This document shows, piece after piece, positions 1 to 37,298 of a stretch of 37,298 bases of DNA. Made by a program: the position numbers and the translations under genes. Source of the DNA: a virus. Taxonomy: Duplodnaviria > Heunggongvirae > Uroviricota > Caudoviricetes. The notes under the pieces are model-generated. The model made no database searches. It saw only the letters and a list, made by a program, of their open reading frames with translations, and was not told the DNA's origin. The stretch is from the IMG/VR virus record IMGVR_UViG_2737471849_000005; one strand, given 5' to 3'. Numbering within the stretch: the stretch's first letter is position 1; each line of letters begins with the position of its first letter.

Positions 1-1053
1 TTACGGGGTAATGCCAACCGCTGCCGCCACTTTGTCGCCACTTGGCAGCGTTGCCAGAGGATTGAAACGGAGCGCCGTTTCCAGATGATCCGGTGCCAGA
101 TGTGCGTAACGCATAGTCATTTTTATATCGTGGTGTCCGAGAATTTTCTGTAAGGCCAGAATGTTTCCACCCGACATCATGAAGTGCGCCGCAAACGTAT
201 GGCGCAGAACGTGTGTGAGTTGACCGCGAGGGAGCACGATAGACGTTTTTTCCATCACGGATAAAAATTGAAAATAGCAGTCTGTGAAGAAATTGAACCC
301 ATCAAGCGCCATGATCTCTTCGTAAAGCTCTTTACTGATAGGGATGCTTCTGTTTTTCTTCCCCTTCGTTCTGACAAAGGTAATTCGGTATTTGGTCACC
401 TGCGAGCGGGTAAGATTTACGGCTTCACGCCAGCGTGCGCCTGTGCTTAAGCATATCTTAACTACCAGTGCCAGAATTGGGTCCTGACGTTTGCAATCAG
501 CCAGCAATTCAACAATCTGCTCATGGGTAAGCCATGCCATCTCTTTTTCTGCGATGGTGAATTTTCGCATGTTCTCCAGTGGGTTCGGATACGACCATTC
601 GCCCAGACGGGATAGTTCGCTAAAAACACTACTTAGATAGCTTTGCTCCAGGTTAATGGTGACCGGGCTTGCTCCTTTCTTCCATTTCTCGCTGAAGTAG
701 ATCTCGCCTGTCAGGCGTTTATCTCGATAGTGGGCAAACATTTTAGAGGTGAGATCGGTTGCAAGAGGATTGCCTAGAGCGTCAACCATCAGCAGCAATT
801 TGTCATAGACATGCTGTCCAGCAGTCAGAGATTTACCATGTAGTTTGAACCATAGCTCAACCACGTCTTTCAGGGTTCGACGATCCACTGATTCGCCCAG
901 CCAGGGCTTTGATTCGGTTTCTTCCATCGTGTGACGCTCAAAAGCCAGAGCTTCGCCTTTGGTGGCGAATTGTTTACGCACACGACGCCCACTTCGTCCG
1001 GCGGGGTAACATTCGCAAAGCCATTTCCCTGTGGTGAGTTTTCGTACTGCCAT
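1..1053 (-). CDS. int: Tyrosine integrase, P2/186 type
   Basis: The translation from MAVRKLTTGKW onward reads like P2 Int, including the C-terminal ...HVLRHTFA..GG.I..LQ..LGH......Y catalytic region. A GGAGGG RBS precedes the ATG at 1051-1053. The ORF track's 52-aa N-terminal extension is probably not translated. Confidence 0.88.
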   Translation of the reverse strand: MAVRKLTTGKWLCECYPAGRSGRRVRKQFATKGEALAFERHTMEETESKPWLGESVDRRTLKDVVELWFKLHGKSLTAGQHVYDKLLLMVDALGNPLATDLTSKMFAHYRDKRLTGEIYFSEKWKKGASPVTINLEQSYLSSVFSELSRLGEWSYPNPLENMRKFTIAEKEMAWLTHEQIVELLADCKRQDPILALVVKICLSTGARWREAVNLTRSQVTKYRITFVRTKGKKNRSIPISKELYEEIMALDGFNFFTDCYFQFLSVMEKTSIVLPRGQLTHVLRHTFAAHFMMSGGNILALQKILGHHDIKMTMRYAHLAPDHLETALRFNPLATLPSGDKVAAAVGITP

Positions 1054-1241
1054 AAAAAATGCCCTCCAGTAGAGAGCATTTTTACTGTATGTATAACCAG
1101 TGTCAATGTATGAAATCCTACGACCATACATCTCACTGAAGCCATAATGAAGTTGGCTATTCTTTTTGCTATGTGAGCATGTAACTTTTGCGGTTAACCT
1201 GCGGCTCATTTTTATTTTAGACGCAGATATAAAAACAAAAA

Positions 1242-1433
1242 TTATCGTGAGTTTTTAGTACAGATTTTTTTGGATTTACTAATAGTTCCATCATTGCAAA
1301 CGAATTTGCCATCTGAGGTACAGTGAGAAACACCTCCCTTTTTCCCTGAGCAGGGATAATTTCTAGCATAGGTAGTTAGTGGGTTTAATAACAAAGAACA
1401 TGACAAAACCACAAAAAATACCTTACCAAGCAT
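1242..1433 (-). CDS. Small predicted secreted Cys-rich protein (63 aa), hypothetical moron
   Basis: The ORF has a hydrophobic N-terminal signal-like segment ([23 protein letters not shown]) followed by a Cys/Lys-rich tail. It sits in an AT-rich patch between int and the repressor gene. Confidence 0.35.
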
Positions 1434-1448
1434 AGTTTCCTCCCGGTA

Positions 1449-2105
1449 CTATTTAACATACTTGACTGTTAAACTTATAATTTTACCAATTATTTCAATG
1501 TCTTCTATCTTGCATTCGAAGGCTCTGTTTCCACCCTCGACGAAGATTCTTCCACCGGGTAAACGAGTAATGTCACGGATCGTTATTTCGCCATCAATAC
1601 TTATTACCCATTTACCATCACGTATATCATCAAATTCTTTATCACAAATAAATTCAGAATTGTTATCTGTGATGACAAAAGGTTTTTTAAACGTAGAGGG
1701 TAGAAATCCCTTATCAAAAATATAAAAACCGTCTTTCTGCAATGCTCCATCAGACAATAAATATTTTTCTACTTCTATAGTATTTGTATTTGCTGATGCT
1801 TGCTTTGAACCATGCCCTGTTGTTAGCCAATTAAGCGAGGTGCCCGTTTCAAGGGCGCACTGGATTACCCAATCTGCTGGAAAAATATCACGCATATAGC
1901 GCGTTGCCATAGTGCTCTTAGAAACACCTAAATGATCACAGAGAGCCTGACGAGTACCGAACCCATATGCTTCAACTAAACGTTCTATGGCTTTCTTACC
2001 GCCGCTATTGAAATCCACAAGTCCTCCAAAGAAATCCAAAATTCGTTGACAGATTCCAAAAGCGATCTTAAAGTTGAACCAGAAGTGTTCTTTTGGAGCC
2101 TTCAC
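1449..2105 (-). CDS. cI: CI-like immunity repressor (186 CI type, HTH N-domain)
   Basis: The translation contains EAYGFG...CALETG.SLNWLTTG and a C-terminal ...RLPGG...ECKIEDIEIIG that resemble phage 186 CI. It is divergent from apl. The exact start is uncertain. Confidence 0.75.
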   Translation of the reverse strand: MKAPKEHFWFNFKIAFGICQRILDFFGGLVDFNSGGKKAIERLVEAYGFGTRQALCDHLGVSKSTMATRYMRDIFPADWVIQCALETGTSLNWLTTGHGSKQASANTNTIEVEKYLLSDGALQKDGFYIFDKGFLPSTFKKPFVITDNNSEFICDKEFDDIRDGKWVISIDGEITIRDITRLPGGRIFVEGGNRAFECKIEDIEIIGKIISLTVKYVK

Positions 2106-2163
2106 TACTAATCACGACAAACAACGGCTCGCCACAAGCCATATCTAGAAGGAATGTTGCCTT

Positions 2164-2367
2164 ATGACACCTAACATTTCAATTACTCTGAATACACCAC
2201 ATGTCACAATCGAACGTTATAGCGAACTGACTGGCCTTTCTATTGATACGATTAACGACATGTTGGCTGATGGCCGACTACCTCGTCATCGTCTTCGTAA
2301 AGACAAAAAACGTGAAAAGGTAATGATTAACCTGGCTGCTCTGACTGTTGATGCTTTGTCTGCTTAA
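2164..2367 (+). CDS. apl: Apl/Cox-like excisionase-regulator (67 aa)
   Basis: A small basic protein encoded divergently from the repressor, in the position of P2 cox and 186 apl. Confidence 0.75.
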
Positions 2368-2422
2368 TAGACGTCTATTTTCGCAATAAGACGCTGAGTT
2401 CGATTTTGCGATAAGTTCGGAG

Positions 2423-2941
2423 TTGAAAACCATGTTTGATTACCAAGTTTCCAAACATCCACATTTTGATGAAGCCTGTCGTGCATTCGCACTGCGCCAC
2501 AATCTGGTGCAACTGGCAGAACGTGCGGGCATGAATGTGCAGATTCTGCGGAACAAGCTGAACCCAGCTCAACCTCATTTATTAACCGCACCAGAAATCT
2601 GGCTGCTTACCGATCTGACTGAAGATTCAACGTTGGTAGATGGTTTTCTGGCACAGATTCATTGTCTGCCATGTGTACCGATTAATGAGGTAGCAAAAGA
2701 GAAACTGCCACATTACGTCATGAGTGCAACCGCAGAGATCGGGCGTGTTGCTGCAGGTGCGGTATCTGGCGATGTAAAAACCAGTGCAGGTCGTCGTGAT
2801 GCTATCAGCAGCATTAACTCTGTAACACGACTGATGGCGCTGGCGGCTGTTTCATTGCAGGCCCGTTTACAGGCTAATCCTGCGATGGCGAGTGCAGTTG
2901 ATACCGTGACTGGCCTCGGTGCTTCATTCGGTTTGCTGTGA
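2423..2941 (+). CDS. cII: CII-like lysogeny establishment regulator (186 CII family)
   Basis: A 172-aa ORF directly after apl, with an N-terminal HTH-like region. Size and position fit 186 CII. Confidence 0.7.
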
Positions 2942-2948
2942 GGTGCTT

Positions 2949-3245
2949 ATGCTGACGAAAGAACCATCATTTGCGTCGCTGCTGGTAAAACAAAGTCCGG
3001 CAATGCACTACGGTCACGGCTGGATCACGGGTGAGGATGGAAAACGCTGGCATCCATGTCATTCACAAGATGAATTGCTGTCTGAATTGACCACGAGGAA
3101 ACGGAGAAAGTCCAAATGTATGCGGCAGAAAGTGAAGTGGTTTATCAGTTTCGTTACAGAGGGGAGAGTTATTCAGTACCTGAAGATGATTTGCTCTGTT
3201 GCTATCCGTCATTGTCGGGCGATGGCAGTTACTTTTTCACGTTAA
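2949..3245 (+). CDS. Hypothetical early protein, possibly Fil-like
   Basis: An ORF starting at the ATG at 2949. It overlaps the next ORF by about 130 nt in another frame, so its 3' end is uncertain. Confidence 0.4.
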   Translation: MLTKEPSFASLLVKQSPAMHYGHGWITGEDGKRWHPCHSQDELLSELTTRKRRKSKCMRQKVKWFISFVTEGRVIQYLKMICSVAIRHCRAMAVTFSR

Positions 3246-3340
3246 AGGATGGGACGTTTTTACGGGGAGAGCAGGTTAAAGAGACGATACGAAAAAATGT
3301 ATCTCCTCTTGAGCGTTACCGTAAGAACAAAGAACGATAG
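3116..3340 (+). CDS. Hypothetical early protein (74 aa)
   Basis: A GGAG RBS lies about 9 nt upstream of the ATG at 3116, and the ORF reads cleanly. Confidence 0.5.
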   Translation: MYAAESEVVYQFRYRGESYSVPEDDLLCCYPSLSGDGSYFFTLKDGTFLRGEQVKETIRKNVSPLERYRKNKER

Positions 3341-3362
3341 CTGCGTTTGGGGGATATGAAGT

Positions 3363-3704
3363 ATGGCAATTAATGGCGCTGCAGCAACTGTTCCATTAAG
3401 CCCCGGTGAACGCCTGAATGGACTTAATCACATTGCGGAGTTAAGGGCGAAAGTTTTTGGCATGAATATTGAGTCAGAGCTTGAGCGGTTTATTAAAGAT
3501 ATGCGTGATCCACGGGATATCAATAATGAACAAAATAAACGGGCACTGGCTGCCATATTCTTTATGGCAAAAATTCCAGCTGAACGTCATAGCATCAGCA
3601 TTAATGAGCTGACCACTGACGAAAAGCGGGAGCTGATTAAAGCAATGAATCATTTTCGTGCAGTGGTGAGCTTATTTCCCAGACGGCTAACCATGCCGAA
3701 TTAA
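3363..3704 (+). CDS. Hypothetical phage early protein (113 aa)
   Basis: A co-oriented ORF in the early operon. Confidence 0.55.
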   Translation: MAINGAAATVPLSPGERLNGLNHIAELRAKVFGMNIESELERFIKDMRDPRDINNEQNKRALAAIFFMAKIPAERHSISINELTTDEKRELIKAMNHFRAVVSLFPRRLTMPN

Positions 3705-3771
3705 CCAACTAATGAAATTAATGGCGTAAACCCGCCGGGCATCCCTTTATCTAAATTCAGGAGAATTGATT

Positions 3772-4005
3772 ATGCGTAATATTGAAACCCTCACGACTAA
3801 AACCGGACCGGATGATGCAGGGCTTAATATTTTACTGACAGAGGCTCGTCTGGAAGAACGCCGGGCAAGGGCTGAAGCAATGGCAGCTCGCCTTGATAAC
3901 CTGGCGTGTCATATCACATCCCGCCAACTAAACCACGTCGAAGCGGCAGAACTGCTGCGTGTGACTGCTGAAGCAATCCAGAACGAAGCGCAGGAGATCC
4001 ACTGA
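3772..4005 (+). CDS. Hypothetical phage early protein (78 aa)
   Basis: An AGGAG RBS lies 8 nt upstream of the ATG at 3772. The track's earlier start at 3766 is a TTG. Confidence 0.55.
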   Translation: MRNIETLTTKTGPDDAGLNILLTEARLEERRARAEAMAARLDNLACHITSRQLNHVEAAELLRVTAEAIQNEAQEIH

Positions 4006-4232
4006 TGGCTGATGCAATGGATCTCGTACAGCAGCGAGTTGAAGAAGAACGCCAACGTCATATCCGTGCTGCCCGTGCCAAAACGCCGGGCGTGTCCCGC
4101 GTGCTTTGCGTTGAGTGTGAAGCGCCAATTCCGCCAGCACGCCGCCGTGCCATTCCGGGGGTGCAGCTTTGCATTACCTGTCAGGAAATCGCAGAGCTGA
4201 AAGGCAAACATTACAACGGAGGTGCTGTATGA
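4005..4232 (+). CDS. TraR/DksA-family C4 zinc-finger protein (P2 orf82-like)
   Basis: The translation has a CVECEAPIP...CITC four-cysteine motif typical of phage TraR-like proteins. Confidence 0.75.
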   Translation: MADAMDLVQQRVEEERQRHIRAARAKTPGVSRVLCVECEAPIPPARRRAIPGVQLCITCQEIAELKGKHYNGGAV

Positions 4233-5086
4233 GCACCATCCTGAAATGGGCGGGAAATAAAACCGCCATTATGTCCGAACTGAAAAAACACCTTCCTGCT
4301 GGCCCGCGACTGGTTGAACCTTTCGCGGGTTCCTGTGCTGTGATGATGGAGACGGATTACCCCAGCTATCTGGTTGCGGATATTAATCCTGATTTAATCA
4401 ACCTCTATAAAAAGGTTGCTGCTGATTGTGAATCGTTTATATCTCGCGCCAGAGTTTTATTTGAGATCGCAAACAGGGAGGTGGCTTATTACAACATAAG
4501 GCAGGAGTTTAATTACTCCACTGAAATTACTGATTTCATGAAAGCGGTATATTTCCTGTATCTCAATCGTCACGGTTACCGTGGTTTATGTCGCTATAAC
4601 AAGAGCGGGCATTTCAACATTCCCTACGGTAATTATAAAAATCCGTATTTCCCTGAAAAAGAAATTCGCGCATTTGCAGAAAAGGCCCAGCGAGCAACGT
4701 TTATCTGCGCCAGCTTTGATGAAACGCTGGCGATGTTGAAGGCGGGGGATGTGGTGTATTGCGATCCGCCGTATGACGGTAAGTTTTCCGGCTATCACAC
4801 TGATGGTTTCACTGAAGATGACCAGTATCACCTGGCATCTGTTCTTGAACATCGGTCATCAGAAGGACATCCGGTCATTGTTTCTAACAGTGACACATCC
4901 CTGATCCGTTCGCTGTATCGCAATTTTACTCATCACTACATCAAGGCAAAACGCAGCATCGGTGTGGCAGCTGGCGAGGGTAAATCAGCAACAGAAATCA
5001 TTGCTGTTTCCGGGCCGCGCTGCTGGGTGGGATTTGATTATTCGCGTGGCGTGGATAGTTCTGCCGTGTACGGAGTACGTGCATGA
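4229..5086 (+). CDS. dam: DNA adenine methyltransferase (Dam-like, GATC type)
   Basis: The translation has the N-terminal [11 protein letters not shown]...PFAGS motif and the DPPY catalytic motif (VYCDPPYDG). Its start overlaps the TraR stop and its stop overlaps the A start (ATGA). Confidence 0.85.
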
Positions 5087-7497
5087 GCCATGCCGATATG
5101 AACAACTGCTGCGGCTTTAACGAGGCTGCCGCATCGTTCTCATGGAACAGCCCGAAAAAGGCCATTAACCCTTATCTGGACCCGGCGGAAGTTGCGCCGG
5201 TTTCTGCACTTTCAAACCTGATCACTCTGTACGCTGTCGATAACGAGCAGGAACAGCTGCGCCGCGAGGCACTGAGTGATCAGGTCTGGGAGCGTTATTT
5301 CTTTAATGAATCCCGTGATCCTGTCCAGCGCGAAATGGAGCAGGATAAGCTCATTAGTCGGGCAAGGCTGGCGCATGAGCAGCAGCGTTTTAATCCAGAT
5401 ATGGTCATTCTGGCGGACGTCAATGCCCAGCCTTCCCATATCAGCAAGCCGCTGATGCAACGTATTGAATACTTCAGCAGCCTTGGCAGGCCAAAGGCTT
5501 ATTCCCGCTATTTGCGTGAGACGATTAAGCCATGTCTGGAACGGCTGGAGCATGTACGCGACAGTCAGCTATCCACTTCTTTTCGCTTTATGGCAAGCCA
5601 TGAAGGGCTGGACGGCCTGCTGATTCTGCCTGAAATGAGTCAGGATCAGGTGAAACGCCTGTCCACCCTTGTTGCTGCGCATATGAGCATGTGCCTTGAT
5701 GCAGCTTGTGGCGATTTGTATGCCACCGATGACGTTAAGCCTGAAGAAATCCGCAAGACATGGGAAAAGGTGGCAGCAGAAACCCTTCGACTGGATGTCA
5801 TACCGCCTGCGTTTGAGCAACTCCGCCGGAAAAGAAACCGCCGTAAACCCGTGCCTTATGAACTCATTCCGGGTTCGCTGGCGCGTATGTTGTGCGCCGA
5901 CTGGTGGTACCGGAAATTATGGAAGATGCGTTGCGAATGGCGGGAAGAGCAGTTGCGTGCTGTTTGCCTGGTCAGCAAAAAAGCATCTCCCTATGTCAGC
6001 TATGAAGCCGTGATGCATAAACGTGAGCAGCGCCGTAAGTCGCTGGAGTTTTTCCGTTCTCATGAACTGGTGAACGAAGACGGCGACACGCTGGACATGG
6101 AGGATGTGGTAAACGCCAGCAGCAGCAACCCTGCGCATCGCCGCAATGAGATGATGGCCTGTGTTAAAGGTCTGGAGCTTATCGCGGAAATGCGTGGTGA
6201 CTGCGCCGTTTTCTACACCATCACCTGTCCGTCACGTTTCCATTCCACGCTAAATAACGGCAGGCCCAACCCGACCTGGACAAATACGACGGTAAGACAA
6301 AGCAGTGATTATCTGGTCGGCATGTTTGCTGCATTTCGTAAGGCGATGCACAAAGCCGGATTGCGCTGGTATGGCGTGCGGGTGGCTGAGCCGCATCATG
6401 ACGGTACAGTTCACTGGCACCTGTTGTGTTTTATGCGCAAAAAAGATCGCCGCGCCATTACTGCTTTGTTGCGTAAGTTTGCCATTCGTGAAGACCGCGA
6501 GGAGCTGGGTAATAACACGGGACCACGCTTTAAGTCTGAGCTGATAAACCCGCGCAAAGGTACGCCAACAAGCTACATCGCGAAATACATCAGTAAGAAC
6601 ATTGACGGGCGTGGTCTGGCTGGCGAGATCAGCAAGGAAACGGGTAAATCCCTGCGTGATAACGCTGAATACGTTAATGCCTGGGCGTCTCTGCATCGTG
6701 TTCAGCAATTCCGCTTCTTTGGCATTCCGGGGCGTCAGGCTTACCGTGAACTGCGATTGCTGGCTGGTCAGGCGGCAAGGCAACAGGGGGACAAAAAAGC
6801 AGGTGCGCCGGTACTGGATAACCCGCGCCTTGATGCAATCCTGGCTGCTGCTGATGCTGGTTGTTTTGCCACCTACATCATGAAGCAGGGCGGCGTACTG
6901 GTTCCCCGCAAATATCACCTCATCAGAACTGCTTATGAAATCAACGAAGAACCGACCGCATATGGCGATCACGGTATTCGTATTTATGGCATCTGGTCAC
7001 CCATTGCAGAGGGCAAGATCTGCACTCATGCGGTGAAGTGGAAAATGGTTCGTAAGGCCGTTGACGTTCAGGAGGCGGCAGCCGACCAGGGCGCTTGCGC
7101 CCCTTGGACTCGTGGCAATAACTGTCCCCTTGCTGAAAATTTGAACCAACAGGAGAAAGATAAATCAGCTGATGGGGACCCCAGAACGGACTTTACCCGC
7201 ATGGATGACAAGGAGTTGCACGATTACCTGCACAGTATGAACAAAAAGGAGCGCCGGGAACTGGCTGCAAGGTTACGTCTGGTGAAACCGAAACGGCGTA
7301 GAGACTACAAACAGCGAATTACAGACCATCAACGACAGCAGCTCGTCTATGAACTGAAATCCAGAGGATTTGATGGCAGCGAGAAAGAGGTCGATTTACT
7401 CCTTCGCGGCGGCAGTATTCCGTCAGGAGCAGGCCTGCGTATCTTCTATCGGAACCAGCGTTTGCAGGAAGATGATCAGTGGCGGAACCTGTATTAA
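5083..7497 (+). CDS. A: Replication initiation protein A (rolling-circle initiator, P2 gpA / 186 A family)
   Basis: An 804-aa ORF at the position of gene A, containing an HWHLL-like motif. Confidence 0.85.
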
Positions 7498-7591
7498 TTA
7501 CGCTGGTTAACAATTCGTGCTCTTAATAATACCAGGCATATCAGGCTGATAAGCGTAAAAAAACGTTTTACATCAGTAAGATTATTATATA

Positions 7592-7607
7592 CTGTAAATA
7601 TAAACAG
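7592..7607 (+). promoter_or_regulatory. LexA (SOS) box CTGT-N8-ACAG overlapping a putative promoter
   Basis: The sequence tactgtaaatataaacagtg at 7590-7609 closely matches the LexA consensus TACTGTATATATATACAGTA. It lies about 45 bp upstream of the ORF at 7650, with a TATACT -10-like hexamer adjacent. Confidence 0.65.
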
Positions 7608-7649
7608 TGGTTATGTATACAGTATTGCTTTGGTGTCATAGGAGGAAAG

Positions 7650-7838
7650 ATGCAGGACTATTTTTTGGAGTCTTTGAAGCTCCAGCGCATTGATTTTTTT
7701 CTTAAGCTTGTAGCGGCTAGTGAGTGTAGTGATGAAGAGAAGGGGCTGGCTCTGCAGTGGGTTTCTGAACTGACAGATGAACTCATGGCAAAAATCAGAA
7801 GCCACGAATACAACCGCTCAATGGATGTCATCAGCTGA
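7650..7838 (+). CDS. Small SOS-controlled protein (62 aa), possibly the N-terminal part of a Tum-like antirepressor
   Basis: An AGGAGG RBS precedes the ATG. It is the first ORF downstream of the LexA box. Confidence 0.5.
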   Translation: MQDYFLESLKLQRIDFFLKLVAASECSDEEKGLALQWVSELTDELMAKIRSHEYNRSMDVIS

Positions 7839-7848
7839 GGTGACTTTT

Positions 7849-8082
7849 ATGCGCATTGAAATAATGATCGATAAAGAGCAGAAGATTAGCCAGTCTACCC
7901 TGGACGCCCTTGAATCCGAGCTTTACCGCAATCTGCGCCCCCTGTATCCCAAAACGGTAATCCGTATCCGTAAAGGTAGCTCTAACGGTGTGGAACTGAC
8001 CGGACTGCAACTGGACGAAGAAAGAAAACAAGTGATGAAAATTATGCAGAAGGTGTGGGAAGACGACAGCTGGCTGCATTGA
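7849..8082 (+). CDS. DinI-like protein (77 aa)
   Basis: The translation MRIEIMIDKEQ...LDALESELYRNL...KIMQKVWEDDSWLH follows the DinI pattern (MRIEV..I.K...ALE.EL.RR...I..I.QE.WE..D.W). Confidence 0.75.
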   Translation: MRIEIMIDKEQKISQSTLDALESELYRNLRPLYPKTVIRIRKGSSNGVELTGLQLDEERKQVMKIMQKVWEDDSWLH

Positions 8083-8195
8083 TTTTGTCAATAGACGCTT
8101 GTTTTTACTAATCAAAAAGGGTTACATATGAGTGAGAGGCGATGTCAATCAGATATCGCCTTGTTTTTTGTCAAGAAAAGAATAATAGGCTAAAA

Positions 8196-8873
8196 ATGAA
8201 AATTAATAATGTAGCGTTACCAATATCTCTTGCTGTAATCCTAACTGGTTGCGTGCCACATGCTTCTAACCGAAATATCACTGCTATTGAAGTGGTGAAG
8301 CCTGCTATTGGGCAAAGTGCTACCGCCTACATGGGCGATCCCATTATCACATCTGCTACTGGATTTAAAACGGACGTACTAGAACTTGGTGCGGCTAATG
8401 GTGCATTGTCTTCTATCGCTGCTGGTACATATTGCAGTGAGGGGAATGGAATTTACCGCAATTATCATAACCCTCAAGCTGTTGCGTTAAAAAATCTCTA
8501 TGGGCAAATCGGTAACTATGTTGATTATGTTAGTTACGATGCTGCAAAAAATGAGATATCACCGCCAAATGGTACTTCTTATACTGCATCAGAAATTTCT
8601 ATCAAACGTGTTCCTGATGGGCTGTGTCGAGTTAGTAACTCATTGGTTAAGACTATCGAATACAATGGAAATGCAGGCGGTGTAATGAAGTTCACCTATC
8701 GTGAATTTGCAAACGATATGGCTCGTGCAGCATTTACAACAGATTTTTCTGTAGATTCTAAGGGAAGTGACGTTATCGCTTACAAAGGTGCCAAGTTCAA
8801 AGTGAACAAGGCTGATAACTCGTCTATTTCTTATACAATTATTTCTGGCTTTGACAAGGCTGTCACGTTCTAG
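8196..8873 (+). CDS. Predicted lipoprotein (226 aa), unknown function
   Basis: The N-terminus MKINNVALPISLAVILTGC carries a lipobox (LTGC). The gene is AT-rich, and the protein is Gly/Ser/Thr-rich and ends in Phe. Confidence 0.6.
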   Translation: MKINNVALPISLAVILTGCVPHASNRNITAIEVVKPAIGQSATAYMGDPIITSATGFKTDVLELGAANGALSSIAAGTYCSEGNGIYRNYHNPQAVALKNLYGQIGNYVDYVSYDAAKNEISPPNGTSYTASEISIKRVPDGLCRVSNSLVKTIEYNGNAGGVMKFTYREFANDMARAAFTTDFSVDSKGSDVIAYKGAKFKVNKADNSSISYTIISGFDKAVTF

Positions 8874-8976
8874 GTTTCACGCTTACTGAGTATGTTACGA
8901 TTTTGCACATTCTGCATAAACGCGCATGTCTATGCTGCATGAGATCGCATGATCGTTTGAGGATCTTTTGTGTTAA

Positions 8977-9002
8977 GGCCCGCCAGTTCTGGCGGGCTTT
9001 TG
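8977..9002 (+). terminator. Rho-independent terminator downstream of the lipoprotein gene
   Basis: A GC-rich hairpin (gcccgcc...ggcgggc) is followed by TTTT. Confidence 0.5.
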
Positions 9003-9046
9003 CGTAGATCATGCAGGTGCATGAAAACCACTACATAAAGCGGGCA

Positions 9047-9065
9047 GGCGTGGCGGGGATACGAG
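9047..9065. other. cos-like sequence (candidate cohesive-end site)
   Basis: The sequence GGCGTGGCGGGGATACGAG resembles the P2/186 19-nt cohesive end as I recall it (GGCG(A/T)GGCGGGGAAAGCA-). About 13 of 19 positions match. Confidence 0.35.
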
Positions 9066-9198
9066 CGCGCGTTATGACAAATAGATGATTAGCCTGATTT
9101 ATTCACAGCTGTATAAATGATCACCTTGTAATTAGGTAAGTAATGTCTTCTATTATCATTGATTTGATAGGATTAATCTGTTTTTTGAGGATTAGAGG

Positions 9199-11535
9199 AT
9201 GATTGAAGAGGTAGTTATTGACAAAGTAGGCTCATATAATGGCCCTACTCAGCTTTTACATGGGCTTTCTAAATTTAACTATTTATATGGAGCTAATGGT
9301 GCAGGTAAAACAACTATAAGTAAAATTATTAATGACCCTGAACAATATCCAACATGTCCGATTAAATGGAAAAATAATATATCTTTAATAAGCTACGTAT
9401 ATAATAAAGATTTTGTTGAAAGAAATTTTAGTCAAGATAAAATTAAAGGTGTATTTACCCTTGGTAGCGATCTTAAGGAGGATGAAGAGAAACTAATATC
9501 TCTTGAAGAAGAAAAAAATAAGCTAATAGAATCTATTATAGCAAAGGAAAAGCTAATAGATGGTGGTGATAATATATTAGGCGTTGTTAAACAAATCGAA
9601 GACCATGAAAAATCTTTTAAAGATTCATGTTGGAAGCAAAAAGTAAAACATGATAATGTGTTCTCAAAGGCTTTTGAGGGATTAAGGAATAGTAGTGAAA
9701 AATTTAAAGCTAGAGTGTTGGCTGAGTATGAAAATAACACATCAGAAGTTTGCTCAATAGCAGAGCTAATTGAGAAAGCAAAAATTGTTTTTTCTACTGA
9801 ATTGACATCACATGTATCAATTACAATTCCATCCTTCAATGGGATAGATGATATTTTGAGTAGGGAGATTTGGAGTGAGCGTATTCTAGGGAAAAAAGAC
9901 GTTAGTGTTTCAGACTTAATTACAATGCTCAATAACAGTGATTGGGTTAAGGAAGGTTTAACATATTTCAGTAAATCTAATCCCAAGTGCCCATTCTGCC
10001 AGCAGGATGTAAATGATAATATATTTGATAATCTATCATCATATTTTGATAAAACATATGAGTTAAAAAAAAGAGAAATCGATGCATTGGTTTTACAATA
10101 TGAACATCAACTTAATAATATCTTGCAGGCGATAGATGATATAAGGGCGATTAAATCTCCATTCATAAATTATGAAGTATTTGAGGATAAGGCTAAGATA
10201 GTATTATCTGAATTAAACAAGAATTTTGAATTGGCAAAAAATAAACGCAATTTTTTAAGTGAATCAGTTCATTTTAGTGACTTAAGTGAAGTTGTTGATG
10301 ATTTTATTTCTTTTTTGAATGATTCAAATCTATTGATAGATAATAATAACAAAATACACAGTAATAGAAAGGTAGAGGCTAGTAATCTTTCTAATCAGAT
10401 ATGGGCATATATCGTAAAGGTGGAGTTAAAGTCTGAAATAACTTCTTACCGTAGCGAATCTGATAAATTTAATAGGAAGTTACAAGGACTTAAATCTGGG
10501 TTAGAGGAAGACAAAAAGAAGTTAATGTTAAATGCTTCGGCTATTGAGGCAATTGAGTCTAATAAAACCAGTACTCTTCCAACTATTACAAAAATTAACA
10601 AGATTCTGGATTCTTATGGCTTCAAAAATTTTTACTTAAAACCCTCCGAAGATAAAAAGCATTATATGATAGTGAGAGATAGTGGAGATAATGCTCGTAC
10701 AACCCTTAGCGAGGGAGAAAAGACATTTATCACTTTTTTGTATTTTTATAGCCTTGTTAGAGGGAGTGATAATGCATCAGGTGTTTTAGATGATCGTGTT
10801 GTAGTATTTGATGATCCAATTTCAAGTTTAGATAGTGATATTCTGTTTATTGTAAGTTCGTTGATTAAAGATTTAATGGAGGATGTTCGTAAGGATGAAG
10901 GAAATATTAAGCAAATTATATTCCTTACACATAATATTTATTTTCATAAAGAGTTGACTTTTAATACTAAAAGATCCGGTAATCAAGCAATGAAAGAGGA
11001 GACTTTTTGGATTGTAAGGAAAAAAGGGAAGGTCTCATATCTTGAAAAGTGCGAATCAAACCCAATAAAAACGTCTTATGATTTGCTCTGGTGCGAATTG
11101 AGAAGAACAGATATTAATAATAATACTATACAAAATACAATGCGAAGGATTTTGGAGAATTACTTTAAGATATTAGGTGGGATGGATATTAGGAAGCTTG
11201 AATGTCATTTTTATGGTGATGAAAAAATCATATTTAAATCTTTAGTGTCATGGATTAATGATGGTTCTCATTTTGCAGGTGATGATCTTTATATGAATTT
11301 AGATACGGAGTCTGTGCAAAAATATTTAATTGTTTTTCAGAAGATATTTGAGTGTAGTGAGCATACTGCCCATTACAAAATGATGATGGGTGAGTTTTAT
11401 AGACCGTTAAATGAGTCACTTCATCTACAAGATGAGTTTGATATTGATGATAGTGCGAATGATGAGTATGCTTCGTCAAAAATTGAGATAGAAGATGGAA
11501 TAAACACATCTCTACATAGCAATACATATTTGTAA
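9199..11535 (+). CDS. ABC/Rad50-like ATPase (778 aa), RloC/PrrC-like; candidate anti-phage defence protein
   Basis: The translation has Walker A GANGAGKTT, ABC-signature-like LSEGEK, Walker B/D-loop VVVFDDPISSLD and H-loop FLTHN. A long Lys/Glu-rich insert contains CPFC. The C-terminal region has RRILE (R-x3-E) and RKLECH (R-x4-H). The gene is very AT-rich. Confidence 0.7.
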   Translation: MIEEVVIDKVGSYNGPTQLLHGLSKFNYLYGANGAGKTTISKIINDPEQYPTCPIKWKNNISLISYVYNKDFVERNFSQDKIKGVFTLGSDLKEDEEKLISLEEEKNKLIESIIAKEKLIDGGDNILGVVKQIEDHEKSFKDSCWKQKVKHDNVFSKAFEGLRNSSEKFKARVLAEYENNTSEVCSIAELIEKAKIVFSTELTSHVSITIPSFNGIDDILSREIWSERILGKKDVSVSDLITMLNNSDWVKEGLTYFSKSNPKCPFCQQDVNDNIFDNLSSYFDKTYELKKREIDALVLQYEHQLNNILQAIDDIRAIKSPFINYEVFEDKAKIVLSELNKNFELAKNKRNFLSESVHFSDLSEVVDDFISFLNDSNLLIDNNNKIHSNRKVEASNLSNQIWAYIVKVELKSEITSYRSESDKFNRKLQGLKSGLEEDKKKLMLNASAIEAIESNKTSTLPTITKINKILDSYGFKNFYLKPSEDKKHYMIVRDSGDNARTTLSEGEKTFITFLYFYSLVRGSDNASGVLDDRVVVFDDPISSLDSDILFIVSSLIKDLMEDVRKDEGNIKQIIFLTHNIYFHKELTFNTKRSGNQAMKEETFWIVRKKGKVSYLEKCESNPIKTSYDLLWCELRRTDINNNTIQNTMRRILENYFKILGGMDIRKLECHFYGDEKIIFKSLVSWINDGSHFAGDDLYMNLDTESVQKYLIVFQKIFECSEHTAHYKMMMGEFYRPLNESLHLQDEFDIDDSANDEYASSKIEIEDGINTSLHSNTYL

Positions 11536-11584
11536 TTTTATTGCAATTGCCAGTAGCAACAATACGGTACTGGCAACTAATATT

Positions 11585-12616
11585 TTAGTTAAGCTCATAT
11601 GGAGAAAATTCTATAAGTTTCTCCCCGAGCCATGCGTTTATTTCCATAAATCGTTTTTGCAAAGGAATTAATTCATTTATCACAAAAACCTTACTAGCCT
11701 TCTCCACATCCCCAAACCCCCCAACATTATTAGGCATTATCCCCATCATTTGCGGCGGCACACGGTGTGCCGCCATCATGTCGTCCCGGCTCACGTTCTT
11801 GATATTCAGAAACTCATCCTTCGCCGCGACTTCTGACAACGGGATAATCTGAAGCCCGTCCTTTTTGCCGTTAGGAGAGTACATAAACAGGTTGCGGAAG
11901 TTGCCTGGCCCTTTGGCGCTTTTCATTGCGTTGCGGAGGTTGTTCACATCTTCTTGGTTCTGTGCGGCATCGGTCATGTACATGATGAAACCTGCATGGC
12001 TGCCGTTGATGTAATACTTACGGCGGAACAGTGTGGCGGACTCGTTGAGCAGGGCTGACGGGATGGCAGAGAGATAACCTGGCAGGCCGTAGATCTCCTG
12101 GTTGATGTCCGGTTCCATCAGATGAAAAATGCTGCCTTTCGTGAACTGATACGGCTGGGCTGTCATACCGTCTTGCACAAACCAGTAGGTATCCAGGTCT
12201 AATCCGCGTCGGGTGTATTTTGCCAAAGCTGGCTCAAGGGCGATAACTTCACCAAAGCGGTTCGTGCGTTTCTCCAGGTAGGCGTTACCAAATACCAGAT
12301 AGTCCTGCACAAAACGCGAAAAAGCCTGCTGGCTGAGCAGCGGATGAGGGATATAGGTACTGGTCAGAATGTTGCACTTTACTGCAATCGGGGAACTGTG
12401 ATGCACGGCGGCGCGGAAGGTGCGCGCCAGTCCATTAAAGCTGACGGGCGGCTCATACCAGCGATCCATCTGTACGCATTCCACATAGTCCAGCAGTTCG
12501 CGGCGGTCCAGCACGGGGATGGGATCACCAAAGCTGAAAGCCTCAGCCGTTGGGCCGTTGCTTGGTTTTGTGTCGTGACCAACTGTTACCTGCTTGGTGT
12601 TTTTACGTTTGCTCAT
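11585..12616 (-). CDS. Q: Portal protein (P2 gpQ family)
   Basis: A 343-aa ORF whose size and position match P2 Q. Its start overlaps the upstream gene's stop (ATGA). Confidence 0.88.
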   Translation of the reverse strand: MSKRKNTKQVTVGHDTKPSNGPTAEAFSFGDPIPVLDRRELLDYVECVQMDRWYEPPVSFNGLARTFRAAVHHSSPIAVKCNILTSTYIPHPLLSQQAFSRFVQDYLVFGNAYLEKRTNRFGEVIALEPALAKYTRRGLDLDTYWFVQDGMTAQPYQFTKGSIFHLMEPDINQEIYGLPGYLSAIPSALLNESATLFRRKYYINGSHAGFIMYMTDAAQNQEDVNNLRNAMKSAKGPGNFRNLFMYSPNGKKDGLQIIPLSEVAAKDEFLNIKNVSRDDMMAAHRVPPQMMGIMPNNVGGFGDVEKASKVFVINELIPLQKRFMEINAWLGEKLIEFSPYELN

Positions 12617-13320
12617 TCTGCCAGTTCCTTGCTAGCGAGAGGCCATTCGCACATAAACAGCATTTTCCAGTCCTCTTCTGATAATTCTTTTTTCATATCG
12701 TTCAGCCAGTTATCAGTAAACAACATTGCTCTAGATGCTGCTGCGTCATCTGCGGTGAACACCATGCTGGTTACGCTGTTGTTTCTGCATAGCTTTTTAT
12801 ATTCCTGCCGTGCCTCTGGGTTAGGGCTGGGAGTGGTGTAGTAGGTGGCGTGGTGGTGTGCGTGCATAGAAATCCCTTTAGCGATGGCAATCATATTTCT
12901 CGGTGATTCACTCCAGGCATACTCTGACACGTAAACATTTCCACTGAGTGCGGAGGTGAGACTGCGGAGGTCGGTAAAATAAATTACTGCACCATTCGGA
13001 AGCTCCAGATGACTTTTGCCTGATTTTATTTTTCCAGTGTGCGTATAAGCTGCGGCCTGGCTTAAGAATGCTGATACATAGGCTTTGATTGCCTGCGCAG
13101 ATGCTGTGCTGCAGCAGAGGAAAATCTGGTTACGCCCGGTATGCAGTGCATCGTTCAGGGCTTCATAGGAAAAAAAGAAATCCGCGCCTACCTGGCGCAT
13201 TTTTGTGAGTACACGGTTTCTACTCTTTGGGCCAGTGTTCCACTCATACTGGTAAGCAAAGAAAGAGCTATCCACCGGAAGTCCCGCGATAGTCATGAGG
13301 TTAGTTGGGATTGGGGGCAT
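12613..13320 (-). CDS. Terminase large-subunit (gpP) paralogue, ATPase-domain-only (235 aa)
   Basis: The translation aligns by eye to residues ~140-390 of the adjacent P protein (e.g. RQVGADFFFSYEALNDALHTGRNQIFL versus RQIGATFYFAREALIDALLTGRNQIFL; LPNGAVIYF versus LPNGATLYF; MLFMCEW versus LLMCEF). Its start forms TGATG with the P stop and its stop forms ATGA with the Q start. Confidence 0.7.
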   Translation of the reverse strand: MPPIPTNLMTIAGLPVDSSFFAYQYEWNTGPKSRNRVLTKMRQVGADFFFSYEALNDALHTGRNQIFLCCSTASAQAIKAYVSAFLSQAAAYTHTGKIKSGKSHLELPNGAVIYFTDLRSLTSALSGNVYVSEYAWSESPRNMIAIAKGISMHAHHHATYYTTPSPNPEARQEYKKLCRNNSVTSMVFTADDAAASRAMLFTDNWLNDMKKELSEEDWKMLFMCEWPLASKELAE

Positions 13321-15086
13321 CAAAAAATCTCCACAATATTGCTGTTATTGGCGGATTCGCCCTGCAGCGGTTCGTTAAACAGTGCGTGCATTGTTGCCCA
13401 GGCCAGATCGGCGTGGCTGGCTTCTTCGCTGCGGCTGGCTTCATAGGTCGGGCGGTTGCCGCTGGCAGTGGTGGCGCGACGGATTGCCATAAAGGACTGC
13501 GCTATGTCGGTGTGCCCGGCGTCAAACTCCAGGCGGCGGTGGCTAATAATGTCGTAGGCCTTGAGTACCAGGGCGTTTTTAACGTTGGGGTTGTAGACAA
13601 ACTCCCGGACGGCAGGAAAAAACGCTTTCACGTTCTCGTAAACCCCGTGACCGACGCCGGTTGAGTCGATACCGATGTATATCACGTTGTACTGTTCAGT
13701 CAGTTTTTTGATGGCGTCAGCCTGGGCGCGGAAGTCCATCCCGCGCCACTGGTGACGCTCAAGAATGCGGAACTTACCGCCCGGCACGGCTGGCGGTGCC
13801 ACCACCACGCACCCGGCGCTGTCGCCGTTTTGCGTACCTTTTGCCGGGTCATAACCGATCCACACTTCGCGCCAGCCAAACGGGCGCAGGGCCAGTGCAT
13901 GAAAGTCGGTCCAGACTTCCCAACTGTCCACCATGCACGCCTGCAGCTCGCTGAGCGGGAACACGGACGCGAGATCGTCCACAAACTCGCACATCAGCAG
14001 GTTCTGGTATTCGTCCGGGCTGTACTCCATGCGCAACTGATCGAGGTCGAAAAGGTTACATCCGCCGCGCACTGCATCTTCCACGGTGACTATCTGGCGG
14101 TATTGCCCGTCTGCGCACAGCAGGCCGGGGGCCAGATTGCTGTGGGACAGGTCGATGTCCACCTTATCGGCTTTGTTGCGCCCACGGTTGAACAGCGCAC
14201 CGGACCAGAACGGATAAGCACTGTGTGTCAGGCTGGATGGCGTGGAAAAATAGGTCTGTCGCCATTTTTTGTGAATAGCCATACCGGAAGCCACTTTGCG
14301 CAGCTCCTGGAATTTCGGTATCCAGAAATATTCATCCAGATACAGGTTACCGTGATAACTCTGGGCAGTGCGGGCATTGGTGCCGAGGAAATACAGTGTG
14401 GCCCCGTTGGGAAGCACCATCGGATCGCCTTTCAGCTCCACCTCCACTTCTTTGGCAAAGTCGATGATGTACTGTTTGAAGACGTGGGCCTGTGCCTTAC
14501 TGGCAGAAAGGAAAATCTGGTTACGTCCGGTAAGCAGGGCGTCAATCAGGGCTTCACGGGCAAAATAGAAGGTCGCGCCGATCTGGCGTGACTTCAGCAG
14601 GTTGCGGATGCGGTTGGTTTTTCCGGCTTCCCACCAGTGGCGCTGGTAGTTGAACATGGAGGAATGGAAAATTTCTTCCAGCTTCTCAATCTGGTCATCG
14701 GTGAAAACATTCTTTTCAGGCTGACGGCGTGGGCCTTTGTTGCGGTTGGCGACGTTAGGGTTTAAGTCGGCTTCGTTGCCGCCATTGTTAAACTTGCCGA
14801 TCCGCGCGTGGCGCTCAGACTGGCGCGCCAGCAGGTCAATCTCTTTGAAATCTTTCCCTTCTTTGTGCTCCTTCATGATGAGCTGGCAGTAGCGTGCGGC
14901 GGTGGTGAGCTGCATCTGATCCAGAGGCCCATAGTCACCCCACTTGTCGCGTTTTTTCCAGCTGTGAACGGTTGCAACTTTCTCGCCCAGCATTTCAGCA
15001 ATGCGGGCTACGCGGTATCCCTGAAAGTACAGCAGCATGGCCTGCCGACGGGGATCGAGATCTGCGGGTGTCAGTGTGGTGTTCAT
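13320..15086 (-). CDS. P: Terminase large subunit / ATPase (P2 gpP family)
   Basis: A 588-aa ORF with an N-terminal HTH-like region and an ATPase core, at the P2 P position divergent from O. Confidence 0.88.
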   Translation of the reverse strand: MNTTLTPADLDPRRQAMLLYFQGYRVARIAEMLGEKVATVHSWKKRDKWGDYGPLDQMQLTTAARYCQLIMKEHKEGKDFKEIDLLARQSERHARIGKFNNGGNEADLNPNVANRNKGPRRQPEKNVFTDDQIEKLEEIFHSSMFNYQRHWWEAGKTNRIRNLLKSRQIGATFYFAREALIDALLTGRNQIFLSASKAQAHVFKQYIIDFAKEVEVELKGDPMVLPNGATLYFLGTNARTAQSYHGNLYLDEYFWIPKFQELRKVASGMAIHKKWRQTYFSTPSSLTHSAYPFWSGALFNRGRNKADKVDIDLSHSNLAPGLLCADGQYRQIVTVEDAVRGGCNLFDLDQLRMEYSPDEYQNLLMCEFVDDLASVFPLSELQACMVDSWEVWTDFHALALRPFGWREVWIGYDPAKGTQNGDSAGCVVVAPPAVPGGKFRILERHQWRGMDFRAQADAIKKLTEQYNVIYIGIDSTGVGHGVYENVKAFFPAVREFVYNPNVKNALVLKAYDIISHRRLEFDAGHTDIAQSFMAIRRATTASGNRPTYEASRSEEASHADLAWATMHALFNEPLQGESANNSNIVEIF

Positions 15087-15132
15087 GGCACAAACCTACA
15101 GCCTTGAATGAAGGCTTTCCCCGCCTGCGGTT

Positions 15133-15150
15133 TGTGTGGTTGTCGGTACA
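15133..15150. promoter_or_regulatory. Ogr/B-type late activator site TGT-N12-ACA in the P/O divergent region
   Basis: The sequence is TGTgtggttgtcggtACA. Its centre is about 55 bp upstream of a plausible O transcription start, which fits the P2 late-promoter architecture. Confidence 0.45.
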
Positions 15151-15228
15151 AATACCGCGCATTGTTTCACTGCCCCTATCACCGCAACCATAAGGCTCCA
15201 GTAAGTTTTTTCTAACGGAGCACGGCTC

Positions 15229-16062
15229 ATGACAGTGAAAGCAAAGCGTTTTCGCATCGGGGTGGAAGGTGCCACCACCGACGGACGCGAAATCCAGCGT
15301 GAATGGCTGGAACAGATGGCAGCCAGCTATAACCCGGCGGTGTATACCGCGCTGATTAACCTTGAGCACATCAAGTCTTATCTGCCGGACAGCACCTTTA
15401 ACCGCTACGGCAAGGTGACGGCGCTGTTTGCTGAAGAAATCATGGAAGGTCCGCTGGCAGGCAAGATGGCGCTGTATGCTGACGTTGAGCCAACGGAGTC
15501 CCTGGTGGAACTGGTGAAAAAAGGCCAGAAATTATTCACCTCTATGGAAGTCAGCCCGAAGTTCGCTGATACGGGCAAAGCCTACCTGGTCGGCCTGGCT
15601 GCCACTGATGACCCTGCCAGTCTGGGTACGGAAATGCTGACATTCAGCGCCAGTGCAGCCCATAACCCGCTGGCAAACCGCAAGCAGAATCCCGCCAATC
15701 TCTTTACCGCCGCAGAGGAAACGGTGATCGAACTGGAAGAAGTCCAGGACGACAAACCGTCCCTGTTTGCCCGCGTCACGGCGCTGTTTACCAAAAAAGA
15801 GCAGTCCGATGACGCCCGGTTCTCTGATGTGCATAAGGCCGTGGAGCTGGTCGCCACTGAGCAGCAGAACCTGAGCGCACGCACCGAAAAATCCCTGTCT
15901 GAGCAGGAAGAACGCCTGTCTGAGCTGGAGACTGCCCTGCAGGCACAGCAAACCGCCTTTAACGAACTGGTGGACAAGCTGAGTCATGAAGACAGCCGCC
16001 AGGACTACCGCCAGCGTGCAACAGGCGGTAACGCCCCCGCTGACACTCTGACCAATTGCTGA
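15229..16062 (+). CDS. O: Capsid scaffolding protein (P2 gpO family)
   Basis: Position and the N-terminal MTVKAKRFRIGVEGATTDGREI sequence fit gpO. Confidence 0.85.
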   Translation: MTVKAKRFRIGVEGATTDGREIQREWLEQMAASYNPAVYTALINLEHIKSYLPDSTFNRYGKVTALFAEEIMEGPLAGKMALYADVEPTESLVELVKKGQKLFTSMEVSPKFADTGKAYLVGLAATDDPASLGTEMLTFSASAAHNPLANRKQNPANLFTAAEETVIELEEVQDDKPSLFARVTALFTKKEQSDDARFSDVHKAVELVATEQQNLSARTEKSLSEQEERLSELETALQAQQTAFNELVDKLSHEDSRQDYRQRATGGNAPADTLTNC

Positions 16063-16078
16063 TGGAGCACAAAACCTG

Positions 16079-17137
16079 ATGAAGAAGAATACCCGCTTTG
16101 CTTTTAACGCTTACCTGCAGCAGCTGGCGCGTCTGAACGGTGTGGCAGTTGAAGAACTGTCCAGCAAGTTCACCGTGGAGCCGTCTGTACAGCAGACGCT
16201 GGAAGACCAGATCCAGCAGTCCGCCGCTTTCCTGACGCTGATTAACGTCACGCCAGTGACTGAGCAGTCCGGTCAGCTGCTGGGGTTGGGGGTTGGTAGC
16301 ACCATTGCCGGAACCACTGACACCACCGCGAAAGAGCGTGAACCTGTCGATCCTACGCTGATGGTCGATGTGGAATACAAATGCGAGCAGACCAACTTTG
16401 ACACGGTACTGACCTACGCGAAGCTGGACCTGTGGGCGAAGTTTCAGGATTTCCAGGTGCGTATCCGTGACGCCATCGTGAAACGTCAGGCACTGGACCG
16501 CATCATGATCGGCTTTAACGGCGTGAAGCGTGCGAAAACCTCCAACCGTAGCGAAAACCCGCTGCTGCAGGATGTGAACAAAGGCTGGCTGCAGAAAATC
16601 CGTGAAGATGCACCGGATCACGTCATGGGTAGCACCACCACGGGCGGTGAAACCACACCGGGTGCGGTGAAAGTCGGGAAAGGTGGCGAATATGCCAACC
16701 TGGACGCCGTGGTGATGGATGCCGTCAATGAGCTTATCGACGTGGTCTACCAGGACGATGACGATCTGGTGGTGATTTGCGGTCGTGAACTGCTGTCTGA
16801 CAAGTATTTCCCGCTGGTCAACAAAGAGCAGGAAAACAGTGAAAAACTGGCTGCCGATATGATCATCAGTCAGAAACGCATGGGTGGCCTGCAGGCCGTG
16901 CGTGCGCCGTTCTTCCCGCCGAATGCACTGCTGATCACCCGTCTGGATAACCTGTCCATCTACTGGCAGGAAGACACCCGCCGCCGCTCAGTTATCGACA
17001 ACCCGAAACGTGACCGGATTGAAAACTTTGAATCCGTTAACGAAGCCTATGTGGTTGAGGACTACCGCTGCGCCGCACTGGTGGAAAACATCCAGATTGG
17101 CGACTTCAGCGCCGCAGCAGCAGAAACCGGAGCGTAA
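16079..17137 (+). CDS. N: Major capsid protein (P2 gpN family)
   Basis: The translation contains ..RFAFNAYLQQLARLNG...KFTVEPSVQQTL.., which resembles P2 N. Confidence 0.88.
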   Translation: MKKNTRFAFNAYLQQLARLNGVAVEELSSKFTVEPSVQQTLEDQIQQSAAFLTLINVTPVTEQSGQLLGLGVGSTIAGTTDTTAKEREPVDPTLMVDVEYKCEQTNFDTVLTYAKLDLWAKFQDFQVRIRDAIVKRQALDRIMIGFNGVKRAKTSNRSENPLLQDVNKGWLQKIREDAPDHVMGSTTTGGETTPGAVKVGKGGEYANLDAVVMDAVNELIDVVYQDDDDLVVICGRELLSDKYFPLVNKEQENSEKLAADMIISQKRMGGLQAVRAPFFPPNALLITRLDNLSIYWQEDTRRRSVIDNPKRDRIENFESVNEAYVVEDYRCAALVENIQIGDFSAAAAETGA

Positions 17138-17140
17138 TTC

Positions 17141-17791
17141 ATGAGCCTGAGTCCCGCACGGCAGCATCGCCTGCGTGTTCAGGCTGAACAGGCCGCCCGC
17201 GAGGGCGGCAGTGTTCGCCACGCGTCGGGCTATGACCTGATGCTGCTGCAACTGGCGGAAGACCGCCGCCGTCTCAAGGGCGTTCAGTCCACGGTCAAAA
17301 AAGCGGAAATCAAGGTGGAGCTGCTGCCGAAGTACGCCGCCTGGGCAGAGGGTGTCCTGGCTGCCGGAGGCGCTCAACAGGATGACGTGCTGATGTACGT
17401 GATGCTGTGGCGCATTGATGCCGGAGATTATGCCGGGGCGCTGGAGATCGGGCGTCATGCCCTGCGTCATGGCTGGGTGATGCCGCTGGGTAATCGCAAT
17501 GTGCAGACCGTGCTGGCAGAGGAAATGGCAGACGCTGCGCAGAGCGCAATGCTTGCCGCCACCGGCTTTGATGTCGATCTGTTGCTGCAGACGCTGGAGC
17601 TGACAGACGGTCTGGATATGCCGGACCAGTCACGGGCGCGTCTGCATAAAGCGATTGGCGCTGTCCTGAGTGAAAGCAATCCGGCTTCCGCCCTTAATCA
17701 TCTCAACCATGCGTTACAGCTTGATCCCCGCTGTGGCGTGAAAAAAGACAAACAGCAGCTGGAGCGCAGACTGCGCAATGACAGCCGCTGA
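17141..17791 (+). CDS. M: Terminase small/endonuclease subunit (P2 gpM family)
   Basis: The translation contains ..QDDVLMYVMLWRIDAGDYAGALEIGRHAL.., which resembles P2 M. Confidence 0.85.
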   Translation: MSLSPARQHRLRVQAEQAAREGGSVRHASGYDLMLLQLAEDRRRLKGVQSTVKKAEIKVELLPKYAAWAEGVLAAGGAQQDDVLMYVMLWRIDAGDYAGALEIGRHALRHGWVMPLGNRNVQTVLAEEMADAAQSAMLAATGFDVDLLLQTLELTDGLDMPDQSRARLHKAIGAVLSESNPASALNHLNHALQLDPRCGVKKDKQQLERRLRNDSR

Positions 17792-17886
17792 CAGAACGTG
17801 CCCCCGCGCACGGGCGGCACGGGGTGGCGAAAGGCGCTGCCACATCAAAATCCCGTCCACCGCCCTCTATTTCAGGAGAAAGCAGC

Positions 17887-18351
17887 ATGAAGTTTGTTGC
17901 GCCAGAACAGGCACCGGAACAGGCGGAAATCATCAGAAATACGCCGTTCTGGCCTGATGTGGACCTGTCGGAGTTTCGCAGTGTCATGCGCACTGACGGC
18001 ACGGTGACGCAGCCGCGTTTAAAGCAGGTTGCGCTGTCGGCAATTTCGGAGGTTAACGCAGAGCTGTATGAGTTTCGCAGACGCCAGCAGATGCTGGGGT
18101 ATGCGTCGTTGGCTGAGGTTCCGGCGGAACAGCTGGACGGGAAAAGTGAGCGTATTCATCACTATTTCAACGCGGTTTACTGCTGGGCACGCGCCATGCT
18201 CAACGAACGTTACCAGGACTATGACGCTACGGCGTCAGGTGTGAAGCGGGGCGAGGAACTGGCGGAAGCCAGCGGTGATTTGTGGCGTGACGCCCGCTGG
18301 GCCATCAGCCGGGTGCAGGACGCGCCGCACTGCACAGTGGAGCTTATCTGA
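17887..18351 (+). CDS. L: Head completion/stabilization protein (P2 gpL family)
   Basis: An RBS precedes MKFVAPEQ at 17887. The track's start at 17824 is an upstream extension. Confidence 0.8.
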   Translation: MKFVAPEQAPEQAEIIRNTPFWPDVDLSEFRSVMRTDGTVTQPRLKQVALSAISEVNAELYEFRRRQQMLGYASLAEVPAEQLDGKSERIHHYFNAVYCWARAMLNERYQDYDATASGVKRGEELAEASGDLWRDARWAISRVQDAPHCTVELI

Positions 18352-18554
18352 TGAAAGTGCGAGCGCATCAGTATGACACGGTGGATGCACTTTGCTGGCG
18401 TCATTACGGGCGCACGCAGGGTGTCACGGAGCAGGTACTGAAGGCAAATCCGGGGCTTGCCGAATACGGCCCCTTTTTACCTCACGGGCTGCAGGTGGAG
18501 CTGCCGGACATTCCGACAACCACCACCGTGCAGACCGTCCAGCTATGGGACTGA
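18351..18554 (+). CDS. X: Tail protein X (gpX, 67 aa)
   Basis: Size and position match P2 X. Its start overlaps the L stop. Confidence 0.75.
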   Translation: MKVRAHQYDTVDALCWRHYGRTQGVTEQVLKANPGLAEYGPFLPHGLQVELPDIPTTTTVQTVQLWD

Positions 18555-18557
18555 ATT

Positions 18558-18773
18558 ATGACGCTTGAGCGAATCAGCGCCTTTATCACGTATTTCATCG
18601 CCGTCGTGCTGGCCTGGCTGGGCGATTTGTCCATTAAGGATGCCTCAACGCTGGGCGGCCTGATGATTGGTGTGCTGATGCTGGCTATCAACTGGTACTA
18701 CAAACACAAAGCCTACCAGCTTCTGCGCGACGGGCAGATCTCGCGGGAGGACTATGAATCCATCAATCGTTAA
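18558..18773 (+). CDS. Small membrane protein, putative holin/pinholin
   Basis: A 71-aa protein with a hydrophobic core (FITYFIAVVLAWLG, LMIGVLMLAINWYY) immediately upstream of the endolysin. Confidence 0.55.
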   Translation: MTLERISAFITYFIAVVLAWLGDLSIKDASTLGGLMIGVLMLAINWYYKHKAYQLLRDGQISREDYESINR

Positions 18774-19266
18774 ACGCTGCCTTGTCGGGACCGTGCTGGC
18801 TATTGCTGCCACGCTGCCGGGTTTTCAGCAGCTTCACACCTCCGTGGAGGGGCTGAAACTGATTGCCGATTACGAAGGCTGTCGTCTGCAGCCGTATCAG
18901 TGCAGCGCGGGTGTCTGGACCGACGGCATTGGTAATACATCGGGCGTCATTCCCGGCAAAACCATTACGGAGCGACAGGCAGCAGAAGGGCTGATCTCCA
19001 ACGTGCTGCGTGTGGAGCGGGCGCTGGAAAGGTGTGTGAAGCAACAACCGCCGCAGAAGGTGTATGACGCTGCGGTGTCGTTTGCCTTCAACGTGGGTAC
19101 GGGCAATGCCTGCAGTTCCACGCTGGTGAAATTGCTCAATCAGCGGCGCTGGGCGGATGCGTGCCGACAGTTGCCGCGCTGGGTGTATGTAAAAGGTGTG
19201 TTTAATCAGGGGCTGGATAACCGCCGTGCGCGGGAGATGGCCTGGTGTTTACAGGGAGCAAACTGA
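18754..19266 (+). CDS. Endolysin, T4-lysozyme-like with N-terminal SAR-like hydrophobic segment
   Basis: The translation has the catalytic-region pattern YEG....Y.C..G.WTDGIGNT and an N-terminal hydrophobic stretch CLVGTVLAIAATLPGF. Confidence 0.75.
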   Translation: MNPSIVKRCLVGTVLAIAATLPGFQQLHTSVEGLKLIADYEGCRLQPYQCSAGVWTDGIGNTSGVIPGKTITERQAAEGLISNVLRVERALERCVKQQPPQKVYDAAVSFAFNVGTGNACSSTLVKLLNQRRWADACRQLPRWVYVKGVFNQGLDNRRAREMAWCLQGAN

Positions 19267-19267
19267 A

Positions 19268-19645
19268 ATGAAAAAGAAATTAATCAGCGGACTGTTTCTG
19301 ATGTTATGGATGGCGCTGTTAATCGCAGCAATGGTGTATCCGCAGGGGATTTTTCCGGTACTGGCAGCGTCCGGCGTTTGGGTAGCCTGTTTGCTGACAT
19401 GGGCGGTAATTCCGGTAGCACTGGCTGCGTTAATTAAGAATGGCCCGCTCTGGCAGGAGTTAAGGGCATCTTTGCTGAAGACAATTACCCGAAAAGAAAA
19501 CGTATTTATCAGTTGGGTGATGCGATTGCTGATTGTCGTCAGTCTCGCCTGGACGGGGTGGGCTATTACCCTGGTCTTTTATCTGCTGACCGTTATTGCC
19601 TTCTGGATCACCCGTAATCAGATGGCGCAACAGGTAGCAGCATGA
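19268..19645 (+). CDS. lysA: LysA-like membrane protein (lysis timing)
   Basis: Several hydrophobic helices, at the position of P2 lysA. Confidence 0.55.
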   Translation: MKKKLISGLFLMLWMALLIAAMVYPQGIFPVLAASGVWVACLLTWAVIPVALAALIKNGPLWQELRASLLKTITRKENVFISWVMRLLIVVSLAWTGWAITLVFYLLTVIAFWITRNQMAQQVAA

Positions 19646-20070
19646 ACCGGTTGCTGCTGGTTGTGCTGGCGTTATTACTGGCGGCGCTGGGCTGGCAGAC
19701 GTGGCGGCTGGCTGATGCCAGCCAGACCATTAGCACGCAGGCAGACGAGCTGCAGAGCAAAAGTCAGGCACTGGCAAAGAGCAACAGCCAGCTTATTAGC
19801 CTGTCCATTCTGACTGAAACCACTAACCGGGAGCAGGCGCGGCTCTATGCCGAAGCAGAACAGGCCAGCGCGCTGCTGAGACAACGACAACACCGGATCG
19901 AGGAACTGAAACGTGAGAACGAGGATTTACGCCGTTGGGCTGATACTCCTTTGCCTGCTGACATTATCCGGCTGCGGGAACGTTCGGCACTCACCGGAGG
20001 TGCAGCTTATCGTCAGTGGTTGTCCGCGAGTGACACCGTGTCGGCTGGATCAGGCAGCGCCGCGCACTAA
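19642..20070 (+). CDS. lysB: LysB, Rz-like inner-membrane spanin
   Basis: An N-terminal TM segment followed by a coiled-coil region, at the position of P2 lysB. Confidence 0.65.
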   Translation: MNRLLLVVLALLLAALGWQTWRLADASQTISTQADELQSKSQALAKSNSQLISLSILTETTNREQARLYAEAEQASALLRQRQHRIEELKRENEDLRRWADTPLPADIIRLRERSALTGGAAYRQWLSASDTVSAGSGSAAH

Positions 20071-20203
20071 CGGTGATCTGAACGCGTTGTTGGATGAAAC
20101 GGAGGCCGCCTGGGCGGTCTGTGCAGACAAAGTGGACATGATTATTGCGTGTCAGGAGCGAAACAGTGAACAAACCACAATCCCTGCGCCACGCCCTCAA
20201 TAA
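19913..20203 (+). CDS. lysC: LysC, Rz1-like outer-membrane lipoprotein spanin embedded in lysB
   Basis: The ORF lies in the +1 frame within and after lysB and carries a lipobox LTLSGC. Confidence 0.55.
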   Translation: MRTRIYAVGLILLCLLTLSGCGNVRHSPEVQLIVSGCPRVTPCRLDQAAPRTNGDLNALLDETEAAWAVCADKVDMIIACQERNSEQTTIPAPRPQ

Positions 20204-20597
20204 AGCGGTGCCTTATGTCCGCAATAACCCGGACAAACTGCATCTGTTTGTGGATAACGGTTCGCTGGTTGCCACGGGGGCCAGCTCCATGTCATGGGAG
20301 TACCGCTATACCCTGAACGTGGTGATAGAGGATTTCAGCGGCGACCAGAATCTGCTGATGGCCCCGGTTTTACTGTGGCTTCGGGATAACCAGCCCGATG
20401 CCATCAATAACCCGGCGTTACGGGAAAAGCTATTCACCTTTGATGTGGATATTTTGCGCAACGATGTCTGTGATATCAGCCTTAACCTGCAACTGACGGA
20501 ACGTGTGCTGGTCAGCACTGACGGCAGTGTGTCGAGCGTTGAAGCTGTAGCAGAACCCGATGAACCTGAAGAAATGTGGACGGTGAAACGTGGCTGA
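20166..20597 (+). CDS. R: Tail completion protein R (gpR family)
   Basis: The translation ..NPDKLHLFVDNGS...YRYTLNVVIEDFSGD..L..PVLLWLR.NQPD resembles P2 R. The likely start is the GTG at 20166 with an AGGAG RBS. Confidence 0.75.
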   Translation: MNKPQSLRHALNKAVPYVRNNPDKLHLFVDNGSLVATGASSMSWEYRYTLNVVIEDFSGDQNLLMAPVLLWLRDNQPDAINNPALREKLFTFDVDILRNDVCDISLNLQLTERVLVSTDGSVSSVEAVAEPDEPEEMWTVKRG

Positions 20598-21036
20598 ACT
20601 GCAGAAGGTGGACGACTGGCTGAGTGCCTTGCTGGCGAATCTGGAACCAGCCACGAGAAGCCGCATGATGCGCCAGCTGGCGCAGGAACTGCGCCGGACA
20701 CAGCAGCAGAATATCAGGATGCAGCGCAATCCAGATGGCAGCAGTTATGAACCGCGCAGGGTAACAGCACGTAGCAAGAAGGGGCGCATCAAACGTCAGA
20801 TGTTTGCAAAGCTGCGCACCACAAAATACCTGAAAACTGCCGCCAGCGCCGACTCTGCCAGCGTACAGTTTGAAGGCAAGGTGCAGCGTATTGCCCGTGT
20901 TCACCATTACGGCCTGCGAGATCGCGTCAGTCGTAAGGGACCGGAGGTGCGTTACGCAGAGCGTCGCCTTCTGGGTGTAAATGATGATGTTGAGGCAATG
21001 ACCCGTGACATGATTCTGCAATGGCTGGCGGGGTGA
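20590..21036 (+). CDS. S: Tail completion protein S (gpS family)
   Basis: Position and size match P2 S. Confidence 0.75.
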   Translation: MAELQKVDDWLSALLANLEPATRSRMMRQLAQELRRTQQQNIRMQRNPDGSSYEPRRVTARSKKGRIKRQMFAKLRTTKYLKTAASADSASVQFEGKVQRIARVHHYGLRDRVSRKGPEVRYAERRLLGVNDDVEAMTRDMILQWLAG

Positions 21037-21040
21037 TCTT

Positions 21041-21058
21041 TGTATCAGCACTGATACA
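21041..21058. promoter_or_regulatory. Ogr/B-type late activator site TGT-N12-ACA upstream of V
   Basis: The sequence TGTatcagcactgatACA is a near-perfect dyad in the S-V intergenic region. Confidence 0.45.
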
Positions 21059-21104
21059 AGTTGCAGCACTGCCGCCTTTCTTCCCCTGATGGCAACCTTT
21101 CCCT

Positions 21105-21683
21105 ATGAACGCACAATTAACCGAAATCATGCGCCTTATCACCAACCTGATCCGCACAGGGGTAGTCACCGAAGTGGACAGGGAAAACTGGCTTTGTCGG
21201 GTGAAAACGGGCGAGCTTGAAACCAACTGGATCAGCTGGCTGACGCTGCGTGCCGGGAATGCCCGTACATGGTGGCGACCATCGGAAGGTGAGCAGGTGG
21301 TGCTGCTGAGTCTGGGCGGCAATCTGGAAACCGCCTTTGCGCTGCCCGCTGTCTATTCGAATCAGTTCGCACCACCGTCGACGTCGGCGGACGCCTGCGT
21401 GACAGAACATCCTGACGGTGGCTGGTTTGAATACGAACCCGCCACCGGGCGCTGGTATGTCAGGGGCATCAAATCAATGGTCATTGAGGCTGCTGACAAC
21501 ATCACCATGAAAACCAGTGAGTTTGTACTGGAGGCTGACCGCACGCGCATTAACAGCGAAGTGGTGATCAATGGTGGCGTTACCCAGGGCGGCGGAGCGA
21601 TGAGTTCTAACGGGATCGTGGTTGATGCGCATCAGCATACTGGCGTCCTGAAAGGCGGCGATACAACCGGAGGCCCGGTATGA
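21105..21683 (+). CDS. V: Baseplate spike/assembly protein V (gpV family)
   Basis: Position and size match P2 V. Confidence 0.85.
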   Translation: MNAQLTEIMRLITNLIRTGVVTEVDRENWLCRVKTGELETNWISWLTLRAGNARTWWRPSEGEQVVLLSLGGNLETAFALPAVYSNQFAPPSTSADACVTEHPDGGWFEYEPATGRWYVRGIKSMVIEAADNITMKTSEFVLEADRTRINSEVVINGGVTQGGGAMSSNGIVVDAHQHTGVLKGGDTTGGPV

Positions 21684-22039
21684 CGCTTTATAGCGGGATG
21701 AACAATACCAGCGGCAAAGTCATTACTGATATTGATCATCTGCGCCAGTCGGTGCGGGACATTCTGCTCACACCGCAGGGTAGCCGTATTGCCCGCCGGG
21801 AATATGGTTCCCTCCTGTCGGTTTTAATAGATCAGCCACAAAATCCGGCATTACGCCTGCAGGTCATGTCGGCAGTGTATGTGGCGCTGAGTCGCTGGGA
21901 GCCACGGCTGACGCTGGATTCCATCACCATCAACAGCAACTTTGACGGTTCTATGGTGGTGGAGCTGACCGGGCGGCGGAATAACGGTGTGCCTGTGTCC
22001 CTTTCCGTATCAACAGGAGCAGAGAATGGCAGTGATTGA
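21680..22039 (+). CDS. W: Baseplate protein W (gpW, gp25-like)
   Basis: Position and size match P2 W. Confidence 0.85.
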   Translation: MTLYSGMNNTSGKVITDIDHLRQSVRDILLTPQGSRIARREYGSLLSVLIDQPQNPALRLQVMSAVYVALSRWEPRLTLDSITINSNFDGSMVVELTGRRNNGVPVSLSVSTGAENGSD

Positions 22040-22934
22040 CCTTTCGCAGTTGCCTGCACCGCAGATTGTGGATGTGCCGGACTTTGAGACGCTGCTTGCC
22101 GAACGCAAGGCCCAATTTGTGGCGCTTCATCCGAAAGATGAGCAGGAAGCCGTGATCCGAACGCTGGAACTGGAATCTGAACCCGTCACTAAATTGTTGC
22201 AGGAGAACGCTTACCGTGAGTTGCTTCTGCGCCAGCGCATTAACGAAGCCGCGCAGGCGGTGATGGTGGCTTACGCGATGGGCGGCGATCTTGACCAGCT
22301 CGCTGCCAACTACAACGTGACACGCCTGACGGTGACGCCTGCTGATAATGATGCTGTGCCGCCCGTTGCAGCTGTGATGGAAAGCGATGAAGCGTTACGC
22401 CTGCGTGTGCCTGCAGCCTTTGAAGGGCTTTCTGTTGCGGGGCCAACTGCAGCTTATGAATTTCATGCCCGAAGCGCCGACGGTCGGGTGGCGGATGCCA
22501 GTGCAACCAGCCCGGCACCTGCAGAGGTGGTGCTGACTGTCCTTAGCCGCGAAGGCGATGGAACTGCAGAAAAAGACCTGCTGGACGTGGTGGAAAAAGC
22601 TCTGAACAGTGAGAACGTCCGCCCGGTGGCTGACCGTCTGACGGTTCGCAGCGCAGAAATCATCCCGTATCGCGTGGAAGCCACCATTTTTCTCTATCCG
22701 GGACCGGAAGCAGAGCCGGTAATGGCAGCGGCAAAAGCCAGCCTGCAGAAGTACATCGCCAGTCAGACGCGTCTTGGTCGGGATATTCGCCGTAGCGCCA
22801 TCTTTGCCGCCCTGCATGTTGAGGGTGTGCAGCGTGTGGAGCTGGCTTCTCCTCTGGCGGATGTGGTCCTGAACAAAACACAGGCGGCATCATGTGCGCA
22901 GTGGAGCGTAACCAACGGAGGAACGGATGAATAG
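22026..22934 (+). CDS. J: Baseplate protein J (gpJ family)
   Basis: An RBS precedes MAVIDLSQL at 22026. Confidence 0.85.
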   Translation: MAVIDLSQLPAPQIVDVPDFETLLAERKAQFVALHPKDEQEAVIRTLELESEPVTKLLQENAYRELLLRQRINEAAQAVMVAYAMGGDLDQLAANYNVTRLTVTPADNDAVPPVAAVMESDEALRLRVPAAFEGLSVAGPTAAYEFHARSADGRVADASATSPAPAEVVLTVLSREGDGTAEKDLLDVVEKALNSENVRPVADRLTVRSAEIIPYRVEATIFLYPGPEAEPVMAAAKASLQKYIASQTRLGRDIRRSAIFAALHVEGVQRVELASPLADVVLNKTQAASCAQWSVTNGGTDE

Positions 22935-23532
22935 TCTGCTGCCACCGGGTTCAACTTCACTGGAGCGCCGACTGGCGCAAACCTGTAGCGGGATTTCTGA
23001 TCTGCAGGTGCCGCTGCGTGACTTGTGGAATCCGGCTACCTGTCCGGTCAGCTTCCTGCCTTATCTCGCCTGGGCGTTCTCTGTGGATCGCTGGGACGAG
23101 GGCTGGACAGAAAGCGTCAAACGCCAGGTAGTGAAGGATGCTTTTTATATTCATCAGCATAAAGGAACCACCAGTGCCGTGCGGCGGGTGGTGGAACCGT
23201 TCGGATTCCTGATCCGCATTATTGAGTGGTGGCAGACCGGAGAAACACCGGGCACGTTTCGCCTGGATATCGGCGTGCAGGACCAGGGCATCACTGAAGA
23301 TACCTATCTGGAACTTGAGCGGCTGATAAGCGATGCCAAACCATGTAGCCGTCACATGATCGGCATGTCCATCAATCTGCAGACCAGCGGTCCGCATTGG
23401 GTGGGGGCCGCCAGCTATCTTGGCGAAGAAATCACGATCTATCCGTATATCAACGAAACAATTATTTCTGGCGGCACCGCGCATGAAGGCGGGGCGGTCC
23501 ATGTTATTGACACAATGAGAGTGAATCCATGA
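22927..23532 (+). CDS. I: Baseplate/tail protein I (gpI family)
   Basis: Position and size match P2 I. Confidence 0.8.
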   Translation: MNSLLPPGSTSLERRLAQTCSGISDLQVPLRDLWNPATCPVSFLPYLAWAFSVDRWDEGWTESVKRQVVKDAFYIHQHKGTTSAVRRVVEPFGFLIRIIEWWQTGETPGTFRLDIGVQDQGITEDTYLELERLISDAKPCSRHMIGMSINLQTSGPHWVGAASYLGEEITIYPYINETIISGGTAHEGGAVHVIDTMRVNP

Positions 23533-25085
23533 GCACAAAATTTTATACCCTGCTGACGGATATTGGCGCGGCGAAACTTGCCAGCGCCGCCGCGCTCGGT
23601 GTGCCGCTAAAAATTACCCATATGGCGGTCGGCGATGGCGGCGGAGTATTGCCAACGCCAGACTCAAAGCAGACTGCACTGGTAAATGAGAAACGCCGGG
23701 CTGCGCTGAATATGCTCTATATCGACCCGCAGAACAGCAGCCAGATTATTGCCGAACAGGTGATCCCTGAAAACGAGGGCGGTTGGTGGATACGTGAAGT
23801 GGGCTTGTTTGATGAGTCCGGGGCATTGATTGCCGTGGGCAACTGCCCGGAAAGCTATAAGCCGCAACTGGCTGAAGGTAGCGGGCGCACTCAGACCGTG
23901 CGCATGGTGCTGATTACCAGCAGCACGGACAATATCACCCTGAAAATCGACCCTGCCGTAGTGCTGGCAACCCGCAAGTATGTGGATGACAAGGCACTGG
24001 AGCTGAAGGTGTACGCGGATGATCAGATGGCAAAACATCTTGCCGCACCGGACCCGCATTCACAGTATGCACCCAAAGAAAGTCCGACGTTTACCGGGAC
24101 ACCCAAAGCGCCAACGCCAGCGGCGGGGAATAACACCACGCAGATTGCGACCACCGCGTTTGTTCAGGCGGCTCTGACGGCTCTTATTAATGGTGCGCCA
24201 GCCACGTTGGACACGCTGAAAGAAATAGCCGCAGCCATTAACAATGATCCGAAATTCAGTACCACCATTAACAATGCGCTGGCACTGAAAGCGCCGCTGT
24301 CGAGTCCGGCACTCACCGGAACGCCAACCGCACCTACTGCGGCACAGTCGGTCAACAATACACAGATTGCCACCACGGCATTTGTGAAATCGGCGATTGC
24401 GGCAATGGTGGGTTCTGCACCTGCGGCACTGGATACACTGAACGAACTGGCGGCAGCGCTGGGGAATGACCCGAACTTTGCCACGACAATGCTTAATGCG
24501 CTGGCAGGTAAACAACCGCTGGACAATACGCTGACTAATTTGAGTGGAAAGGATGTAGCTGGTCTTCTCACATACCTTGGTTTGGGAGAAGGTTCAGCAT
24601 TACCTGTTGGTGCACCTGTTCCGTGGCCTTCAGAGACACCTCCAACAGGCTGGCTGAAATGCAACGGAGCAGCTTTTTCTGCTGAAGAATACCCGGAACT
24701 GGCAAAGGCTTACCCGACAAATAAATTGCCTGATTTACGTGGTGAGTTTATTCGTGGCTGGGATGATTCTAGAGGGATTGATACGGGGCGTTCATTGCTA
24801 AGTGGTCAGGCTGCAACATTTATTCGTACAGCTTTGCAGGATTATTACGGTTACGATCTGAATACTAATGTCAAAGTAGGTATCGCTTTTGCTACTGCTG
24901 ATTCTGTTATAACTGTTGGAAACCCAGCTAATCCTAAAGCAGGAAATAATAGCGATTATGTTCCTGCATCAGCAGATAACTCCATAACGGGTACTCAAAG
25001 GACAGCGGAGGATAATTTTACCGGGGCATGGATATCAATGCGCCCTCGTAACCTTTCATTTAATTACATCGTGAGGGCTGCATAA
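23529..25085 (+). CDS. H: Tail fibre protein H; C-terminal third lies inside the invertible segment
   Basis: The N-terminal sequence MSTKFYTLLTDIGAAKLA fits P2 H. The protein has internal repeats, and a recombination site lies within the gene at 24565-24590. Confidence 0.85.
   Translation: MSTKFYTLLTDIGAAKLASAAALGVPLKITHMAVGDGGGVLPTPDSKQTALVNEKRRAALNMLYIDPQNSSQIIAEQVIPENEGGWWIREVGLFDESGALIAVGNCPESYKPQLAEGSGRTQTVRMVLITSSTDNITLKIDPAVVLATRKYVDDKALELKVYADDQMAKHLAAPDPHSQYAPKESPTFTGTPKAPTPAAGNNTTQIATTAFVQAALTALINGAPATLDTLKEIAAAINNDPKFSTTINNALALKAPLSSPALTGTPTAPTAAQSVNNTQIATTAFVKSAIAAMVGSAPAALDTLNELAAALGNDPNFATTMLNALAGKQPLDNTLTNLSGKDVAGLLTYLGLGEGSALPVGAPVPWPSETPPTGWLKCNGAAFSAEEYPELAKAYPTNKLPDLRGEFIRGWDDSRGIDTGRSLLSGQAATFIRTALQDYYGYDLNTNVKVGIAFATADSVITVGNPANPKAGNNSDYVPASADNSITGTQRTAEDNFTGAWISMRPRNLSFNYIVRAA
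24565..24590. repeat. Gin/Pin-type crossover site (left), inside H
   Basis: The sequence TTCTCACATACCTTGGTTTGGGAGAA is an imperfect 26-bp palindrome. Its right half is the reverse complement of the left half of the site at 26465-26490. Confidence 0.55.
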
Positions 25086-25687
25086 TGGATAATGCCGTAT
25101 TAAATAGCGAGTTTATTGCCACGAAGGCGGGGGATATTACTGTCTATAATTATAATGGTGAAACACGAGAATATATTTCCACATCAACTGAATATCTTGC
25201 TGTTGGTGTCGGTATTCCGGCATGTTCCTGTTTAGATGCACCAGGAACATATAAAGCTGGTTATGCCATCTGCCGCTCTGCGGATTTAAACTCATGGGAA
25301 TATGTGCCAGACCATCGCGGAGAAATCGTCTATAACACCGAAACGGGAGACGCCAAAGAAATCACAACTCCGGGTGATTACCCCGAAAATACAACCACTA
25401 TCGCCCCATTAACGCCATACGATAAATGGGATGGTGAGAAATGGGTGACCGATACTGAGGCACAGCATCACGCCGCAGTAGACGCGGCAGAAGCACAGCG
25501 TCAGTCACTGATTGATACTGCAATGGCTTCCATTAGTCTGATTCAACTGAAATTACAGGCTGGGCGGAAGCTGATGCAGGCAGAGACCTCCCGACTTAAC
25601 ACTGTGCTGGATTACATTGACGCGGTGACGGCAACAGATACCAGCACCGCGCCGGATGTCATCTGGCCTGAACTGCCGGAGGAGTAG
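25085..25687 (+). CDS. G: Tail fibre assembly chaperone G (Tfa)
   Basis: Position and the conserved C-terminal ...DYIDAV.ATDTSTAPDVIWPELPE tail. Confidence 0.8.
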   Translation: MDNAVLNSEFIATKAGDITVYNYNGETREYISTSTEYLAVGVGIPACSCLDAPGTYKAGYAICRSADLNSWEYVPDHRGEIVYNTETGDAKEITTPGDYPENTTTIAPLTPYDKWDGEKWVTDTEAQHHAAVDAAEAQRQSLIDTAMASISLIQLKLQAGRKLMQAETSRLNTVLDYIDAVTATDTSTAPDVIWPELPEE

Positions 25688-26099
25688 GCCATTCAATATC
25701 TGGCGCACTGGAAGTATCGACCAGCTCCAGTGCGTCCAGATAATCCAGCCACAAATTATATTGCGCCAGTTCCTCACCTTTCAGACGACCAATAGCCGCT
25801 TTACCAGCCCATTGTTTACTGTTCATATAATCGTTGGCCTGATTAATCAATTGCTGCTTTTTAAGTTCGGCTGCAGCAATCTGTTCCTCATGTGTTGGTG
25901 GTGGAATTTCAGACCATGCAGGAAAACCATTTTCTCCAGCGATACGGATTTTTCCTTTCGGCGGTAATCCGGAAAACTCAATATACACTTGCTCATCAAC
26001 TTCAACAGCATCATCTGGCCATGAGTCAGCTTGCGTGTAATCCTCTTTCATCTCCAAGGGATAGAAAGAGTTTGTAGTCGCGGAATATATGTAATTCAT
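25659..26099 (-). CDS. Alternative tail fibre assembly chaperone (Tfa') on the inverted strand
   Basis: Its C-terminal ...DYLDALELVDTSSAPDIEWPTPP tail is homologous to the G C-terminus. It is convergent with G. Confidence 0.7.
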   Translation of the reverse strand: MNYIYSATTNSFYPLEMKEDYTQADSWPDDAVEVDEQVYIEFSGLPPKGKIRIAGENGFPAWSEIPPPTHEEQIAAAELKKQQLINQANDYMNSKQWAGKAAIGRLKGEELAQYNLWLDYLDALELVDTSSAPDIEWPTPPAVQAR

Positions 26100-26125
26100 T
26101 TTTCACTCCATAAAGTTAAAAGAAA

Positions 26126-26518
26126 TTAACACCCTAATGCGAAAAATGAAGCACCGATACCGGGTACGCCTGCTCTGGAAATAAATTTCACCGGGTCCTG
26201 GTTATAACCGGCACAAGCTATATAGCCAACATTTGCACTGCCGGGAGTGTAATCCTGAGTCGCAAATACCCGCAGACATCTATTCGGAAATGCAATCGGA
26301 AAATAGGTTACTGTGTCCTGAGACGTCAGCGGAACATCAATTGGCCCCCATTGAATAATTAAACCGGATGGCAATTTTTGATATCCAGGAACTGAAGCAG
26401 AAAGCATAAAACTACCCATATCAGGTATCTGATTCGCCCCTGTCCCTACATTTCTTTTAGCCGCTTCTCCCAAACCAACGTTTAAGAAAATGCAGCGATT
26501 ACGGCTAACTGGCATCAT
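26126..26518 (-). CDS. Alternative tail-fibre C-terminal segment (Sv'-like), promoterless until inversion
   Basis: The minus-strand frame runs through the crossover site and encodes ..VGLGE.. there, matching ..LGLGE.. in H at the left site. Confidence 0.55.
26465..26490. repeat. Gin/Pin-type crossover site (right)
   Basis: The sequence TTCTCCCAAACCAACGTTTAAGAAAA fits the pattern TTnTCnnAAACC..GTTT..GA.AA of gix/cix-type sites, in inverted orientation to the site in H. Confidence 0.55.
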
Positions 26519-26545
26519 CCCCTATTTTTATTCAGGGAGATGATC

Positions 26546-27112
26546 ATGCTTATTGGCTATGTACGCGTGTCAACAAATGACCAGAACACCGATTTGCAAC
26601 GTAATGCGCTGAACTGCGCGGGATGTGAGCGGATTTTTGAGGACAAAATCAGTGGCACTAAGTCCGACAGACCGGGGCTTAAAAAACTGCTCAGGACACT
26701 ATTGGCAGGAGACACGCTGGTTGTCTGGAAGCTGGACAGGTTGGGGCGCAGTATGCGGCATCTTGTTACGCTGATAGAAGAGTTGCGCCAGCGTGGTGTG
26801 AATTTCCGAAGCCTGACTGACAGTATTGATACCAGTACCCCAATGGGCCGTTTCTTTTTTCATGTCATGGGTGCCCTGGCTGAAATGGAACGCGAACTGA
26901 TAGTTGAACGTACCCGGGCAGGGCTGGCTGCAGCTCGTGCTAAAGGCAGAGTAGGTGGACGCCGTCCTAAGTTGACCACTGAACAGTGGGCACAGATTGG
27001 ACGTTTACTCGAGGCCGGAGAATCAAGACAGCGTATTGCACTGATTTTTGATGTAGGCGTTTCTACCATTTATCGAAAATTTCCGGCAAATAAGAGCAAT
27101 AAATCTCCCTGA
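26546..27112 (+). CDS. Serine recombinase DNA invertase (Gin/Pin/Cin/Hin family)
   Basis: The translation MLIGYVRVSTNDQNTDLQRNAL...VVWKLDRLGRSM...FRSLTDSIDTS.PMGRFFFHVMGALAEMEREL is almost collinear with Mu Gin as I recall it. A GGGAGA RBS precedes the start. Confidence 0.9.
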   Translation: MLIGYVRVSTNDQNTDLQRNALNCAGCERIFEDKISGTKSDRPGLKKLLRTLLAGDTLVVWKLDRLGRSMRHLVTLIEELRQRGVNFRSLTDSIDTSTPMGRFFFHVMGALAEMERELIVERTRAGLAAARAKGRVGGRRPKLTTEQWAQIGRLLEAGESRQRIALIFDVGVSTIYRKFPANKSNKSP

Positions 27113-27162
27113 ATCAGCTTTATTTTGATTATCCCTGAAAGCAGACAAATACCGTCATTTTG

Positions 27163-27180
27163 TGTGAATAACGGTACAAC
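27163..27180. promoter_or_regulatory. Ogr/B-type late activator site TGT-N12-ACA upstream of FI
   Basis: The sequence is TGTgtgaataacggtACA. Its centre is about 85 bp upstream of the FI start. Confidence 0.45.
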
Positions 27181-27254
27181 TGCGCTTAGCTGTTTGTCAG
27201 GCACAATCACTTCAACATAGGGCGAAGCCTAATCCAATCAGGAGGTTCGCCACT

Positions 27255-28427
27255 ATGGCTCAGGATTACCACCACGGGGTGCGCGTTGTTGAAGTCAACG
27301 AAGGCACCCGATCCATTACCACGGTGAGCACCGCCATCGTGGGTATGGTCTGCACGGGCGATGATGCCGATGCAAAAATGTTTCCTCTTAATAAACCCGT
27401 GCTGATCACTGATGTGCTGACTGCTAGCGGTAAAGCGGGTGAGTCCGGCACGCTGGCCCGTTCGCTGGATGCCATCGCTGACCAGGCAAAACCCGTGACC
27501 GTTGTTGTGCGTGTGCCGCAGGGTGAAACGGAAGAAGAAACCACGACCAATATCATCGGCGCAGTGACTGCTGAAGGTAAAAAAACAGGCATGAAAGCTC
27601 TGTTATCTGCTCAGTCACAGCTCGGCGTTAAACCGCGCATTCTGGGTGTACCAGGTCACGACACCAAGGCGGTAGCTACTGAGTTGCTGAGTGTGGCGCA
27701 AAGCCTGCGTGGGTTTGCTTACCTGTCAGCGTATGGCTGCAAGACAGTGCAGGAGGCGATCACTTACCGCGAAAACTTCAGCCAGCGCGAAGGGATGCTG
27801 ATCTGGCCTGACTTTACTGGCTGGGACACGGTGCTGAATGCCGAAGCAACGGCATATGCCACCGCCCGTGCGCTTGGTCTGCGCGCCAAAATTGACGAGC
27901 AGACCGGATGGCACAAAAGCCTGTCCAACGTGGGCGTGAACGGTGTCACCGGAATTTCTGCAGATGTGTTCTGGGATCTGCAGGACCCGGCAACCGATGC
28001 AGGTCTGCTGAACCAGAACGACGTCACCACGCTTGTGCGTAAAGACGGTTTCCGCTTCTGGGGTTCCCGCTGCCTGAGTGATGACCCGCTCTTTGCCTTC
28101 GAAAACTACACCCGCACGGCGCAGGTGCTGATGGACACGATGGCAGAAGCACACATGTGGGCGGTGGATAAACCGCTTAACCCGTCGCTGGCCCGCGACA
28201 TTATCGAAGGTATCCGCGCCAAAATGCGCAGCCTGGTCAGTCAGGGCTATCTCATTGGTGGTGATTGCTGGCTGGATGAGTCGGTGAACGACAAAGACAC
28301 GCTGAAAGCCGGAAAACTCACCATCGACTACGACTACACGCCAGTGCCGCCACTTGAAAACCTGATGCTGCGTCAGCGCATCACCGATCAGTACCTGGTG
28401 AATTTCGCCAGCCAGGTCAGCGCGTAA
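27255..28427 (+). CDS. FI: Tail sheath protein FI
   Basis: The N-terminal [13 protein letters not shown] and the 390-aa size match P2 FI. Confidence 0.9.
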
Positions 28428-28436
28428 GGGGACAAC

Positions 28437-28952
28437 ATGGCTTTACCACGCAAATTAAAACACCTGAACCTGTTTAACGACGGGAACAACTGGCAGGGGA
28501 TCGTTGAGTCGCTGACGCTGCCGAAATTTACCCGCAAATATGAGAAGTATCGCGGCGGCGGAATGCCGGGTGCGGTGGATGTGGATCTGGGGCTTGATGA
28601 CAGTGCGCTGGACACAGAATTTTCCATTGGTGGTACTGAATTGCTGCTGTTTAAACAGATGGGTAAAGCCACGGTGGATGGCATCCAGCTGCGCTTTACC
28701 GGCTCTATTCAGCGTGACGATACCGGGGAAGTGCAGGCCGTGGAGCTTGTCGTGCGTGGACGTCACAAAGAAGTGGATTCCGGCGAGTGGAAGACGGGCG
28801 AAAGCAACACCACCAAAGTGACCAGTACCAACAGCTACGCGAAGCTGACCATCAATGGTGAGGTGCTCTATGAAGTGGACCTTATCAACATGGTGGAAAT
28901 TGTGGACGGTGTGGACCTGATGGAAGCGCACCGCAACGCCCTCGGCCTCTGA
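28437..28952 (+). CDS. FII: Tail tube protein FII
   Basis: The N-terminal MALPRKLKHLNLFNDGN and the 171-aa size match P2 FII. Confidence 0.9.
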   Translation: MALPRKLKHLNLFNDGNNWQGIVESLTLPKFTRKYEKYRGGGMPGAVDVDLGLDDSALDTEFSIGGTELLLFKQMGKATVDGIQLRFTGSIQRDDTGEVQAVELVVRGRHKEVDSGEWKTGESNTTKVTSTNSYAKLTINGEVLYEVDLINMVEIVDGVDLMEAHRNALGL

Positions 28953-29006
28953 TATATCTGAACGGCGCGGGATACCGCGCCAGAACCCAATTGACAGGAC
29001 AGCAAA

Positions 29007-29309
29007 ATGAGCGATAAGCAGACTGAAAAGACCATTCAACTGGATACCCCCATCAAGCGCGGTAAAACAGAAATCACCGAAATTGTGCTGCGTAAACCGC
29101 AGTCCGGTGCGCTGCGCGGTACACGCCTGCAGGCCATTATGGATATGGATGTAAACGCGATGATGACCGTGATCCCCCGCATCTCCAGTCCGGCACTGAC
29201 TGCACAGGAAATTGCAGAGATGGACCCGGCAGATCTCACTGCCATGTCGGTTGAGGTTGTCACTTTTTTGTTGAAGAAGTCGGTGCTTGCCGGTTTACCG
29301 ACAGCCTGA
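29007..29309 (+). CDS. E: Tail assembly chaperone E
   Basis: Position between FII and T, and a size of 100 aa. Confidence 0.8.
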   Translation: MSDKQTEKTIQLDTPIKRGKTEITEIVLRKPQSGALRGTRLQAIMDMDVNAMMTVIPRISSPALTAQEIAEMDPADLTAMSVEVVTFLLKKSVLAGLPTA

Positions 29310-29443
29310 CGGTTGACGATCTGGTGGCAGATATCGCCACCATTTTTCACTGGCCGCCATCCGTTACTGACGTTATGCCGCTGACCGAAGTGCTGGAATG
29401 GCGGTATAAAGCGATTCAGAGAAGCGGGGCCAACGATGAGTGA
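29007..29443 (+). CDS. Tail assembly chaperone E+E' (predicted -1 frameshift product)
   Basis: A slippery heptamer T_TTT_TTG lies at 29264-29270. The -1 frame then stays open to the TGA at 29441-29443, overlapping the T start. Confidence 0.55.
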
Positions 29444-32400
29444 TAACAACCTGCGTCTGCAGGTCATTCTTAATGCGGTTGACAAGCTCACCCGCCCATT
29501 TCGATCTGCGCAGGCCAGTTCAAGAGAACTGGCTGCTGCTGTCAAAAAATCCCGCGATGCAATAAAGCAGCTTGATCAGGCCGGGAGCAGTCTGGACAGC
29601 TTCCGAAAGCTGCAGGCAGAAAATCAGAAATTAGGCGACAGGCTGAACTATGCCCGCCAGCGTGCAAATTTGCTCAGTCAGGAACTGGGAGCGATGGGGC
29701 CGCCTTCGCAACGTCAGGTTGTTGCTCTGGGCCGTCAACGGCTGGCTGTTCAGCGCCTGGAAGAACGCCAGAAAAAGCTGCAGCAGCAGACGGCGCTTGT
29801 GCGTGCTGAACTGTACCGGGCGGGAATTTCTGCGAAAGACGATGCGGGAGCAACTGCCCGTTTAGCCCGTGAAACATCACGTTATAACCAGGAACTTTCG
29901 AAACAGGAGGCGCGGCTGAAGCGACTGGGGGAAGCTCAGCGCAGGATGAATGCAGCGCGTGCCAGTTATGCCCGTTCGCTGGAGGTGCGTGATCGTATTG
30001 CAGGTGCCGGAGCCACCACCACGGCTGCAGGGCTGGCAATGGGTGCGCCAGTGATGGCGGCAGTAAAAAGCTATACCAGCATGGAAGATGCCATGAAAGG
30101 TGTGGCAAAGCAGGTCAATGGTCTGCGTGACGATAATGGCAACCGCACTGCACGTTTTTATGAAATGCAGGATGCCATCAAGGCTGCCAGCGAACAGTTG
30201 CCGATGGAAAACGGTGCGGTGGACTTCGCTGCACTGGTTGAAGGTGGTGCGCGCATGAACGTCGCAAACCCTGACGACAGCTGGGAAGATCAGAAACGTG
30301 ACCTGCTGGCCTTCGCCAGTACGGCAGCAAAGGCGGCAACAGCCTTTGAGCTGCCAGCGGATGAACTGTCAGAAAGTCTGGGGAAAATCGCCCAGCTCTA
30401 CAAAATCCCCACCCGCAATATTGAACAGCTCGGTGATGCGCTGAACTATCTGGATGATAACGCCATGTCGAAAGGGGCAGACATCATTGATGTGATGCAA
30501 CGTCTGGGCGGTGTGGCTGACCGTCTGGATTATCGTAAAGCGGCGGCGCTGGGTTCCACCTTCCTGACACTGGGCGCTGCGCCAGAGGTTGCAGCCAGTG
30601 CAGCAAACGCGATGGTGCGTGAATTGTCCATTGCCACCATGCAAAGCAAGAGTTTCTTTGAAGGGATGAATCTGCTGAAACTCAATCCTGAAGTGATTGA
30701 AAAGCAGATGACGAAGGATGCGATGGGAACTATCCAGCGTGTGCTGGAGAAGGTGAACGCACTGCCGCAGGATAAGCGCCTGTCTGCCATGACCATGTTG
30801 TTTGGTAAAGAGTTTGGCGATGACGCAGCGAAACTGGCAAACAACCTGCCGGAACTACAGCGCCAGCTAAAACTGACAGCGGGCAATGATGCGCTCGGTT
30901 CCATGCAGAAAGAATCCGACATCAACAAAGACTCACTTTCTGCTCAGTGGTTGCTGGTCAAAACCGGAGCGCAGAACACCTTCAGCAGCCTGGGCGAAAC
31001 GCTGCGCCAACCGCTGATGGATATTCTGTACACGGTGAAAAGCATTACGGGGGCGTTGCGCCGCTGGGTGGAAGCTAACCCGGAACTGACAGGCACACTG
31101 ATGAAAGTAGCGGCTATTGTGGCTGCGGTTACCGTAGGCCTCGGCACCTTAGCGGTGGCGCTGGCTGCAGTGCTGGGGCCGCTGGCAGTCATCCGTCTGG
31201 GATTCTCTGTGCTGGGTATCAAAACGTTACCTTCCGTTACGGCAGCAGTAACCCGAACCAGCAGCGCGTTGTCCTGGCTGGCTGGCGCACCACTGGCACT
31301 GCTGCGACGCGGGCTTGCTTCATCGGGCAACGCAGCGGGTTTACTTACTGCGCCGTTGTCGTCTTTGCGTCGCACGGCATCACTGACGGGGAATGTCCTG
31401 AAAACTGTAGCAGGTGCGCCGGTTGCACTATTGCGGTCTGGATTATCCGGTTTACGTGCTGTTGCTGTGATGTTTATGAATCCTCTGGCGGTACTGCGCG
31501 GTGGACTGGCTGCCGCAGGCGCGGTGCTTCGTGTGCTGGCATCCGGTCCGCTGGCGATGCTGCGCGTTGCCCTGTATGCCATATCTGGTCTGTTAGGTGC
31601 TCTGCTCAGTCCAATAGGTCTTGTGGTTACTGCACTGGCAGGCGTGGCGCTGGTTGTCTGGAAATACTGGCAACCCATCACCGCATTTCTCGGTGGCGTG
31701 GTGGAAGGATTCAAAGCGGCGGCAGGTCCCATCAGTGCTGCATTCGAACCACTTAAGCCTGTGTTTCAGTGGATTGGCGACAAAGTACAGGCGCTGTGGG
31801 GCTGGTTTACTAATCTGCTGACGCCTGTTAAGTCGACCTCTGCCGAGCTGCAGAGCGCAGCGGCAATGGGGCGACGATTCGGGGAGGCACTGGCGGAAGG
31901 GCTGAATATGGTCATGCATCCGCTGGACTCCCTGAAATCCGGTGTTTCCTGGTTGCTGGATAAACTCGGCATTGTCAGTAAAGAAGCTGCAAAGGCGAAA
32001 CTGCCGGAAAGCGTGACGCGTCAGCAACCTGCGACGGTGAATGCAGACGGTAAAGTGATGATGCCATCGGGTGGTTTTCCGTCATGGGGATATGGCTTTG
32101 CGGGGATGTATGACAGCGGCGGGTATATCCCGCGCGGGCAGTTTGGCATCGTCGGTGAAAACGGGCCGGAAATTGTTAACGGCCCGGCAAATGTGACCAG
32201 CCGGAGAAATACAGCTGCACTGGCTGCCGTTGTTGCCGGAATGATGGGCGTTGCTGCCGCGCCAGCAGAGCTTCCACCGTTGCACCCTTTGGCACTTCCC
32301 GCGAAAGGCGGCGAAGCGATGGTGAGTCGTGCAGCCACTGTGCCGCCCGTTCAGCGGATTGAGGCACCGACGCAGATCATCATTCAGACGCAGCCAGGAC

Positions 32401-32513
32401 AAAGTGCGCAGGATATTGCGCGGGAGGTGGCACGTCAGCTTGATGAACGTGAGCGCAGGCTGAAGGCAAAAGCCAGGAGTAACTACAGCGATCAGGGGGG
32501 ATACGACGCATGA
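29436..32513 (+). CDS. T: Tail tape measure protein T
   Basis: A 1025-aa ORF with coiled-coil and Ala/Leu-rich periodic segments, at the P2 T position. Confidence 0.85.
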   Translation: MSDNNLRLQVILNAVDKLTRPFRSAQASSRELAAAVKKSRDAIKQLDQAGSSLDSFRKLQAENQKLGDRLNYARQRANLLSQELGAMGPPSQRQVVALGRQRLAVQRLEERQKKLQQQTALVRAELYRAGISAKDDAGATARLARETSRYNQELSKQEARLKRLGEAQRRMNAARASYARSLEVRDRIAGAGATTTAAGLAMGAPVMAAVKSYTSMEDAMKGVAKQVNGLRDDNGNRTARFYEMQDAIKAASEQLPMENGAVDFAALVEGGARMNVANPDDSWEDQKRDLLAFASTAAKAATAFELPADELSESLGKIAQLYKIPTRNIEQLGDALNYLDDNAMSKGADIIDVMQRLGGVADRLDYRKAAALGSTFLTLGAAPEVAASAANAMVRELSIATMQSKSFFEGMNLLKLNPEVIEKQMTKDAMGTIQRVLEKVNALPQDKRLSAMTMLFGKEFGDDAAKLANNLPELQRQLKLTAGNDALGSMQKESDINKDSLSAQWLLVKTGAQNTFSSLGETLRQPLMDILYTVKSITGALRRWVEANPELTGTLMKVAAIVAAVTVGLGTLAVALAAVLGPLAVIRLGFSVLGIKTLPSVTAAVTRTSSALSWLAGAPLALLRRGLASSGNAAGLLTAPLSSLRRTASLTGNVLKTVAGAPVALLRSGLSGLRAVAVMFMNPLAVLRGGLAAAGAVLRVLASGPLAMLRVALYAISGLLGALLSPIGLVVTALAGVALVVWKYWQPITAFLGGVVEGFKAAAGPISAAFEPLKPVFQWIGDKVQALWGWFTNLLTPVKSTSAELQSAAAMGRRFGEALAEGLNMVMHPLDSLKSGVSWLLDKLGIVSKEAAKAKLPESVTRQQPATVNADGKVMMPSGGFPSWGYGFAGMYDSGGYIPRGQFGIVGENGPEIVNGPANVTSRRNTAALAAVVAGMMGVAAAPAELPPLHPLALPAKGGEAMVSRAATVPPVQRIEAPTQIIIQTQPGQSAQDIAREVARQLDERERRLKAKARSNYSDQGGYDA

Positions 32514-32995
32514 TGATGGTGCTGGGATTGTACGTGTTTATGCTGCGCACTGTGCCGTATCAGGAACTGCAGTATCAACGCAGCTGGCGACATGCGGCAA
32601 ACAGCCGGGTCAACCGACGTCCGTCCACGCAGTTTCTGGGACCGGACAACGACATGCTGACGCTTTCTGGTGTTCTTATGCCAGAGATAACGGGCGGCAG
32701 GCTGTCGTTGCTGGCTCTGGAGCAGATGGCAGAACAGGGAAAAGCATGGCCCCTGATTGAAGGCAGCGGCACGATTTACGGCATGTATGTGATTGAGGGA
32801 CTGAATCAGACTAAAACGGAGTTTTTCCGCGATGGTATGCCGCGCCGGATTGAGTTCACCCTGTCGCTCAAACGGGTGGATGAATCCCTGTCCGATATGT
32901 TCGGTGATCTCAGTGCGCAGCTGAATAATTTGCAGGATACGGCAACGTCTGCCTTAAGCGATATCAGTAAAACGGTGGGAGGGCTGCTGTCGTGA
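32510..32995 (+). CDS. U: Tail protein U
   Basis: Position and size match P2 U. Its start overlaps the T stop (ATGA). Confidence 0.85.
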   Translation: MMMVLGLYVFMLRTVPYQELQYQRSWRHAANSRVNRRPSTQFLGPDNDMLTLSGVLMPEITGGRLSLLALEQMAEQGKAWPLIEGSGTIYGMYVIEGLNQTKTEFFRDGMPRRIEFTLSLKRVDESLSDMFGDLSAQLNNLQDTATSALSDISKTVGGLLS

Positions 32996-34092
32996 ATTTC
33001 AGCTCTGAACTGCTTAACAAAGGCAACAAAACTCCCGCATTCAGCATCAGTATTGAAGGCAAGGATATCACCACTGTGCTGGACAACCGCCTGATGGGGC
33101 TTACGCTGACGGATAACCGGGGCTTTGAAGCGGACCAGCTTGATCTGGAGCTGGACGACGCCGACGGAAAAATCGTGCTGCCGCGCCGTGGTGCGGTCAT
33201 CACGCTGGCGCTGGGCTGGAAGGGGCAGCCGCTTTTCCCGAAAGGGGCATTCACAGTGGACGAGATTGAACACACTGGCGCACCGGATCGCCTGACTATC
33301 CGGGCGCGAAGTGCTGATTTTAGGGAAACGCTGAATACCCGCCGTGAAAAATCGTGGCACAAGACCACTGTCGGGGAAGTGGTGAAGGAAATAGCCGCGC
33401 GTCACAATCTGAAGATGGCACTGGGTAAAGACCTGTCGGATAAGCCCGTGGAGCATATAGACCAGACTAATGAGAGTGACGGCAGTTTTCTGATGCGGCT
33501 GGCGCGCCAGTACGGTGCCATCGCGTCGGTGAAAAATGGCAATCTGTTATTCATCCGGCAGGGACAGGGCAAAAGCGCCACTGGTAAACCACTGCCGGTG
33601 ATCACTATCACACGCAAGGACGGCGACAGTCACCGCTTTACCCTGGCAGATCGCGGAGCCTACACGGGGGTAATTGCCAGCTGGTTGCATACCCGCGAAC
33701 CCGCGAAGAAAGAAAGCACTACGGTGAAGCGTAAGCGCAGGACTAAGAAGCAGAAGAAAGAGCCGGAAGCGAAGCAGGGCGATTACCTGGTGGGGACGGA
33801 TGAAAACGTGCTGGTACTTAATCGCACTTATGCCAACCGGAGCAACGCCGAACGAGCGGCAAAAATGCAGTGGGAACGCCTGCAACGCGGCGTTGCGTCA
33901 TTCTCGCTACAACTGGCGGAAGGGCGGGCAGATCTCTACACGGAAATGCCTGTGAAGGTCAGTGGTTTTAAACAGCCGATAGATGATGCGGAATGGACCA
34001 TTACGACTCTGACACATACCGTCAGCCCGGATAACGGTTTTACGACCAGTCTGGAGCTTGAAGTGAAGATTGATGATTTCGAAATGGAATGA
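32992..34092 (+). CDS. D: Tail protein D (late control gene D family)
   Basis: Position and size match P2 D. Confidence 0.85.
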   Translation: MNFSSELLNKGNKTPAFSISIEGKDITTVLDNRLMGLTLTDNRGFEADQLDLELDDADGKIVLPRRGAVITLALGWKGQPLFPKGAFTVDEIEHTGAPDRLTIRARSADFRETLNTRREKSWHKTTVGEVVKEIAARHNLKMALGKDLSDKPVEHIDQTNESDGSFLMRLARQYGAIASVKNGNLLFIRQGQGKSATGKPLPVITITRKDGDSHRFTLADRGAYTGVIASWLHTREPAKKESTTVKRKRRTKKQKKEPEAKQGDYLVGTDENVLVLNRTYANRSNAERAAKMQWERLQRGVASFSLQLAEGRADLYTEMPVKVSGFKQPIDDAEWTITTLTHTVSPDNGFTTSLELEVKIDDFEME

Positions 34093-34171
34093 TTCTTCGC
34101 AATGGAGAACTTTTAAGTTTTCAAAATGGAATAATTCTTCGCAATGGAGAACTTTTAAGTTTTCAAAATGG
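34088..34171. repeat. Perfect tandem direct repeat, 2 x 42 bp
   Basis: The unit AAT(G/A)ATTCTTCGCAATGGAGAACTTTTAAGTTTTCAAAATGG is repeated head-to-tail, beginning within the last codons of D. Confidence 0.8.
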
Positions 34172-34224
34172 AATAATGCGGTATCATTATTGTGAATTTA
34201 GCAAAAATGGGGAGAACTCGAAAA

Positions 34225-34443
34225 ATGATGATTTGCCCACTGTGTGGAAGTGCCGCCCATACTCGCAGCAGTTTTCAGGTATCTTCATTGACCAAAGAGC
34301 GTTACAACCAGTGCCAGAACATTAACTGCAGCCATACTTTTGTTACCCATGAAACTTTTGTTCGTTCGATTGCAACGCCAAAAGAGTCAAATCCGGTTCA
34401 GCCGCATCCAATGAAATCAGGACAGGTGGCGCTCTCTCTTTGA
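34225..34443 (+). CDS. ogr: Late gene transcriptional activator Ogr/B (zinc finger)
   Basis: The translation MICPLCGSAAHTRSS....KERYNQCQNINCSHTF is close to P2 Ogr (..CPLC..AAH.R.S....KERY.QCQN.NCS.TF). Confidence 0.88.
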   Translation: MMICPLCGSAAHTRSSFQVSSLTKERYNQCQNINCSHTFVTHETFVRSIATPKESNPVQPHPMKSGQVALSL

Positions 34444-34518
34444 CGCTGCCGCCAATTTGTCGCCATCGTTAAAAAACAGTGCTTCTAACATCATGATTTT
34501 AAAAGGCATAAATTTCAG

Positions 34519-34565
34519 GCAATAAAAAACCCATCAACCTTGAACCGAAATGGCGGGGTTGATGG
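34519..34565 (-). terminator. Rho-independent terminator on the minus strand, probably for ybjL
   Basis: A hairpin (cccatcaacc / ggttgatggg) is followed by a T-run on the minus strand. Confidence 0.5.
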
Positions 34566-34678
34566 GCTCCACAAAATGGGGACATCAAAGAAAAGCAGTG
34601 GCACTAATTAAGACTGATGCCCTGCGGAAAAGTTCTGCGGTTGTGCAAAAAAATTTCATTTTCAGGGCAACTTCAGTT

Positions 34679-36364
34679 TTATCCTAATCCTGGCCATACC
34701 ATGACGATGATTGTCCCTGCCAGCGTCAGCAGGACGTTGGCGATTGCATAGGTGCCCGCATAGCCCAGCGCCGGGATGTTACTGCGAGCTGTATCACTGA
34801 TGATCTCCATTGCCGGCGCGCAGGTACGTGCGCCCATCATTGCGCCGAACAACAGTGCGCGGTTCATTCGCAATACATAAGCACCGAACAAGAAACAGAT
34901 AACCACGGGCACCAGACTGACAATCAATCCGGCAATCAACATCTGACCGCCAATCGCGCCCAGGCCGTTATTAATACCGCTACCGGCGCTCAGACCAACG
35001 CCTGCCATAAACACCATCAAGCCGAACTCTTTCACCATGCTTAATGCACCTTGCGGAATGTAACCGAAGGTCGGGTGGTTAGCACGCATAAAGCCCAGCA
35101 TAATTCCGGCGAATAACAACCCGGCAGCGTTCCCCATGCCGAAACTGAATGTGCTGAACTGGAAGGTGATCATCCCGATCATCAGCCCAATAACAAAGAA
35201 GGCGCAAAATGCCAGCAGGTCAGTGACCTGGCTGTGAATCGAGATAAAGCCGATGCGATCGGCGATGGTTTTTACGCGACGGGCATCACCGCTGACTTGT
35301 AAAACGTCACCTTTGTTAAGCACGACGTTGTCATCTATCGGCATCTCAATCTGGCTACGAATGACGCGGTTAAGGAAGCAACCGTGATCGGTCAACTTCA
35401 GTTGTGCGAGACGTTTACCTACAGCGTTATGGTTTTTAACGACCACTTCTTCAGTGACGATACGCATGTCGAGAAGGTCACGATCGAAAACTTCTTTACC
35501 GTTACGGAAGCTGGGATCGAGTCGGGCATGGGCGTCGGGATAGCCTACCAACGCTATTTCATCGCCCATTTGTAGCACGGCATCACCGTCTGGATTTGCC
35601 AGAATCCCGTTACGTCGAATACGTTCAATGTAGCAGCCGGTTTGTCGATAAATACCCAGTTCACGCAGATTTTTGCCGTCGGTCCAGGCCACCAGCTCCG
35701 GGCCGACGCGATAGGCGCGGATCACCGGTAAATAAACCTTACGGTTGGCATCAGTGTCCAGGCCACGTTCGCGGGCGATTTGCTGGGCGCTGGTCTGTAA
35801 GTCCTGATGCTGCAATTTCGGCAAGTAACGCGCACCAACAATCAAACTCACCAGACCGATTAAATAGGTTAAGGCATACCCGAGGCTCAGATTATCCAGT
35901 GCCAGTGAGAGCTGCCTGCTTTCCATGCCGGAATGACGCAGTGTATCGCCAGCACCGACCAGAACCGGTGTCGACGTCATAGAGCCTGCTAACATACCGG
36001 CCGTCAGGCCAATATCCCAGCCAAACAGCTTACCTAACCCTAAGGCGATCACCAGCGCACTGCCAACCATCACCAGTGCTAACATTAGGTAATTTTTCCC
36101 ATCGCGAAAAAAAATGGAAAAAAAGTTCGGTCCGGCTTCGACCCCGACGCAGAAAATAAACAGCATAAAGCCAAGATTAAGCGCATCGGTGTTAATGCTG
36201 AAATGTTGTTGGCCTAATAACAGCGATACGACTAAAACGCCAATGGAATTACCCAGTTGGATCGAACCAAGTCGTAACTTTCCGAGACATAGCCCAAGCG
36301 CGAGGACCACAAATAATAACAGAATGTAATTCCCATTTAACAATTCGGCGACGTTTATATTCAC
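34679..36364 (-). CDS. ybjL: Putative AAE-family transport protein YbjL (host)
   Basis: A 561-aa polytopic membrane protein whose N-terminal [29 protein letters not shown] matches E. coli YbjL as I recall it. Confidence 0.85.
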
Positions 36365-36633
36365 GGAGGCTAACTTCTTGTTTACTAGTAAGCTGTTGAA
36401 AGAAATGGTAATTTACGATAATGTTTTTTACCAGAATTCAGGGCGCAGATTCATTCAGCGCACCTAAACGATAGTAAAGTAACAATATATTTTACTAGTG
36501 TAATCACATTAGGTATCAACGGCTATATGAATTGCGTTGGCCTATATTAGCATGGAATGCGAAGCGGCTTTATCTTACTGAACGCCACACTGGCGAAAAA
36601 TGTGTTCGATAGACGCAGTGTCAGGAGGAACGA

Positions 36634-37011
36634 GTGAAACATAAACAACGTTGGGCGGGGGCAATCTGCTGTTTTGTCCTCTTCATTGTGGTGTGCCTTT
36701 TTCTGGCGACGCACATGAAAGGCGCTTTTCGGGCTGCCGGGCATCCTGAAATCGGCTTGCTATTTTTCATTCTTCCTGGAGCAGTGGCCAGCTTCTTTTC
36801 ACAGCGTAGAGAAGTCCTGAAACCTCTGTTTGGCGCAATGCTGGCGGCACCCTGTTCGATGCTCATTATGCGGCTGTTTTTTTCACCGACGCGCTCATTC
36901 TGGCAAGAGCTGGCATGGTTACTAAGCGCGGTGTTCTGGTGTGCGCTGGGGGCACTGTGTTTCTTATTTATCAGTAGTTTGTTTAAACCACAGCACAGAA
37001 AAAATCAGTAA
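36634..37011 (+). CDS. ybjM: Inner membrane protein YbjM (host)
   Basis: A 125-aa membrane protein between ybjL and grxA, as in the E. coli chromosome. Confidence 0.75.
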   Translation: MKHKQRWAGAICCFVLFIVVCLFLATHMKGAFRAAGHPEIGLLFFILPGAVASFFSQRREVLKPLFGAMLAAPCSMLIMRLFFSPTRSFWQELAWLLSAVFWCALGALCFLFISSLFKPQHRKNQ

Positions 37012-37036
37012 AGCCCTCAACGCGAGGGCTTGTCAG
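37012..37036. terminator. Possible bidirectional terminator hairpin between ybjM and grxA
   Basis: A hairpin (agccctc aacgc gagggct) is flanked by A/T runs. Confidence 0.4.
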
Positions 37037-37040
37037 ACGA

Positions 37041-37298
37041 TCAGGCGTCCAGATTTTCTTTCACCCATGCAGCAAAATCGGTATAGCCGCCGATATGTTG
37101 CTGATCGACAAAAATCTGCGGCACGGTTTCTACGGGTTTACCTGCCTTTTGTTGTAGATCTTCTTTAGTGATCCCTTCCGCACGAATATCTACATACTGA
37201 TACTGAAAATCATCGCGTTCATTGCTCAATTTCTCAGCCAGATCTTTTGCACGCACACAGTAAGGGCAACCCGAACGACCAAAAATAACGGTTTGCAT
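37041..37298 (-). CDS. grxA: Glutaredoxin 1 (host)
   Basis: An 85-aa protein with the CPYC active site (GRSGCPYCVRAK). Its start codon is at the window edge. Confidence 0.88.
   Translation of the reverse strand: MQTVIFGRSGCPYCVRAKDLAEKLSNERDDFQYQYVDIRAEGITKEDLQQKAGKPVETVPQIFVDQQHIGGYTDFAAWVKENLDA

Follow-up and report, generated by a model that had tools for sequence, protein, structure and literature searches.

The window analysed here, a stretch of 37,298 nucleotides, holds a 186/Fels-2-type P2-like prophage of E. coli, whose early operon runs in the order apl-cII-fil-DUF5347-DUF2732-traR-dam-A. A sequence-only reading of this DNA had placed a Dam-like methyltransferase between a TraR-like gene and replication gene A, with stop and start codons overlapping on both sides, and each of these points is borne out. 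The upstream neighbour, on the + strand like the other two genes, encodes a TraR/DksA-like C4 zinc-finger protein of 75 amino acids (4005..4232; PF01258 zf-dskA_traR, E=4.4e-11; TIGR02419, 67.1 bits, cutoff 59.7). The downstream neighbour is gene A itself, encoding a rolling-circle nickase of 804 amino acids (5083..7497; PF05840 Phage_GPA, E=4.4e-127). Between them lies dam (4229..5086), an open reading frame (ORF) of 285 codons that starts with ATG at 4229-4231 and stops with TGA at 5084-5086. The longest possible ORF would begin at a TTG at 4169; the dam homologues all begin with the same 11-residue N-terminus, and a GGAGG at 4218-4222 lies 6 nt 5' of the ATG. The traR-like stop codon (TGA, 4230-4232) overlaps the dam ATG in the tetranucleotide ATGA, and the gene A ATG at 5083 overlaps the dam stop codon in a second ATGA, with the gene A Shine-Dalgarno sequence (GGAG, 5072-5075) situated within the last dam codons.

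The dam product matches Pfam PF02086 from end to end of the profile (1-253 of 253; E=1.4e-76, 258 bits against a cutoff of 22) and scores 321 bits with TIGR00571 'dam' (cutoff 114.85), both well outside what chance would give. The E. coli Dam (EcoDam) structures 2g1p and 4gol match residues 4-263 (E=2.7e-73), DpnM matches residues 4-259 (E=1.9e-33) and T4 Dam matches residues 5-219 (E=3.6e-17), each in a single collinear alignment without permutation. The motif order is thus that of the alpha group, in which the AdoMet-binding region is followed by the target-recognition hairpin and then by the catalytic region. The DPPY motif noted earlier was found at residues 179-182, as catalytic motif IV (codons 4763..4774, + strand); it aligns with EcoDam 181-184 and is at least 90% conserved among 53 aligned homologues. 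One GATC (4763) falls within these codons. The SAM-binding elements are likewise present on alignment: motif X (KWAGxK, here K6-W7-A8-G9-N10-K11), motif I (FxGxG-like, here E30-P-F32-A-G34-S-C) and an acidic motif II residue, D51, aligned with EcoDam D54. Their AdoMet-binding roles we take to be those of the corresponding residues in the EcoDam and T4 Dam structures. Identity to the K-12 Dam is 47%, and equivalents of EcoDam K9, W10, F35, D54, R95, Y119, L122, R124, P134, Y138 and DPPY are all kept, invariant or nearly so in the 53 homologues (71-93% identity). PHROG 56 assigns the protein as 'DNA methyltransferase', and its AlphaFold2 model has a pLDDT of 73. From these alignments, assignment of the product to the Dam family of N6-adenine DNA methyltransferases (D12 class) is firmly supported, and it is probably active as a methyltransferase. 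It shares with EcoDam the fold family, motif order, DPPY, AdoMet-binding residues and most DNA-contact residues; unlike EcoDam, it is encoded in a phage early operon and carries an extra conserved C-terminal tail. An orthologue of the housekeeping Dam (NF008152 / PRK10904) was considered and rejected, given a score of 288 bits against a cutoff of 441 and a prophage context in place of damX-dam-rpe.

Horton et al. reportedly described, in 2006, base-specific contacts of EcoDam with GATC that include K9, L122, R124, P134 and Y138. Out of the eight residues that we take to make up GATC recognition in EcoDam (K9, Y119, N120, L122, R124, P134, R137 and Y138), six are kept in the phage protein; N120 is replaced by R and R137 by N, and the loop that follows DPPY has 5 residues fewer than its EcoDam counterpart. 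Because these two substitutions and the deletion lie near the DNA-contacting region, GATC specificity is not proven, yet it is the most likely specificity. An active enzyme with a target other or broader than GATC would account for the invariant, clade-specific substitutions at 120 and 137 and for the deletion, as well as for the low NF008152 score. This we regard as very unlikely, as all five of the base contacts named above are retained, the 47% identity to EcoDam is far above that between EcoDam and T4 Dam, which is itself GATC-specific, and sibling phages with and without Dam differ, as described below, in GATC specifically.

The enzyme is an orphan, its gene being flanked by the traR-like gene and gpA with no adjacent restriction endonuclease; among PADLOC models it matches 'oMTase' (orphan methyltransferase) best, at E=2.9e-111. 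A Type II restriction-modification system was rejected, there being no endonuclease-like ORF in the operon (2164-7497). Annotated relatives have the same arrangement, likewise without an endonuclease. The Dam proteins of T4/T2 and of P1 (Dmt) are similarly phage-encoded D12-class adenine methyltransferases that lack a cognate endonuclease; the identity of the present protein is only about 22% with T2 Dam and about 36% with the P1 Dam region, and those phages, virulent or plasmid-prophage, carry the gene in other contexts than the P2-like dam. We know of no packaging role of Dam in cos-packaging P2-like phages that is comparable to the one in P1. P1 packaging requires Dam methylation at pac (PMC12707154). 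A literature search for experiments on the phage Dam protein (P2-like/Fels-2, STM2730, ELPhiS/RE-2010) returned genome descriptions only.

The C-terminal tail (residues 264-285; codons 5018..5083, + strand), delimited by alignment with EcoDam, is missing from the E. coli enzyme, and its last codons hold the GGAG of gene A. It bears a clade motif, W-x-G-[FV]-D..D-x-S-V..V-R-A, in which conservation across the 53 homologues is at least 90% at W266, D276 and V283. With an AlphaFold2 pLDDT of about 30 for these residues, the tail is predicted to be disordered. Its sequence varies between lineages. The tail could be a docking peptide through which the methylase is tied to gpA or the replication machinery; alternatively, it may merely be the translated ribosome-binding region of gene A.

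Transcription of dam appears to depend on the early operon as a whole. A promoter-like site, TTGACA-17-TAAAGT (2046..2074, + strand), lies 5' of the apl-like gene (2164..2367) and is a low-confidence candidate, by consensus match only, for the equivalent of the early lytic promoter pR. It is the sole + strand sigma-70-like site ahead of dam, and a + strand scan from 2074 to 8168 gave no further promoter-like site. We infer that dam has no promoter of its own, is silent in the lysogen and is made together with the replication initiator.

Two predicted RNA structures and the overlapping codons bear on how dam and A may be translated. At the dam start (4218..4241, + strand), GGUGCU (4221-4226) can pair with AGCACC (4232-4237) in a predicted hairpin with the GGAGG Shine-Dalgarno sequence as part of its stem and the AUG of dam within its loop. 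The 81-nt fold around this start has a dG of -28.4 kcal/mol (z=-4.27; 0 of 200 shuffles equally stable), and the hairpin also occurs in RE-2010 and Cartapus. Across related dam-start junctions no clear covariation was found, variants mostly weakening the hairpin with no compensating changes, and for this reason the structure stays a prediction; if formed, it may tie the initiation of dam to ribosomes that have completed the traR-like ORF. A second hairpin, CCGGCG-N7-CGCCGG followed by TTTCTGCACTTT (5182..5212, + strand), lies about 100 nt inside gene A, where 186 has its terminator tM1. Its dG of -13.8 (z=-1.3) is not significant alone, and a terminator scan did not pick it up; it is conserved in RE-2010 and Cartapus. 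According to the 186 annotation, tM1 works when A is untranslated, and the hairpin may be the tM1 counterpart, by positional analogy only. The 186 record also states that A translation needs translation to the end of orf84. That record, the ATGA overlaps at both junctions and the near-universal occurrence of ATGA at the dam start among the Peduoviridae lineages sampled together point to translational coupling from traR through dam to A, in analogy with 186.

In line with the earlier reading, neither P2 nor 186 has a methylase at this position. The slot is the same in the early operon of both, its stop and start codons overlapping those of the traR-like gene and of A, and is filled by unrelated proteins: orf83 (DUF5405) in P2, and in 186 an exonuclease-like ORF, a DUF5405 ORF and the PAPS-reductase-like orf84. 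The left junction, up to ATGAGCA, is common to 186 and the window, and the last 11 or so residues of Dam resemble the orf84 tail. A conserved recombination joint with 186 at the right junction was considered and not accepted, since the similarity there (about 20 of 37 nt alike) is too weak to serve as proof. In having no Dam, P2 and 186 are exceptions and are unrepresentative of the family, as a D12 Dam stands directly 5' of gpA in 11 of the 16 Peduoviridae gpA lineages sampled. The Salmonella phage SW5, also of the Peduoviridae, has a Dam, a Dcm and a further 'DNA methylase' stacked 5' of gpA.

This variety at the slot invites the view that dam is mainly a translated spacer bringing ribosomes to A, with an enzyme activity that is dispensable or lost. 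In 186, the quite different orf84 does the same coupling job, and in some relatives A follows directly after the traR-like gene, or after a DUF3850 or PAPS-reductase-like gene. A mere spacer is barely credible, however, for a protein whose catalytic and cofactor-binding residues are invariant in 53 homologues down to 71% identity and whose ORF has stayed intact in over 1200 E. coli genomes; such a pattern marks selection acting on the enzyme.

The gene is already known and has long been annotated, and its arrangement, which many deposited P2-like phages have in their annotation, is not unusual. Its first description is reportedly that of Hsu, Inouye & Inouye in 1990, with retron Ec67. That work is cited in a description of a Klebsiella prophage with the same gene order (PMC7826664), and within the 90%-identity cluster of the protein one member is named 'retron EC67 DNA adenine methylase'. 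The exact protein is found on 657 contigs and is recorded as 'MULTISPECIES: DNA adenine methylase [Enterobacteriaceae]'. Salmonella phage RE-2010, Escherichia phage Cartapus and Klebsiella phages 4LV2017 and KP12 all carry the gene in the same slot, at 97-98.5% DNA identity, with equal length, the same flanking genes and the same 4-nt overlaps; the RE-2010 protein differs from that of the window at 6 of 285 residues. Among Fels-2/RE-2010-type prophages, the cargo 3' of A varies. In complete E. coli genomes, dam occupies this slot in 1239 of 5426 (23%) and the gpA allele of the window occurs in 1236 of the 5426, and from this near-equality dam and gpA would seem to form a tight module.

The prophage contains 111 GATC sites in 34.5 kb, for an observed/expected ratio of 0.83, against 25 sites in P2 (0.19) and 14 in 186 (0.12). 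Along the prophage the regional ratio is 0.82-1.07, making the density uniform. When the 16 palindromes of 4 bp were compared, GATC was the only one to set P2 and 186 apart from the window; CTAG is scarce in each of the four genomes compared. The contrast extends to the single gene, the median number of GATC sites per gpA gene being 9 in the window lineage, 0 in the P2 lineage and 2 in the 186 lineage. Such counter-selection has a proposed cause in enterobacteriophages, namely MutH acting on undermethylated DNA (McClelland 1984; Deschavanne & Radman 1991, as cited in PMC5014478).

A broader comparison was made across 316 IMG/VR loci falling into 16 gpA lineages, 11 of them Dam-carrying and 5 without Dam. 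Median observed/expected GATC in the 11 Dam-carrying lineages is 0.68-1.32, and the three strongly depleted lineages (0.23, 0.34 and 0.45) are all without Dam; the remaining two Dam-less lineages show no depletion (0.87 and 1.39). At the lineage level the association is weak (Mann-Whitney p=0.09, 11 versus 5 lineages). Phage SW5, which bears a different Dam, has a ratio of 1.10. Within the gpA lineage of the window, the 8 scorable dam-minus loci have a median of 0.82, against 0.93 for those with dam (p=0.036). As the dam-minus loci are only slightly poorer in GATC, GATC content could be a lineage trait of other cause, or could lag behind gene loss. Because of this weak separation and the p value of 0.09, we do not claim that Dam causes the GATC content. 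The contrast with P2 and 186 is nevertheless consistent with Dam activity on GATC in lytic growth, and the counts favour a role for the phage Dam in tolerating GATC sites.

We propose, with a probability of roughly 0.7, that the gene encodes an orphan, GATC-specific Dam of the lytic phase, without a partner endonuclease, that keeps replicating phage DNA methylated. Silent in the lysogen, dam would be expressed with the replication initiator from the early lytic operon, with ribosomes passing from the traR-like gene to dam and on to A by way of the ATGA overlaps; by analogy with 186 orf84, translation through dam may be required for A expression. With the extra Dam, the phage GATC sites, roughly 110 in number, would stay fully methylated through rolling-circle replication, so that the DNA might escape nicking or cleavage by MutH and binding by SeqA at un- or hemimethylated GATC, and the packaged DNA might also be shielded from GATC-cutting restriction enzymes. 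The GATC density of this phage lineage could thereby stay close to normal, while P2 and 186, which lack Dam, would have gone through a five- to eight-fold purge of GATC. Phage methyltransferases of the orphan type, silent during lysogeny and protecting exported DNA alone, have been described (PMC12707154). E. coli hosts already own a Dam; that a second enzyme is needed is argued from host Dam being limiting, not observed. Only tentatively do we go further, to the phage Dam as the actual cause of a host-like GATC tolerance, with P2 and 186 purging the site, and to the tail as a possible docking peptide.

The earlier reading had suggested that the enzyme may protect against GATC-targeting restriction or alter the timing of host replication and mismatch repair. 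In the first case its main role would be anti-restriction, progeny DNA being pre-methylated against MboI/DpnII/Sau3AI-class or other methylation-sensitive defences, and protection from MutH or SeqA of the current host would be secondary. We are aware of no prominent threat from m6A-blocked GATC-cutting enzymes in E. coli, Salmonella or Klebsiella, which counts against this role. The known hosts in these genera are moreover Dam+, such that the phage DNA would already be largely methylated at GATC, and a GATC-specific purge in Dam-less siblings is not readily explained by restriction. Anti-restriction is the general view of phage Dam homologues (bioRxiv 10.1101/2020.06.22.160242; PMC12707154), the phage does offer about 110 GATC targets, and methyltransferase stacks 5' of gpA in the Peduoviridae, as in SW5, resemble a broad anti-restriction kit. 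On balance, we consider it doubtful that anti-restriction is the main role.

The second case, which we hold to be unlikely, is one of regulation or host takeover: excess Dam would alter SeqA/oriC sequestration, mismatch repair and Dam-sensitive phage or host promoters, acting as a developmental timer or raising phage mutation and recombination rates. In Salmonella, Dam methylation does affect gene expression and the excision of prophages, the P2-like SopE-phi among them (PMC7380047), and in the window one GATC (2064) falls within the spacer of the early-promoter candidate at 2046-2074 and a GATC triplet (8943-8962) adjoins the cargo region. The uniform density along the prophage speaks against this idea, with neither GATC enrichment nor conserved placement at regulatory sites having been shown, and the idea is not specific to the phage dam.

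As a gene, dam adds nothing new, being routinely annotated. What the comparison brings out is that most of the P2-like lineages sampled have a Dam-family gene directly 5' of the replication initiator, with overlapping stop and start codons. Phage Dam activity triggers some retron defence systems (bioRxiv 10.1101/2020.06.22.160242), and the presence of dam therefore bears on phage-defence interactions. The contrast between the 111 GATC sites of this prophage and those of P2 (25) and 186 (14) provides a convenient system for the study of GATC avoidance in enterobacterial phages, and, if Dam is causal, the P2-like siblings would constitute a natural matched pair for the 40-year-old MutH/SeqA hypothesis of GATC avoidance.

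The + strand open reading frame that the sequence-only reading had placed at 4229..5086, between a TraR-like gene and replication gene A and with stop and start codons overlapping at both ends, proved real in each of these respects. The traR-like gene (4005..4232, +), encoding a TraR/DksA-type C4 zinc-finger protein (PF01258, TIGR02419), closes with a TGA that overlaps the dam ATG to form ATGA; at the other end, the dam TGA (5084-5086) overlaps the ATG at 5083 of gene A (+), which specifies an 804-aa Phage_GPA replication protein (PF05840, E=4.4e-127) and is preceded by GGAG at 5072-5075. The longest possible ORF, called mechanically, begins at TTG 4169; ATG 4229 is the credible start, because GGAGG (4218-4222) lies six bases upstream and because all homologues share the 11-residue N-terminus that follows from it. 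The GC content of dam (46.7%) contrasts with that of traR-like (56.6%) and gene A (52.9%), as would be consistent with a cassette acquired into an older operon frame.

The 285-aa product is almost certainly a Dam-class enzyme. It matches PF02086 (D12-class adenine methyltransferase) from end to end (E=1.4e-76), scores 321 bits against the TIGR00571 'dam' subfamily model, well above the cutoff of 114.85, and aligns collinearly with the solved structures of E. coli Dam (residues 4-263, E=2.7e-73), DpnM (1.9e-33) and T4 Dam (3.6e-17), while scoring below the cutoff of the housekeeping-Dam equivalog NF008152 (288 versus 441). The DPPY motif noticed earlier occupies residues 179-182 (nt 4763-4774), and structure alignments place the motifs in alpha-group order, from the AdoMet-binding region through the recognition hairpin to the catalytic DPPY. 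Direct alignment with K-12 Dam (EcoDam) gives 47% identity. Equivalents of EcoDam K9, W10, F35, D54, R95, Y119, L122, R124, P134, Y138 and DPPY are kept, N120 and R137 are replaced by R and N, five residues are missing after DPPY, and about 20 are added at the C-terminus; the functional roles assigned to these EcoDam residues are those known from published structures. The enzyme is most likely specific for GATC. Among 53 homologues, 71-93% identical, catalytic and cofactor (SAM) residues vary little or not at all, which argues for selection on the enzyme, and this conservation pattern makes an enzyme of altered specificity unlikely. No endonuclease gene was found near dam, and the best PADLOC model for its product is 'orphan methyltransferase'. 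An AlphaFold2 model (mean pLDDT 73) has the expected alternating helix/strand core, with low confidence at residues 119-134 (recognition hairpin), 184-192 (post-DPPY loop) and 264-285 (tail).

This tail (window 5018-5083), a feature of the phage Dam clade absent from E. coli Dam, is predicted to be disordered. The Dam tails of the compared phage loci L011-L327 yield the consensus W-x-G-[FV]-D-x-A-x-G-x-D-x-S-V-x-x-E-V-R-A, with conservation of 90% or more at W266, D276 and V283. The motif is present in distinct Dam lineages, also where gene A is not immediately next, and its last residues resemble the end of 186 orf84 (...CSSVYAGVCE). The tail may serve as an interaction peptide, or may reflect constraint from the gene A ribosome-binding site.

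The surrounding element belongs to the P2-like prophages of 186/Fels-2 type and sits in an E. coli chromosome, adjoining ybjL-ybjM-grxA; the first 25 kb of the window are ~96.5% identical to Klebsiella phage 4LV2017 and relatives. Its genes run int, cI-type repressor, apl-like (2164..2367), cII, a fil-like ORF, DUF5347, DUF2732, traR-like and dam, followed by A, a DinI/Tum-like gene, a low-GC cargo region and the late genes. Since the sole + strand sigma-70-like site before dam lies at 2046-2074, dam is most likely carried by the early lytic transcript and repressed in the lysogen.

The case for translational coupling of dam with its neighbours is circumstantial but coherent. ATGA stands at the dam start in nearly every lineage examined, and 186 has its left junction in common with the window as far as ATGAGCA. 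According to the 186 record, translation of the A protein apparently needs translation to the end of orf84, and a terminator, tM1, which lies some 90 nt into A, is active when A is untranslated. A hairpin and T-rich tract at the equivalent position (5182-5212) is conserved in phages RE-2010 and Cartapus and is not statistically remarkable. A predicted hairpin at 4218-4241 (z=-4.3) would bury the dam Shine-Dalgarno sequence and hold the AUG in its loop; compensatory changes supporting it were not found in related junction variants. That dam is a mere translated spacer for A is unlikely, again because of the conservation pattern.

The cargo region (8116-11560; 33.8% GC), downstream of A and the DinI-like gene, corresponds in position to the tin/old hotspot of P2. 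Encoded there on the + strand are a 243-aa protein with no assigned function (8142-8873; phrog_1353, without a Pfam match) and a 778-aa AAA_13 ATPase (9199-11535), which matches the PADLOC candidate defence system PDC-S06 (E=1.5e-266) and which has weaker similarity to PrrC and LmuB. Between the two genes, a 20-bp span holds three GATC sites (8943, 8951 and 8962), just ahead of a strong hairpin and T-run (about 8976-9003); this triplet could be chance. The retron-Ec67 RT gene reportedly, from work of Hsu et al. in 1990, has three GATC sites in its promoter region.

Phage dam is already known and very common. The same 858-bp gene, at 97-98.5% identity, occurs in Salmonella phage RE-2010, Escherichia phage Cartapus, vB_EcoM-813R9 and Klebsiella phages KP12 and 4LV2017, always between the zinc-finger and replication genes and with identical 4-nt overlaps. 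Among 5426 complete E. coli genomes, 1239 carry dam (annotated 'DNA adenine methylase') and 1236 match the 5' part of the window's gpA allele, so the two move together as a module. Records of the identical protein cover 657 contigs, and its 90%-identity cluster includes an entry called 'retron EC67 DNA adenine methylase'. The same gene order is described in a Klebsiella Fels-2-like prophage (PMC7826664), in a paper that refers to Hsu et al. 1990 for the Dam ORF carried by the 34-kb retron-Ec67 element. Some E. coli records (P0008, P0009, P0094) hold proteins of 456-496 aa in which Dam is fused to a Phage_GPD (late control D) domain, presumably prophage deletion remnants joining dam to gene D.

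As the sequence-only reading suggested, neither P2 nor 186 has a methylase in the slot: P2 has orf83 (DUF5405), and 186 an exonuclease-like ORF, a DUF5405 ORF and the PAPS-reductase-like orf84. These two phages are the exception. When 316 IMG/VR loci were gathered with four gpA queries (window, P2, 186 and a Yersinia phage), and gpA was clustered at 75% identity into 16 lineages, 11 mostly had a D12 Dam upstream of gpA at a distance of no more than 1.3 kb; different Dam branches occur in other lineages. Salmonella phage SW5, from a different Peduoviridae genus (L251 / L008 3170-5300, 8324-9016), has a 327-aa Dam, 41% identical to the window enzyme, with a Cys-rich insertion and a similar ...AAYGVEPF tail; this Dam, a small ORF and a Dcm-type cytosine methyltransferase lie directly upstream of gpA, and a third 'DNA methylase' lies downstream. 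The slot of one IMG/VR relative (L077, 6105-6578) holds a DUF3850-like ORF whose C-terminus contains the Dam-derived KSADEIIAVS, which implies that recombination inside dam replaced most of the gene; in eight other relatives, gene A directly follows traR-like. In Yersinia phage vB_YenM_42.18 (NC_070913; L007 4001-4780), a region directly upstream of gpA is 53.6% protein-identical to the window Dam over 90% of its length; RefSeq gives two short hypothetical proteins, with the gpA CDS beginning inside, and the region is either a disrupted dam or a misannotation.

The GATC count proposed by the sequence-only reading came to 126 in the window and 111 in the prophage part (1-34,500), where the observed/expected ratio is 0.83 from base composition and 0.69 from a Markov estimate, even over all regions. 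P2 has 25 sites (0.19) and 186 has 14 (0.12), a 5-8-fold depletion, and GATC alone of the 16 4-bp palindromes separates these two from the window; the pattern extends to 80-100 IMG/VR relatives of each lineage. CTAG is rare in all four genomes compared, and the Dam-carrying SW5 scores 1.10. Median GATC per gpA gene is 9 in the window lineage, 0 in that of P2 and 2 in that of 186. Among the 16 lineages, those with Dam have medians of 0.68-1.32, and the three strongly depleted ones (0.23, 0.34, 0.45) are all without it. The lineage-level test is weak (p=0.09), and two Dam-less lineages lack depletion; window-lineage loci lacking dam, with A directly after traR-like or a DUF3850 / PAPS-reductase-like gene in the slot, have only slightly lower GATC (0.82 versus 0.93, p=0.036). 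Given these caveats, lineage history or a lag after gene loss may be involved. The contrast is supporting evidence, short of proof, for GATC-directed Dam activity in lytic growth. It matches the classical account of GATC counter-selection in enterobacterial phages, through the action of MutH on replicating DNA that is undermethylated (McClelland 1984; Deschavanne & Radman 1991, both via PMC5014478). With its own Dam, a phage would be free of this pressure.

The best account overall, at a probability of roughly 0.7 that gives enzyme identity and early-operon context more weight than benefit, is an early-operon orphan Dam, probably GATC-specific. Made alongside the replication initiator, it would keep rolling-circle products fully methylated, so that MutH/SeqA action would be avoided and packaged DNA protected. 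This benefit is itself put tentatively, at a little under even odds, and its rivals are that the main role is anti-restriction, or that it is regulatory or one of host takeover. The Sen2 retron defence system is known to be set off by overproduced Dam, whether that of E. coli, Salmonella or P1 (bioRxiv 10.1101/2020.06.22.160242), and dam may therefore cost the phage in some hosts. The interpretation offered by the sequence-only reading is supported, and the arrangement is nothing unusual among P2-like phages; the points that may be worth more work are just the difference in GATC content from P2 and 186 and the conserved, predicted-disordered tail.

Follow-up and report, generated by a model that had tools for sequence, protein, structure and literature searches.

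The interval at positions 7498–11584 of the DNA analysed here, a 37,298-nt Caudoviricetes virus sequence (IMGVR_UViG_2737471849_000005; hereafter the window), is very probably the cos-proximal variable region of a prophage of the P2/186/Fels-2 family, composed of four parts and including RloC-like cargo. The hotspot itself has already been described: the gpA–gpQ interval of P2-like prophages, with its adjacency to cos, was reported by Rousset et al. (2022, Cell Host Microbe, PMC9122126) and earlier by Odegrip et al. (2006); flanks, cos adjacency and variable content are the same here, nothing essential differs, and the stretch, while not new, illustrates a known arrangement well. Added here are the presence of two independently assorting sub-slots around a 148-bp conserved cos block, and the junctions of sub-slot 2, which lie 6 bp past the cohesive end and inside Q. 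The proposed layout comprises a core segment (7498–8080), sub-slot 1 (8081–8923), a terminator and cos segment (8924–9071) and sub-slot 2 (9072 to about 11627), with the following features:

5083–7497, gene A flank
7567–7609, plus strand, p95-like SOS promoter, read from the sequence
7567–7572, −35 element TTTACA of this promoter
7590–7595, −10 element TACTGT of this promoter
7590–7609, 20-nt candidate LexA site TACTGTAAATATAAACAGTG, overlapping the −10 element
7650–7838, plus strand, 62-aa ORF in the tumA position (phrog_698, E 5.9e-38; WP_001154434)
7849–8082, plus strand, DinI-like/TumB ORF, 77 aa (PF06183, E 6.6e-23)
8081–8923, variable sub-slot 1, from the DinI stop to the cos block (blastn breakpoints against eight E. 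coli loci)
8136–8162, plus strand, hairpin followed by a T-run, resembling t95a, the partial terminator of 186 (terminator scan)
8196–8873, plus strand, lipoprotein of the Fels-2 STM2726 family, 225 aa, lipobox LTGC
8924–9071, conserved cos block, common to all comparators (blastn)
8975–9004, plus strand, t95b-like intrinsic terminator closing the SOS operon
9047–9065, plus strand, cos cohesive-end sequence GGCGTGGCGGGGATACGAG, from comparison with the annotated 186 and P2 ends
9072–11627 (end approximate), variable sub-slot 2, from 6 bp past cos into the 3′ end of Q
9199–11535, plus strand, RloC-like ABC-ATPase with a HEPN-type anticodon-nuclease domain, 778 aa (PF13166, AAA_13, E 5.8e-164)
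11547–11576, candidate bidirectional terminator formed by a hairpin where the ATPase and Q genes converge
11585–12616, minus strand, portal gene Q (PF04860)

The first-pass annotation had described this stretch as an AT-rich island departing from the phage core and holding four cargo ORFs, a terminator and a cos-like site. All of these elements were located within 7498–11584 (cos at 9047–9065), and the compositional departure was borne out: GC content is 0.351 in the interval versus 0.525 over the remaining window, and the lowest-GC 4087-bp segment of the whole sequence starts at position 7501. The difference persists in a GC profile, though it is uneven along the interval, both in GC3 per gene and in GC per segment. 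Relative to the core genes (mean GC3 0.587, sd 0.087, 28 genes), the 62-aa ORF (0.524) and the DinI ORF (0.577) fall inside the distribution; the lipoprotein gene (GC3 0.314, z −3.1) and the ATPase gene (GC 0.306, GC3 0.246, z −3.9) are depleted, and the cos block has a GC content of 0.547.

The promoter-proximal part corresponds to an SOS operon. The sequence CTGTAAATATAAACAG at 7592–7607 is the sole CTGT-N8-ACAG match within the window, although this pattern alone is not significant, at least one match being present in 46 of 100 shuffles. The candidate LexA site agrees at 17 of 20 positions with the LexA consensus, and it lies across the −10 element, as annotated for the p95 promoter of 186. 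The order of elements is that of the 186 operon (p95-tum-t95a-orf97-t95b-cos), including the two terminators ahead of cos; the PSP3 tumA/tumB and Fels-2 STM2728–STM2726 layouts also match, and positions 7000–9071 are 97.2% identical to Fels-2 DNA. Whereas 186 encodes a single Tum, the window resembles PSP3 and Fels-2 in having Tum split over two ORFs. The 62-aa ORF shares its position with PSP3 tumA and Fels-2 STM2728 and is a candidate SOS-induced antirepressor, but it is unrelated in sequence to these Tum proteins, no similarity being detected to the N-terminal half of 186 Tum or to PSP3 TumA. The DinI-like ORF shares 78% identity with PSP3 TumB and 41% with the C-terminal half of 186 Tum. 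Because 1125 of 5426 complete E. coli genomes keep the tum/DinI segment, whose GC3 is normal, the module at 7498–8080 is conserved phage regulatory core and not cargo; these two ORFs, equivalents of the tumA/tumB operon of PSP3, 186 and Fels-2, must be removed from the four initially counted as cargo. By this arrangement, a LexA-repressed p95-like promoter would drive both ORFs and would couple prophage induction to the SOS response. A mutagen raises expression of the homologous Fels-2 operon STM2726-2727-2728 by 2.6- to 14.8-fold (PMC2225428), and a “hypothetical + DinI” pair is also listed in Table S5A of Rousset et al. (PMC9122126).

Sub-slot 1 opens with the t95a-like hairpin (−16.9 kcal/mol, z −4.4), which is at the place equivalent to t95a in 186. 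Other E. coli loci carry DarTG, a KAP NTPase or small hypothetical genes in this sub-slot, or nothing, and P2 old/tin and 186 orf97 sit on the same side of cos. The lipoprotein encoded here has a lipobox G18–C19 that is invariant across 22 homologues, which are confined to Enterobacterales (Salmonella, Klebsiella, Yersinia and Pantoea included), and its segment is found in 50 of the 5426 E. coli genomes; no informative homologue or fold match was found for this protein. The gene is that of Fels-2 STM2726, and several Klebsiella and Salmonella phages also carry it, at odds with the suggestion that the cargo is strain-specific. 186 Orf97 has the same length and position, yet is not homologous; by analogy with orf97, the lipoprotein gene is probably transcribed by read-through of the partial terminator, and its product may have an envelope-located exclusion or conversion function.

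The cos block is retained whatever the neighbouring cargo, with 87–100% identity in all eight E. coli loci compared (blastn), and is present in 1277 of 5426 complete E. coli genomes. Its terminator hairpin (8975–9000; −24.9 kcal/mol, z −4.7) has a GC-rich stem of 11 bp with UUUU after it, and 186 t95b occupies the same position. The first 13 nt of the cohesive-end sequence are identical to the annotated 186 cohesive end GGCGTGGCGGGGAAAGCAT, the annotated P2 end GGCGAGGCGGGGAAAGCAC serving as a further comparator; this 13-mer occurs nowhere else in the window, where chance alone would give 0.06 matches. An upstream motif, GCATnAAAACC...AAAGyGGGC, is common to the window, 186 and P2.

At the left junction of sub-slot 2, GGCGTGGCGGGGATACGAGCGCGCG is common to all loci and divergence begins from the very next base; at the right junction, homology picks up again at 11628–11651, within Q (blastn). 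Loci with the ATPase share identical C-terminal residues of Q, and loci with other cargo have different ones; thus, the last ~15–22 codons of Q travel with the cargo. Elsewhere, sub-slot 2 holds retron St85, DprA-PRT or a hypothetical gene, or is empty. The hairpin between the ATPase and Q genes folds at −15.7 kcal/mol on the plus strand and −16.4 kcal/mol on the minus strand (z −4.3 and −3.8), at a place equivalent to that of tQ/tW in P2 and 186.

A comparison of the slot across prophages identified the A–Q interval as the published variable hotspot and excluded universal conservation of its gene set: the A–Q flanks are found in 1312 of 5426 complete E. coli genomes, at least 80% of 7000–12100 in only 21, and the ATPase segment in 26. 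Elsewhere, many defence genes unrelated to those here occupy the slot, which contains retrons, AIPR, TIR, DprA-PRT, DUF262, GmrSD, KAP NTPases and other genes, and in one locus (L009) both sub-slots are empty. The breakpoints are sharp (8080/8081, 8923/8924, 9071/9072 and 11628–11651). The same ATPase pairs with five sub-slot-1 contents (nothing, DarTG, a small hypothetical gene, a KAP NTPase or the lipoprotein), probably because cargo is swapped by recombination, for which the conserved cos block and the main part of Q serve as arms of homology. The idea of a single, recently exchanged island is only partly borne out: the content is variable, but it does not form one unit. P2 old and tin map between A and cos; the ATPase gene is found between cos and Q, an interval without genes in P2 and 186.

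Accordingly, a single strain-specific block of four accessory genes, acquired recently and spanning all 4.1 kb, is close to untenable: the overall AT-richness of the stretch is compatible with this reading, as is the confirmation of exactly the same complete set in only one complete E. coli genome, WL297, but the widespread tum-position and DinI ORFs with core-like GC3 match the 186/PSP3/Fels-2 SOS operon, the GC-normal cos block divides the interval, and the independent assortment of ATPase and lipoprotein, visible in the breakpoint map, refutes a single unit. A role for the cargo genes in the life cycle of the phage that carries them (packaging, cos recognition, lysis or replication), instead of in competition between phages, is also very unlikely. 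Their adjacency to cos and the placement of the lipoprotein in a DNA-damage-induced operon would suit such roles; however, in related prophages that share cos, Q and P these slots are filled by different genes or left empty, the cos-to-Q interval of P2 and 186 lacks any gene, and the cargo is of foreign composition (GC3 0.25–0.31). Less easily set aside, though still doubtful, is the idea that the lipoprotein acts on the host envelope to the benefit of the bacterium, in lysogenic conversion or virulence, and does not exclude phages. A conserved lipobox protein restricted to Enterobacterales would fit, and Rousset et al. report non-defence cargo, such as toxins, at the hotspot; SOS-linked expression, on the other hand, suits a role at induction better than one in a stable lysogen, and 186 orf97, in the same position although non-homologous, blocks 186 infection.

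The ATPase of sub-slot 2 agrees with every sequence criterion of RloC that was tested, in line with its initial designation as RloC-like. RloC is the wobble-nucleotide-excising, zinc-responsive anticodon nuclease of Geobacillus kaustophilus and Acinetobacter baylyi; the length of the window protein, 778 aa, falls inside the RloC range of 658–897 aa. This protein shares with RloC the ABC motifs (Walker A at 31–39, LSEGE at 503–507, DDP at 538–540 and H578), a long helical insert centred on a CX2C (CPFC zinc hook, 264–267) and a C-terminal R-X3-E-X37-SH triad (R649-X3-E653-X37-S690-H691); all of these motifs are invariant in 36 homologues. In contrast to RloC, the ATPase is prophage-borne and adjoins cos. 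It also has an extra acidic, disordered tail of 45 residues (734–778), which is absent from homologues of 42–45% identity; homologues at this level are named “wobble nucleotide-excising tRNase” by JGI. A PADLOC search returned PDC-S06 (E 1.5e-266, 884.7 bits; protein residues 1–733 against model positions 1–725 of 732), PrrC (2.5e-11; residues 459–703) and weak matches to LmuB (9e-14) and AriA. PDC-S06 is a prediction, a candidate system for which no published validation was found. PrrC likewise joins an ABC-ATPase to a C-terminal anticodon-nuclease triad, but is 341–416 aa long, has no coiled-coil/zinc-hook insert and always lies in a type I R-M locus, none of which is true of the window protein.

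An AlphaFold2 model searched with Foldseek has a Rad50-like head with a helical insert, its best structural matches being Rad50, Lamassu LmuB, retron PtuA and AriA; the active-site loop (691–699) is of low confidence, and no RloC or PrrC structure exists for comparison with the C-terminal domain. These matches, with the weak PADLOC hits to LmuB and AriA, favour a DNA-directed protein of Rad50/SbcC/Lamassu type (repair, recombination or DNA-targeting defence) over a tRNA nuclease, and RloC's own ATPase is reported to be DNA-dependent (PMC3458546). Such a function is nonetheless improbable, given that a single gene lies between cos and Q, unaccompanied by a partner nuclease gene (Mre11/SbcD, LmuA, PtuB or AriB), that the last 100 residues contain the invariant triad of PrrC/RloC anticodon nucleases, and that the PrrC model matches residues 459–703. 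The most likely function of the ATPase is that of an anticodon nuclease working by abortive infection, as predicted from its sequence and by analogy with Geobacillus and Acinetobacter RloC. The Rad50-like ABC head and zinc-hook coiled coil would keep the C-terminal HEPN-type nuclease inactive until the ATPase state is altered by DNA damage or by foreign DNA ends from an infecting phage; the freed nuclease would then cut tRNA anticodon loops, halting translation so that the competing phage fails. Prophage-borne ABC-HEPN proteins were proposed earlier to exclude other phages (PMC3710099).

No promoter above chance was identified for the ATPase gene. In the catalogue of Rousset et al., “AAA_13, RloC-like” is system #5, with 420 occurrences, and the ATPase alleles WP_106509408, WP_001741452 and WP_061357951 are listed in Table S5A (PMC9122126); AAA_13 is absent from Table S2 and was not among the systems cloned there. 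Relatives of the ATPase are carried by an Enterobacter prophage, in this same slot, and by a P4-like satellite, in its psu-int hotspot. P2 old and tin are accessory exclusion genes in the same A–Q interval, but they lie on the other side of cos from the ATPase, and neither has a homologue in the window. P2 Old resembles the ATPase in combining an ABC-ATPase with a nuclease, although its effector is TOPRIM and not HEPN; it has been reported to kill by tRNA cleavage (2026 preprint).

The window is a complete prophage of the P2/186/Fels-2 family, and the elements that the first-pass annotation had placed between replication gene A and portal gene Q (7498–11584), namely four ORFs, a terminator and a cos-like site, are all present:

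5083–7497, replication gene A (PF05840, E 4e-127)
7567–7572, promoter −35, TTTACA, with a 17-nt spacer to the −10
7590–7595, promoter −10, TACTGT, which opens the 20-nt LexA site
7590–7609, LexA site TACTGTAAATATAAACAGTG, overlapping the −10, directly downstream of gene A
7650–7838, 62-aa ORF, 3′ of CTGTAAATATAAACAG (7592–7607)
7849–8082, DinI ORF (PF06183, E 6.6e-23)
8136–8162, hairpin with a T-run, at the position expected for t95a
8196–8873, lipoprotein ORF (8196 being the best start), lipobox LTGC
8975–9000, strong hairpin terminator (−24.9 kcal/mol, z −4.7)
9047–9065, cos site
9199–11535, AAA_13 ATPase of 778 aa (E 5.8e-164)
11585–12616, minus strand, portal gene Q (PF04860)
13320–15086, minus strand, terminase gene P

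The interval has a GC content of 0.351, compared with 0.525 elsewhere, and of all 4087-bp segments in the sequence the one starting at 7501 has the lowest GC, which bears out the departure in composition noted earlier. The AT-richness is uneven across the interval, which is not one compositional unit: relative to 28 core genes (mean GC3 0.587, sd 0.087), the 62-aa ORF (0.524) and the DinI ORF (0.577) lie within the distribution, the lipoprotein (0.314, z −3.1) and the ATPase (0.246, z −3.9) fall outside it, and the block containing cos (8924–9071) has a GC content of 0.547. An Rfam scan of 7300–11800 returned zero matches, a search for transposon-like or att-like repeats around the cargo gave only short chance matches, and a sigma-70 promoter scan yielded 20 sites, compared with 17.3 expected, with no promoter assignable to the ATPase.

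The limits of the variable DNA were mapped by blastn comparison with eight prophage loci of E. coli that have these flanks, and the breakpoints were sharp and reproducible across these loci. Homology is unbroken from gene A through 8080, at the end of the DinI gene, is absent from 8081 to 8923, is regained as a 148-bp block (8924–9071) comprising the terminator and cos, is absent again from 9072, and picks up at 11628–11651, within the 3′ end of Q. The sequence GGCGTGGCGGGGATACGAGCGCGCG is common to every locus and divergence begins at the immediately following base, the variable DNA on the Q side starting 6 bp beyond the cohesive end. Therefore, the interval consists of two variable sub-slots with cos between them, the first holding the lipoprotein and the second the ATPase in the window, and the earlier treatment of the whole stretch as a single compositional and evolutionary unit has to be abandoned. 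The C-terminal approximately 20 residues of Q (the last approximately 15–22 codons, 11585–11650) are the same in all ATPase-bearing loci and differ where the second sub-slot holds a retron, DprA-PRT or nothing; since the 3′ end of Q thus co-varies with the cargo, one recombination arm lies inside an essential structural gene. In other prophages, the second sub-slot contains retron St85 (BL21), a DprA-phosphoribosyltransferase (KK19-02) or a hypothetical gene (TL012), or is empty (F2_407_2_2), and the same ATPase was found with five different contents of the first sub-slot, indicating that the two sides assort independently.

Of 5426 complete E. coli genomes, 1312 have the flanks (any match to 7000–12100), 1277 the cos block, 1125 the tum-position ORF with DinI, 50 the lipoprotein and 26 the ATPase (full length in 21). 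In a spread sample of loci, the annotated contents of the slot comprised at least 15 types of cargo, and one locus was empty. The region is thus located between A and Q homologues, adjoins cos (the variable DNA ends at 8923 and restarts at 9072, with cos at 9047–9065) and varies in content, its flanks occurring in 1312 genomes and its present content in 21. The feature is therefore an instance of the already described P2-family defence hotspot, and the proposal that the A–Q stretch is variable in P2-like prophages was upheld. The cargo had also been equated with the position of P2 old and tin, which needs correction: old and tin are located on the A-to-cos side, whereas the ATPase lies on the other side of cos, which is empty in P2 (167 bp) and 186 (176 bp).

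The same gpA–gpQ locus was surveyed in E. coli by Rousset et al. (2022, PMC9122126), who recorded 18,150 loci, 1,650 arrangements and 169 systems, noted the adjacency of cos, and speculated that the cohesive ends serve as recombination substrates. The breakpoint map is consistent with such cos-linked exchange of cargo and refines the published suggestion by adding the start of the variable DNA at cos + 6 bp, the arm internal to Q and the independence of the two sub-slots. The cohesive-end sequence of the window reads GGCGTGGCGGGGATACGAG, the annotated ends being GGCGTGGCGGGGAAAGCAT in 186 and GGCGAGGCGGGGAAAGCAC in P2, and an upstream motif, GCATnAAAACC...AAAGyGGGC, is common to all three.

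The left part of the interval, comprising the 62-aa ORF and the DinI ORF, is phage core and not cargo. The LexA site agrees at 17 of 20 positions with the LexA consensus, and CTGTAAATATAAACAG is the sole CTGT-N8-ACAG in the window, a pattern that is not significant by itself (a match was found in 46 of 100 shuffles). The operator lies over the promoter −10, the arrangement annotated in 186, and would be expected to function as in an operon of the 186 type. In 186, gene A is followed by the LexA-controlled promoter p95 (with a LexA site over its −10), tum, the partial terminator t95a, orf97, the terminator t95b and cos, and the strong terminator of the window likewise sits just 5′ of cos. In PSP3, tum is split into tumA (60 aa) and tumB (DinI); the order in Fels-2 is STM2728 (62 aa), DinI gene, STM2726 (lipoprotein), cos, one cargo gene unlike that of the window, and Q. 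The DinI ORF of the window shows 78% identity to PSP3 TumB and 41% to the DinI-like C-terminal half of 186 Tum (E 3e-24). The 62-aa ORF gave no alignment with the N-terminal half of 186 Tum or with PSP3 TumA and is therefore a positional equivalent only; its position and regulation suggest that it would be the antirepressor.

Fels-2 and the window are 97.2% identical over 7000–9071, and the Fels-2 operon STM2726-STM2727-STM2728 was induced by the mutagen MX in a microarray experiment, with fold changes of 2.6 to 14.8 (each p ≤ 0.01), in the same induced list as umuDC and ruvAB (PMC2225428). By analogy, this induction supports the view that the first three ORFs of the interval, including the lipoprotein, are under SOS control. 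The SOS-controlled small ORF and the DinI-like ORF had been counted as cargo; their presence in 1125 of the 5426 genomes, their core-like GC3 and the SOS operon layout shared with 186, PSP3 and Fels-2 argue against that assignment.

The lipoprotein belongs to the Fels-2 STM2726 family; no Pfam family, NCBIfam family or recognisable fold was found for it, and a comparison of its sequence with solved structures gave no meaningful match. The start at 8196 is backed by RefSeq and by the conserved lipobox. A longer form of the ORF (243 aa, ATG at 8142) starts inside the t95a-like hairpin (window 8142–8195). Homology to 186 Orf97, which is annotated as blocking 186 infection, was considered and rejected: the two genes occupy the same position and both have 243 codons from the first ATG, but BLASTP gave no match (E 4.5). 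The match in length between the long form and orf97 is a coincidence. Judging from its position and SOS-linked expression, our guess is that the lipoprotein takes part in envelope-level exclusion or conversion. A further reading, improbable and drawn from gene position and regulation, is that the lipoprotein represents a novel type of envelope-acting phage factor, expressed exclusively at prophage induction; like T5 Llp, it might mask or alter a receptor, by which progeny would be spared loss on debris or rivals would be barred from superinfection. In the same reading, the Rad50-like head of the ATPase, the gene of which abuts cos, may sense the free cohesive ends of incoming cos phages.

Davidov and Kaufmann based their definition of RloC on ABC-ATPase motifs, a CX2C zinc hook at the centre of a coiled-coil insert, an Arg-X3-Glu-X36-52-(Ser)His triad near the C-terminus, and a length of 658–897 aa (PMC2610378). 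The ATPase, the 778-aa length of which falls inside this range, contains the ABC motifs GANGAGKTT (Walker A, 31–39), LSEGE (signature, 503–507) and VVVFDDP (534–540, with DDP at 538–540), the last forming the Walker B/D-loop stretch together with S542, S543 and D545, and the switch His H578; a candidate zinc hook, CPFC (C264-P-F-C267, 264–267), in a loop predicted to join two helical halves; and the triad R649-X3-E653-X37-S690-H691. All four sequence features of the definition are therefore present, in agreement with the RloC-like designation given at first pass, and the ABC, CPFC and triad residues are invariant across 36 aligned homologues, down to 41% identity. In the AF2 model (pLDDT 78.7), strands of the head lie at the two ends of the protein, helices make up an insert at approximately 93–454 (about 360 aa), the C-terminal domain (628–733) is all-helical and the acidic tail (740–778) is disordered. 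A Foldseek search of PDB with the whole model placed Rad50 at the top, with Lamassu LmuB, retron PtuA and AriA also among the matches; it recognised the Rad50/SMC head only, and the TM-scores were low because the model is multi-domain. A sequence search of solved structures gave no meaningful match for the ATPase and no RloC or PrrC structure. As a separate observation, residues 734–778 (window 11398–11535) form an acidic tail of approximately 45 residues with predicted disorder (pLDDT about 30), which is present in close enterobacterial relatives (777–780 aa) and absent from the 42–45% identical homologues (about 735–760 aa).

In PADLOC, the ATPase matches PDC-S06 (PDLC04890) over its full length (E 1.5e-266, protein 1–733 against 1–725 of the 732-position model), and weaker matches were obtained to LmuB (9e-14), PrrC (E 2.5e-11, residues 459–703), AriA and others; NCBIfam has no family for it. 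PrrC is a compact protein of 341–416 aa that lacks a coiled-coil insert and is encoded in a type I restriction-modification (hsd) locus, whereas the ATPase has 778 aa and an insert of about 360 aa, with cos and Q as its neighbours. The LmuB match and the structural similarity of the head would bring Lamassu into consideration; however, LmuB is encoded with an LmuA effector, often also with LmuC, and the cassette in the window has a single gene and a far stronger match to PDC-S06. The cassette contains no gene besides that of the ATPase, which excludes a partner nuclease. No model for Old (ABC + TOPRIM) or Tin appeared among the PADLOC matches for any of the four ORFs.

For the RloC-like protein, homologues of 42–45% identity across the Proteobacteria bear the automated JGI name "wobble nucleotide-excising tRNase". 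A role as a cutter of tRNA anticodon loops that excises the wobble nucleotide, under the control of zinc and of a DNA-dependent ATPase, is hinted at only indirectly, by this name. By analogy with Geobacillus and Acinetobacter RloC, the Rad50-like ATPase would most likely keep a HEPN-type nuclease inactive; the sensing of DNA damage or foreign DNA would release this nuclease, which would then cut tRNA anticodon loops and halt translation.

This main cargo already figures in two catalogues, in one as RloC-like AAA_13 and in the other as the PADLOC candidate PDC-S06. System #5, "AAA_13", is annotated as "RloC-like" with 420 occurrences in Table S5B of Rousset et al. (2022, PMC9122126), and its exemplar shares just 25% identity with the ATPase of the window. 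WP_106509408, WP_001741452 and WP_061357951, listed as AAA_13 in Table S5A of that study, are the ATPases of three comparator loci (L004, L005 and L003), in which the DNA of the ATPase region is approximately 98–99.5% identical to the window. AAA_13 is absent from Table S2 and was thus not among the systems cloned (Rousset et al., 2022, PMC9122126). Prophage-borne ABC-HEPN proteins were noted, and proposed to exclude other phages, by Anantharaman et al. (2013, PMC3710099). For PDC-S06 and for prophage RloC, the literature search yielded survey papers only and no validating experiment; the searched literature likewise contained no phage challenge of RloC-type anticodon nucleases from prophage or satellite hotspots. 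The practical value of the locus is that it offers a clean natural cassette for a candidate RloC, one gene of approximately 2.5 kb with its own upstream region, bounded by cos and by Q.

Relatives of the ATPase were found in other hotspots. A 62%-identical protein is encoded in the A–Q slot of a P2-like prophage of Enterobacter hormaechei (L016, GCA_023754595.1) that has no DinI gene, and a 51%-identical protein is encoded between psu and int of a P4-like satellite (L019, GCA_012710875.1, AATCFV010000011.1), a site that is the cos-proximal hotspot of the satellite. This distribution fits the published remark that a few systems are common to both hotspots.

The closest relative of the locus is located in E. 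coli WL297 (L001, NZ_CP128613.1, 1159840–1170940), in a decayed prophage adjoining ssrA. It keeps the counterpart of window 4000–12116, including both cargo genes, and has a deletion corresponding to 12117–17679 (the rest of Q, P and capsid genes), which suggests that the cargo is kept while the phage decays. A segment of approximately 770 bp between Q and P (12548–13317) is absent from all eight E. coli comparators, in which Q and P abut. It gives Q a 186-like N-terminus in place of the first approximately 22 codons and carries an ORF on the minus strand (12613–13323, 236 aa) with a Terminase_6N ATPase domain only (E 9.5e-17; phrog_3746). Since an ORF at the corresponding place in phage 186 ("similar to Orf12") shows 32% identity to it, the segment is of the 186 mosaic type, and this homologue explains the terminase-like ORF, which had been considered as a possible novelty. 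Further patches of lower GC content (0.36–0.48) were found at 1001–2500, 24501–26500, 34001–34500 and 36001–36500; the first covers the CI repressor, the GC3 of which (0.315) is the lowest among the core genes, and the second spans the region of the tail fibre, tail-fibre assembly and invertase.

Follow-up and report, generated by a model that had tools for sequence, protein, structure and literature searches.

A two-gene tum-type operon that very probably directs SOS induction of a Fels-2-like prophage

Introduction

Directly downstream of replication gene A, in the place that tum occupies in phage 186, the prophage analysed here carries two short open reading frames behind a LexA box. The question raised by this locus is whether they represent a natural two-gene form of tum, a tum gene broken by a frameshift, or two frames joined by programmed frameshifting. 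In phage 186 the SOS response derepresses the LexA-controlled promoter p95, and Tum then sequesters CI reversibly and prevents it from binding its operators (PMC7708051). Lemire et al. 2011 (PMC3121763) liken Tum to a fusion of an antirepressor with DinI. The same paper describes tum as split in two in Fels-2 and PSP3, citing Bunny, Liu & Roth 2002 on the split and a personal communication of G. Christie for the upstream PSP3 gene being the antirepressor (PMC3121763). The three readings go back to an original prediction made from the letters of the window, that is, the whole stretch of 37,298 nucleotides of viral DNA that was analysed. It proposed a LexA-controlled, possibly split tum-type module and described 186 Tum as a protein of about 146 aa with a DinI-like C-terminal half, a description that agrees with the 186 record and with the alignment given below.

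Very probably, the region is the operon through which SOS induces a Fels-2-like prophage (186-type, P2-family), and it has the natural two-gene form. This reading draws on the sequence features of the locus, the homologies of its two products, the purifying selection acting on both genes and the conservation of the two-gene arrangement, all documented below. The split tum of Fels-2 and PsP3 is already published and annotated, the general picture having been in print since 2002-2011, and the window is another copy of this known system.

Results

Prophage setting and the CI repressor

The 37 kb window represents a prophage of the P2 family, 186/Fels-2 type, and the genes preceding the module are as follows.

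1-1209, minus strand: integrase
1449-2105, minus strand: CI immunity repressor of the 186 type (Pfam Phage_CI_repr, E 3e-31, and Phage_CI_C, E 5e-29)
between CI and gene A: an Apl-like gene, cII (Phage_CP76) and a Dam methylase
5083-7497: replication gene A (Phage_GPA, E 4e-127)

The CI of the window is 33% identical to 186 CI, and the two share the same Pfam architecture. On the window protein the Peptidase_S24 model scored 16.1 bits, under its cut-off of 23.3, and as CI lacks a recognisable S24 autocleavage domain, its destruction by RecA would not be expected. By analogy with 186, it is this CI that is the predicted target of the first product of the operon.

A double LexA box over the candidate promoter

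Three elements precede the first gene of the module.

7567-7572, plus strand: candidate -35 hexamer TTTACA of the SOS promoter, putative counterpart of 186 p95, assigned by analogy
7590-7609, plus strand: LexA box 1, TACTGTAAATATAAACAGTG, 20 nt, overlapping the candidate -10
7605-7624, plus strand: LexA box 2, CAGTGGTTATGTATACAGTA, overlapping box 1 by 5 nt in the manner of a colicin-type double SOS operator

The near-consensus LexA operator that had been predicted is present as box 1, which departs from the 20-nt consensus TACTGTATATATATACAGTA at 3 positions. It is the sole site of this quality in the 37 kb, and none of 100 shuffled sequences yielded one. The bare CTGT-N8-ACAG core is not significant alone, being found in 46 of the 100 shuffles. 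A LexA box lies in the equivalent place in Fels-2, 186, PsP3, ESSI-2, ENT90 and the Yersinia phages, and the placement of box 1 matches the annotated LexA site of 186 p95. In the candidate promoter TTTACA is followed after 17 nt by TACTGT (7590-7595) inside box 1. The 186 record gives p95 as TTCACA, 18 nt and TACTGT in the LexA box, where the first six bases of the site form the -10. The TTTACA hexamer is kept in the Fels-2-like relatives; the promoter hexamers of the window were not called by a consensus scan, and their assignment is by analogy with 186 p95.

Box 2 had no part in the original prediction. Its left half reads GTGG instead of CTGT. When the promoter region was compared by BLAST with plasmids, small Col plasmids were returned, and the two-box block (approximately 7591-7628) aligned with the operators directly upstream of the colicin N and pesticin genes. 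The match with the operators upstream of cna and pst is base for base, the CAGTGGTTAT junction included. Alignment and pattern search both give two overlapping boxes that share a CAGTGG junction, the hallmark of a colicin-type double operator. Unlike the colicin and pesticin operators, that of the window is predicted to drive a prophage antirepressor, and, as in 186, its candidate -10 falls within box 1 and not upstream. The double box is kept in six Fels-2-like relatives, and Fels-2 has both boxes, whereas 186 and PsP3 have a single LexA box. A limited literature search found no published mention of a double box in Fels-2-type phages. From its sequence, LexA would be expected to bind both boxes, and the likeness to colicin operators predicts a tight and late induction in a subpopulation of cells.

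The first gene product and the N-terminus of Tum

The two genes, called tumA (ORF1) and tumB (ORF2) here, and their ribosome-binding sites are arranged as follows.

7640-7645, plus strand: Shine-Dalgarno sequence AGGAGG of tumA, read from the sequence; AGGAGG in the relatives too
7650-7838, plus strand: tumA-like gene with ATG start, encoding a predicted antirepressor of 62 aa with homology to the Tum N-terminus
7837-7842, plus strand: Shine-Dalgarno sequence GAGGTG of tumB, overlapping the tumA stop codon, read from the sequence
7849-8082, plus strand: tumB-like gene encoding a DinI-family protein of 77 aa, its ATG start backed by homology

Both frames had been foreseen, one of 62 aa and a DinI-like one of 77 aa. 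Their alignment to 186 Tum, proposed as a check, was positive for ORF2 (41% identity) and divided for ORF1, where direct BLASTP gave no alignment and the profile comparison gave one. A chain of pairwise similarity runs through Yersinia phage YenM_324, whose small LexA-boxed ORF is 30% identical to ORF1 (BLASTP, E 3e-9) and 45% identical to the Tum N-terminus of 186 (BLASTP, E 2e-13). A profile of the ORF1 family, made of 26 diverse members obtained from a search of 1.84 billion representatives, matched 186 Tum with residues 3-45 on residues 3-45 at a probability of 95.2% (hhalign, E 2.6e-8). It also matched the 186/ENT90/PsP3 TumA alignment at 95.7% (hhalign). Identity between ORF1 and the Tum N-terminus is approximately 19% over 43 residues. 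By way of profile and intermediate, then, ORF1 is homologous to the N-terminus of Tum over about 43 residues. The absence of any similarity to this N-terminus, named beforehand as an observation that would speak against a tum-type module, was found in pairwise BLASTP only and not at the profile level.

The motif common to TumA and Tum is approximately h-E-x-h-x-L-Q/E-R-I-x-h-h-x-R/K-L-h-A-x(3)-C-x(3)-D/E-K/R-x-h-A-L-x-W-h-x-E-L. BLASTP gives no alignment of PsP3 TumA with that of the window; PsP3 TumA aligns with 186 and ENT90 in the alignment that the family profile hits. The AlphaFold model of TumA is a helical hairpin (pLDDT 86.8) with helices at residues 2-23 and 28-61. A Foldseek search of the PDB with this model gave generic helical hairpins only, none at E <= 0.001, and a sequence search of the PDB with the TumA family profile returned nothing.

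Pairing of TumA with divergent CI repressors

An immunity-specific pair, in which TumA would co-vary with the whole of CI, was considered and rejected, TumA being 97-98% identical where CI is 39-58% identical. More exactly, the identity of TumA is 96.8-98.4% in phages with a CI that shares no more than 39-58% identity with that of the window, and 58% is the best identity of the window CI to any phage CI in the collection. Fels-2 differs from the window in this respect: over the full length its CI shares 39% identity with the window CI, and over the N-terminal domain 71%.

An alignment of 14 CI proteins was used to compare the two domains. Among the CIs paired with this type of TumA, the N-terminal DNA-binding domain is 70-82% identical to that of the window (61-98% over all pairs), and the C-terminal domain only 24-42% (22-90% over all pairs). 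The N-terminal motif SKST-x-A-x-R-x(2)-RD-x-FPA-x-W-x-I-x-C-x-LETG is invariant in the group. In phages with other types of TumA the CI N-terminal domain is 35-58% identical to that of the window, with the exception of ESSI2_ev129 at 68%. The identity of TumA to that of the window follows the identity of the CI N-terminal domain (Spearman coefficient 0.97) and not that of the C-terminal domain (0.14; n=11 phages, the points being few and phylogenetically non-independent). This tracking of the N-terminal domain suggests that TumA contacts the DNA-binding domain of CI, a lead rather than a result, and in the prophage of the window TumA is likewise taken to contact CI from sequence comparison.

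The same figures may be read as a mismatch, in which mosaic recombination has left an intact LexA-controlled operon beside a heteroimmune CI that TumA cannot neutralise. As with P2, SOS would in that case induce the prophage poorly or not at all, and the main targets of the operon would be other prophages in the same cell or, through TumB, RecA. Such a mismatch is unlikely, and it has several observations in its favour: the near-identity of TumA (96.8-98.4%) in phages whose CI is 39-58% identical to that of the window, the block from gene A to tumB, which keeps 97-98% DNA identity across the phages with this TumA while the immunity region differs, and the trans-acting antirepressors documented for the Gifsy and Fels-1 prophages (PMC3121763). 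Two results argue in the opposite direction. The N-terminal domain of CI stays at 70-82% identity wherever this type of TumA is found, which fits a conserved docking surface, and in all these backgrounds purifying selection on both genes is strong.

Within the preferred reading of a functional SOS-induction operon, a wider role is conceivable and is put forward tentatively. TumA of the Fels-2 type may be a broad-range antirepressor that docks on the conserved N-terminal DNA-binding domain common to many 186-type CIs that are heteroimmune in other respects, and that cross-induces different P2-family prophages within one cell, with the double operator giving a tight, late and bistable SOS output.

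A further alternative, and a quite improbable one, is that ORF1 is not an antirepressor, and instead an unrelated small protein riding with a phage dinI-like SOS modulator in a prophage that is induced otherwise. ORF1 indeed falls in no curated family (there is no match in Pfam, NCBIfam or PADLOC, and PHROGs places it in phrog_698, 'unknown function'), a 'levan regulatory' label stands in some records, and the BLASTP comparison with Tum is empty. Yet the profile and transitive homology link it to the Tum N-terminus. Moreover, every member examined lies behind a LexA box, after gene A and together with a 186-type CI, whether or not a DinI gene is present, and the homologous position of PsP3 is annotated as tumA, 'UV induction of prophage'. 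In the literature, a search on the two gene names gave unrelated papers only.

Two genes rather than one

The SOS-induction operon of the window does not encode a single fused polypeptide of about 146 aa as that of 186 does. Two adjacent, co-oriented genes, a small one and then a DinI-like one, stand behind one putative LexA-controlled promoter, which is the split form known from PsP3 and Fels-2. The two frames had been described as overlapping at 7777-7838, and this part of the original prediction has to be corrected. The apparent overlap arises because the ORF2 frame is open upstream and holds an in-frame ATG at 7777, where the mechanical ORF (7777-8082) begins. The real genes do not overlap: tumA ends with TGA at 7836-7838, and after a spacer of 10 nt tumB starts with ATG at 7849. 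The ORF2 frame is +1 relative to ORF1 and open for 75 nt upstream of its ATG.

The layout of stop codon, spacer, ribosome-binding site and ATG recurs in Fels-2, SopEPhi, SEN8, a Yersinia pestis phage and Klebsiella phages, and two separate CDS are annotated in Fels-2, SopEPhi, SEN8 and others. At the position of the tumB Shine-Dalgarno sequence the relatives have AGGGAAT, AGGGGAAT or GGGGAAT. Their spacers measure 10, 11 or 12 nt, so that the frame of tumB relative to tumA is +1, +2 or 0. Upstream of the ATG, stops shut the extended ORF2 frame of the relatives after 12-42 nt. The module is 97% identical to that of Fels-2 at the DNA level. Read in their own frames, both genes show strong purifying selection, with dN/dS of 0.07-0.08 for tumA and 0.07-0.09 for tumB at dS of about 0.8-1.4. 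Among 67 representatives of the TumA family, nearly all of 50-100 aa, none was a fused form of about 140 aa. The module occurs in 1125 of 5426 complete E. coli genomes, and a LexA box with tumA and without any DinI gene is found in ESSI-2, ENT90 and YenM_324.

Programmed +1 frameshifting or stop codon read-through, which would add a fused, 186-like Tum to the separate products, is very improbable. Both frames are open over 7774-7838, and in PsP3 and Yersinia phage MLG42 tumA and tumB are in one frame with a TAG between them, so that read-through is conceivable there. In the window, however, the stop is TGA and the offset +1, no canonical slippery heptamer was seen in 7774-7838, and a -1 slip would miss the ORF2 frame. 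The relatives have a relative frame of +1, +2 or 0 with the ORF2 extension stopped 12-42 nt upstream, and a conserved frame, a slippery sequence and an overlap open in relatives, as expected of a programmed frameshift site, are not what is found. A hairpin at 7827-7844, which would sequester the ribosome-binding site of tumB, is not significant (z = -1.6) and not conserved.

The least probable reading, that an indel or a sequencing error at 7770-7850 disrupted a 186-like fused tum and left the prophage non-inducible, can appeal to the single 146-aa gene of 186 and its close relatives and to the +1 frame of ORF2 with its 75 open nucleotides, and is already refuted by the comparative sequence data: the same layout in Fels-2, SopEPhi, SEN8, the Yersinia and Klebsiella phages and PsP3 with spacers of 3, 10, 11 or 12 nt, the 1125 E. 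coli genomes that carry the module, dN/dS of 0.07-0.09, fusion in 0 of 67 representatives, and the existence of TumA-only phages with no DinI gene.

Taken together, the separate ribosome-binding sites, the shifting frame, the closed extensions, the low dN/dS, the lack of fused forms and the wide occurrence exclude both a pseudogene and programmed frameshifting. Of the three variants that had been proposed, only the natural two-gene version survives. A split between the small gene and the DinI-like gene is normal and hence no sign of a dead prophage.

TumB and the region downstream

TumB scores 81.3 bits with Pfam DinI (PF06183, E 6.6e-23), above the gathering threshold of 24.2 and over the full profile (positions 1-63 of 63), and aligns end to end with residues 71-145 of 186 Tum (41% identity, E 3e-24), and it is 78% identical to TumB of PsP3. 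With E. coli DinI (structure 1GHH, E 2.7e-6) it shares the Pfam family, the length and a full-length alignment. With the NCBIfam equivalog for host DinI, NF007893, it scores 42.7 bits, under the cut-off of 111, which places TumB among the phage DinI-like paralogues and sets it apart from the host orthologue.

Two features follow tumB.

8136-8172, plus strand: terminator-like hairpin (8136-8162) with an 11-bp stem, then a T run (U-tract in the transcript), in the place of 186 t95a
8196-8873, plus strand: possible third gene of the operon, reached by read-through, encoding a lipoprotein-like protein of 225 aa with signal and lipobox MKINNVALPISLAVILTGC

The hairpin has a folding energy of -16.7 kcal/mol (z = -4.2), and none of 200 shuffles was equally stable. 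The lipoprotein-like gene probably starts with the ATG at 8196. Its product belongs to phrog_1353, 'unknown function' (E 3e-105), and its counterpart in Fels-2 is STM2726. An equal mechanical ORF length (243 aa) had led to the expectation that it would be the homologue of 186 orf97, and the two are not homologous.

Discussion

Comparison with known systems

In 186 the order given by the record is p95, tum (146 aa), the partial terminator t95a and orf97. The window resembles it in having a LexA box over a promoter after gene A, an antirepressor segment (here a predicted one) followed by a DinI-like segment, and a terminator next. The two differ in that 186 makes one polypeptide of 146 aa with internal starts behind a single LexA box, whereas the window has two genes and two boxes, and the gene downstream of the terminator is not homologous to orf97. 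Even in the fused tum, one of these internal starts, a GTG after AGGAGG, is annotated as giving a DinI-like 'truncated Tum' of 77 aa, said there to be a product that 'modulates SOS induction'.

PsP3 and Fels-2 (STM2728 / STM2726.1) share the two-gene layout, and Fels-2 also has both LexA boxes. The PsP3 annotation names a tumA of 60 aa ('UV induction of prophage') and a tumB of 77 aa. Unlike those of the window, its genes lie in one frame and are split by a TAG and one codon behind the single LexA box, and its TumA is without detectable BLASTP similarity to that of the window. In Fels-2, STM2727 was induced 5.5-14.8-fold by a DNA-damaging mutagen, and STM2726-STM2727-STM2728 were grouped as a co-regulated operon (PMC2225428). 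STM2727 is equated with the DinI-like gene on account of its number and position; in the phage record this CDS is called STM2726.1.Fels2.

Gifsy-1, -2 and -3 and Fels-1 (gfoA, gftA, fsoA) likewise carry an operon under LexA repression that encodes a DinI homologue together with a small antirepressor, which binds a non-cleavable repressor and thereby inactivates it (PMC3121763). These systems differ from the window in that dinI comes first and in that the repressors and backbones are lambdoid and unrelated.

Proposed course of induction

What the operon would do is drawn by analogy from the literature on close relatives, namely the induction of Fels-2 by DNA damage, the antirepressor of PSP3 and the mechanism of 186 Tum. 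In the lysogen, LexA bound to the double operator over the -10 and start region would keep tumA and tumB silent. DNA damage would activate RecA, LexA would cleave itself and the operon would be transcribed. TumA, the predicted helical hairpin of 62 aa, would then bind CI, probably at its N-terminal DNA-binding domain, and block operator binding, so that the lytic promoter fires. TumB, translated separately, would bind RecA filaments as DinI does and adjust how strong the SOS signal is or how long it lasts, a role assigned to it by analogy. The terminator after tumB would stop most transcripts, and read-through may express the lipoprotein-like gene.

Implications

The occurrence of one near-invariant TumA with several divergent CIs raises the matter of cross-induction between P2-family prophages. 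Like the colicin-type operator, this is a modest lead that leaves the general interpretation as it is. An annotation question is settled: the 62-aa gene, which many records enter as 'hypothetical' or 'levan regulatory protein', is the likely SOS antirepressor of a type of prophage that is found in about one fifth of complete E. coli genomes.

The tum module and CI in related phages

The 186-type phages ESSI2_ev015, ESSI-2, ENT90 and YenM_324 (records L004-L007) carry a LexA box and a tumA-like gene without a DinI-like gene, and therefore three layouts of the tum genes exist: fused in 186, split in PsP3, Fels-2 and the window, and tumA only. TumA (7650-7838, + strand), the predicted antirepressor, is 97-98% identical in phages whose CI shares only 39-58% identity with the immunity repressor of the window (1449-2105, − strand). 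The conservation of CI resides mostly in the N-terminal DNA-binding domain, which is 70-82% identical to that of the window, and it is this domain and not the C-terminal domain that the similarity of TumA follows.

In TumA of Escherichia phage 500465-1 (L012, 1201-1389) the stretch ...EERGWLCSGVSELT... is found in place of ...EEKGLALQWVSELT..., which is present in all others. The altered stretch has the appearance of two frameshifts that compensate each other and that may be errors of assembly; the record is unannotated.

Predicted double LexA operator and tumA-tumB junction

7605-7624, predicted LexA box 2, overlapping box 1 at 7590-7609
7827-7844, weak hairpin (GTCATC/GGTGAC) whose loop contains the stop codon of tumA and whose 3′ arm includes the ribosome-binding site of tumB

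The second LexA box is kept in Fels-2-like phages, whereas 186 and PsP3 are without it. Taken together, the two boxes make up a block that differs very little from the double SOS operator preceding the genes for colicin N and pesticin on small Col plasmids. In ESSI2_ev129 (L026, 1038-1057) a LexA-box-like 20-mer with 3 mismatches to the consensus is located in the gap that runs from the cI end to the int start; the window has no counterpart.

The placing of the tumA stop and the tumB ribosome-binding site in the hairpin would suggest translational coupling, but as a coupling element it was rejected, being not statistically unusual (z = −1.6) and differing in sequence at the junction of relatives.

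Neighbouring genes

1242-1433, − strand, cysteine-rich ORF of 63 aa with a signal-peptide-like N-terminus, between the integrase and cI genes
8196-8873, + strand, lipoprotein-like gene with signal MKINNVALPISLAVILTGC, phrog_1353 (unknown function)
9199-11535, + strand, AAA_13 ATPase of 778 aa, matching PDC-S06, a candidate defence family of PADLOC (E 1.5e-266)

The cysteine-rich ORF, which had no match in Pfam, is probably a small secreted moron, and PsP3 has a DUF2511 gene in its place. The lipoprotein-like gene is separated from tumB by a strong predicted terminator (8136-8162) and occupies the position held in 186 by orf97. Homology to orf97 was dismissed, since the proteins are unrelated even though the mechanical ORF 8142-8873 equals orf97 in length (243 aa). 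The AAA_13 ATPase, which resembles LmuB, PrrC and AriA less strongly than it does PDC-S06, is encoded by a cargo gene with the SOS operon on one side and the late genes on the other; at the equivalent site, upstream of the portal gene Q, Fels-2 instead holds a hypothetical gene without a name.

Follow-up and report, generated by a model that had tools for sequence, protein, structure and literature searches.

A lipoprotein gene beside cos in the accessory hotspot of a P2-like prophage: single-gene cargo with a possible role in envelope exclusion

Rousset et al. (2022, PMC9122126) showed that the cos-proximal locus between gpA and gpQ of P2-like phages is a hotspot for anti-phage systems. In a Fels-2/186-type P2-like prophage (IMG/VR record IMGVR_UViG_2737471849_000005), whose whole stretch of 37,298 nucleotides is referred to below as the window, this position between gpA and gpQ, by cos, is occupied by a gene for a predicted lipoprotein, with an ATPase gene further downstream. 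We asked what an exported protein may do at such a site, and whether it works alone or, as a preliminary description of the sequence had proposed, could act together with the ATPase. From gpA to gpQ, the locus is laid out as follows.

5083-7497: gpA, replication gene A (ORF list)
7592-7607, + strand: LexA (SOS) box CTGTAAATATAAACAG, upstream of the 62-aa ORF and DinI-like operon
7650-7838, + strand: 62-aa ORF of the SOS operon (phrog_698, unknown function; RefSeq WP_001154434/WP_001154431, "hypothetical protein")
7849-8082, + strand: DinI-like gene of a Tum-type module (Pfam DinI, E 1.2e-22; phrog_189; WP_001217575)
8081-8923, + strand: variable slot A, here the lipoprotein cassette (843 bp, GC 0.396; limits from blastn breakpoints)
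8136-8169, + strand: hairpin followed by a U-run, terminator- or attenuator-like (stem 8136-8162, -16.6 kcal/mol; overlaps the ATG at 8142)
8196-8873, + strand: lipoprotein CDS, 225 aa (from RefSeq, the phrog_1353 profile, homologue starts and dN/dS)
8196-8249, + strand: predicted signal peptide of the lipoprotein (lipobox rule)
8250-8252, + strand: codon of the predicted lipid-modified Cys, after which comes the mature all-beta domain
8924-9071, + strand: conserved backbone block, common to all cargo variants, with a terminator hairpin and the cos region
about 8975-9003, + strand: intrinsic terminator hairpin within the backbone block (-22.3 kcal/mol)
9047-9065, + strand: cos cohesive-end sequence GGCGTGGCGGGGATACGAG (alignment to the P2 right end and cos)
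9072-11560, + strand: variable slot B, outside the lipoprotein unit (breakpoint at 9071)
9199-11535, + strand: AAA_13 ATPase gene, PADLOC candidate PDC-S06, within slot B (GC 0.306)
11585-12616, - strand: portal gene Q, which bounds the hotspot on the right (ORF list, RefSeq)

The ORF list of the window includes an ORF at 8142-8873 on the + strand, which had been taken as the gene. The ORF and its product are real, but the true start is almost certainly ATG 8196, giving a 225-aa protein identical to WP_000700647.1. RefSeq annotates the protein at this length, the phrog_1353 profile alignment begins at residue 1 of the 225-aa form, and homologues begin at the corresponding residue. Counted from 8142, the lipobox Cys would be at position 37, beyond the range of 15-35 set by the lipoprotein rule, and ATG 8142 itself sits within the -16.6 kcal/mol hairpin, with the U-run after it; the upstream start was rejected on these grounds. 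Two E. coli alleles differ by 35 synonymous and 7 nonsynonymous changes (dN/dS = 0.053), which indicates a real gene under strong purifying selection. The protein is 99% identical to STM2726 of Fels-2, and clinical isolates of E. coli, Salmonella, and Klebsiella have prophages that encode nearly the same protein (98-100% aa identity), while the E. coli HS prophage DuoHS carries an identical gene.

Lipoprotein signals were evaluated with a PROSITE PS51257-type rule, which asks for positive charge in the n-region, no charge in the h-region, and a lipobox of the form [LVI][ASTVI][GAS]C with the Cys at 15-35. Read from ATG 8196, the N-terminal sequence MKINNVALPISLAVILTGC fits this rule, with K at residue 2, an uncharged h-region, and L-T-G-C ending at Cys19; the lipobox LAVILTGC noted at first sight is thus present. 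Of the 57 ORFs in the window that reach 100 aa, just one other has a similar N-terminus. All 22 homologues share G18 and C19, and a lipobox with the Cys at 15-35 is present in 220 of 248 family members. Asp at +2 occurs in none of the members; here, +2 is Val and +3 is Pro. By every sequence criterion that could be tested, the product is a lipoprotein, and the lack of Asp at +2 predicts an outer-membrane (Lol-sorted) address. Its only hydrophobic segment is the signal peptide, with none in the mature part. Cleavage by signal peptidase II would leave a lipid anchor at Cys19, Val at +2 would allow Lol sorting to the outer membrane, and a tether of ~10 residues would lead into an all-beta domain of 195 residues.

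The mature part, 206 residues long, consists of 25% G+S+T, plus 12% A. An AF2 model (pLDDT 80.3) is all-beta, with 17 strands and no helix, and residues 1-27 are disordered; the structure prediction suggested as a check therefore agrees with the Gly/Ser/Thr-rich, beta-like mature domain deduced from the letters. The number of Cys residues in the mature part is even in 205 of the 220 members. The C-terminal Phe, also remarked upon at the outset, is a property of this protein rather than of the family, being found in 34 of 248 members; what is conserved at the C terminus is an Asn-Phe motif 0-3 residues from the end. Conservation in the C-terminal half (0.60) is ~2-fold higher than in the N-terminal half (0.31-0.37). 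A role as a spanin or otherwise in lysis was dismissed, given the large distance of the gene from the lysis cassette and a size some threefold that of an o-spanin.

We then compared the locus among prophages. Homology to prophages with other cargo stops at 8080, at the DinI-like stop codon, which forms the left edge of slot A, and between prophages that are otherwise 98-99% identical the cassette edges are exact at 8081 and 8923 (blastn). In sister prophages, slot A is empty or is filled by DarTG, by a ComF-type gene plus a hypothetical gene, or by a DUF2971 gene. Among 5426 E. coli genomes, ~1282 have the backbone and 50 of these the cassette, always in a single copy adjoining DinI, and the backbone block follows the lipoprotein gene at 53 of 58 IMG/VR loci. 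The AT richness noted initially is evident from the cassette GC of 0.396 and the CDS GC3 of 0.314, compared to 0.529 and 0.568 for gpA. Likewise, the cos-like site seen downstream is homologous to that of P2: the cos region matches the P2 right end and cos (GGCGAGGCGGGGAAAGCAC) with 37/45 identities (E 9e-8). The lipoprotein gene is accessory, moron-like cargo, AT-rich and present or absent among related prophages. WP_000700647 is listed among the P2 hotspot loci in Table S5A of Rousset et al. 2022 as "hypothetical," and the systems that were cloned and tested in that work do not include it; cargo unrelated to defense, such as partition systems and the cdt toxin, also resides in the hotspot (PMC9122126). 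A 2026 NAR survey of P2/P4 gives only 15-32% of unknown P2 hotspot proteins as predicted antiviral by machine learning.

The preliminary description had credited the gene with its own terminator, but the hairpin at about 8975-9003 belongs to the backbone block and is also present in prophages with other slot A cargo. A promoter scan revealed no usable sigma-70 promoter upstream of 8196, the one match overlapping the start codon, and an Rfam search of 7400-9300 identified no RNA family. With the terminator in the backbone and no convincing promoter, a complete independent transcription unit is not borne out; the designation of the gene as a moron is upheld by its presence/absence pattern, exact breakpoints, and deviant GC, but not by a terminator of its own or a convincing sigma-70 promoter. 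The LexA box, the sole CTGT-N8-ACAG match in the 37-kb window, lies 43 bp upstream of the ORF at 7650, and the hairpin at 8136-8162 is located between DinI and the lipoprotein start. In a 94%-identical allele, the stem of this hairpin is kept via a compensatory C:G to U:A change. Transcription would probably be, at least in part, read-through from the LexA-controlled small-ORF/DinI-like operon past the attenuator-like hairpin, in which case expression of the lipoprotein would rise upon SOS induction. The tum genes of DuoHS and of 186-type phages are under LexA control (PMC12055606), and STM2726, STM2727, and STM2728 of Fels-2 were all upregulated 2.6- to 14.8-fold after treatment with the mutagen MX, in a microarray report that does not assign these two values gene by gene (PMC2225428).

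Such regulation brings up the question of whether the lipoprotein, similarly to T5 Llp, guards the phage's own progeny during induction. According to this "anti-Kronos" explanation, the protein made upon SOS alters the induced cell's envelope and thereby spares released virions or superinfecting phages a futile encounter with a dying cell or its debris. The gene is directly 3' of a LexA-controlled operon and has no clear promoter of its own, and DNA damage induces STM2726 together with STM2727 and STM2728, as this explanation would have it. However, a terminator-like hairpin separates the SOS operon from the gene, and the microarray is silent on which gene rose 14.8-fold and which 2.6-fold. 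Furthermore, following mitomycin C treatment, DuoHS progeny gather on capsule-less sister lysogens despite the presence of the gene (PMC13622650), and the DuoHS receptor is the O-antigen, which is unlikely to be masked by a lipoprotein. We therefore regard protection of progeny as improbable. The same system bears on exclusion of the phage by its own lysogen: at high multiplicity, capsule-less DuoHS lysogens still bind DuoHS virions in large numbers and undergo lysis from without (PMC13622650). Since these lysogens carry the identical gene and nonetheless adsorb the phage and are killed, a block to adsorption of the phage's own kind is unlikely.

The ATPase ORF reported downstream, at 9199-11535, is present, and its product matches Pfam AAA_13 (E 5.8e-164) and PADLOC PDC-S06 (E 1.5e-266); residues 459-703 also match PrrC, though more weakly. 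If the two proteins formed a system, the lipoprotein could serve as an envelope sensor or effector partner of the ATPase, and E. coli WL297, like this window, has their genes side by side on the same strand. However, they occupy separate variable slots, with the conserved terminator and cos between them, and in virion DNA they are placed at opposite chromosome ends. The cooccurrence check that had been proposed for the two genes was carried out across prophages: only 1 of 5426 E. coli genomes has both the lipoprotein cassette and the ATPase, against about 0.9 expected by chance. The ATPase is absent from 49 of the 50 E. coli carriers of the lipoprotein, and the lipoprotein is absent from about 22 of 23 carriers of the ATPase (21-23 of the 5426 genomes). 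Similarly, the ATPase is present at 1 of 50 lipoprotein loci in IMG/VR viral contigs, at which slot B has 26 different contents and is empty in 2 cases. PADLOC treats PDC-S06 as a single-gene candidate. The suggestion that the lipoprotein might act with the ATPase is not supported, as the genes assort independently; their distribution effectively refutes a two-gene system, to which we assign almost no probability. Among 10 slot B partner proteins, 8 have PADLOC matches, including AbiU, bSEFIR, AbiLi, PDC-M03A, and PDC-S49. The free recombination of the lipoprotein gene with whatever defense system occupies slot B argues that it is a one-gene unit. This negative result is useful in practice, as it speaks for assaying the lipoprotein and the PDC-S06 ATPase apart rather than as a pair.

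The family to which the lipoprotein belongs comprises 2434 clusters at 50% identity. In PHROGs, the sole match of the lipoprotein is phrog_1353, "unknown function." Searches of Pfam, NCBIfam, and PADLOC with the lipoprotein gave no match (PADLOC-DB v2: 0 families at E<=0.1), and 41 diverse relatives yielded nothing meaningful against Pfam. A sequence-profile search of the PDB returned nothing below E 0.7, with signal-peptide-level noise alone, and no fold match to the AF2 model in PDB or BFVD points to a mechanism. A literature search under WP_000700647, EcHS_A0921, and phrog_1353 found no mention; the Fels-2 locus tag STM2726 is named in one microarray paper alone.

Relatives occur at tail-module accessory sites in Acinetobacter Vieuvirus and Moraxella Mcat28, in environmental Bacteroidota prophages such as one of Chryseobacterium, and at an integrase-adjacent site. 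Others are carried on IncFIB replicons resembling phage-plasmids, on a mobilizable plasmid, and in recombinase islands, where they adjoin putAbiC or OLD-family nucleases; one lies beside a CS1-type fimbrial operon. As judged from these contexts, the family appears to have been acquired repeatedly by temperate phages, likely phage-plasmids, and recombinase islands. Some relatives, such as those in Vibrio campbellii, are ordinary chromosomal genes, and the ancestral role of the family may thus be in housekeeping envelope biology.

This distribution could also reflect a conversion factor that raises host fitness or virulence through serum or complement resistance, adhesion, envelope stress, or resistance to antimicrobial peptides, with the prophage gaining via the success of its host. 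The near-identity among prophages of clinical isolates of three genera, the relative next to the fimbrial operon, the plasmid-borne members, the chromosomal members in free-living Vibrio, and the precedent of cdt as virulence cargo in the hotspot all point in this direction. The obvious models would be lambda Bor/Iss, which confers serum resistance and is likewise a prophage accessory gene for an outer-membrane lipoprotein, and TraT of conjugative plasmids, which mediates surface exclusion and serum resistance and is also a lipoprotein of similar size, borne on a mobile element and acting alone at the cell surface. Bor, however, is shorter than 100 aa and is encoded in the lambdoid late region, not in a defense hotspot, and the Pfam scan revealed no similarity to the Bor or TraT families; a Pfam TraT match at E<=0.1 is missing from the lipoprotein and from 41 family members, and the predicted all-beta structure is without a PDB counterpart. 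Moreover, all other slot A occupants seen and most of those in slot B are defense systems or defense candidates, and mammalian virulence makes little sense for environmental Bacteroidota prophages. On balance, a host-fitness role seems unlikely.

Alternatively, the protein could be a periplasmic inhibitor that confers immunity to a toxin acting on the envelope (a bacteriocin, a peptidoglycan- or lipid-targeting T6SS effector, or lysozyme, for example) and that travels on mobile elements as an orphan immunity gene. Lysozyme inhibitors and T6SS immunity proteins are typically small, exported all-beta lipoproteins with disulfides, and a mobile, patchy distribution and a variable N-terminal half would suit such a function. 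Yet a cognate toxin gene is adjacent in none of roughly 15 contexts examined, and the fold comparison matched none of MliC, PliC, Ivy, and the known immunity proteins. We consider an immunity function very improbable.

Our best guess, which we advance tentatively, is that the lipoprotein excludes other, heterologous phages at the envelope, a reading made most plausible by the location of its gene and its predicted cellular address. Acting at the envelope as a lysogenic-conversion factor, it could mask an outer-membrane protein receptor or stop the incoming genome in the periplasm. Target specificity would reside in the variable N-terminal half, on a shared scaffold formed by the conserved C-terminal half. 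T5 Llp and the FhuA-inactivating Cor proteins of phi80, N15, and HK022 are likewise products of phage-borne single genes with a lipobox signal peptide, a predicted outer-membrane address, and a proposed function in envelope exclusion. Llp and Cor are roughly 60-80 residues long. In comparison, the lipoprotein described here is longer (206 mature residues), with phrog_1353 as its sole match and with no Pfam, PDB, or BFVD match. Its genetic setting is shared with P2 old, tin, and other hotspot cargo, which also lie between gpA and gpQ by cos, are AT-rich, and are swapped among prophages. In contrast, Old, Tin, DarTG, and retrons are cytoplasmic nucleic-acid or abortive-infection systems, whereas the lipoprotein is predicted to be exported.

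Knowledge of prophage hotspots concerns mostly cytoplasmic defense, and single genes for exported proteins are routinely annotated no further than "hypothetical." Fels-2, DuoHS (a prophage of the widely used E. coli HS), and prophages from epidemic clones of Klebsiella all carry the gene studied here in identical or almost identical form, and it represents a large family that is without annotation. If envelope exclusion is its function, a new family would join the very few exclusion lipoproteins recognized in Gram-negative bacteria (Cor, Llp, and TraT), with a bearing on the prediction of host range for phage therapy in Klebsiella, E. coli, and Salmonella; if not, it is one more uncharacterized lysogenic-conversion gene. 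A broader proposal, possible but doubtful at present, is that phrog_1353 and its ~2400 relatives (50% identity) constitute an unrecognized, phylum-spanning class of envelope anti-phage proteins, with which at least five unrelated types of temperate phage mount a first layer of defense outside the cytoplasm. In P2-like phages, this extracytoplasmic layer would be stacked beside interchangeable cytoplasmic systems, and the variable N-terminal half would determine which receptor or injection machinery is blocked.

Among prophage lipoproteins, Ltp of Streptococcus phage TP-J34 offers a precedent for a block that is imposed after adsorption, since it prevents DNA injection. Ltp is helical. It also comes from a Gram-positive host, and no homology between it and the lipoprotein was detected. 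Nevertheless, an Ltp-like action at a postadsorption step would be consistent with the continued adsorption of phage to DuoHS lysogens.

The preliminary description had placed a lipoprotein gene at 8142-8873. An ORF of this extent is present in the window, but the evidence favours the ATG at 8196 as its start, which gives a 225-aa product, referred to here as the lipoprotein. Several E. coli genomes in RefSeq carry an annotation for exactly this 225-aa product (WP_000700647.1, 'hypothetical protein'), the alignment to the PHROG profile phrog_1353 (E 3e-105) starts at residue 1 of the 8196-start protein, and homologues share a Met start at this position. The lipobox Cys is residue 19 when counted from 8196 and residue 37 when counted from 8142, beyond the usual range of 15-35. 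The ATG at 8142, rejected as a start, falls in a stable hairpin (8136-8162, -16.6 kcal/mol) with a U-run behind it. Two E. coli alleles show 42 nucleotide differences, 35 of them synonymous, and a dN/dS of 0.053 indicates that the gene is expressed and selected as a protein. The gene is already public, also as STM2726 of the Salmonella prophage Fels-2, and is entered as 'hypothetical' in the tables of Rousset et al. (PMC9122126) for the P2-like cos-proximal gpA-gpQ anti-phage hotspot.

The lipoprotein signal, MKINNVALPISLAVILTGC, satisfies the PROSITE-type lipoprotein rule. G18 and C19 do not vary in 22 homologues of 36-88% identity; a lipobox of this type is found in 220 of 248 full-length family members, and none has Asp at +2. 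Under the Lol rule, lipoproteins of Enterobacterales that lack Asp at +2 sort to the outer membrane by default, so that, by this established rule, the lipoprotein is predicted to be sorted to the outer membrane in these hosts. No hydrophobic segment was found in the mature part. The Gly/Ser/Thr-rich, beta-like mature domain proposed earlier is borne out: the three residues make up 25% of the mature part, and an AlphaFold2 model built on a 22-sequence alignment is all-beta, with 17 strands and no helix (pLDDT 80.3, pTM 0.60; residues 1-27 disordered). C80 and C144 are invariant within the close family, and the mature part has an even Cys count in 205 of 220 members, a pattern consistent with an exported protein that forms disulfide bonds.

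The window is a complete Fels-2/186-type P2-like prophage with the following features:

1449-2105, minus strand: 186-type CI repressor (Phage_CI_repr + Phage_CI_C)
5083-7497: replication gene A (gpA)
8196-8873, plus strand: lipoprotein gene
9072 to ~11560: second variable slot, GC 0.306, containing a 778-aa AAA_13 ATPase
11585-12616, minus strand: portal gene Q
26540-27112: Hin/Cin-type resolvase, within an invertible tail-fibre segment

Locus boundaries were set by blastn of the window against sister prophages. Homology stops exactly at the stop codon of a DinI-like gene (8080) and restarts at 8924, delimiting a cassette of 843 bp (8081-8923), the first variable slot. The cassette is AT rich, as had been noted, with GC of 0.396 and GC3 of 0.314 against 0.529 and 0.568 for gpA. 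Between the same flanks, other prophages carry 83 bp without a gene, DarT-DarG, a ComF-family protein with a hypothetical protein, or a DUF2971 protein. Shared backbone follows for 148 bp (8924-9071), containing cos and a strong terminator hairpin (~8975-9003, -22.3 kcal/mol); the terminator previously assigned to the lipoprotein gene as its own thus belongs to the backbone. The cos site, GGCGTGGCGGGGATACGAG (9047-9065), aligns to the P2 right end and cos (37/45 identities, E 9e-8), and homology to lipoprotein-bearing phages, Fels-2 and Klebsiella 4LV2017 among them, ends six bases beyond it, at 9071. The ATPase gene (9199-11535) has cos on one side and Q on the other, so that cos splits the P2 hotspot into two slots. 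In packaged DNA the right arm therefore ends with the lipoprotein gene and the left arm begins with the ATPase gene. Over its full length the ATPase is a match to PDC-S06, a single-gene candidate in PADLOC (E 1.5e-266); a weaker match of its C-terminal third to PrrC (E 2.5e-11) hints at an anticodon-nuclease-like effector.

The suggestion that the lipoprotein acts jointly with this ATPase was not supported by their distribution across prophages. Fifty of 5426 complete E. coli genomes have the cassette, each in single copy and adjoining the DinI-like gene, and 21-23 have the ATPase block; the two are found together in one genome (WL297), against ~0.9 co-occurrences expected by chance given a backbone in ~1282 genomes. 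The lipoprotein or a close relative is encoded on 58 IMG/VR viral contigs, with the cos backbone behind it in 53. Fifty of these loci were readable and had 26 kinds of second-slot content, of which the ATPase is one; in two of the 50 the slot is empty (359 bp, no ORF), and on these two contigs an 88%-identical lipoprotein allele is the sole hotspot cargo. The second slot holds STM2723.1 in Fels-2, a 463-aa hypothetical protein in E. coli HS, three hypotheticals in ATCC 8739, and a STAS-like pair or DUF4145 in other strains. Eight of ten partner proteins scanned match PADLOC defence or candidate models (AbiU, bSEFIR, AbiLi, PDC-M03A, PDC-S49, PDC-M55C/HEC-05, NsnA/PD-T4-2_A and PD-Lambda-3_B). 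These varied contents and the chance-level co-occurrence show the lipoprotein to be a one-gene unit, and we consider the chance that it is a partner of the ATPase almost negligible. That the lipoprotein is an orphan immunity or inhibitor protein is very unlikely.

A word-indexed search recovered only 27 close relatives, every one 'hypothetical', and an exhaustive profile search returned 2434 cluster representatives at E<=1e-3, of which 1256 reached E<=1e-10. Named members come from Gammaproteobacteria and Bacteroidota. The lipoprotein belongs to no Pfam, annotated PHROGs, NCBIfam or PADLOC family, 41 diverse family members matched no Pfam model, no solved structure was matched by sequence profile, and no fold match was found among solved (PDB) or predicted viral (BFVD) structures. 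Conservation across residues 146-221, the C-terminal half, is about double that of the N-terminal half. Most sampled contexts are mobile elements: besides the P2-like hotspot, they include tail-module accessory sites in Acinetobacter Vieuvirus phages and Moraxella phage Mcat28, a Chryseobacterium prophage with lysis genes on one side and tail genes on the other, a site adjoining a tyrosine integrase and an HTH regulator gene, serine-recombinase islands beside putAbiC or an OLD-family nuclease in Klebsiella and Citrobacter, a variable region with an OLD-family nuclease and a group II intron, and a mobilisable plasmid. Two E. coli homologues, 37-38% identical, lie on non-mobilisable IncFIB replicons of 95-108 kb with a DnaB-like helicase gene and parA on either side; these replicons look to us like SSU5/pHCM2-type phage-plasmids. 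Similar plasmid matches were seen in Shigella, Citrobacter and Klebsiella grimontii. A stable chromosomal context was seen for at least one member, that of Vibrio campbellii.

We rate the lipoprotein as uncharacterised prophage-encoded envelope lipoprotein cargo. The best single explanation, which we hold tentatively, is envelope-level exclusion of heterologous phages, as suggested by the address (outer membrane or periplasm), by a slot that otherwise holds defence systems inside an anti-phage hotspot, and by temperate phages having acquired the family repeatedly. Many cloned systems from this hotspot proved anti-phage (Rousset et al., PMC9122126). No analysis run here points to a mechanism. 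The lipoprotein resembles Cor, Llp, TraT, Bor and Ltp in possible function only, and a role as a Bor/TraT-like host-fitness factor is unlikely. The exclusion reading is constrained by DuoHS, the single P2-like prophage of E. coli HS, which encodes an identical lipoprotein. DuoHS, whose receptor is the O9 O-antigen, accumulates as virions on the surface of capsule-less DuoHS lysogens, which are cleared at high phage input, and plaques are abolished by immunity (PMC13622650); the DuoHS studies placed their marker in the other accessory locus, the gpH/gpFI interval. Because lysogens with the identical protein collect DuoHS virions, an adsorption block against its own phage is unlikely; a post-adsorption block, or action on other phages, may be compatible with these data. 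If an exclusion phenotype is true, the lipoprotein could define a large new exclusion family.

A perfect LexA box, CTGTAAATATAAACAG (7592-7607), the only one in the window, lies 43 bp 5' of the operon of a 62-aa ORF and the DinI-like gene, marking the prophage as SOS-inducible in the manner of 186, Fels-2 and DuoHS. The equivalent tum gene of DuoHS is LexA-controlled and needed for induction (PMC12055606). No credible sigma-70 promoter was found 5' of 8196. Within the cassette, after the DinI-like stop codon and ahead of the lipoprotein start, is a hairpin with a U-run (8136-8169). Retention of its stem in a 94%-identical allele, via a compensatory C:G to U:A change, points to a terminator or attenuator; candidate roles for the element are insulator, attenuator and 5' stabiliser. 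In Salmonella TA100, which carries Fels-2, microarrays showed that the mutagen MX induced the predicted operon STM2726-STM2727-STM2728, each gene rising significantly, by 2.6- to 14.8-fold (PMC2225428). The lipoprotein gene would be transcribed by partial read-through from the SOS promoter. That its product is an Llp-like protector of progeny during induction is decidedly unlikely.

Elsewhere in the prophage, the CI repressor and CII (CP76) occupy an AT-rich stretch (1449-2941) adjoining the integrase gene. The invertible tail-fibre host-range segment (25085-27112) coincides with a GC dip and carries two tail-fibre assembly genes in opposite orientation and an alternative fibre C-terminus (Gp53-like_C). 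The right end of the prophage is bordered by two host genes (34679-37011), ybjL (Asp-Al_Ex/TrkA_C permease) and ybjM, which locate the integration site in an Enterobacteriaceae chromosome. A homologue of the lipoprotein, 80% identical, is also found a few kb from an Asp-Al_Ex gene.

Follow-up and report, generated by a model that had tools for sequence, protein, structure and literature searches.

A single gene of 778 codons, opening with ATG, lies on the plus strand at positions 9199 to 11535 of a stretch of tailed-phage DNA, 37,298 nucleotides long, that we refer to here as the window. Its product, the RloC-like protein, combines an ABC-ATPase head, a coiled coil bearing a putative zinc hook, and a predicted anticodon nuclease (ACNase) module. 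The features of the locus are given below, with counts referring to a conservation set of 144 non-redundant representatives that are 32 to 42% identical to the query. Every motif listed in a preliminary description of this DNA is present where that description placed it.

9047-9065, plus strand: cos-like 19-mer GGCGTGGCGGGGATACGAG, at the end of the conserved phage backbone
9072..9198, plus strand: AT-rich sequence ahead of the gene, specific to this cargo and containing a GAGG ribosome-binding site, beginning where the backbone ends (9071)
9199..11535, plus strand: RloC-like gene, encoding an ABC-ATPase/coiled-coil-zinc-hook/predicted anticodon nuclease protein
9289..9315, plus strand: Walker A (P-loop) GANGAGKTT, residues 31-39; K37 kept in 143/144
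9439..10683, plus strand: coiled-coil insert that splits the ATPase head, about residues 81-495 (about 415 aa), with long helices in the AF2 model
9988..9999, plus strand: CPFC, the putative zinc hook, residues 264-267; C264, P265, and C267 each 144/144
10705..10722, plus strand: ABC signature-like LSEGEK, residues 503-508; S504, G506, and E507 each 144/144
10798..10833, plus strand: Walker B and D-loop VVVFDDPISSLD, residues 534-545; D538, D539, P540, and D545 each 144/144
10921..10935, plus strand: H-loop with the linchpin His, FLTHN, residues 575-579; H578 144/144
11059..11403, plus strand: C-terminal all-alpha module, the predicted ACNase domain, about residues 621-735, seen in the AAA_13 match and the AF2 model
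11143..11157, plus strand: R649-R-I-L-E653, Arg and Glu of the predicted catalytic triad
11191..11208, plus strand: RKLECH, an R-x4-H outside the conserved core, residues 665-670; not conserved
11263..11271, plus strand: G689-S690-H691 (of GSHF, residues 689-692), the predicted catalytic His preceded by Ser
11416..11532, plus strand: acidic, predicted-disordered tail, residues 740-778; pLDDT below 50
11548..11575, no strand assigned: hairpin, identified by folding energy, in the 49 nt that separate the RloC-like gene from the convergent portal gene
11585..12616, minus strand: portal gene (Q), convergent with the RloC-like gene

The segment from 8874 to 9071, which contains the cos-like site, is 99% identical to Fels-2 and to Klebsiella P2-like phages. 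Since homology to the Fels-2-type backbone stops at 9071, the gene is placed between the cos-like site and the portal gene, where the preliminary description had also put it. The 19-mer GGCGTGGCGGGGATACGAG matches at 15 of 19 positions what we take to be the cos sequence of phage 186. The gene was likewise correctly described as AT-rich relative to the phage core, its GC content being 30.6% versus 50.6% for the window. In Fels-2 this slot holds an unrelated gene of 565 aa, an Enterobacter relative (62% identical) occupies the same gpA-portal slot, and a 51%-identical relative is found in a P4-like satellite, flanked by psu and int. Because of the GC contrast, the end of the backbone, the different cargo of Fels-2, and the relatives in both P2 and P4 hotspots, we assign the RloC-like gene as single-gene cargo in a P2/P4-type variable defense slot of a P2/186-like Escherichia coli prophage. 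The possibility that the 243-aa open reading frame upstream (8142-8873) is a partner gene was considered and discarded: this frame is part of the Fels-2-type backbone, matches no defense family, and is absent beside the identical RloC-like gene of MINF_1D. Neither the slot nor the rest of the window holds hsd (restriction-modification [R-M]) genes, and the window holds no tRNA genes. A promoter consensus scan gave no excess of sites over shuffled sequence, and no site lay ahead of the start codon. At the other end of the gene, a 63-nt stretch of the spacer folds with a minimum free energy of −19.6 kcal/mol (z −4.36; none of 200 shuffles was as stable), and the hairpin is likely a bidirectional terminator.

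The RloC-like protein matches Pfam AAA_13 from end to end (residues 10-718 against positions 2-713 of 713; E 5.8e-164) and has relatives in 1,822 50%-identity clusters at E≤1e-30, so the open reading frame stands far beyond chance. An equally full-length match was found to PDC-S06 (PDLC04890), a candidate single-gene defense family in PADLOC (884.7 bits; residues 1-733 against positions 1-725 of 732). These Pfam and PADLOC searches, which the preliminary description had proposed, also yielded a weaker match to the PADLOC PrrC model (residues 459-703, reaching into the C-terminal module), a match to the LmuB model, and a weak AriA match confined to the P-loop region. NCBIfam holds no specific model for the protein and gave weak generic ABC matches only, and sequence searches of the PDB returned no significant relative, whether the query was the protein itself or the family profile. 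Identity with Old, Gabija, Septu, or PARIS finds no support: the protein contains no Toprim or HNH domain, and its AriA match is the weak P-loop one. Public collections label the identical 778-aa protein only as an "AAA family ATPase." Relatives with 42 to 45% identity carry the JGI label "wobble nucleotide-excising tRNase," and relatives in Streptococcus phages are annotated as "translation-disabling ACNase."

An AF2 model of the protein (pLDDT 78) places long helices at residues 93-121, 129-151, 285-318, 325-351, 363-388, 390-409, and 411-454 of the insert, which between about residues 80 and 500 is mostly helical by prediction and moderately rich in Lys and Glu (K, 11.6%; E, 9.3%). The best Foldseek matches in the PDB are Rad50 with its coiled coil (7zr1 and 5da9), followed by LmuB and SMC heads, and PtuA heads were matched as well; as modeled, head and coiled coil resemble Rad50 best. 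The structure prediction thus agrees with the Rad50-like coiled coil that had been anticipated. CPFC is the sole CxxC of the protein, and the hook of the family profile falls in register with the CPVC of the Pyrococcus furiosus Rad50 zinc-hook structure 1L8D, in a weak match (E 0.15 to 0.3). The same profile columns align with the hook regions of Acinetobacter baylyi RloC (AbaRloC; 20.6 bits) and Geobacillus kaustophilus RloC (GkaRloC; 12 bits), in comparisons limited to OCR'd hook fragments. The invariance of CPFC, the helical insert around it, the Rad50 match, and the weak 1L8D register uphold its earlier designation as a zinc-hook-like CxxC in a coiled coil, and the motif may bind zinc.

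The isolated C-terminal module matches positions 612-713 of AAA_13 (E 4.8e-25), and its AF2 model (pLDDT 82.7; pTM 0.79) consists of a beta-hairpin followed by helices only. A structure search of the module found no significant neighbor among solved structures and so did not confirm a four-helix HEPN fold; we came across no solved PrrC or RloC nuclease domain in the copy of the PDB that we searched. R649 is kept in all 144 representatives and E653 in 141, with Asp in the other three; S690 and H691 are each kept in 142. By motif, R649 and E653 are equivalent to R692 and E696 of GkaRloC and to R320 and E324 of PrrC. The spacing from Glu to His ranges from 36 to 39 residues across the set and is 37 in 118 of the 144. 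Davidov and Kaufmann defined the RloC motif in 2008 as Arg-X3-Glu-X36-52-His, often with Ser before the His; the triad of the RloC-like protein, R649-X3-E653-X37-S690-H691, agrees with this definition, and the RRILE and downstream GSHF singled out in the preliminary description are the conserved elements.

The same cannot be said of RKLECH, which had been read as a HEPN-like R-x4-H active site and which we reject. R665 is replaced in most representatives (Asp in 58, Glu in 30, Asn in 18), and position 670 is Lys in 60, Glu in 19, and Gln in others, with His in just nine, in contrast to the essentially invariant R649, E653, and G689-S690-H691. PrrC and RloC have been classed as divergent HEPN proteins (Anantharaman et al.), and the residues preceding the conserved H691, W-[IV]-[NH]-D-G-S, include no Arg, which leaves the module without the HEPN pattern R-x4-6-H. 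On these conservation patterns, the R-x4-H of RKLECH is probably a chance occurrence, and the catalytic His is likely H691 of GSHF rather than H670. The likely active site for mutagenesis is accordingly reassigned to R649/E653/H691.

The preliminary description had named RloC and PrrC together, and only the former assignment stands: with its coiled-coil/zinc-hook insert and no linked R-M locus, the protein is of the RloC type rather than the PrrC type. It shares with GkaRloC (804 aa) and AbaRloC (826 aa) the order of Walker A, coiled coil with a central CxxC, signature, Walker B Asp, linchpin His, and R-X3-E-X37-SH. RloC proteins range from 658 to 897 aa and are usually unlinked to an R-M locus (Davidov and Kaufmann, 2008); the protein, at 778 aa and with no R-M genes in its slot, has this size and setting in addition to the ATPase motifs, the CXXC coiled-coil insert, the R/E/H motif, and the homology by which RloC is recognized. 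The relationship to the characterized RloCs is distant: GkaRloC and AbaRloC could be compared by hook fragments alone (12 to 21 bits), their genes are chromosomal whereas this one is carried by a temperate phage, and the acidic tail is an extra here. A protein search with about 357 OCR'd residues of GkaRloC from the 2008 supplement returned no match at E≤1e-10, probably owing to K/E-rich low complexity and OCR noise. Q369M3_9GAMM, a member of the 2008 GkaRloC alignment, matches the profile of the RloC-like clade at 131 bits, and identity to the available RloC-type sisters is 25 to 27%.

One such sister is a P2-prophage protein of E. coli APEC O1, 27% identical over the full length (E 1e-45), which entered the list of RloC orthologues in 2008 and received the name "E. 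coli APECO1 RloC" in 2012. Its length and flanking genes agree with entry 51 in the original table of RloC orthologues. The APEC O1 RloC (YP_852004) is probably APECO1_4465. Both genes lie in the same gpA-portal (Q) prophage region, and both proteins belong to PDC-S06 and AAA_13 and carry the CPFC and R-X3-E...GSH motifs. They differ in that the APEC O1/Rousset system matches PDLC04886, not PDLC04890, and is oppositely oriented in the slot; the APEC O1 gene directly follows gpA and leaves a gap of about 500 bp before the portal gene, and its protein has no acidic tail.

Taken together, the AAA_13, PDC-S06, and PrrC matches, the Rad50 structural match, the RloC triad spacing, and the homology to a named RloC bear out the proposal of a single-gene ABC/Rad50-like ATPase with an RloC-type C-terminal module as a candidate abortive-infection gene. 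We judge it probable, from sequence comparison, that the protein is an anticodon nuclease of the RloC family and that its gene forms a single-gene cargo within the variable defense slot of a P2/186-like prophage. In GkaRloC, each of the three triad residues is essential, and Walker A K44 and Walker B D572 are needed for ACNase activation; for the characterized RloCs, a zinc-hook/DNA-dependent ATPase switch and activation by double-strand breaks (DSBs) have been reported. By homology with the RloCs of G. kaustophilus and A. baylyi, the Rad50-like head and coiled coil, joined via the CPFC zinc hook, would hold the C-terminal RNase inactive while the host is a lysogen. DNA ends, arising for example from breakdown of host DNA or from replication of a superinfecting phage, would act as the trigger, and DNA binding and ATP hydrolysis (K37, D538/D539, and H578) would release the nuclease. 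The R649/E653/H691 site would then cut the anticodon loop of a tRNA, possibly excising the wobble nucleotide, and the resulting halt in translation would abort the infection and protect both the lysogen population and the resident prophage.

An RloC-family RNase with another trigger or target is unlikely but deserves consideration: it might respond to a phage protein or a replication intermediate rather than to DNA ends, its cut might be a simple nick or fall at another tRNA site or in another RNA, and its acidic tail might serve as an additional regulator. The low identity to the RloC-type sisters leaves room for such divergence, the tRNA targets of AbaRloC and GkaRloC differ, and DSBs alone were at first insufficient in A. 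baylyi. The tail, in which 10 Asp and Glu residues stand against one Lys or Arg, is a feature of the enterobacterial subclade only, as its motif S-A-N-D-[DE] is common only to relatives with at least about 48% identity. Against these points, the residues of ATPase, hook, and triad are all kept, and nothing in the sequence hints at a different sensor domain. In a more specific and rather doubtful variant of this idea, the enterobacterial PDLC04890-type clade with the S-A-N-D tail would be a functionally distinct RloC, with a nuclease fold not among solved structures rather than a recognizable HEPN, whose tail or hook ties activation to a phage-specific cue such as the linear DNA ends of a superinfecting phage, sparing the cos ends of the resident P2/186-type phage itself.

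Quite improbable is the alternative that the protein is a DNA-sensing ATPase of the Rad50/SMC/LmuB kind, which would either work on DNA itself or pass a signal to an effector encoded elsewhere and whose C-terminal module would be regulatory or protein-binding. All of the structural matches are to Rad50, Lamassu LmuB, SMC, and PtuA heads, the LmuB model is matched at E 9e-14, and no nuclease fold is significantly matched by the C-terminal module. The near-invariant R649, E653, S690, and H691, however, are spaced exactly as in the RloC/PrrC triad that mutation has proven, the PrrC model extends into the C-terminal module, and the gene travels alone, with no partner effector. Rad50/SbcC and LmuB, though the best structural matches to the head and coiled coil, and in the case of Rad50 endowed with a CxxC hook, work with separate nucleases (Mre11/SbcD and LmuA) and have no C-terminal R/E/H module.

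Still less credible is a PrrC-type anticodon nuclease, which a type I R-M enzyme would silence until a phage anti-restriction factor set it free. PrrC shares the ABC-ATPase motifs and the R/E/H triad, and its model matches at E 2.5e-11; a possible interaction in trans between RloC and type I R-M systems was suggested by Davidov and Kaufmann, whose Table S1 has for APEC O1 the remark "encodes type I EcoK like." PrrC, however, has no coiled-coil/zinc-hook insert, invariably sits within a type Ic hsd locus, and is switched on by T4 Stp; none of this holds here. The neighbors of the RloC-like gene are a phage backbone open reading frame, the cos-like site, and the portal gene, no hsd gene is present, and the gene moves among phages and satellites without an R-M partner. 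At 778 aa and with its insert of about 415 aa, the RloC-like protein is twice the size of PrrC, which we take to be about 400 aa. That the gene is a non-functional or non-defense passenger (moron) of the prophage is exceedingly improbable: the promoter scan found none and many members of its cluster are partial, yet the 778-codon frame is intact at its low GC content, the identical protein occurs on 54 contigs within a 626-member cluster, the catalytic motifs are all conserved, and the gene recurs in two defense hotspots.

The preferred reading, an RloC-family anticodon nuclease carried as prophage cargo, fits a kind of payload known from this slot. The P2-hotspot table of Rousset et al. (2022) lists "AAA_13 / RloC-like" as entry 5 with 420 occurrences, the representative of which is 25% identical to the protein described here. 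The kind of cargo is thus already catalogued, and the gene adds one member; as an RloC-like P2 cargo it opens no new question. AAA_13 is absent from the main text of Rousset et al., and our reading of the literature brought up no experimental study of this clade or of any other RloC-like protein borne by P2. Old, the classical payload in this hotspot, is likewise a single-gene abortive system of P2-type phages that joins an ABC-ATPase to a nuclease, and recent work has shown that it cleaves tRNAs; unlike the RloC-like protein, it has a Toprim effector and no Rad50-like coiled coil or hook, and PADLOC gave no Old or Gabija match here. The gene adds weight to the view that tRNA nucleases coupled to an ATPase (Old, PARIS, and RloC-like proteins) are favored as payloads of the P2 hotspot. 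An E. coli PDC-S06 AAA-ATPase appears as a PADLOC call in one passage of a preprint, whose wording hints, without saying so outright, that DefenseFinder missed it.

The ORF at 9199..11535 (+) begins with ATG and runs for 778 codons, and all of the motifs that the preliminary description had quoted from its product were found at these positions:

residues 31-39, Walker A, GANGAGKTT
residues 264-267, CPFC, the sole CxxC of the protein
residues 503-508, LSEGEK
residues 534-545, VVVFDDPISSLD
residues 575-579, FLTHN
residues 649-653, RRILE
residues 665-670, RKLECH
residues 689-692, GSHF

The gene is AT-rich, as had been claimed (30.6% GC versus 50.6% for the window), and the length of the ORF in such DNA, together with a Pfam AAA_13 match spanning profile positions 2-713 of 713 (E = 5.8e-164), rules out chance.

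A range of data indicates that the product is very probably a member of the RloC family, in which a Rad50-like ATPase is joined to a C-terminal anticodon nuclease (ACNase). In PADLOC its best match, end to end at 884.7 bits, is model PDLC04890 of PDC-S06, a candidate single-gene family; Lamassu LmuB (9e-14) and PrrC (2.5e-11, residues 459-703) match less strongly. NCBIfam holds no specific model for the protein, and sequence searches of the PDB returned no detectably related chain. The exact protein occurs in public sources on 54 contigs and in a 626-member 90% cluster, named only "AAA family ATPase," while several relatives at 42-45% identity are labelled "wobble nucleotide-excising tRNase" by JGI. 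Homologs are abundant and uniform: a word-indexed search gave 683 matches, at least 576 species representatives from many phyla encode a relative, the 80 loci kept from that species-representative search carry full-length matches, and an exhaustive profile search with a cutoff of E <= 1e-30 recovered 1,822 clusters (50% identity), almost all of them of 725-760 aa and aligned end to end.

The ties to named RloC proteins are indirect and run along three lines. In a P2-like prophage of E. coli APEC O1, an "AAA family ATPase" of 738 aa is encoded between the A (replication) and Q (portal) genes; by length and flanks it fits RloC orthologue 51 in Table S1 of the 2008 paper ("Escherichia coli APEC O1, YP_852004, 738 aa," with phage replication initiation and capsid genes as neighbors). 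The name "E. coli APECO1 RloC" was used by Klaiman et al. 2012, and the protein is probably APECO1_4465, which Anantharaman et al. took as prototype for a prophage-borne ABC-HEPN group. It is likewise PDC-S06 in PADLOC, is 27% identical to our protein over its full length (E = 1e-45), and shares with it MRxILExYF and GSH. Q369M3_9GAMM, from the 2008 Jpred alignment of GkaRloC (Geobacillus kaustophilus RloC) homologs, scores 131 bits against the profile of our protein's clade, and the hook regions of AbaRloC (Acinetobacter baylyi) and GkaRloC, the only regions of these two that were compared, fall in the same profile columns (20.6 and 12 bits). Finally, Streptococcus Javan prophages encode full-length relatives (26% identity) annotated "translation-disabling ACNase."

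In GkaRloC, mutation of R692, E696, or H737 abolishes activity and the hook mutation C291G is hyperactive (2008 RloC paper). The arrangement R649-X3-E653-X37-S690-H691 fits the published RloC triad definition exactly, and a 36-sequence alignment shows no variation at these four residues, at C264/P265/C267, or at any residue of the ATPase motifs. Among 144 non-redundant representatives sharing just 32-42% identity with the query, C264, P265, C267, D538, D539, H578, and R649 are each kept in every sequence, K37 in 143, S690 and H691 in 142 each, and E653 in 141 (D in the remaining 3), with a Glu-to-His spacing of 36-39. The earlier reading of RKLECH as an HEPN-like R-x4-H motif did not survive this comparison: position 665 is mostly D/E/N, and position 670 is mostly K/E/Q, with H in only 9 of the 144. 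Because RKLECH is not conserved and H691 is, the catalytic His is likely H691, and H670 is rejected for that role.

AlphaFold2, run on the alignment, gave a model (mean pLDDT 78) with an ABC head, long helices flanking the CPFC loop, a beta-hairpin, an all-alpha C-terminal module, and 39 disordered residues at the end. Foldseek against the PDB placed Rad50 first (7zr1, 5da9, 9bi4, and 9q9x), followed by Lamassu LmuB, SMC/condensin heads, and retron PtuA. The family profile matched Rad50 zinc-hook fragments 1L8D and 6ZFF weakly (E = 0.15-0.3) with CP-x-C in register, which is supportive of a putative zinc hook. The predicted-disordered tail (residues 740-778, window 11416-11532) is acidic, with 10 D+E versus 1 K+R (net charge -9); its motif S-A-N-D-[DE] is kept solely in enterobacterial relatives of at least ~48% identity, and neither the main family (43% identical) nor APEC O1 RloC has the tail.

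Switching on the GkaRloC nuclease needs DNA and ATP hydrolysis (Walker A K44, Walker B D572), requirements that hook mutations bypass; its authors proposed that intramolecular zinc-hook joints keep the nuclease silent until dimers on nearby DNA ends hydrolyze ATP. RloC is activated in vivo by DSB inducers, AbaRloC cleaves tRNA-Glu and tRNA-Gln, and a 2015 paper reports activation by phage T4-induced DNA breaks. Because all residues required by the GkaRloC model are conserved, we favor, with reasonable confidence, as the most likely function a translation-disabling abortive-infection tRNase: DNA ends would trigger the protein, the triggered tRNase would disable translation, and the resulting abortive infection would protect the lysogen. 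A literature search turned up no anti-phage phenotype reported for prophage-borne RloC-like proteins.

The window is a prophage of the P2/186 type, whose genes include those for integrase, CI, CII, Dam methylase, gpA, portal, terminase, and capsid. Three features precede the RloC-like gene:

8142-8873 (+), 243-aa ORF, 39.9% GC
8874-9071, segment sharing 99% identity with Fels-2 and with many P2-like phages of Klebsiella and Salmonella
9047-9065, cos-like 19-mer inside that segment

Backbone homology ends at 9071, and the gene lies, as first described, between the cos-like site and the portal gene, which is convergent and 49 nt away across a spacer holding a stable hairpin (z -4.36). Of 5,426 complete E. 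coli genomes, just 21 have the full-length RloC-like gene. In strain MINF_1D an identical gene (WP_040072399.1) immediately follows a DinI-like gene without the 243-aa ORF, which is therefore rejected as a partner gene. That ORF drew no match in Pfam or PADLOC. Fels-2 carries an equally long counterpart at the corresponding position (STM2726), and strain WL297 also has the ORF; given its absence from MINF_1D, it is a second, independent variable gene adjoining the hotspot.

An Enterobacter relative (62% identity) occupies the same gpA-portal slot (locus L084, 6001-8334), and an E. coli relative (51%) lies in a P4-like satellite, flanked by psu and the integrase gene (L087, 1284-3569), consistent with cargo exchange between helper phages and satellites. 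More distant relatives are chromosomal; some adjoin prophage or SOS genes, and others lie in unrelated surroundings. The Fels-2 cos-to-portal slot holds an unrelated 565-aa hypothetical gene, STM2723.1 (L083, 4768-6465), a candidate for another cargo or defense gene. Rousset et al. 2022 (PMC9122126) listed single-gene "AAA_13" cargo in both P2 and P4 tables; P2 entry 5 (420 occurrences, "RloC-like") has a representative 25% identical to our protein. The architecture was already described in 2008, and a listing of that year included the prophage-borne form from E. coli, which received its name in 2012 and was discussed in 2013; its P2/P4 hotspot presence was tabulated in 2022, and the PADLOC HMM was built from the same subfamily. 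The novelty is confined to the clade, which shares 25-27% identity with the E. coli representative already listed, and to a more clear-cut assignment of the active site.

The portal (Q) and terminase (P) genes normally abut, as in Fels-2 and the Enterobacter relative; here an additional 236-aa ORF (12613-13323, -) with a Terminase_6N domain (E = 9.5e-17) separates them. It shares only 32% identity with residues 142-368 of the adjoining full terminase, which rules out a recent duplication. Among the 5,426 complete E. coli genomes, 21 encode it at full length, annotated "terminase large subunit domain-containing protein," and it accompanies the RloC-like gene in at least MINF_1D and 23CRST035. 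Elsewhere in the window, an invertase gene adjoins tail-fibre genes of opposite orientation:

25659-26099 (-), tail-fibre assembly gene
26126-26518 (-), tail-fibre C-terminal gene
26540-27112 (+), resolvase/invertase gene

This region (25659-27112) looks like a tail-fibre inversion module and suggests a Gin/Cin-like host-range switch. Just upstream of replication gene A, the window encodes a D12-class (Dam-type) orphan adenine methyltransferase (4169-5086, +; PADLOC orphan MTase match, 369 bits), which is typical of 186/Fels-2-type phages and could act in anti-restriction.

Follow-up and report, generated by a model that had tools for sequence, protein, structure and literature searches.

Invertible segments that exchange the ends of tail fibre genes have been described in several phages and prophages, and these differ in size, in the number of crossover sites and in the type of tail to which they belong. 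In the P segment of e14, a cryptic prophage of E. coli K-12, one tip and its Tfa lie on one strand, Tfa' and a second tip lie on the other strand and the invertase gene is found downstream; this segment, of 1797 bp in a decayed prophage with truncated stf genes, is inverted at the repeat TTGGTTTGGGAGAAGG by Pin enzymes, as determined experimentally (PMC12529663). The G segment of Mu (Gin) and the C segment of P1 (Cin) are larger, at about 3.06 kb (Mu, from one annotated G-segment boundary to the other) and about 4.26 kb (P1). Both use sites made of 12-bp half-sites around a 2-bp core, keep the constant N-terminal part of the fibre outside a segment that holds two convergent tip and chaperone cassettes, and have the invertase gene past the distal site with an enhancer in its 5' coding region. 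In the P2-like prophages of EPEC E2348/69, tail-fibre inversions were detected by sequencing and both orientations coexist in cultures (PMC4272514); in their P2-like tail operons H and FI flank an invertase and inverted genes for tip and chaperone, and one of these loci has three repeats and four variants, as a shufflon. Multi-site shufflons such as that of Min of p15B likewise have more than two crossover sites. The Hin system, which acts on the H segment of Salmonella, belongs to the same enzyme family and is under Fis/enhancer control, but it flips a promoter and not coding ends; one report places a further invertase, Fin, in the Fels-2 prophage and states that it can invert the H segment (PMC4122451).

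The window considered here is the whole stretch of 37,298 nucleotides of a Caudoviricetes virus record (IMG/VR IMGVR_UViG_2737471849_000005). We consider it highly probable that this DNA carries a two-state site-specific inversion switch of the Pin/Gin/Cin type in the tail fibre gene of a P2/186-like E. coli prophage. An earlier, sequence-only reading had proposed a switch of the Mu G or P1 C kind; its structural claims held, but among characterised systems it is the e14 Pin/P segment and not Mu Gin that stands nearest, according to the invertase (86% identical to PinE), the right crossover site (25 of 26 positions identical to the e14 right site) and the chaperone of the present tip (88% identical to TfaE). 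The features of the locus are listed below by position, strand and content.

23529-25085, plus strand: tail fibre gene H, present orientation, 518 aa (ORF; Pfam Phage_tail_fib N-terminal domain 8.8e-65, Collar 3.6e-15)
24565-24590: left crossover site L, TTCTCACATACC TT GGTTTGGGAGAA, inside H and encoding ..TYLGLGE; core dinucleotide 24577-24578
24577-26478, no strand: invertible segment, core to core, 1902 bp (in-silico flip; exact inversions between relatives)
25085-25687, plus strand: Tfa, TfaE-like chaperone for the present tip, 200 aa (Pfam Caudo_TAP 4.1e-31; 88% to e14 TfaE)
25659-26099, minus strand: Tfa', TfaP-like alternative chaperone, 146 aa (Pfam Caudo_TAP 2.3e-38; 61% to e14 TfaP over 102 aa)
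26126-26478, minus strand: alternative fibre C-terminus, promoterless, GLGE + 112 aa (ORF; Pfam Gp53-like_C 1.3e-18)
26465-26490: right crossover site R, TTCTCCCAAACC AA CGTTTAAGAAAA; core dinucleotide 26477-26478
26546-27112, plus strand: serine DNA invertase of the Pin/Cin/Gin/Hin family, 188 aa (Pfam Resolvase 1.2e-52, HTH_7 1.4e-15)
26564-26635: candidate recombinational enhancer, within the invertase gene at nt 19-90 (homology to the P1 cin enhancer)
26568-26582 and 26616-26630: Fis-type 15-bp cores inside the candidate enhancer

Both L and R are built as 12-bp half-sites around a 2-bp core (12+2+12), as in gix, cix and pix, and the two inverted 26-bp imperfect palindromes of gix/cix type first read from the sequence proved exact to the base, in their coordinates as in their build. 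Ten of the 12 symmetric positions agree in L and eight of 12 in R; the inner half-sites of L and R are identical to each other, and the cores agree after correction for orientation (TT versus AA on the plus strand), this TT/AA core being also that of cix. A formal repeat search aligned the second site to the first as an inverted repeat and ranked this pair first among the inverted repeats of the region, with 27 nt, 81% complementarity and a distance of 1872 nt. Using a weight matrix derived solely from gix of Mu and cix of P1, a scan of the 37-kb window gave 22.4 and 23.3 bits for the two sites and 11.8 bits for the runner-up position; with the same matrix, the best score per shuffle had a mean of 11.4 (n=30), with one shuffle reaching 21.2, and a symmetric consensus allowing at most 3 mismatches was matched in none of 100 shuffles. 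The weakest half-site is the outer half of L, which departs from the consensus (8.5 bits versus 13.9). A third site, as expected of a shufflon-type multi-site system, was considered and rejected because only two positions in the window lie above the background of the matrix scan; the window differs in this from the three-repeat EPEC locus and from the Min shufflon.

Between the two sites, open reading frames and Pfam domains confirmed the proposed layout, with the H C-terminus and Tfa on the plus strand and the alternative C-terminus and Tfa' on the minus strand: two convergent tip and chaperone pairs are bracketed by L and R, and all four frames are intact. The constant part of H extends up to about 24576 (residues 1-354 share 50% identity with P2 H 1-364 and 81% with P1 S 253-412), and the present variable tip, with its Collar domain, corresponds to residues 355-518. 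The listed ORF of the alternative C-terminus extends to an ATG at 26518, beyond the segment. At the crossover, GLGE is encoded in both fibre frames (...LTYLGLGEGSALP in one of them) and, as anticipated, inversion of 24577-26478 in silico generates an uninterrupted in-frame variant, H', that is open throughout its 466 aa, compared with 518 aa for H. As L is located inside H at the conserved LGLGE, the constant part of the fibre would be joined to one of two tips. The Pfam folds of these tips, Collar and gp53-like_C, are unrelated, which is consistent with predicted binding to different receptors. No match between the variable tips and the tips of Mu S/S', P1 S or P2 H was found by BLASTP at E < 1e-3, and the tips here are therefore different ones; the present tip is 56% identical to e14 StfE, and the alternative tip is weakly similar to e14 StfP (32% over 60 aa).

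The P2-type tail setting was also confirmed, both by gene order (V-W-J-I-H-G, then FI-FII-E-T-U-D) and by homologous proteins (Pfam Tail_P2_I, Phage_tail_fib, sheath and GPD), and it separates this locus from those of Mu and P1. The invertase gene sits between G and FI, as in the EPEC loci, with the sheath gene FI starting at 27255; in P2 this slot holds Z/fun instead. Genes for replication, head, lysis and tail of the P2/186 type are present and the prophage looks complete; no tRNA gene was found in the window. Although its layout and inner repeat are the same as those of e14, the locus differs from the e14 P segment by its full-length P2-type H, its segment of 1902 bp, its apparently complete prophage and a gp53-like tip that is distant from StfP. 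Deposited phages of the same arrangement as the EPEC loci, such as Klebsiella phage KP12, Escherichia phage 500465-1 and the record named 'Escherichia phage P2' from the O157:H43 strain T22, are related to it with 87-93% DNA identity, and a DNA invertase is annotated in their records. In the spacer between the invertase and FI, alignment with the annotated P2 pF region was ambiguous; a TGT-N12-ACA motif was spotted by eye at 27161-27178, and it may correspond to a P2-type late activator site.

The invertase, for which the listed ORF begins two codons upstream at 26540, is 79% identical to Cin and 75% to Gin in addition to its higher identity to PinE; gene order, Pfam and this Gin-family identity agree with the claim that an invertase gene directly downstream of the segment occupies the G-to-FI slot. 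It matched the crystal structure of Gin (3uj3) with E = 1.6e-92 in an ungapped alignment of 184 residues, which places Ser9 at the nucleophile position, and the match to gamma-delta resolvase was much weaker (E = 3.6e-34). Met114 is wild type in the window invertase, unlike in the Fis-independent Gin used for crystals. The residues specific to Fis/enhancer-dependent invertases have been described in Hin as K47, K/R48, K/R51, Q151, R154 and L155 (PMC3798978), and their counterparts in the window are all kept, as K46, K47 and R50 (basic helix-B) and as Q150, R153 and L154 (Fis contact). A simple promoter scan around the gene found no sigma-70-like promoter for the invertase, and a terminator scan around it gave just one chance-level candidate, on the other strand. 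Public assemblies contain the identical enzyme sequence in more than a thousand indexed blocks.

A Fis-dependent enhancer in the 5' end of the invertase gene had been suggested as a check, and at the level of sequence a candidate was found there, by homology to the P1 cin enhancer and with the expected geometry of Fis sites. Without gaps, the candidate is identical to the annotated P1 cin enhancer at 56 of 72 positions and to pinE at 64 of 72, and the register of the two Fis-type cores is shared by the window gene, pinE, cin and gin. These cores are 48 bp apart and span 63 bp, with the centre of the nearer one 97 bp from the R core, a geometry that is the one published for the Hin enhancer, which is 65 bp long and about 100 bp from hixL (PMC3798978). 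Taken as a pattern alone, a pair of Fis-type motifs separated by 48 bp occurs 5 times in the window against 2.7 expected, a count equalled in 15 of 100 shuffles, and since such a motif pair is no better than chance, our call of the enhancer rests on homology and register. Across the enhancer region, identical synonymous codons numbered 8/22, 10/19 and 12/19 versus about 40% elsewhere, a comparison of the window, gin and cin only in which there is no clear excess. The conserved contact and helix-B residues and the wild-type Met114 give indirect support to a predicted dependence of the inversion on Fis.

The other check suggested was a look for both orientations. The window itself contains only one; in public genomes, both were found in relatives that have the same sites and an identical invertase. 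Loci with exactly the L and R of the window and an identical invertase protein carry a closely related cassette of 1,903 bp in opposite orientations: one such locus, compared with three others (L020 with L017, L021 and L023), has 0 mismatches over 2551 bp after an in-silico flip at the predicted cores and 1371 when left unflipped. In NQ3 and LS4, two near-identical yak isolates, the sole difference over 9077 bp is an exact inversion, the breakpoints of which fall inside the 16 bp common to both sites, with the left breakpoint within 24577-24592. In strain 1EC213 the cassette of the window itself is present, 99.3% identical and flipped, and, among E. coli complete genomes, the flipped junction is contiguous in 28 and the window-type junction in 4. 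From these relatives, inversion at some rate may be presumed in the strain of the window as well.

These data bear on the reading that the locus is a frozen relic, in which sites and gene look intact, no inversion occurs in this prophage and only the Collar-type tip is made. The single orientation of the window, the outer half of L off consensus and the lack of a promoter-like site upstream of the invertase in a simple scan all point in that direction, but the ORF of the invertase is uninterrupted and keeps the catalytic and Fis-contact residues, both tips and both chaperones have intact frames, and loci that share exactly L, R and the invertase protein are found in either orientation, their sequences being otherwise identical, so that we judge a relic very unlikely. 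The same comparisons could be explained without any contribution of the invertase if the orientations in databases came from RecA-dependent recombination between short inverted repeats or from choices made during assembly. As the breakpoints can be resolved only to the 16 bp common to both sites, the orientation data alone do not identify the mechanism. Efficient RecA recombination, however, usually requires a longer stretch of identity than 16 bp, both repeats are invertase sites of canonical type next to a Pin-family enzyme, and an assembly that picks one state from mixed reads still implies inversion. In addition, the same repeat is inverted experimentally by Pin enzymes in e14 (PMC12529663), and we regard this explanation as extremely improbable.

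In the inversion switch that we favour, the 188-aa serine invertase would bind both 26-bp sites as dimers and assemble an invertasome with host Fis on the enhancer in the 5' end of its own gene, by the mechanism of Mu and P1. Both sites would then be cut at the 2-bp core (TT/AA), one pair of subunits rotated by 180 degrees and the ends religated, with inversion of 24577-26478. The N-terminal two-thirds of the fibre would remain constant and be transcribed from the late V-W-J-I-H-G operon, ending either in the Collar-domain tip, made with the TfaE-like chaperone, or in the gp53-like tip, made with the TfaP-like chaperone, which would be expressed from the late operon only following inversion. 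The virions released by a population of lysogens would then be mixed, with one or the other of two receptor specificities, as a form of host-range bet-hedging; that the two forms differ in receptor or host range is what we infer.

The relationship to e14 raises another possibility. Inversion of the e14 P segment creates StfE2, a protein with a gp53-like C-terminal domain that blocks adsorption of T2 (PMC12529663), and the main benefit of the present switch might similarly be for the host, one orientation giving a protein, derived from the fibre, that shields the lysogen against other phages. This effect is reported for a homologous segment (PMC12529663), the gp53-like C-terminal domain is common to StfE2 and to the alternative tip of the window, and the sites differ very little from those of e14. 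On the other hand, the prophage looks complete, H, as a late gene, is not expected to be expressed in a lysogen, the alternative tip has only its weak likeness to StfP, and neither a promoter nor a good ribosome-binding site is evident from the sequence for a free-standing 130-aa ORF; a benefit mainly to the host is, in our opinion, very unlikely. Because the sites of the window and of e14 are almost the same (R and the inner repeat are practically those of e14) and the enzyme is so close to PinE, each invertase could act in trans on the segment of the other. That the invertase acts in trans on other Pin-type segments in the chromosome, and they on this one, and that one orientation might also protect the lysogen, as is reported for StfE2 of e14, seems to us unlikely.

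The two-state inversion switch is of a kind already known: the arrangement is common, is already annotated and has been shown experimentally in P2-like prophages, and no new mechanism is involved. It matters mainly for annotation and for phage typing. Two minus-strand features called by annotation pipelines, a 130-aa 'gp53-like domain-containing protein' and a second tail fibre assembly gene, do not stand as separate genes but together form the silent half of the switch, and a 1.9-kb inversion can be a legitimate difference between assemblies of one strain. The prophage may be able to make two kinds of virion and, if the reading of action in trans and protection were true, the switch would be a toggle of host defence as well as a host-range device of the phage.

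The switch region is part of the tail operon of a P2/186-like prophage, as judged from its ORFs and their Pfam domains.

Genes of the switch region (coordinates, strand, description)
22927-23532, plus strand, gene I (Pfam Tail_P2_I)
23529-25085, plus strand, fibre gene H, 518 aa (Phage_tail_fib N-terminal domain and Collar domain)
25085-25687, plus strand, tail fibre assembly gene of the present tip
25659-26099, minus strand, second tail fibre assembly gene
26126-26518, minus strand, 130-aa ORF (gp53-like C-terminal domain)
26546-27112, plus strand, resolvase-family invertase gene (Resolvase and HTH_7)
from 27255, plus strand, sheath gene FI

The sequence-only reading had placed the invertase in the G-to-FI slot, which is accurate: in phage P2 the same interval is occupied by Z/fun. 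The 3' ends of the two convergent assembly genes share 29 bp (25659-25687), and an additional inverted repeat lies in mid-segment (25606-25623 and 25732-25749; 18 nt, 83% complementary) because both genes keep a C-terminal motif (LDYIDA... and LDYLDA...).

The crossover sites are site L, inside H (24565-24590, TTCTCACATACC-TT-GGTTTGGGAGAA), and site R (26465-26490, TTCTCCCAAACC-AA-CGTTTAAGAAAA). That these 26-bp sites form an inverted pair was confirmed by a formal repeat search, in which the second aligns as an inverted repeat of the first and no other inverted repeat in the region is longer (27 nt, 81% complementary). Their inner half-sites are identical and their plus-strand central dinucleotides, TT in L and AA in R, are the same after allowing for orientation; serine invertases require matching central dinucleotides for religation after the 180-degree exchange. 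The boundaries of the Mu G segment and the P1 sites cixL and cixR have the same build, two imperfect 12-bp half-sites and a 2-bp core. A weight matrix trained on these four Mu and P1 sites only gave 22.4 and 23.3 bits for the window sites and 11.8 for the third best in 37 kb, a score that shuffled sequence also gives (the top scores of 30 shuffles had a mean of 11.4, and one shuffle reached 21.2). A single such site might arise by chance about once per hundred windows; two inverted sites, in frame in fibre genes and adjoining an invertase, are not explained by chance. The matrix scan found no third site in the 37-kb window, and the system is therefore a two-state switch; a shufflon is ruled out by the same scan.

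As proposed from the sequence, GLGE is encoded across the crossover in both fibre frames and inversion yields an in-frame variant of H: flipping 24577-26478 in silico leaves site L unchanged and produces an open 466-aa fibre, H', with its first 354 residues from H and its last 112 forming a gp53-like tip, followed on the same strand by the assembly gene formerly on the minus strand. In annotation pipelines the silent end of the fibre becomes an independent 130-aa "gp53-like domain-containing protein", the ATG of which (26518) falls outside the invertible segment. This ORF is probably the silent, promoterless end of H', and its call as a separate gene an annotation artefact.

The window itself shows one orientation and public genomes show both. 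This database result and the formal alignment of the two sites both run counter to the refuting outcomes named in the sequence-only reading. Escherichia coli NQ3 has the orientation of the window (97.7% identical over 3.2 kb). NQ3 and LS4 are near-identical yak isolates (5,196,957 and 5,196,956 bp), and over the 9077 bp compared their sole difference is an exact inversion, with breakpoints placeable anywhere in the equivalents of 24577-24592 and 26463-26478, the stretch made up of the core and the inner half-site common to L and R. In the assembly collection, 1182 indexed blocks contain the identical 188-aa invertase, and ten loci carrying it were fetched for comparison. One of these (L020) and three others (L017, L021 and L023) have the exact L and R sites of the window and a related cassette of 1903 bp; from site L through the end of the invertase gene, L020 flipped in silico at the predicted cores matches the other three with 0 mismatches in 2551 bp, against 1371 when unflipped. 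Strain 1EC213 carries the window's own cassette reversed (1889/1902 identical) between flanks that are 96% identical, and among complete E. coli genomes a contiguous flipped junction was found in 28 and the window-type junction in four. Two further loci with the identical invertase (L018 and L024) have a shorter switch: the sites are separated by 1100 bp and enclose only one tail fibre assembly gene (141 aa), which points in the same direction as H in L018 and the opposite way in L024; one fibre form would therefore be without a co-transcribed chaperone.

Judged by sequence, the nearest system is the Pin/P segment of the cryptic prophage e14. Its right site equals site R at 25 of 26 positions, and its quoted repeat TTGGTTTGGGAGAAGG (PMC12529663) is the repeat common to the window sites. 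The present chaperone and tip are 88% and 56% identical to e14 TfaE and StfE; of the alternative pair, the chaperone has 61% identity to TfaP and the tip matches StfP only weakly. Neither tip of the window matched those of Mu, P1 or P2. For the constant part of H, identity is 50% to P2 H 1-364 and 81% to P1 S 253-412. With about a dozen Klebsiella P2-like phages, Megablast homology (96.5% identity) extends from position 1 to precisely 24590, where site L has its inner edge. At the equivalent of site L, the H gene of phage P2 has a lone gix-like site, TTATCGAATATCTCGGTTTACAGGAA (nt 13857-13882; 3358-3383 in our P2 sequence, L006), which scores 23.3 bits and encodes EYLGLQET; canonical P2 has no invertase, and this site appears to be a vestigial crossover site. 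The end of the Klebsiella phage homology and the lone P2 site therefore indicate that the site also marks a boundary of tip exchange between phages.

The invertase aligns without gaps to Gin crystal sequences over 184 residues (E = 1.6e-92), with Ser9 at the nucleophile position and Met at position 114, which is Val in the crystallised Fis-independent Gin variant; its sequence identity is 86% with PinE of e14, 79% with Cin and 75% with Gin. In Hin, basic residues 47, 48 and 51 of helix B and the Fis-contacting Q151, R154 and L155 show conservation specific to Fis/enhancer-dependent invertases (McLean et al., PMC3798978), and the window invertase keeps K46, K47, R50, Q150, R153 and L154 at these positions (one-residue offset).

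In the P1 record, cin nucleotides 19-90 are annotated as the enhancer of C inversion, and the window gene aligns to them ungapped; in this 72-nt stretch it matches cin at 56/72 and pinE at 64/72 positions, against 0.675 and 0.748 in the rest of the gene. Two 15-bp cores that fit the degenerate Fis motif K-N2-YR-N2-W-N2-YR-N2-M, reportedly that of Hübner and Arber, occur at gene nt 23-37 and 71-85, in the same register in the window gene, pinE, cin and gin.

Candidate Fis cores inside the invertase gene (motif and four-gene register)
26568-26582, first core
26616-26630, second core

Both also show other Fis-site features (PMC4784862): G/C at the outer positions and, at positions ±3-4, a pyrimidine-purine step. 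Measured between centres the cores are 48 bp apart, together they cover 63 bp, and 97 bp separate the site R core from the closer of the two centres. By comparison, the enhancer of Hin is given as 65 bp long, has Fis sites at its two ends and lies about 100 bp from hixL. Since bare motif pairs are not above chance in the window (5 found, 2.7 expected) and a synonymous-site test of three genes only gave no clear extra conservation in the enhancer region, the candidate enhancer is supported by homology and geometry rather than statistically, and Fis binding is predicted.

The window begins at the integrase stop codon and reaches into the E. coli genes ybjL, ybjM and grxA. Its right end (34679-37011; ybjL, ybjM, then grxA) is E. 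coli chromosome, 99.9% identical to sequenced strains, so the prophage is integrated beside ybjL, and its own right end holds ogr and D. It also carries replication gene A, a cargo gene and the following.

Further genes of the prophage (coordinates, strand, description)
1449-2105, minus strand, 186-type CI repressor (Phage_CI_repr and Phage_CI_C)
4169-5086, plus strand, Dam methyltransferase, D12-class
7777-8082, plus strand, DinI-like protein

We take the DinI-like protein to resemble the Tum antirepressor of phage 186. The CI, Dam and DinI-like genes suggest an SOS-inducible, 186-like member of the P2 family and not a non-inducible one of P2 type. The cargo gene (9199-11535, plus strand) encodes a 778-aa AAA_13 ATPase (Pfam, 5.8e-164; PADLOC candidate defence family PDC-S06, E = 1.5e-266) and occupies the P2 old/tin cargo hotspot, with the replication/DinI region on one side and the portal gene on the other; it is probably anti-phage cargo. 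The 243-aa ORF upstream (8142-8873, plus strand) had no Pfam or PADLOC match. A TGT-N12-ACA motif at 27161-27178, about 77 nt upstream of the FI start codon, presumably fits the P2/186 late-promoter activator (Ogr/B) site; this region aligns ambiguously with the annotated P2 pF region.

The sequence-only reading correctly recognised a textbook system, one that is already known. RefSeq E. coli genomes and deposited phage genomes carry annotations of the same architecture, coexisting orientations have been shown by sequencing in EPEC P2-like prophages (PMC4272514), and a survey of P2-like hotspots already notes invertases in the G-FI slot with inverted neighbours. The one less ordinary possibility would be that the system interacts with other Pin-type segments, or that it protects the host in the way reported for e14 StfE2 (PMC12529663); the window itself lends no direct support to either. 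With its full sets of head, lysis and tail genes the prophage looks complete, which makes the classical host-range role likelier than one of pure host domestication.

Follow-up and report, generated by a model that had tools for sequence, protein, structure and literature searches.

In phage 186 (NC_001317) the stop codon of gene D is followed directly by the promoter pB (TTCACA-17-TATCAT), gene B and the terminator tB. Two CI repressor sites are curated at pB in the same record, ATTCACAAAAAGTGAAT over the -35 element and ATTCACGAATTGAGAAT after the -10 element, which bears out the statement in an earlier reading of the present DNA (hereafter, the sequence-only reading) that 186 B is under CI control. 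The CI operator pair of pB is credited, in a passage of PMC3675496, to Dodd and Egan (1996). Phage P2 (NC_001895) carries an ogr promoter of its own, the sigma-70-type Pogr, in a short spacer between D and ogr. From the 1991 work of Birkeland, Lindqvist and Christie, Pogr is said to be autoregulated and under indirect immunity control. The P2 repressor is of the C type, with direct-repeat operators (PMC1904268), and is thus unlike the 186-type CI encoded by the DNA described here.

The stretch of DNA analysed (37,298 bases; hereafter, the window) is a nearly complete 186/Fels-2-type prophage with its left end cut within int. The prophage is an Elveevirus-like member of the Peduoviridae integrated next to rybB/ybjL, and its nearest named phage is Klebsiella phage 4LV2017 (Elveevirus, Peduoviridae). 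Pfam searches assigned Int to positions 1-1209 on the minus strand and a 186-type CI repressor to 1449-2105 on the same strand (Phage_CI_repr, 3.3e-31; Phage_CI_C, 4.7e-29), with Apl, CII and Fil beside it, and also identified a Dam-type methylase and replication protein A. A strong sigma-70 consensus facing apl, TTGACA-17-TAAAGT at 2046-2074, is likely, judged by its sequence, to be pR. Towards the right end, the tail/baseplate gene D occupies 32992-34092 on the plus strand (366 aa in the ORF list; Pfam Phage_GPD, E 2.5e-27) and is named 'phage late control D family protein' in RefSeq relatives. It is followed on the same strand by ogr (34225-34443), whose 72-residue product has the size, the zinc finger (Pfam PF04606, E 5e-22) and the position between D and att of the Ogr/Delta late-gene activators. 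The gene agrees with the coordinates of RefSeq WP_000972391 ('ogr/Delta-like zinc finger family protein') in relatives, and its product shares 100% identity with the Ogr proteins of several Klebsiella phages and 55% with that of P2. A Shine-Dalgarno sequence, GGGGAGAA, lies just 5' of ogr, and to its right come the host junction, the RybB sRNA gene (34521-34599, minus strand; an Rfam-type match), ybjL, ybjM and grxA.

A 42-bp tandem repeat, well above chance expectation, is found at the D stop codon, 5' of ogr. The sequence-only reading had described it as a perfect duplication at 34088-34171. The repeat is indeed tandem and of that period, but units 34088-34129 and 34130-34171 differ at one base, 34091 (G versus A), the second letter of the D stop codon, so that copy 1 has TGA where copy 2 has TAA. 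In a period-42 self-comparison the truly exact stretch is 34092-34135, repeated at 34134-34177 (44 nt), and the whole array extends over 34077-34177 on the plus strand with 2.4 copies (TRF: period 42, 96% matches, 0% indels, score 188). It is by far the top-scoring TRF array of the window, and a scan of the whole window at periods of 10-199 returned no exact runs of 16 nt or longer other than those of the array.

The array is built from a 17-nt head and a 25-nt core in the order H1 (34077-34093, TTTCGAAATGGAATGAT), core (34094-34118, TCTTCGCAATGGAGAACTTTTAAGT), H (34119-34135), core (34136-34160) and H2 (34161-34177). The middle head and H2 both read TTTCAAAATGGAATAAT, and H1 matches H2 at 15 of 17 positions. 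Copy 1 (34077-34118, plus strand), made up of TTTCGAAATGGAATGAT and TCTTCGCAATGGAGAACTTTTAAGT, starts inside D, as the sequence-only reading had placed the unit; the five last codons of D, stop included (TTC GAA ATG GAA TGA), form most of the first 17-mer. This copy carries G variants at 34081 and 34091 and is found in all relatives. Copy 2 (34119-34160, plus strand) is the extra 42 bp, for which no relative has a counterpart, and it is headed by the A,A form of the promoter-proximal 17-mer; its register is ambiguous, since any 42-bp frame inside 34092-34177 gives the same insertion. The partial copy 3 (34161-34177, plus strand) is the ancestral promoter-proximal 17-mer. With up to three mismatches allowed, the 17-mer occurs in the window only at these three places of the array (0.17 expected). 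The junction specific to the extra copy, in which H2 is followed by the core, reads TTAAGTTTTCAAAATGGAATAATTCTTCGC.

A consensus scan of positions 33800-34700 returned a sole sigma-70-like site, TTTTCA-16-TATCAT, with the -35 element at 34160-34165 and the -10 element at 34182-34187. The -10 element is identical to the annotated -10 of 186 pB, and GTATCATTATTG around it is kept in Fels-2 and in Yersinia phage MLG42. The shared TATCAT, its conserved surroundings and the single site in the scan lead us to place the predicted ogr promoter at 34160-34187 on the plus strand, in keeping with the earlier suggestion that the repeat shares the D-ogr spacer with this promoter. The -35 element lies within H2, the partial third copy, and transcription would start near 34194, downstream of the array. 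No second promoter-like site arising from the extra -35-like head was found in the scanned interval. No intrinsic terminator was detected between D and ogr, so that ogr should also be readable through from the late tail operon, as is annotated for P2 and 186. Because the array lies upstream of the predicted start, it would be absent from the transcript of the ogr promoter and present only in the read-through late mRNA. A search of Rfam gave no family in the array and matched only the host RybB downstream. In RNA folding, the 2.4-copy sequence gave z = -2.1 versus z = -1.0 for 1.4 copies, and the better fold is explained by a small internal palindrome, GAGAAC..GUUUUC, that is now present twice; the resulting hairpin is longer, lacks a U-tract and leaves out the ribosome-binding site of ogr. 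Folded as single-stranded DNA, the array was unremarkable, with no significant structure.

The locus resembles 186 pB in its position after the D stop codon and ahead of an Ogr/B zinc-finger activator, then att and int, as well as in the TATCAT -10 element, the repressor family and the presence of 17-bp elements of which one lies over the -35. It differs in what these elements are. In 186 they are two dyad-symmetric A-type sites (ATTCAC-N5-GTGAAT), 32 bp apart and flanking the -35 and -10, that are repeated at FL and FR, whereas the 17-mers of the window, spaced by 42 bp, are direct repeats that show little dyad symmetry; one of them is D coding sequence, and they have no counterpart in the window's immunity region. 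The D-ogr spacer measures 132 nt in the window and 90 nt in its relatives, versus 66 nt in 186. With P2 the locus shares a sigma-70-type promoter belonging to ogr in a short spacer that contains no terminator; the P2 spacer, however, is unrelated in sequence and is without the 42-bp repeat.

Copy number was compared among relatives of the prophage, as the sequence-only reading had proposed for the D-ogr spacer. A 711-base query covering the locus had matches of at least 80% coverage in 1,117 E. coli records, and the full-length matches listed, the 99.7%-identical best match included, all span 669 bases, 42 fewer than the query. A 191-base query matched 1,132 E. coli records at the same coverage, and the best 60 of these 1,132 all span 149 bases. 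Klebsiella phages show the same 42-bp deficit. Forty-one loci were extracted, comprising those of E. coli MS10860, Klebsiella phages 4LV2017 and KP12, 36 IMG/VR contigs, Fels-2 and Yersinia phage MLG42. The extracted region is 208 nt in the window versus 166 nt in close relatives (39 of 41 loci; two measure 167), and the spacers of Fels-2 and MLG42 are shorter still. A MAFFT alignment places the difference in a single clean gap of 42 columns in the close relatives, opposite copy 2. H1 and H2, 42 bp apart, are present in all of the close relatives. The common allele is therefore H1-core-H2, of 1.4 copies, and that of the window, one unit longer, is H1-core-H2-core-H2, of 2.4 copies.

The extra-copy junction was not found elsewhere. 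A 40-nt probe gave no match in 20,395 records of 5,426 complete E. coli genomes, and a degenerate 30-mer gave none in IMG/VR or in the JGI metagenomes. The ordinary junction (H2 followed by GCGG), used as a positive control, was recovered from 931 E. coli records, 36 IMG/VR contigs and 13 metagenome contigs, which makes the negative results meaningful. The GTDB-representative genomes returned no match for either junction and are hence an uninformative collection. A collapsed allele of 0.4 copies, sought with a synthetic probe made of the head alone, was not found among the top E. coli matches; the probe recovered just the normal allele, as two pieces spanning 59 and 42 bases. The 2.4-copy allele is thus a singleton among roughly 980 sequences with the ordinary junction. 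Copy number did not differ among independent carriers in the manner of a variable-number tandem repeat, and with neither further extra-copy alleles nor collapsed ones the site is not a variable-number repeat locus. The type of event is familiar; the specific allele is unrecorded in the collections searched, and the duplication marks this prophage lineage.

The sequences on either side of the extra copy are those of the common allele. On the D side, H1 and the next 43 nt are as in the relatives, the reading frame and stop codon are intact, and the 3' end of D is the same as in E. coli MS10860. On the ogr side, the sequence matches the common allele exactly from 34136 onwards (about -58 relative to the predicted start), and between 34119 (about -75) and that point only two bases differ. 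Since the inserted copy has its own sequence on either side, the D frame and stop, the core of the predicted ogr promoter, the leader and the ribosome-binding site are all unaltered by it. An effect of the duplication on late-gene timing, which the sequence-only reading had raised, appears unlikely from this preservation of the promoter core and of some 58 bp upstream of the predicted start. A conspicuous repeat beside a master regulator would then be a one-off mutation that spares every recognisable functional element.

We consider that the array most probably arose as a recent, lineage-private 42-bp tandem duplication by slippage, and that it is most likely neutral. The common allele already carries near-identical 17-mers 42 bp apart, H1 over the D stop codon and H2 over the predicted -35 of ogr, so that the ancestral microhomology of 15/17 is spaced exactly as the new unit. 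During replication, a nascent strand ending in H2 could slip back onto H1 and recopy the core and H2, converting H1-core-H2 into H1-core-H2-core-H2. The same product could also result from an unequal exchange whose junction fell within the final two bases of the 17-mer. The middle 17-mer has both of the A variants of H2, as expected if the nascent H2 was kept. The new copies are identical over 44 nt, indicating that no substitution has occurred since the event and hence that it is recent. The best whole-prophage relative is only about 97% identical (about 97.6% over 25 kb), which means that the event is not datable against a near-clonal sister. The selectively neutral allele would simply be too young to have decayed or been lost.

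In these respects the array resembles the duplications attributed to slipped-strand replication or unequal exchange between short direct repeats. It is head-to-tail without a spacer, its new copies are identical, its register is ambiguous, its relatives are one unit shorter, and flanking microhomology is present in the ancestral allele. Nothing distinctive sets it apart from that class, other than that it is a singleton and not a polymorphic minisatellite. The sequence-only reading had offered recent replication slippage as one possibility, and all of the comparative data fit it.

The main alternative, which we regard as unlikely, is a change in the copy number of regulatory sites. The 17-mers, the dyad in the core or the AATGG sub-repeats would be sites for a regulator acting at the ogr promoter (candidates being the 186-type CI, an early phage activator, Ogr itself or a host factor), and with the extra unit further sites would be placed four helical turns upstream, changing the timing or tightness of late activation. 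Both Pfam domains of a 186-type CI are indeed present in the repressor of the prophage, and in 186 itself CI acts at two 17-bp sites to repress the homologous pB. The repeated heads are likewise 17 nt long, are spaced 42 bp (2 x 21) apart and include one over the -35; the CI sites at 186 pR are two helical turns apart (PMC3675496), which also counts in favour of this alternative. Each unit furthermore contains a 17-bp dyad, the imperfect TTCTTC-GCAAT-GGAGAA at 34093-34109 in the core of copy 1 and its second copy, made by the duplication, at 34135-34151. In addition, AATGG is strongly enriched in the ancestral spacer, where it occurs four times in 107 nt (0.17 expected from its frequency in the window), and a count of four was reached in none of 5,000 composition-matched shuffles. 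In the window allele it occurs six times.

Against this alternative, the sites show no relationship to the immunity region. Dyads with 6-nt arms and gaps of 3-7 nt were scanned for spacer dyads that share arms with dyads of the immunity region. Applied to 186, the scan recovered pB1/pB2 with FL/FR, giving three pairs at 12/12 and six at 11/12 or better, with none in 200 shuffles. No pair at 11/12 or better was found in the window (scanned with the ancestral spacer), a BL21 relative or Fels-2, where matches of 10/12 were at chance level; the window gave one such match, equalled by 77% of shuffles. An ATTCAC-N5-GTGAAT-like pair was absent from the D-ogr spacer in a scan that finds the sites of 186. 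The dyads that the window spacer does contain are that at 34093-34109 with its copy, upstream of the predicted promoter, and one rich in A and T that spans the -10. Dyad symmetry is poor in the 17-mers, and the arms and centre of the core dyad vary among relatives (KP12, 4LV2017 and locus L023). Elsewhere in the prophage, the 17-mer (up to three mismatches), the 11-nt sub-repeat consensus TCRMAATGGAR and the dyad TTCTTC-N5-GGAGAA did not recur above chance. TCCAAA-like motifs at the window's pR, set beside TCCAT on the minus strand of the repeat, were set aside as a coincidence of 4-5-mers without statistical support.

The distribution of the spacer points the same way. The CI-pR-apl region of the window is found in only 114 E. 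coli genomes versus about 1,115 with the spacer, and the pR regions clearly differ among the prophages of the window, BL21 and KP12 while the spacers are near-identical, although the CI helix-turn-helix regions of these prophages are similar and a shared specificity is possible. A spacer that is nearly invariant where the pR regions differ wholesale argues against repressor control through the repeat, as the sequence-only reading had envisaged it. Nor does the array correspond to the direct-repeat operators of the P2 C type, as the repressor is of the 186 CI type and the direct repeats are not at pR. The added copy also lies beyond about -58, past the usual reach of a core-promoter repressor. 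Finally, published transcriptomics of another P2-like prophage, BTP5, show ogr expression in the lysogen in every condition that was tested (PMC7067206), so that tight repression of this class of promoter is not universal. These sequence comparisons give no support to direct CI control via the repeat, without disproving it.

An assembly or sequencing artefact is a very unlikely explanation. The real genome would in that case have 1.4 copies, with the extra unit introduced by mis-assembly or consensus polishing, and the rarity of the allele, seen once against roughly 980 ordinary junctions, is what an artefact would also give. The 42-bp unit is, however, far below any read length, and assemblers normally collapse short tandem repeats instead of lengthening them. 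Moreover, the inserted unit is exact, keeps the register and is bordered by the microhomology that biological slippage should leave, and the sequence around it does not look corrupted, with D and ogr intact and the same as in relatives.

The sub-repeats of the spacer admit a further reading, which we hold to be highly doubtful. The D-ogr spacer of this clade would be a direct-repeat binding array, with the consensus TCRMAATGGAR, for a regulator of the late switch, built by successive slippage. In such an array there would be four AATGG-centred copies in the common allele and six in the window, the last adjoining the ogr ribosome-binding site, and an early phage product or Ogr itself would be the candidate regulators. 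The 17-mer has a weak third copy within the core (10/15, p about 0.02), and the sequence GGAGAACT, present in each core, is found once more in the ribosome-binding region of ogr. In Fels-2 a comparable pair of heads is spaced just 21 bp apart, and the core is missing. A growth series could be drawn on the binding-array reading from a Fels-2-like state (two heads 21 bp apart) through an Elveevirus-like state (three) to the window allele (five). If the binding array were true, the window allele would be a natural gain-of-sites mutant that retunes late-gene timing. The simplest reading of these sequences is that a short region of the spacer grew by slippage more than once as the phages diverged, and a binding array for some factor is less likely than such repeated slippage.

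It is scarcely credible that the repeat lengthens a genuine small protein translationally coupled to D: although the 78-aa ORF at 34089-34325 (plus strand; 14 codons per unit, with ILRNGELLSFQNGI present twice) overlaps the D stop in an ATGA stop-start at 34089-34092 and the 14-codon unit preserves its frame, it crosses the predicted ogr promoter and runs into ogr out of frame, has no annotation in RefSeq relatives, encodes a low-complexity peptide for which no homology evidence was found, and is closed after six codons in Fels-2, in agreement with the earlier description of the repeat-encoded ORF as spurious. The ORF list holds a second repeat-encoded ORF, of 41 aa, at 34070-34195.

On the preferred account of a neutral slippage duplication, the repeat matters little and is to be taken neither for a regulatory innovation nor for a gene. 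It does provide a natural variant with which to ask whether sequence upstream of -58 affects the ogr promoter in 186/Fels-2-type phages. The prophage module occurs in roughly one in five complete E. coli genomes, and for this widespread module the comparison yields a usable prediction of the ogr promoter.

In the common allele of the D-ogr spacer (1.4 copies of the 42-bp unit), AATGG-centred sub-repeats of the form TCRMAATGGAR occur four times (window 34077–34225), and the last of these adjoins the ribosome-binding site of ogr, the late-gene activator. The same spacer in Fels-2 (locus L039, positions 815–925) has two related heads, counterparts of the near-identical 17-mers that bracket a 25-nt core in the common allele; these lie 21 bp apart and are without the core. 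The fourfold sub-repeats, together with the coreless pair of heads in Fels-2, point to stepwise growth of the spacer through repeated slippage.

Of 5,426 complete E. coli genomes, about 1,115 carry the D-ogr module of the window prophage, whose ogr also has 100% identical counterparts in several Klebsiella phages. Only 114 of the genomes share its CI-pR-apl module, which includes the 186-type repressor and the likely pR facing apl, and by this comparison of distributions the mosaicism between immunity and late-control modules is strong. Within the immunity region (window 1990–2170), pR is likely to correspond to the sequence match TTGACA-17-TAAAGT at 2046–2074. Several TCCAAA(A/G) motifs surround this predicted promoter (plus strand at 2025, 2035 and 2055, with an inverted copy at 2092–2098), and downstream of it a run of YCAC motifs spaced by ~10–11 bp, at about 2101–2135, appears to resemble Apl-type direct repeats. 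Translation of CI probably starts at the GTG near 2019, which is preceded by a GGAGGA Shine-Dalgarno sequence, rather than at the GTG at 2105.

Between the portal gene and replication gene A lies a cargo spot that contains a 778 amino acid AAA_13 ATPase (9199–11535, plus strand); this protein matches PDC-S06, a candidate defence family in PADLOC, at E 1.5e-266, with a DinI-like gene (7777–8082) and an unannotated 243 amino acid ORF (8142–8873) as neighbours. As the BL21 relative carries a retron St85 system in the equivalent position, the spot looks like a swappable defence hotspot.

A serine invertase gene (26540–27112, plus strand; Resolvase and HTH_7 domains) adjoins tail-fibre and tail-fibre-assembly ORFs of opposite orientation, an arrangement that suggests a Gin/Cin-type invertible host-range segment.

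The right end of the prophage is immediately adjoined by the host sRNA gene rybB (34521–34599, minus strand; Rfam RF00110, 105.8 bits, full length). Host-like sequence begins at ~34508, so the attachment site overlaps the rybB 3′ end. The prophages of BL21-derived Rosetta2 and MS10860 occupy the identical insertion position, between rcdA/ybjK and ybjL.
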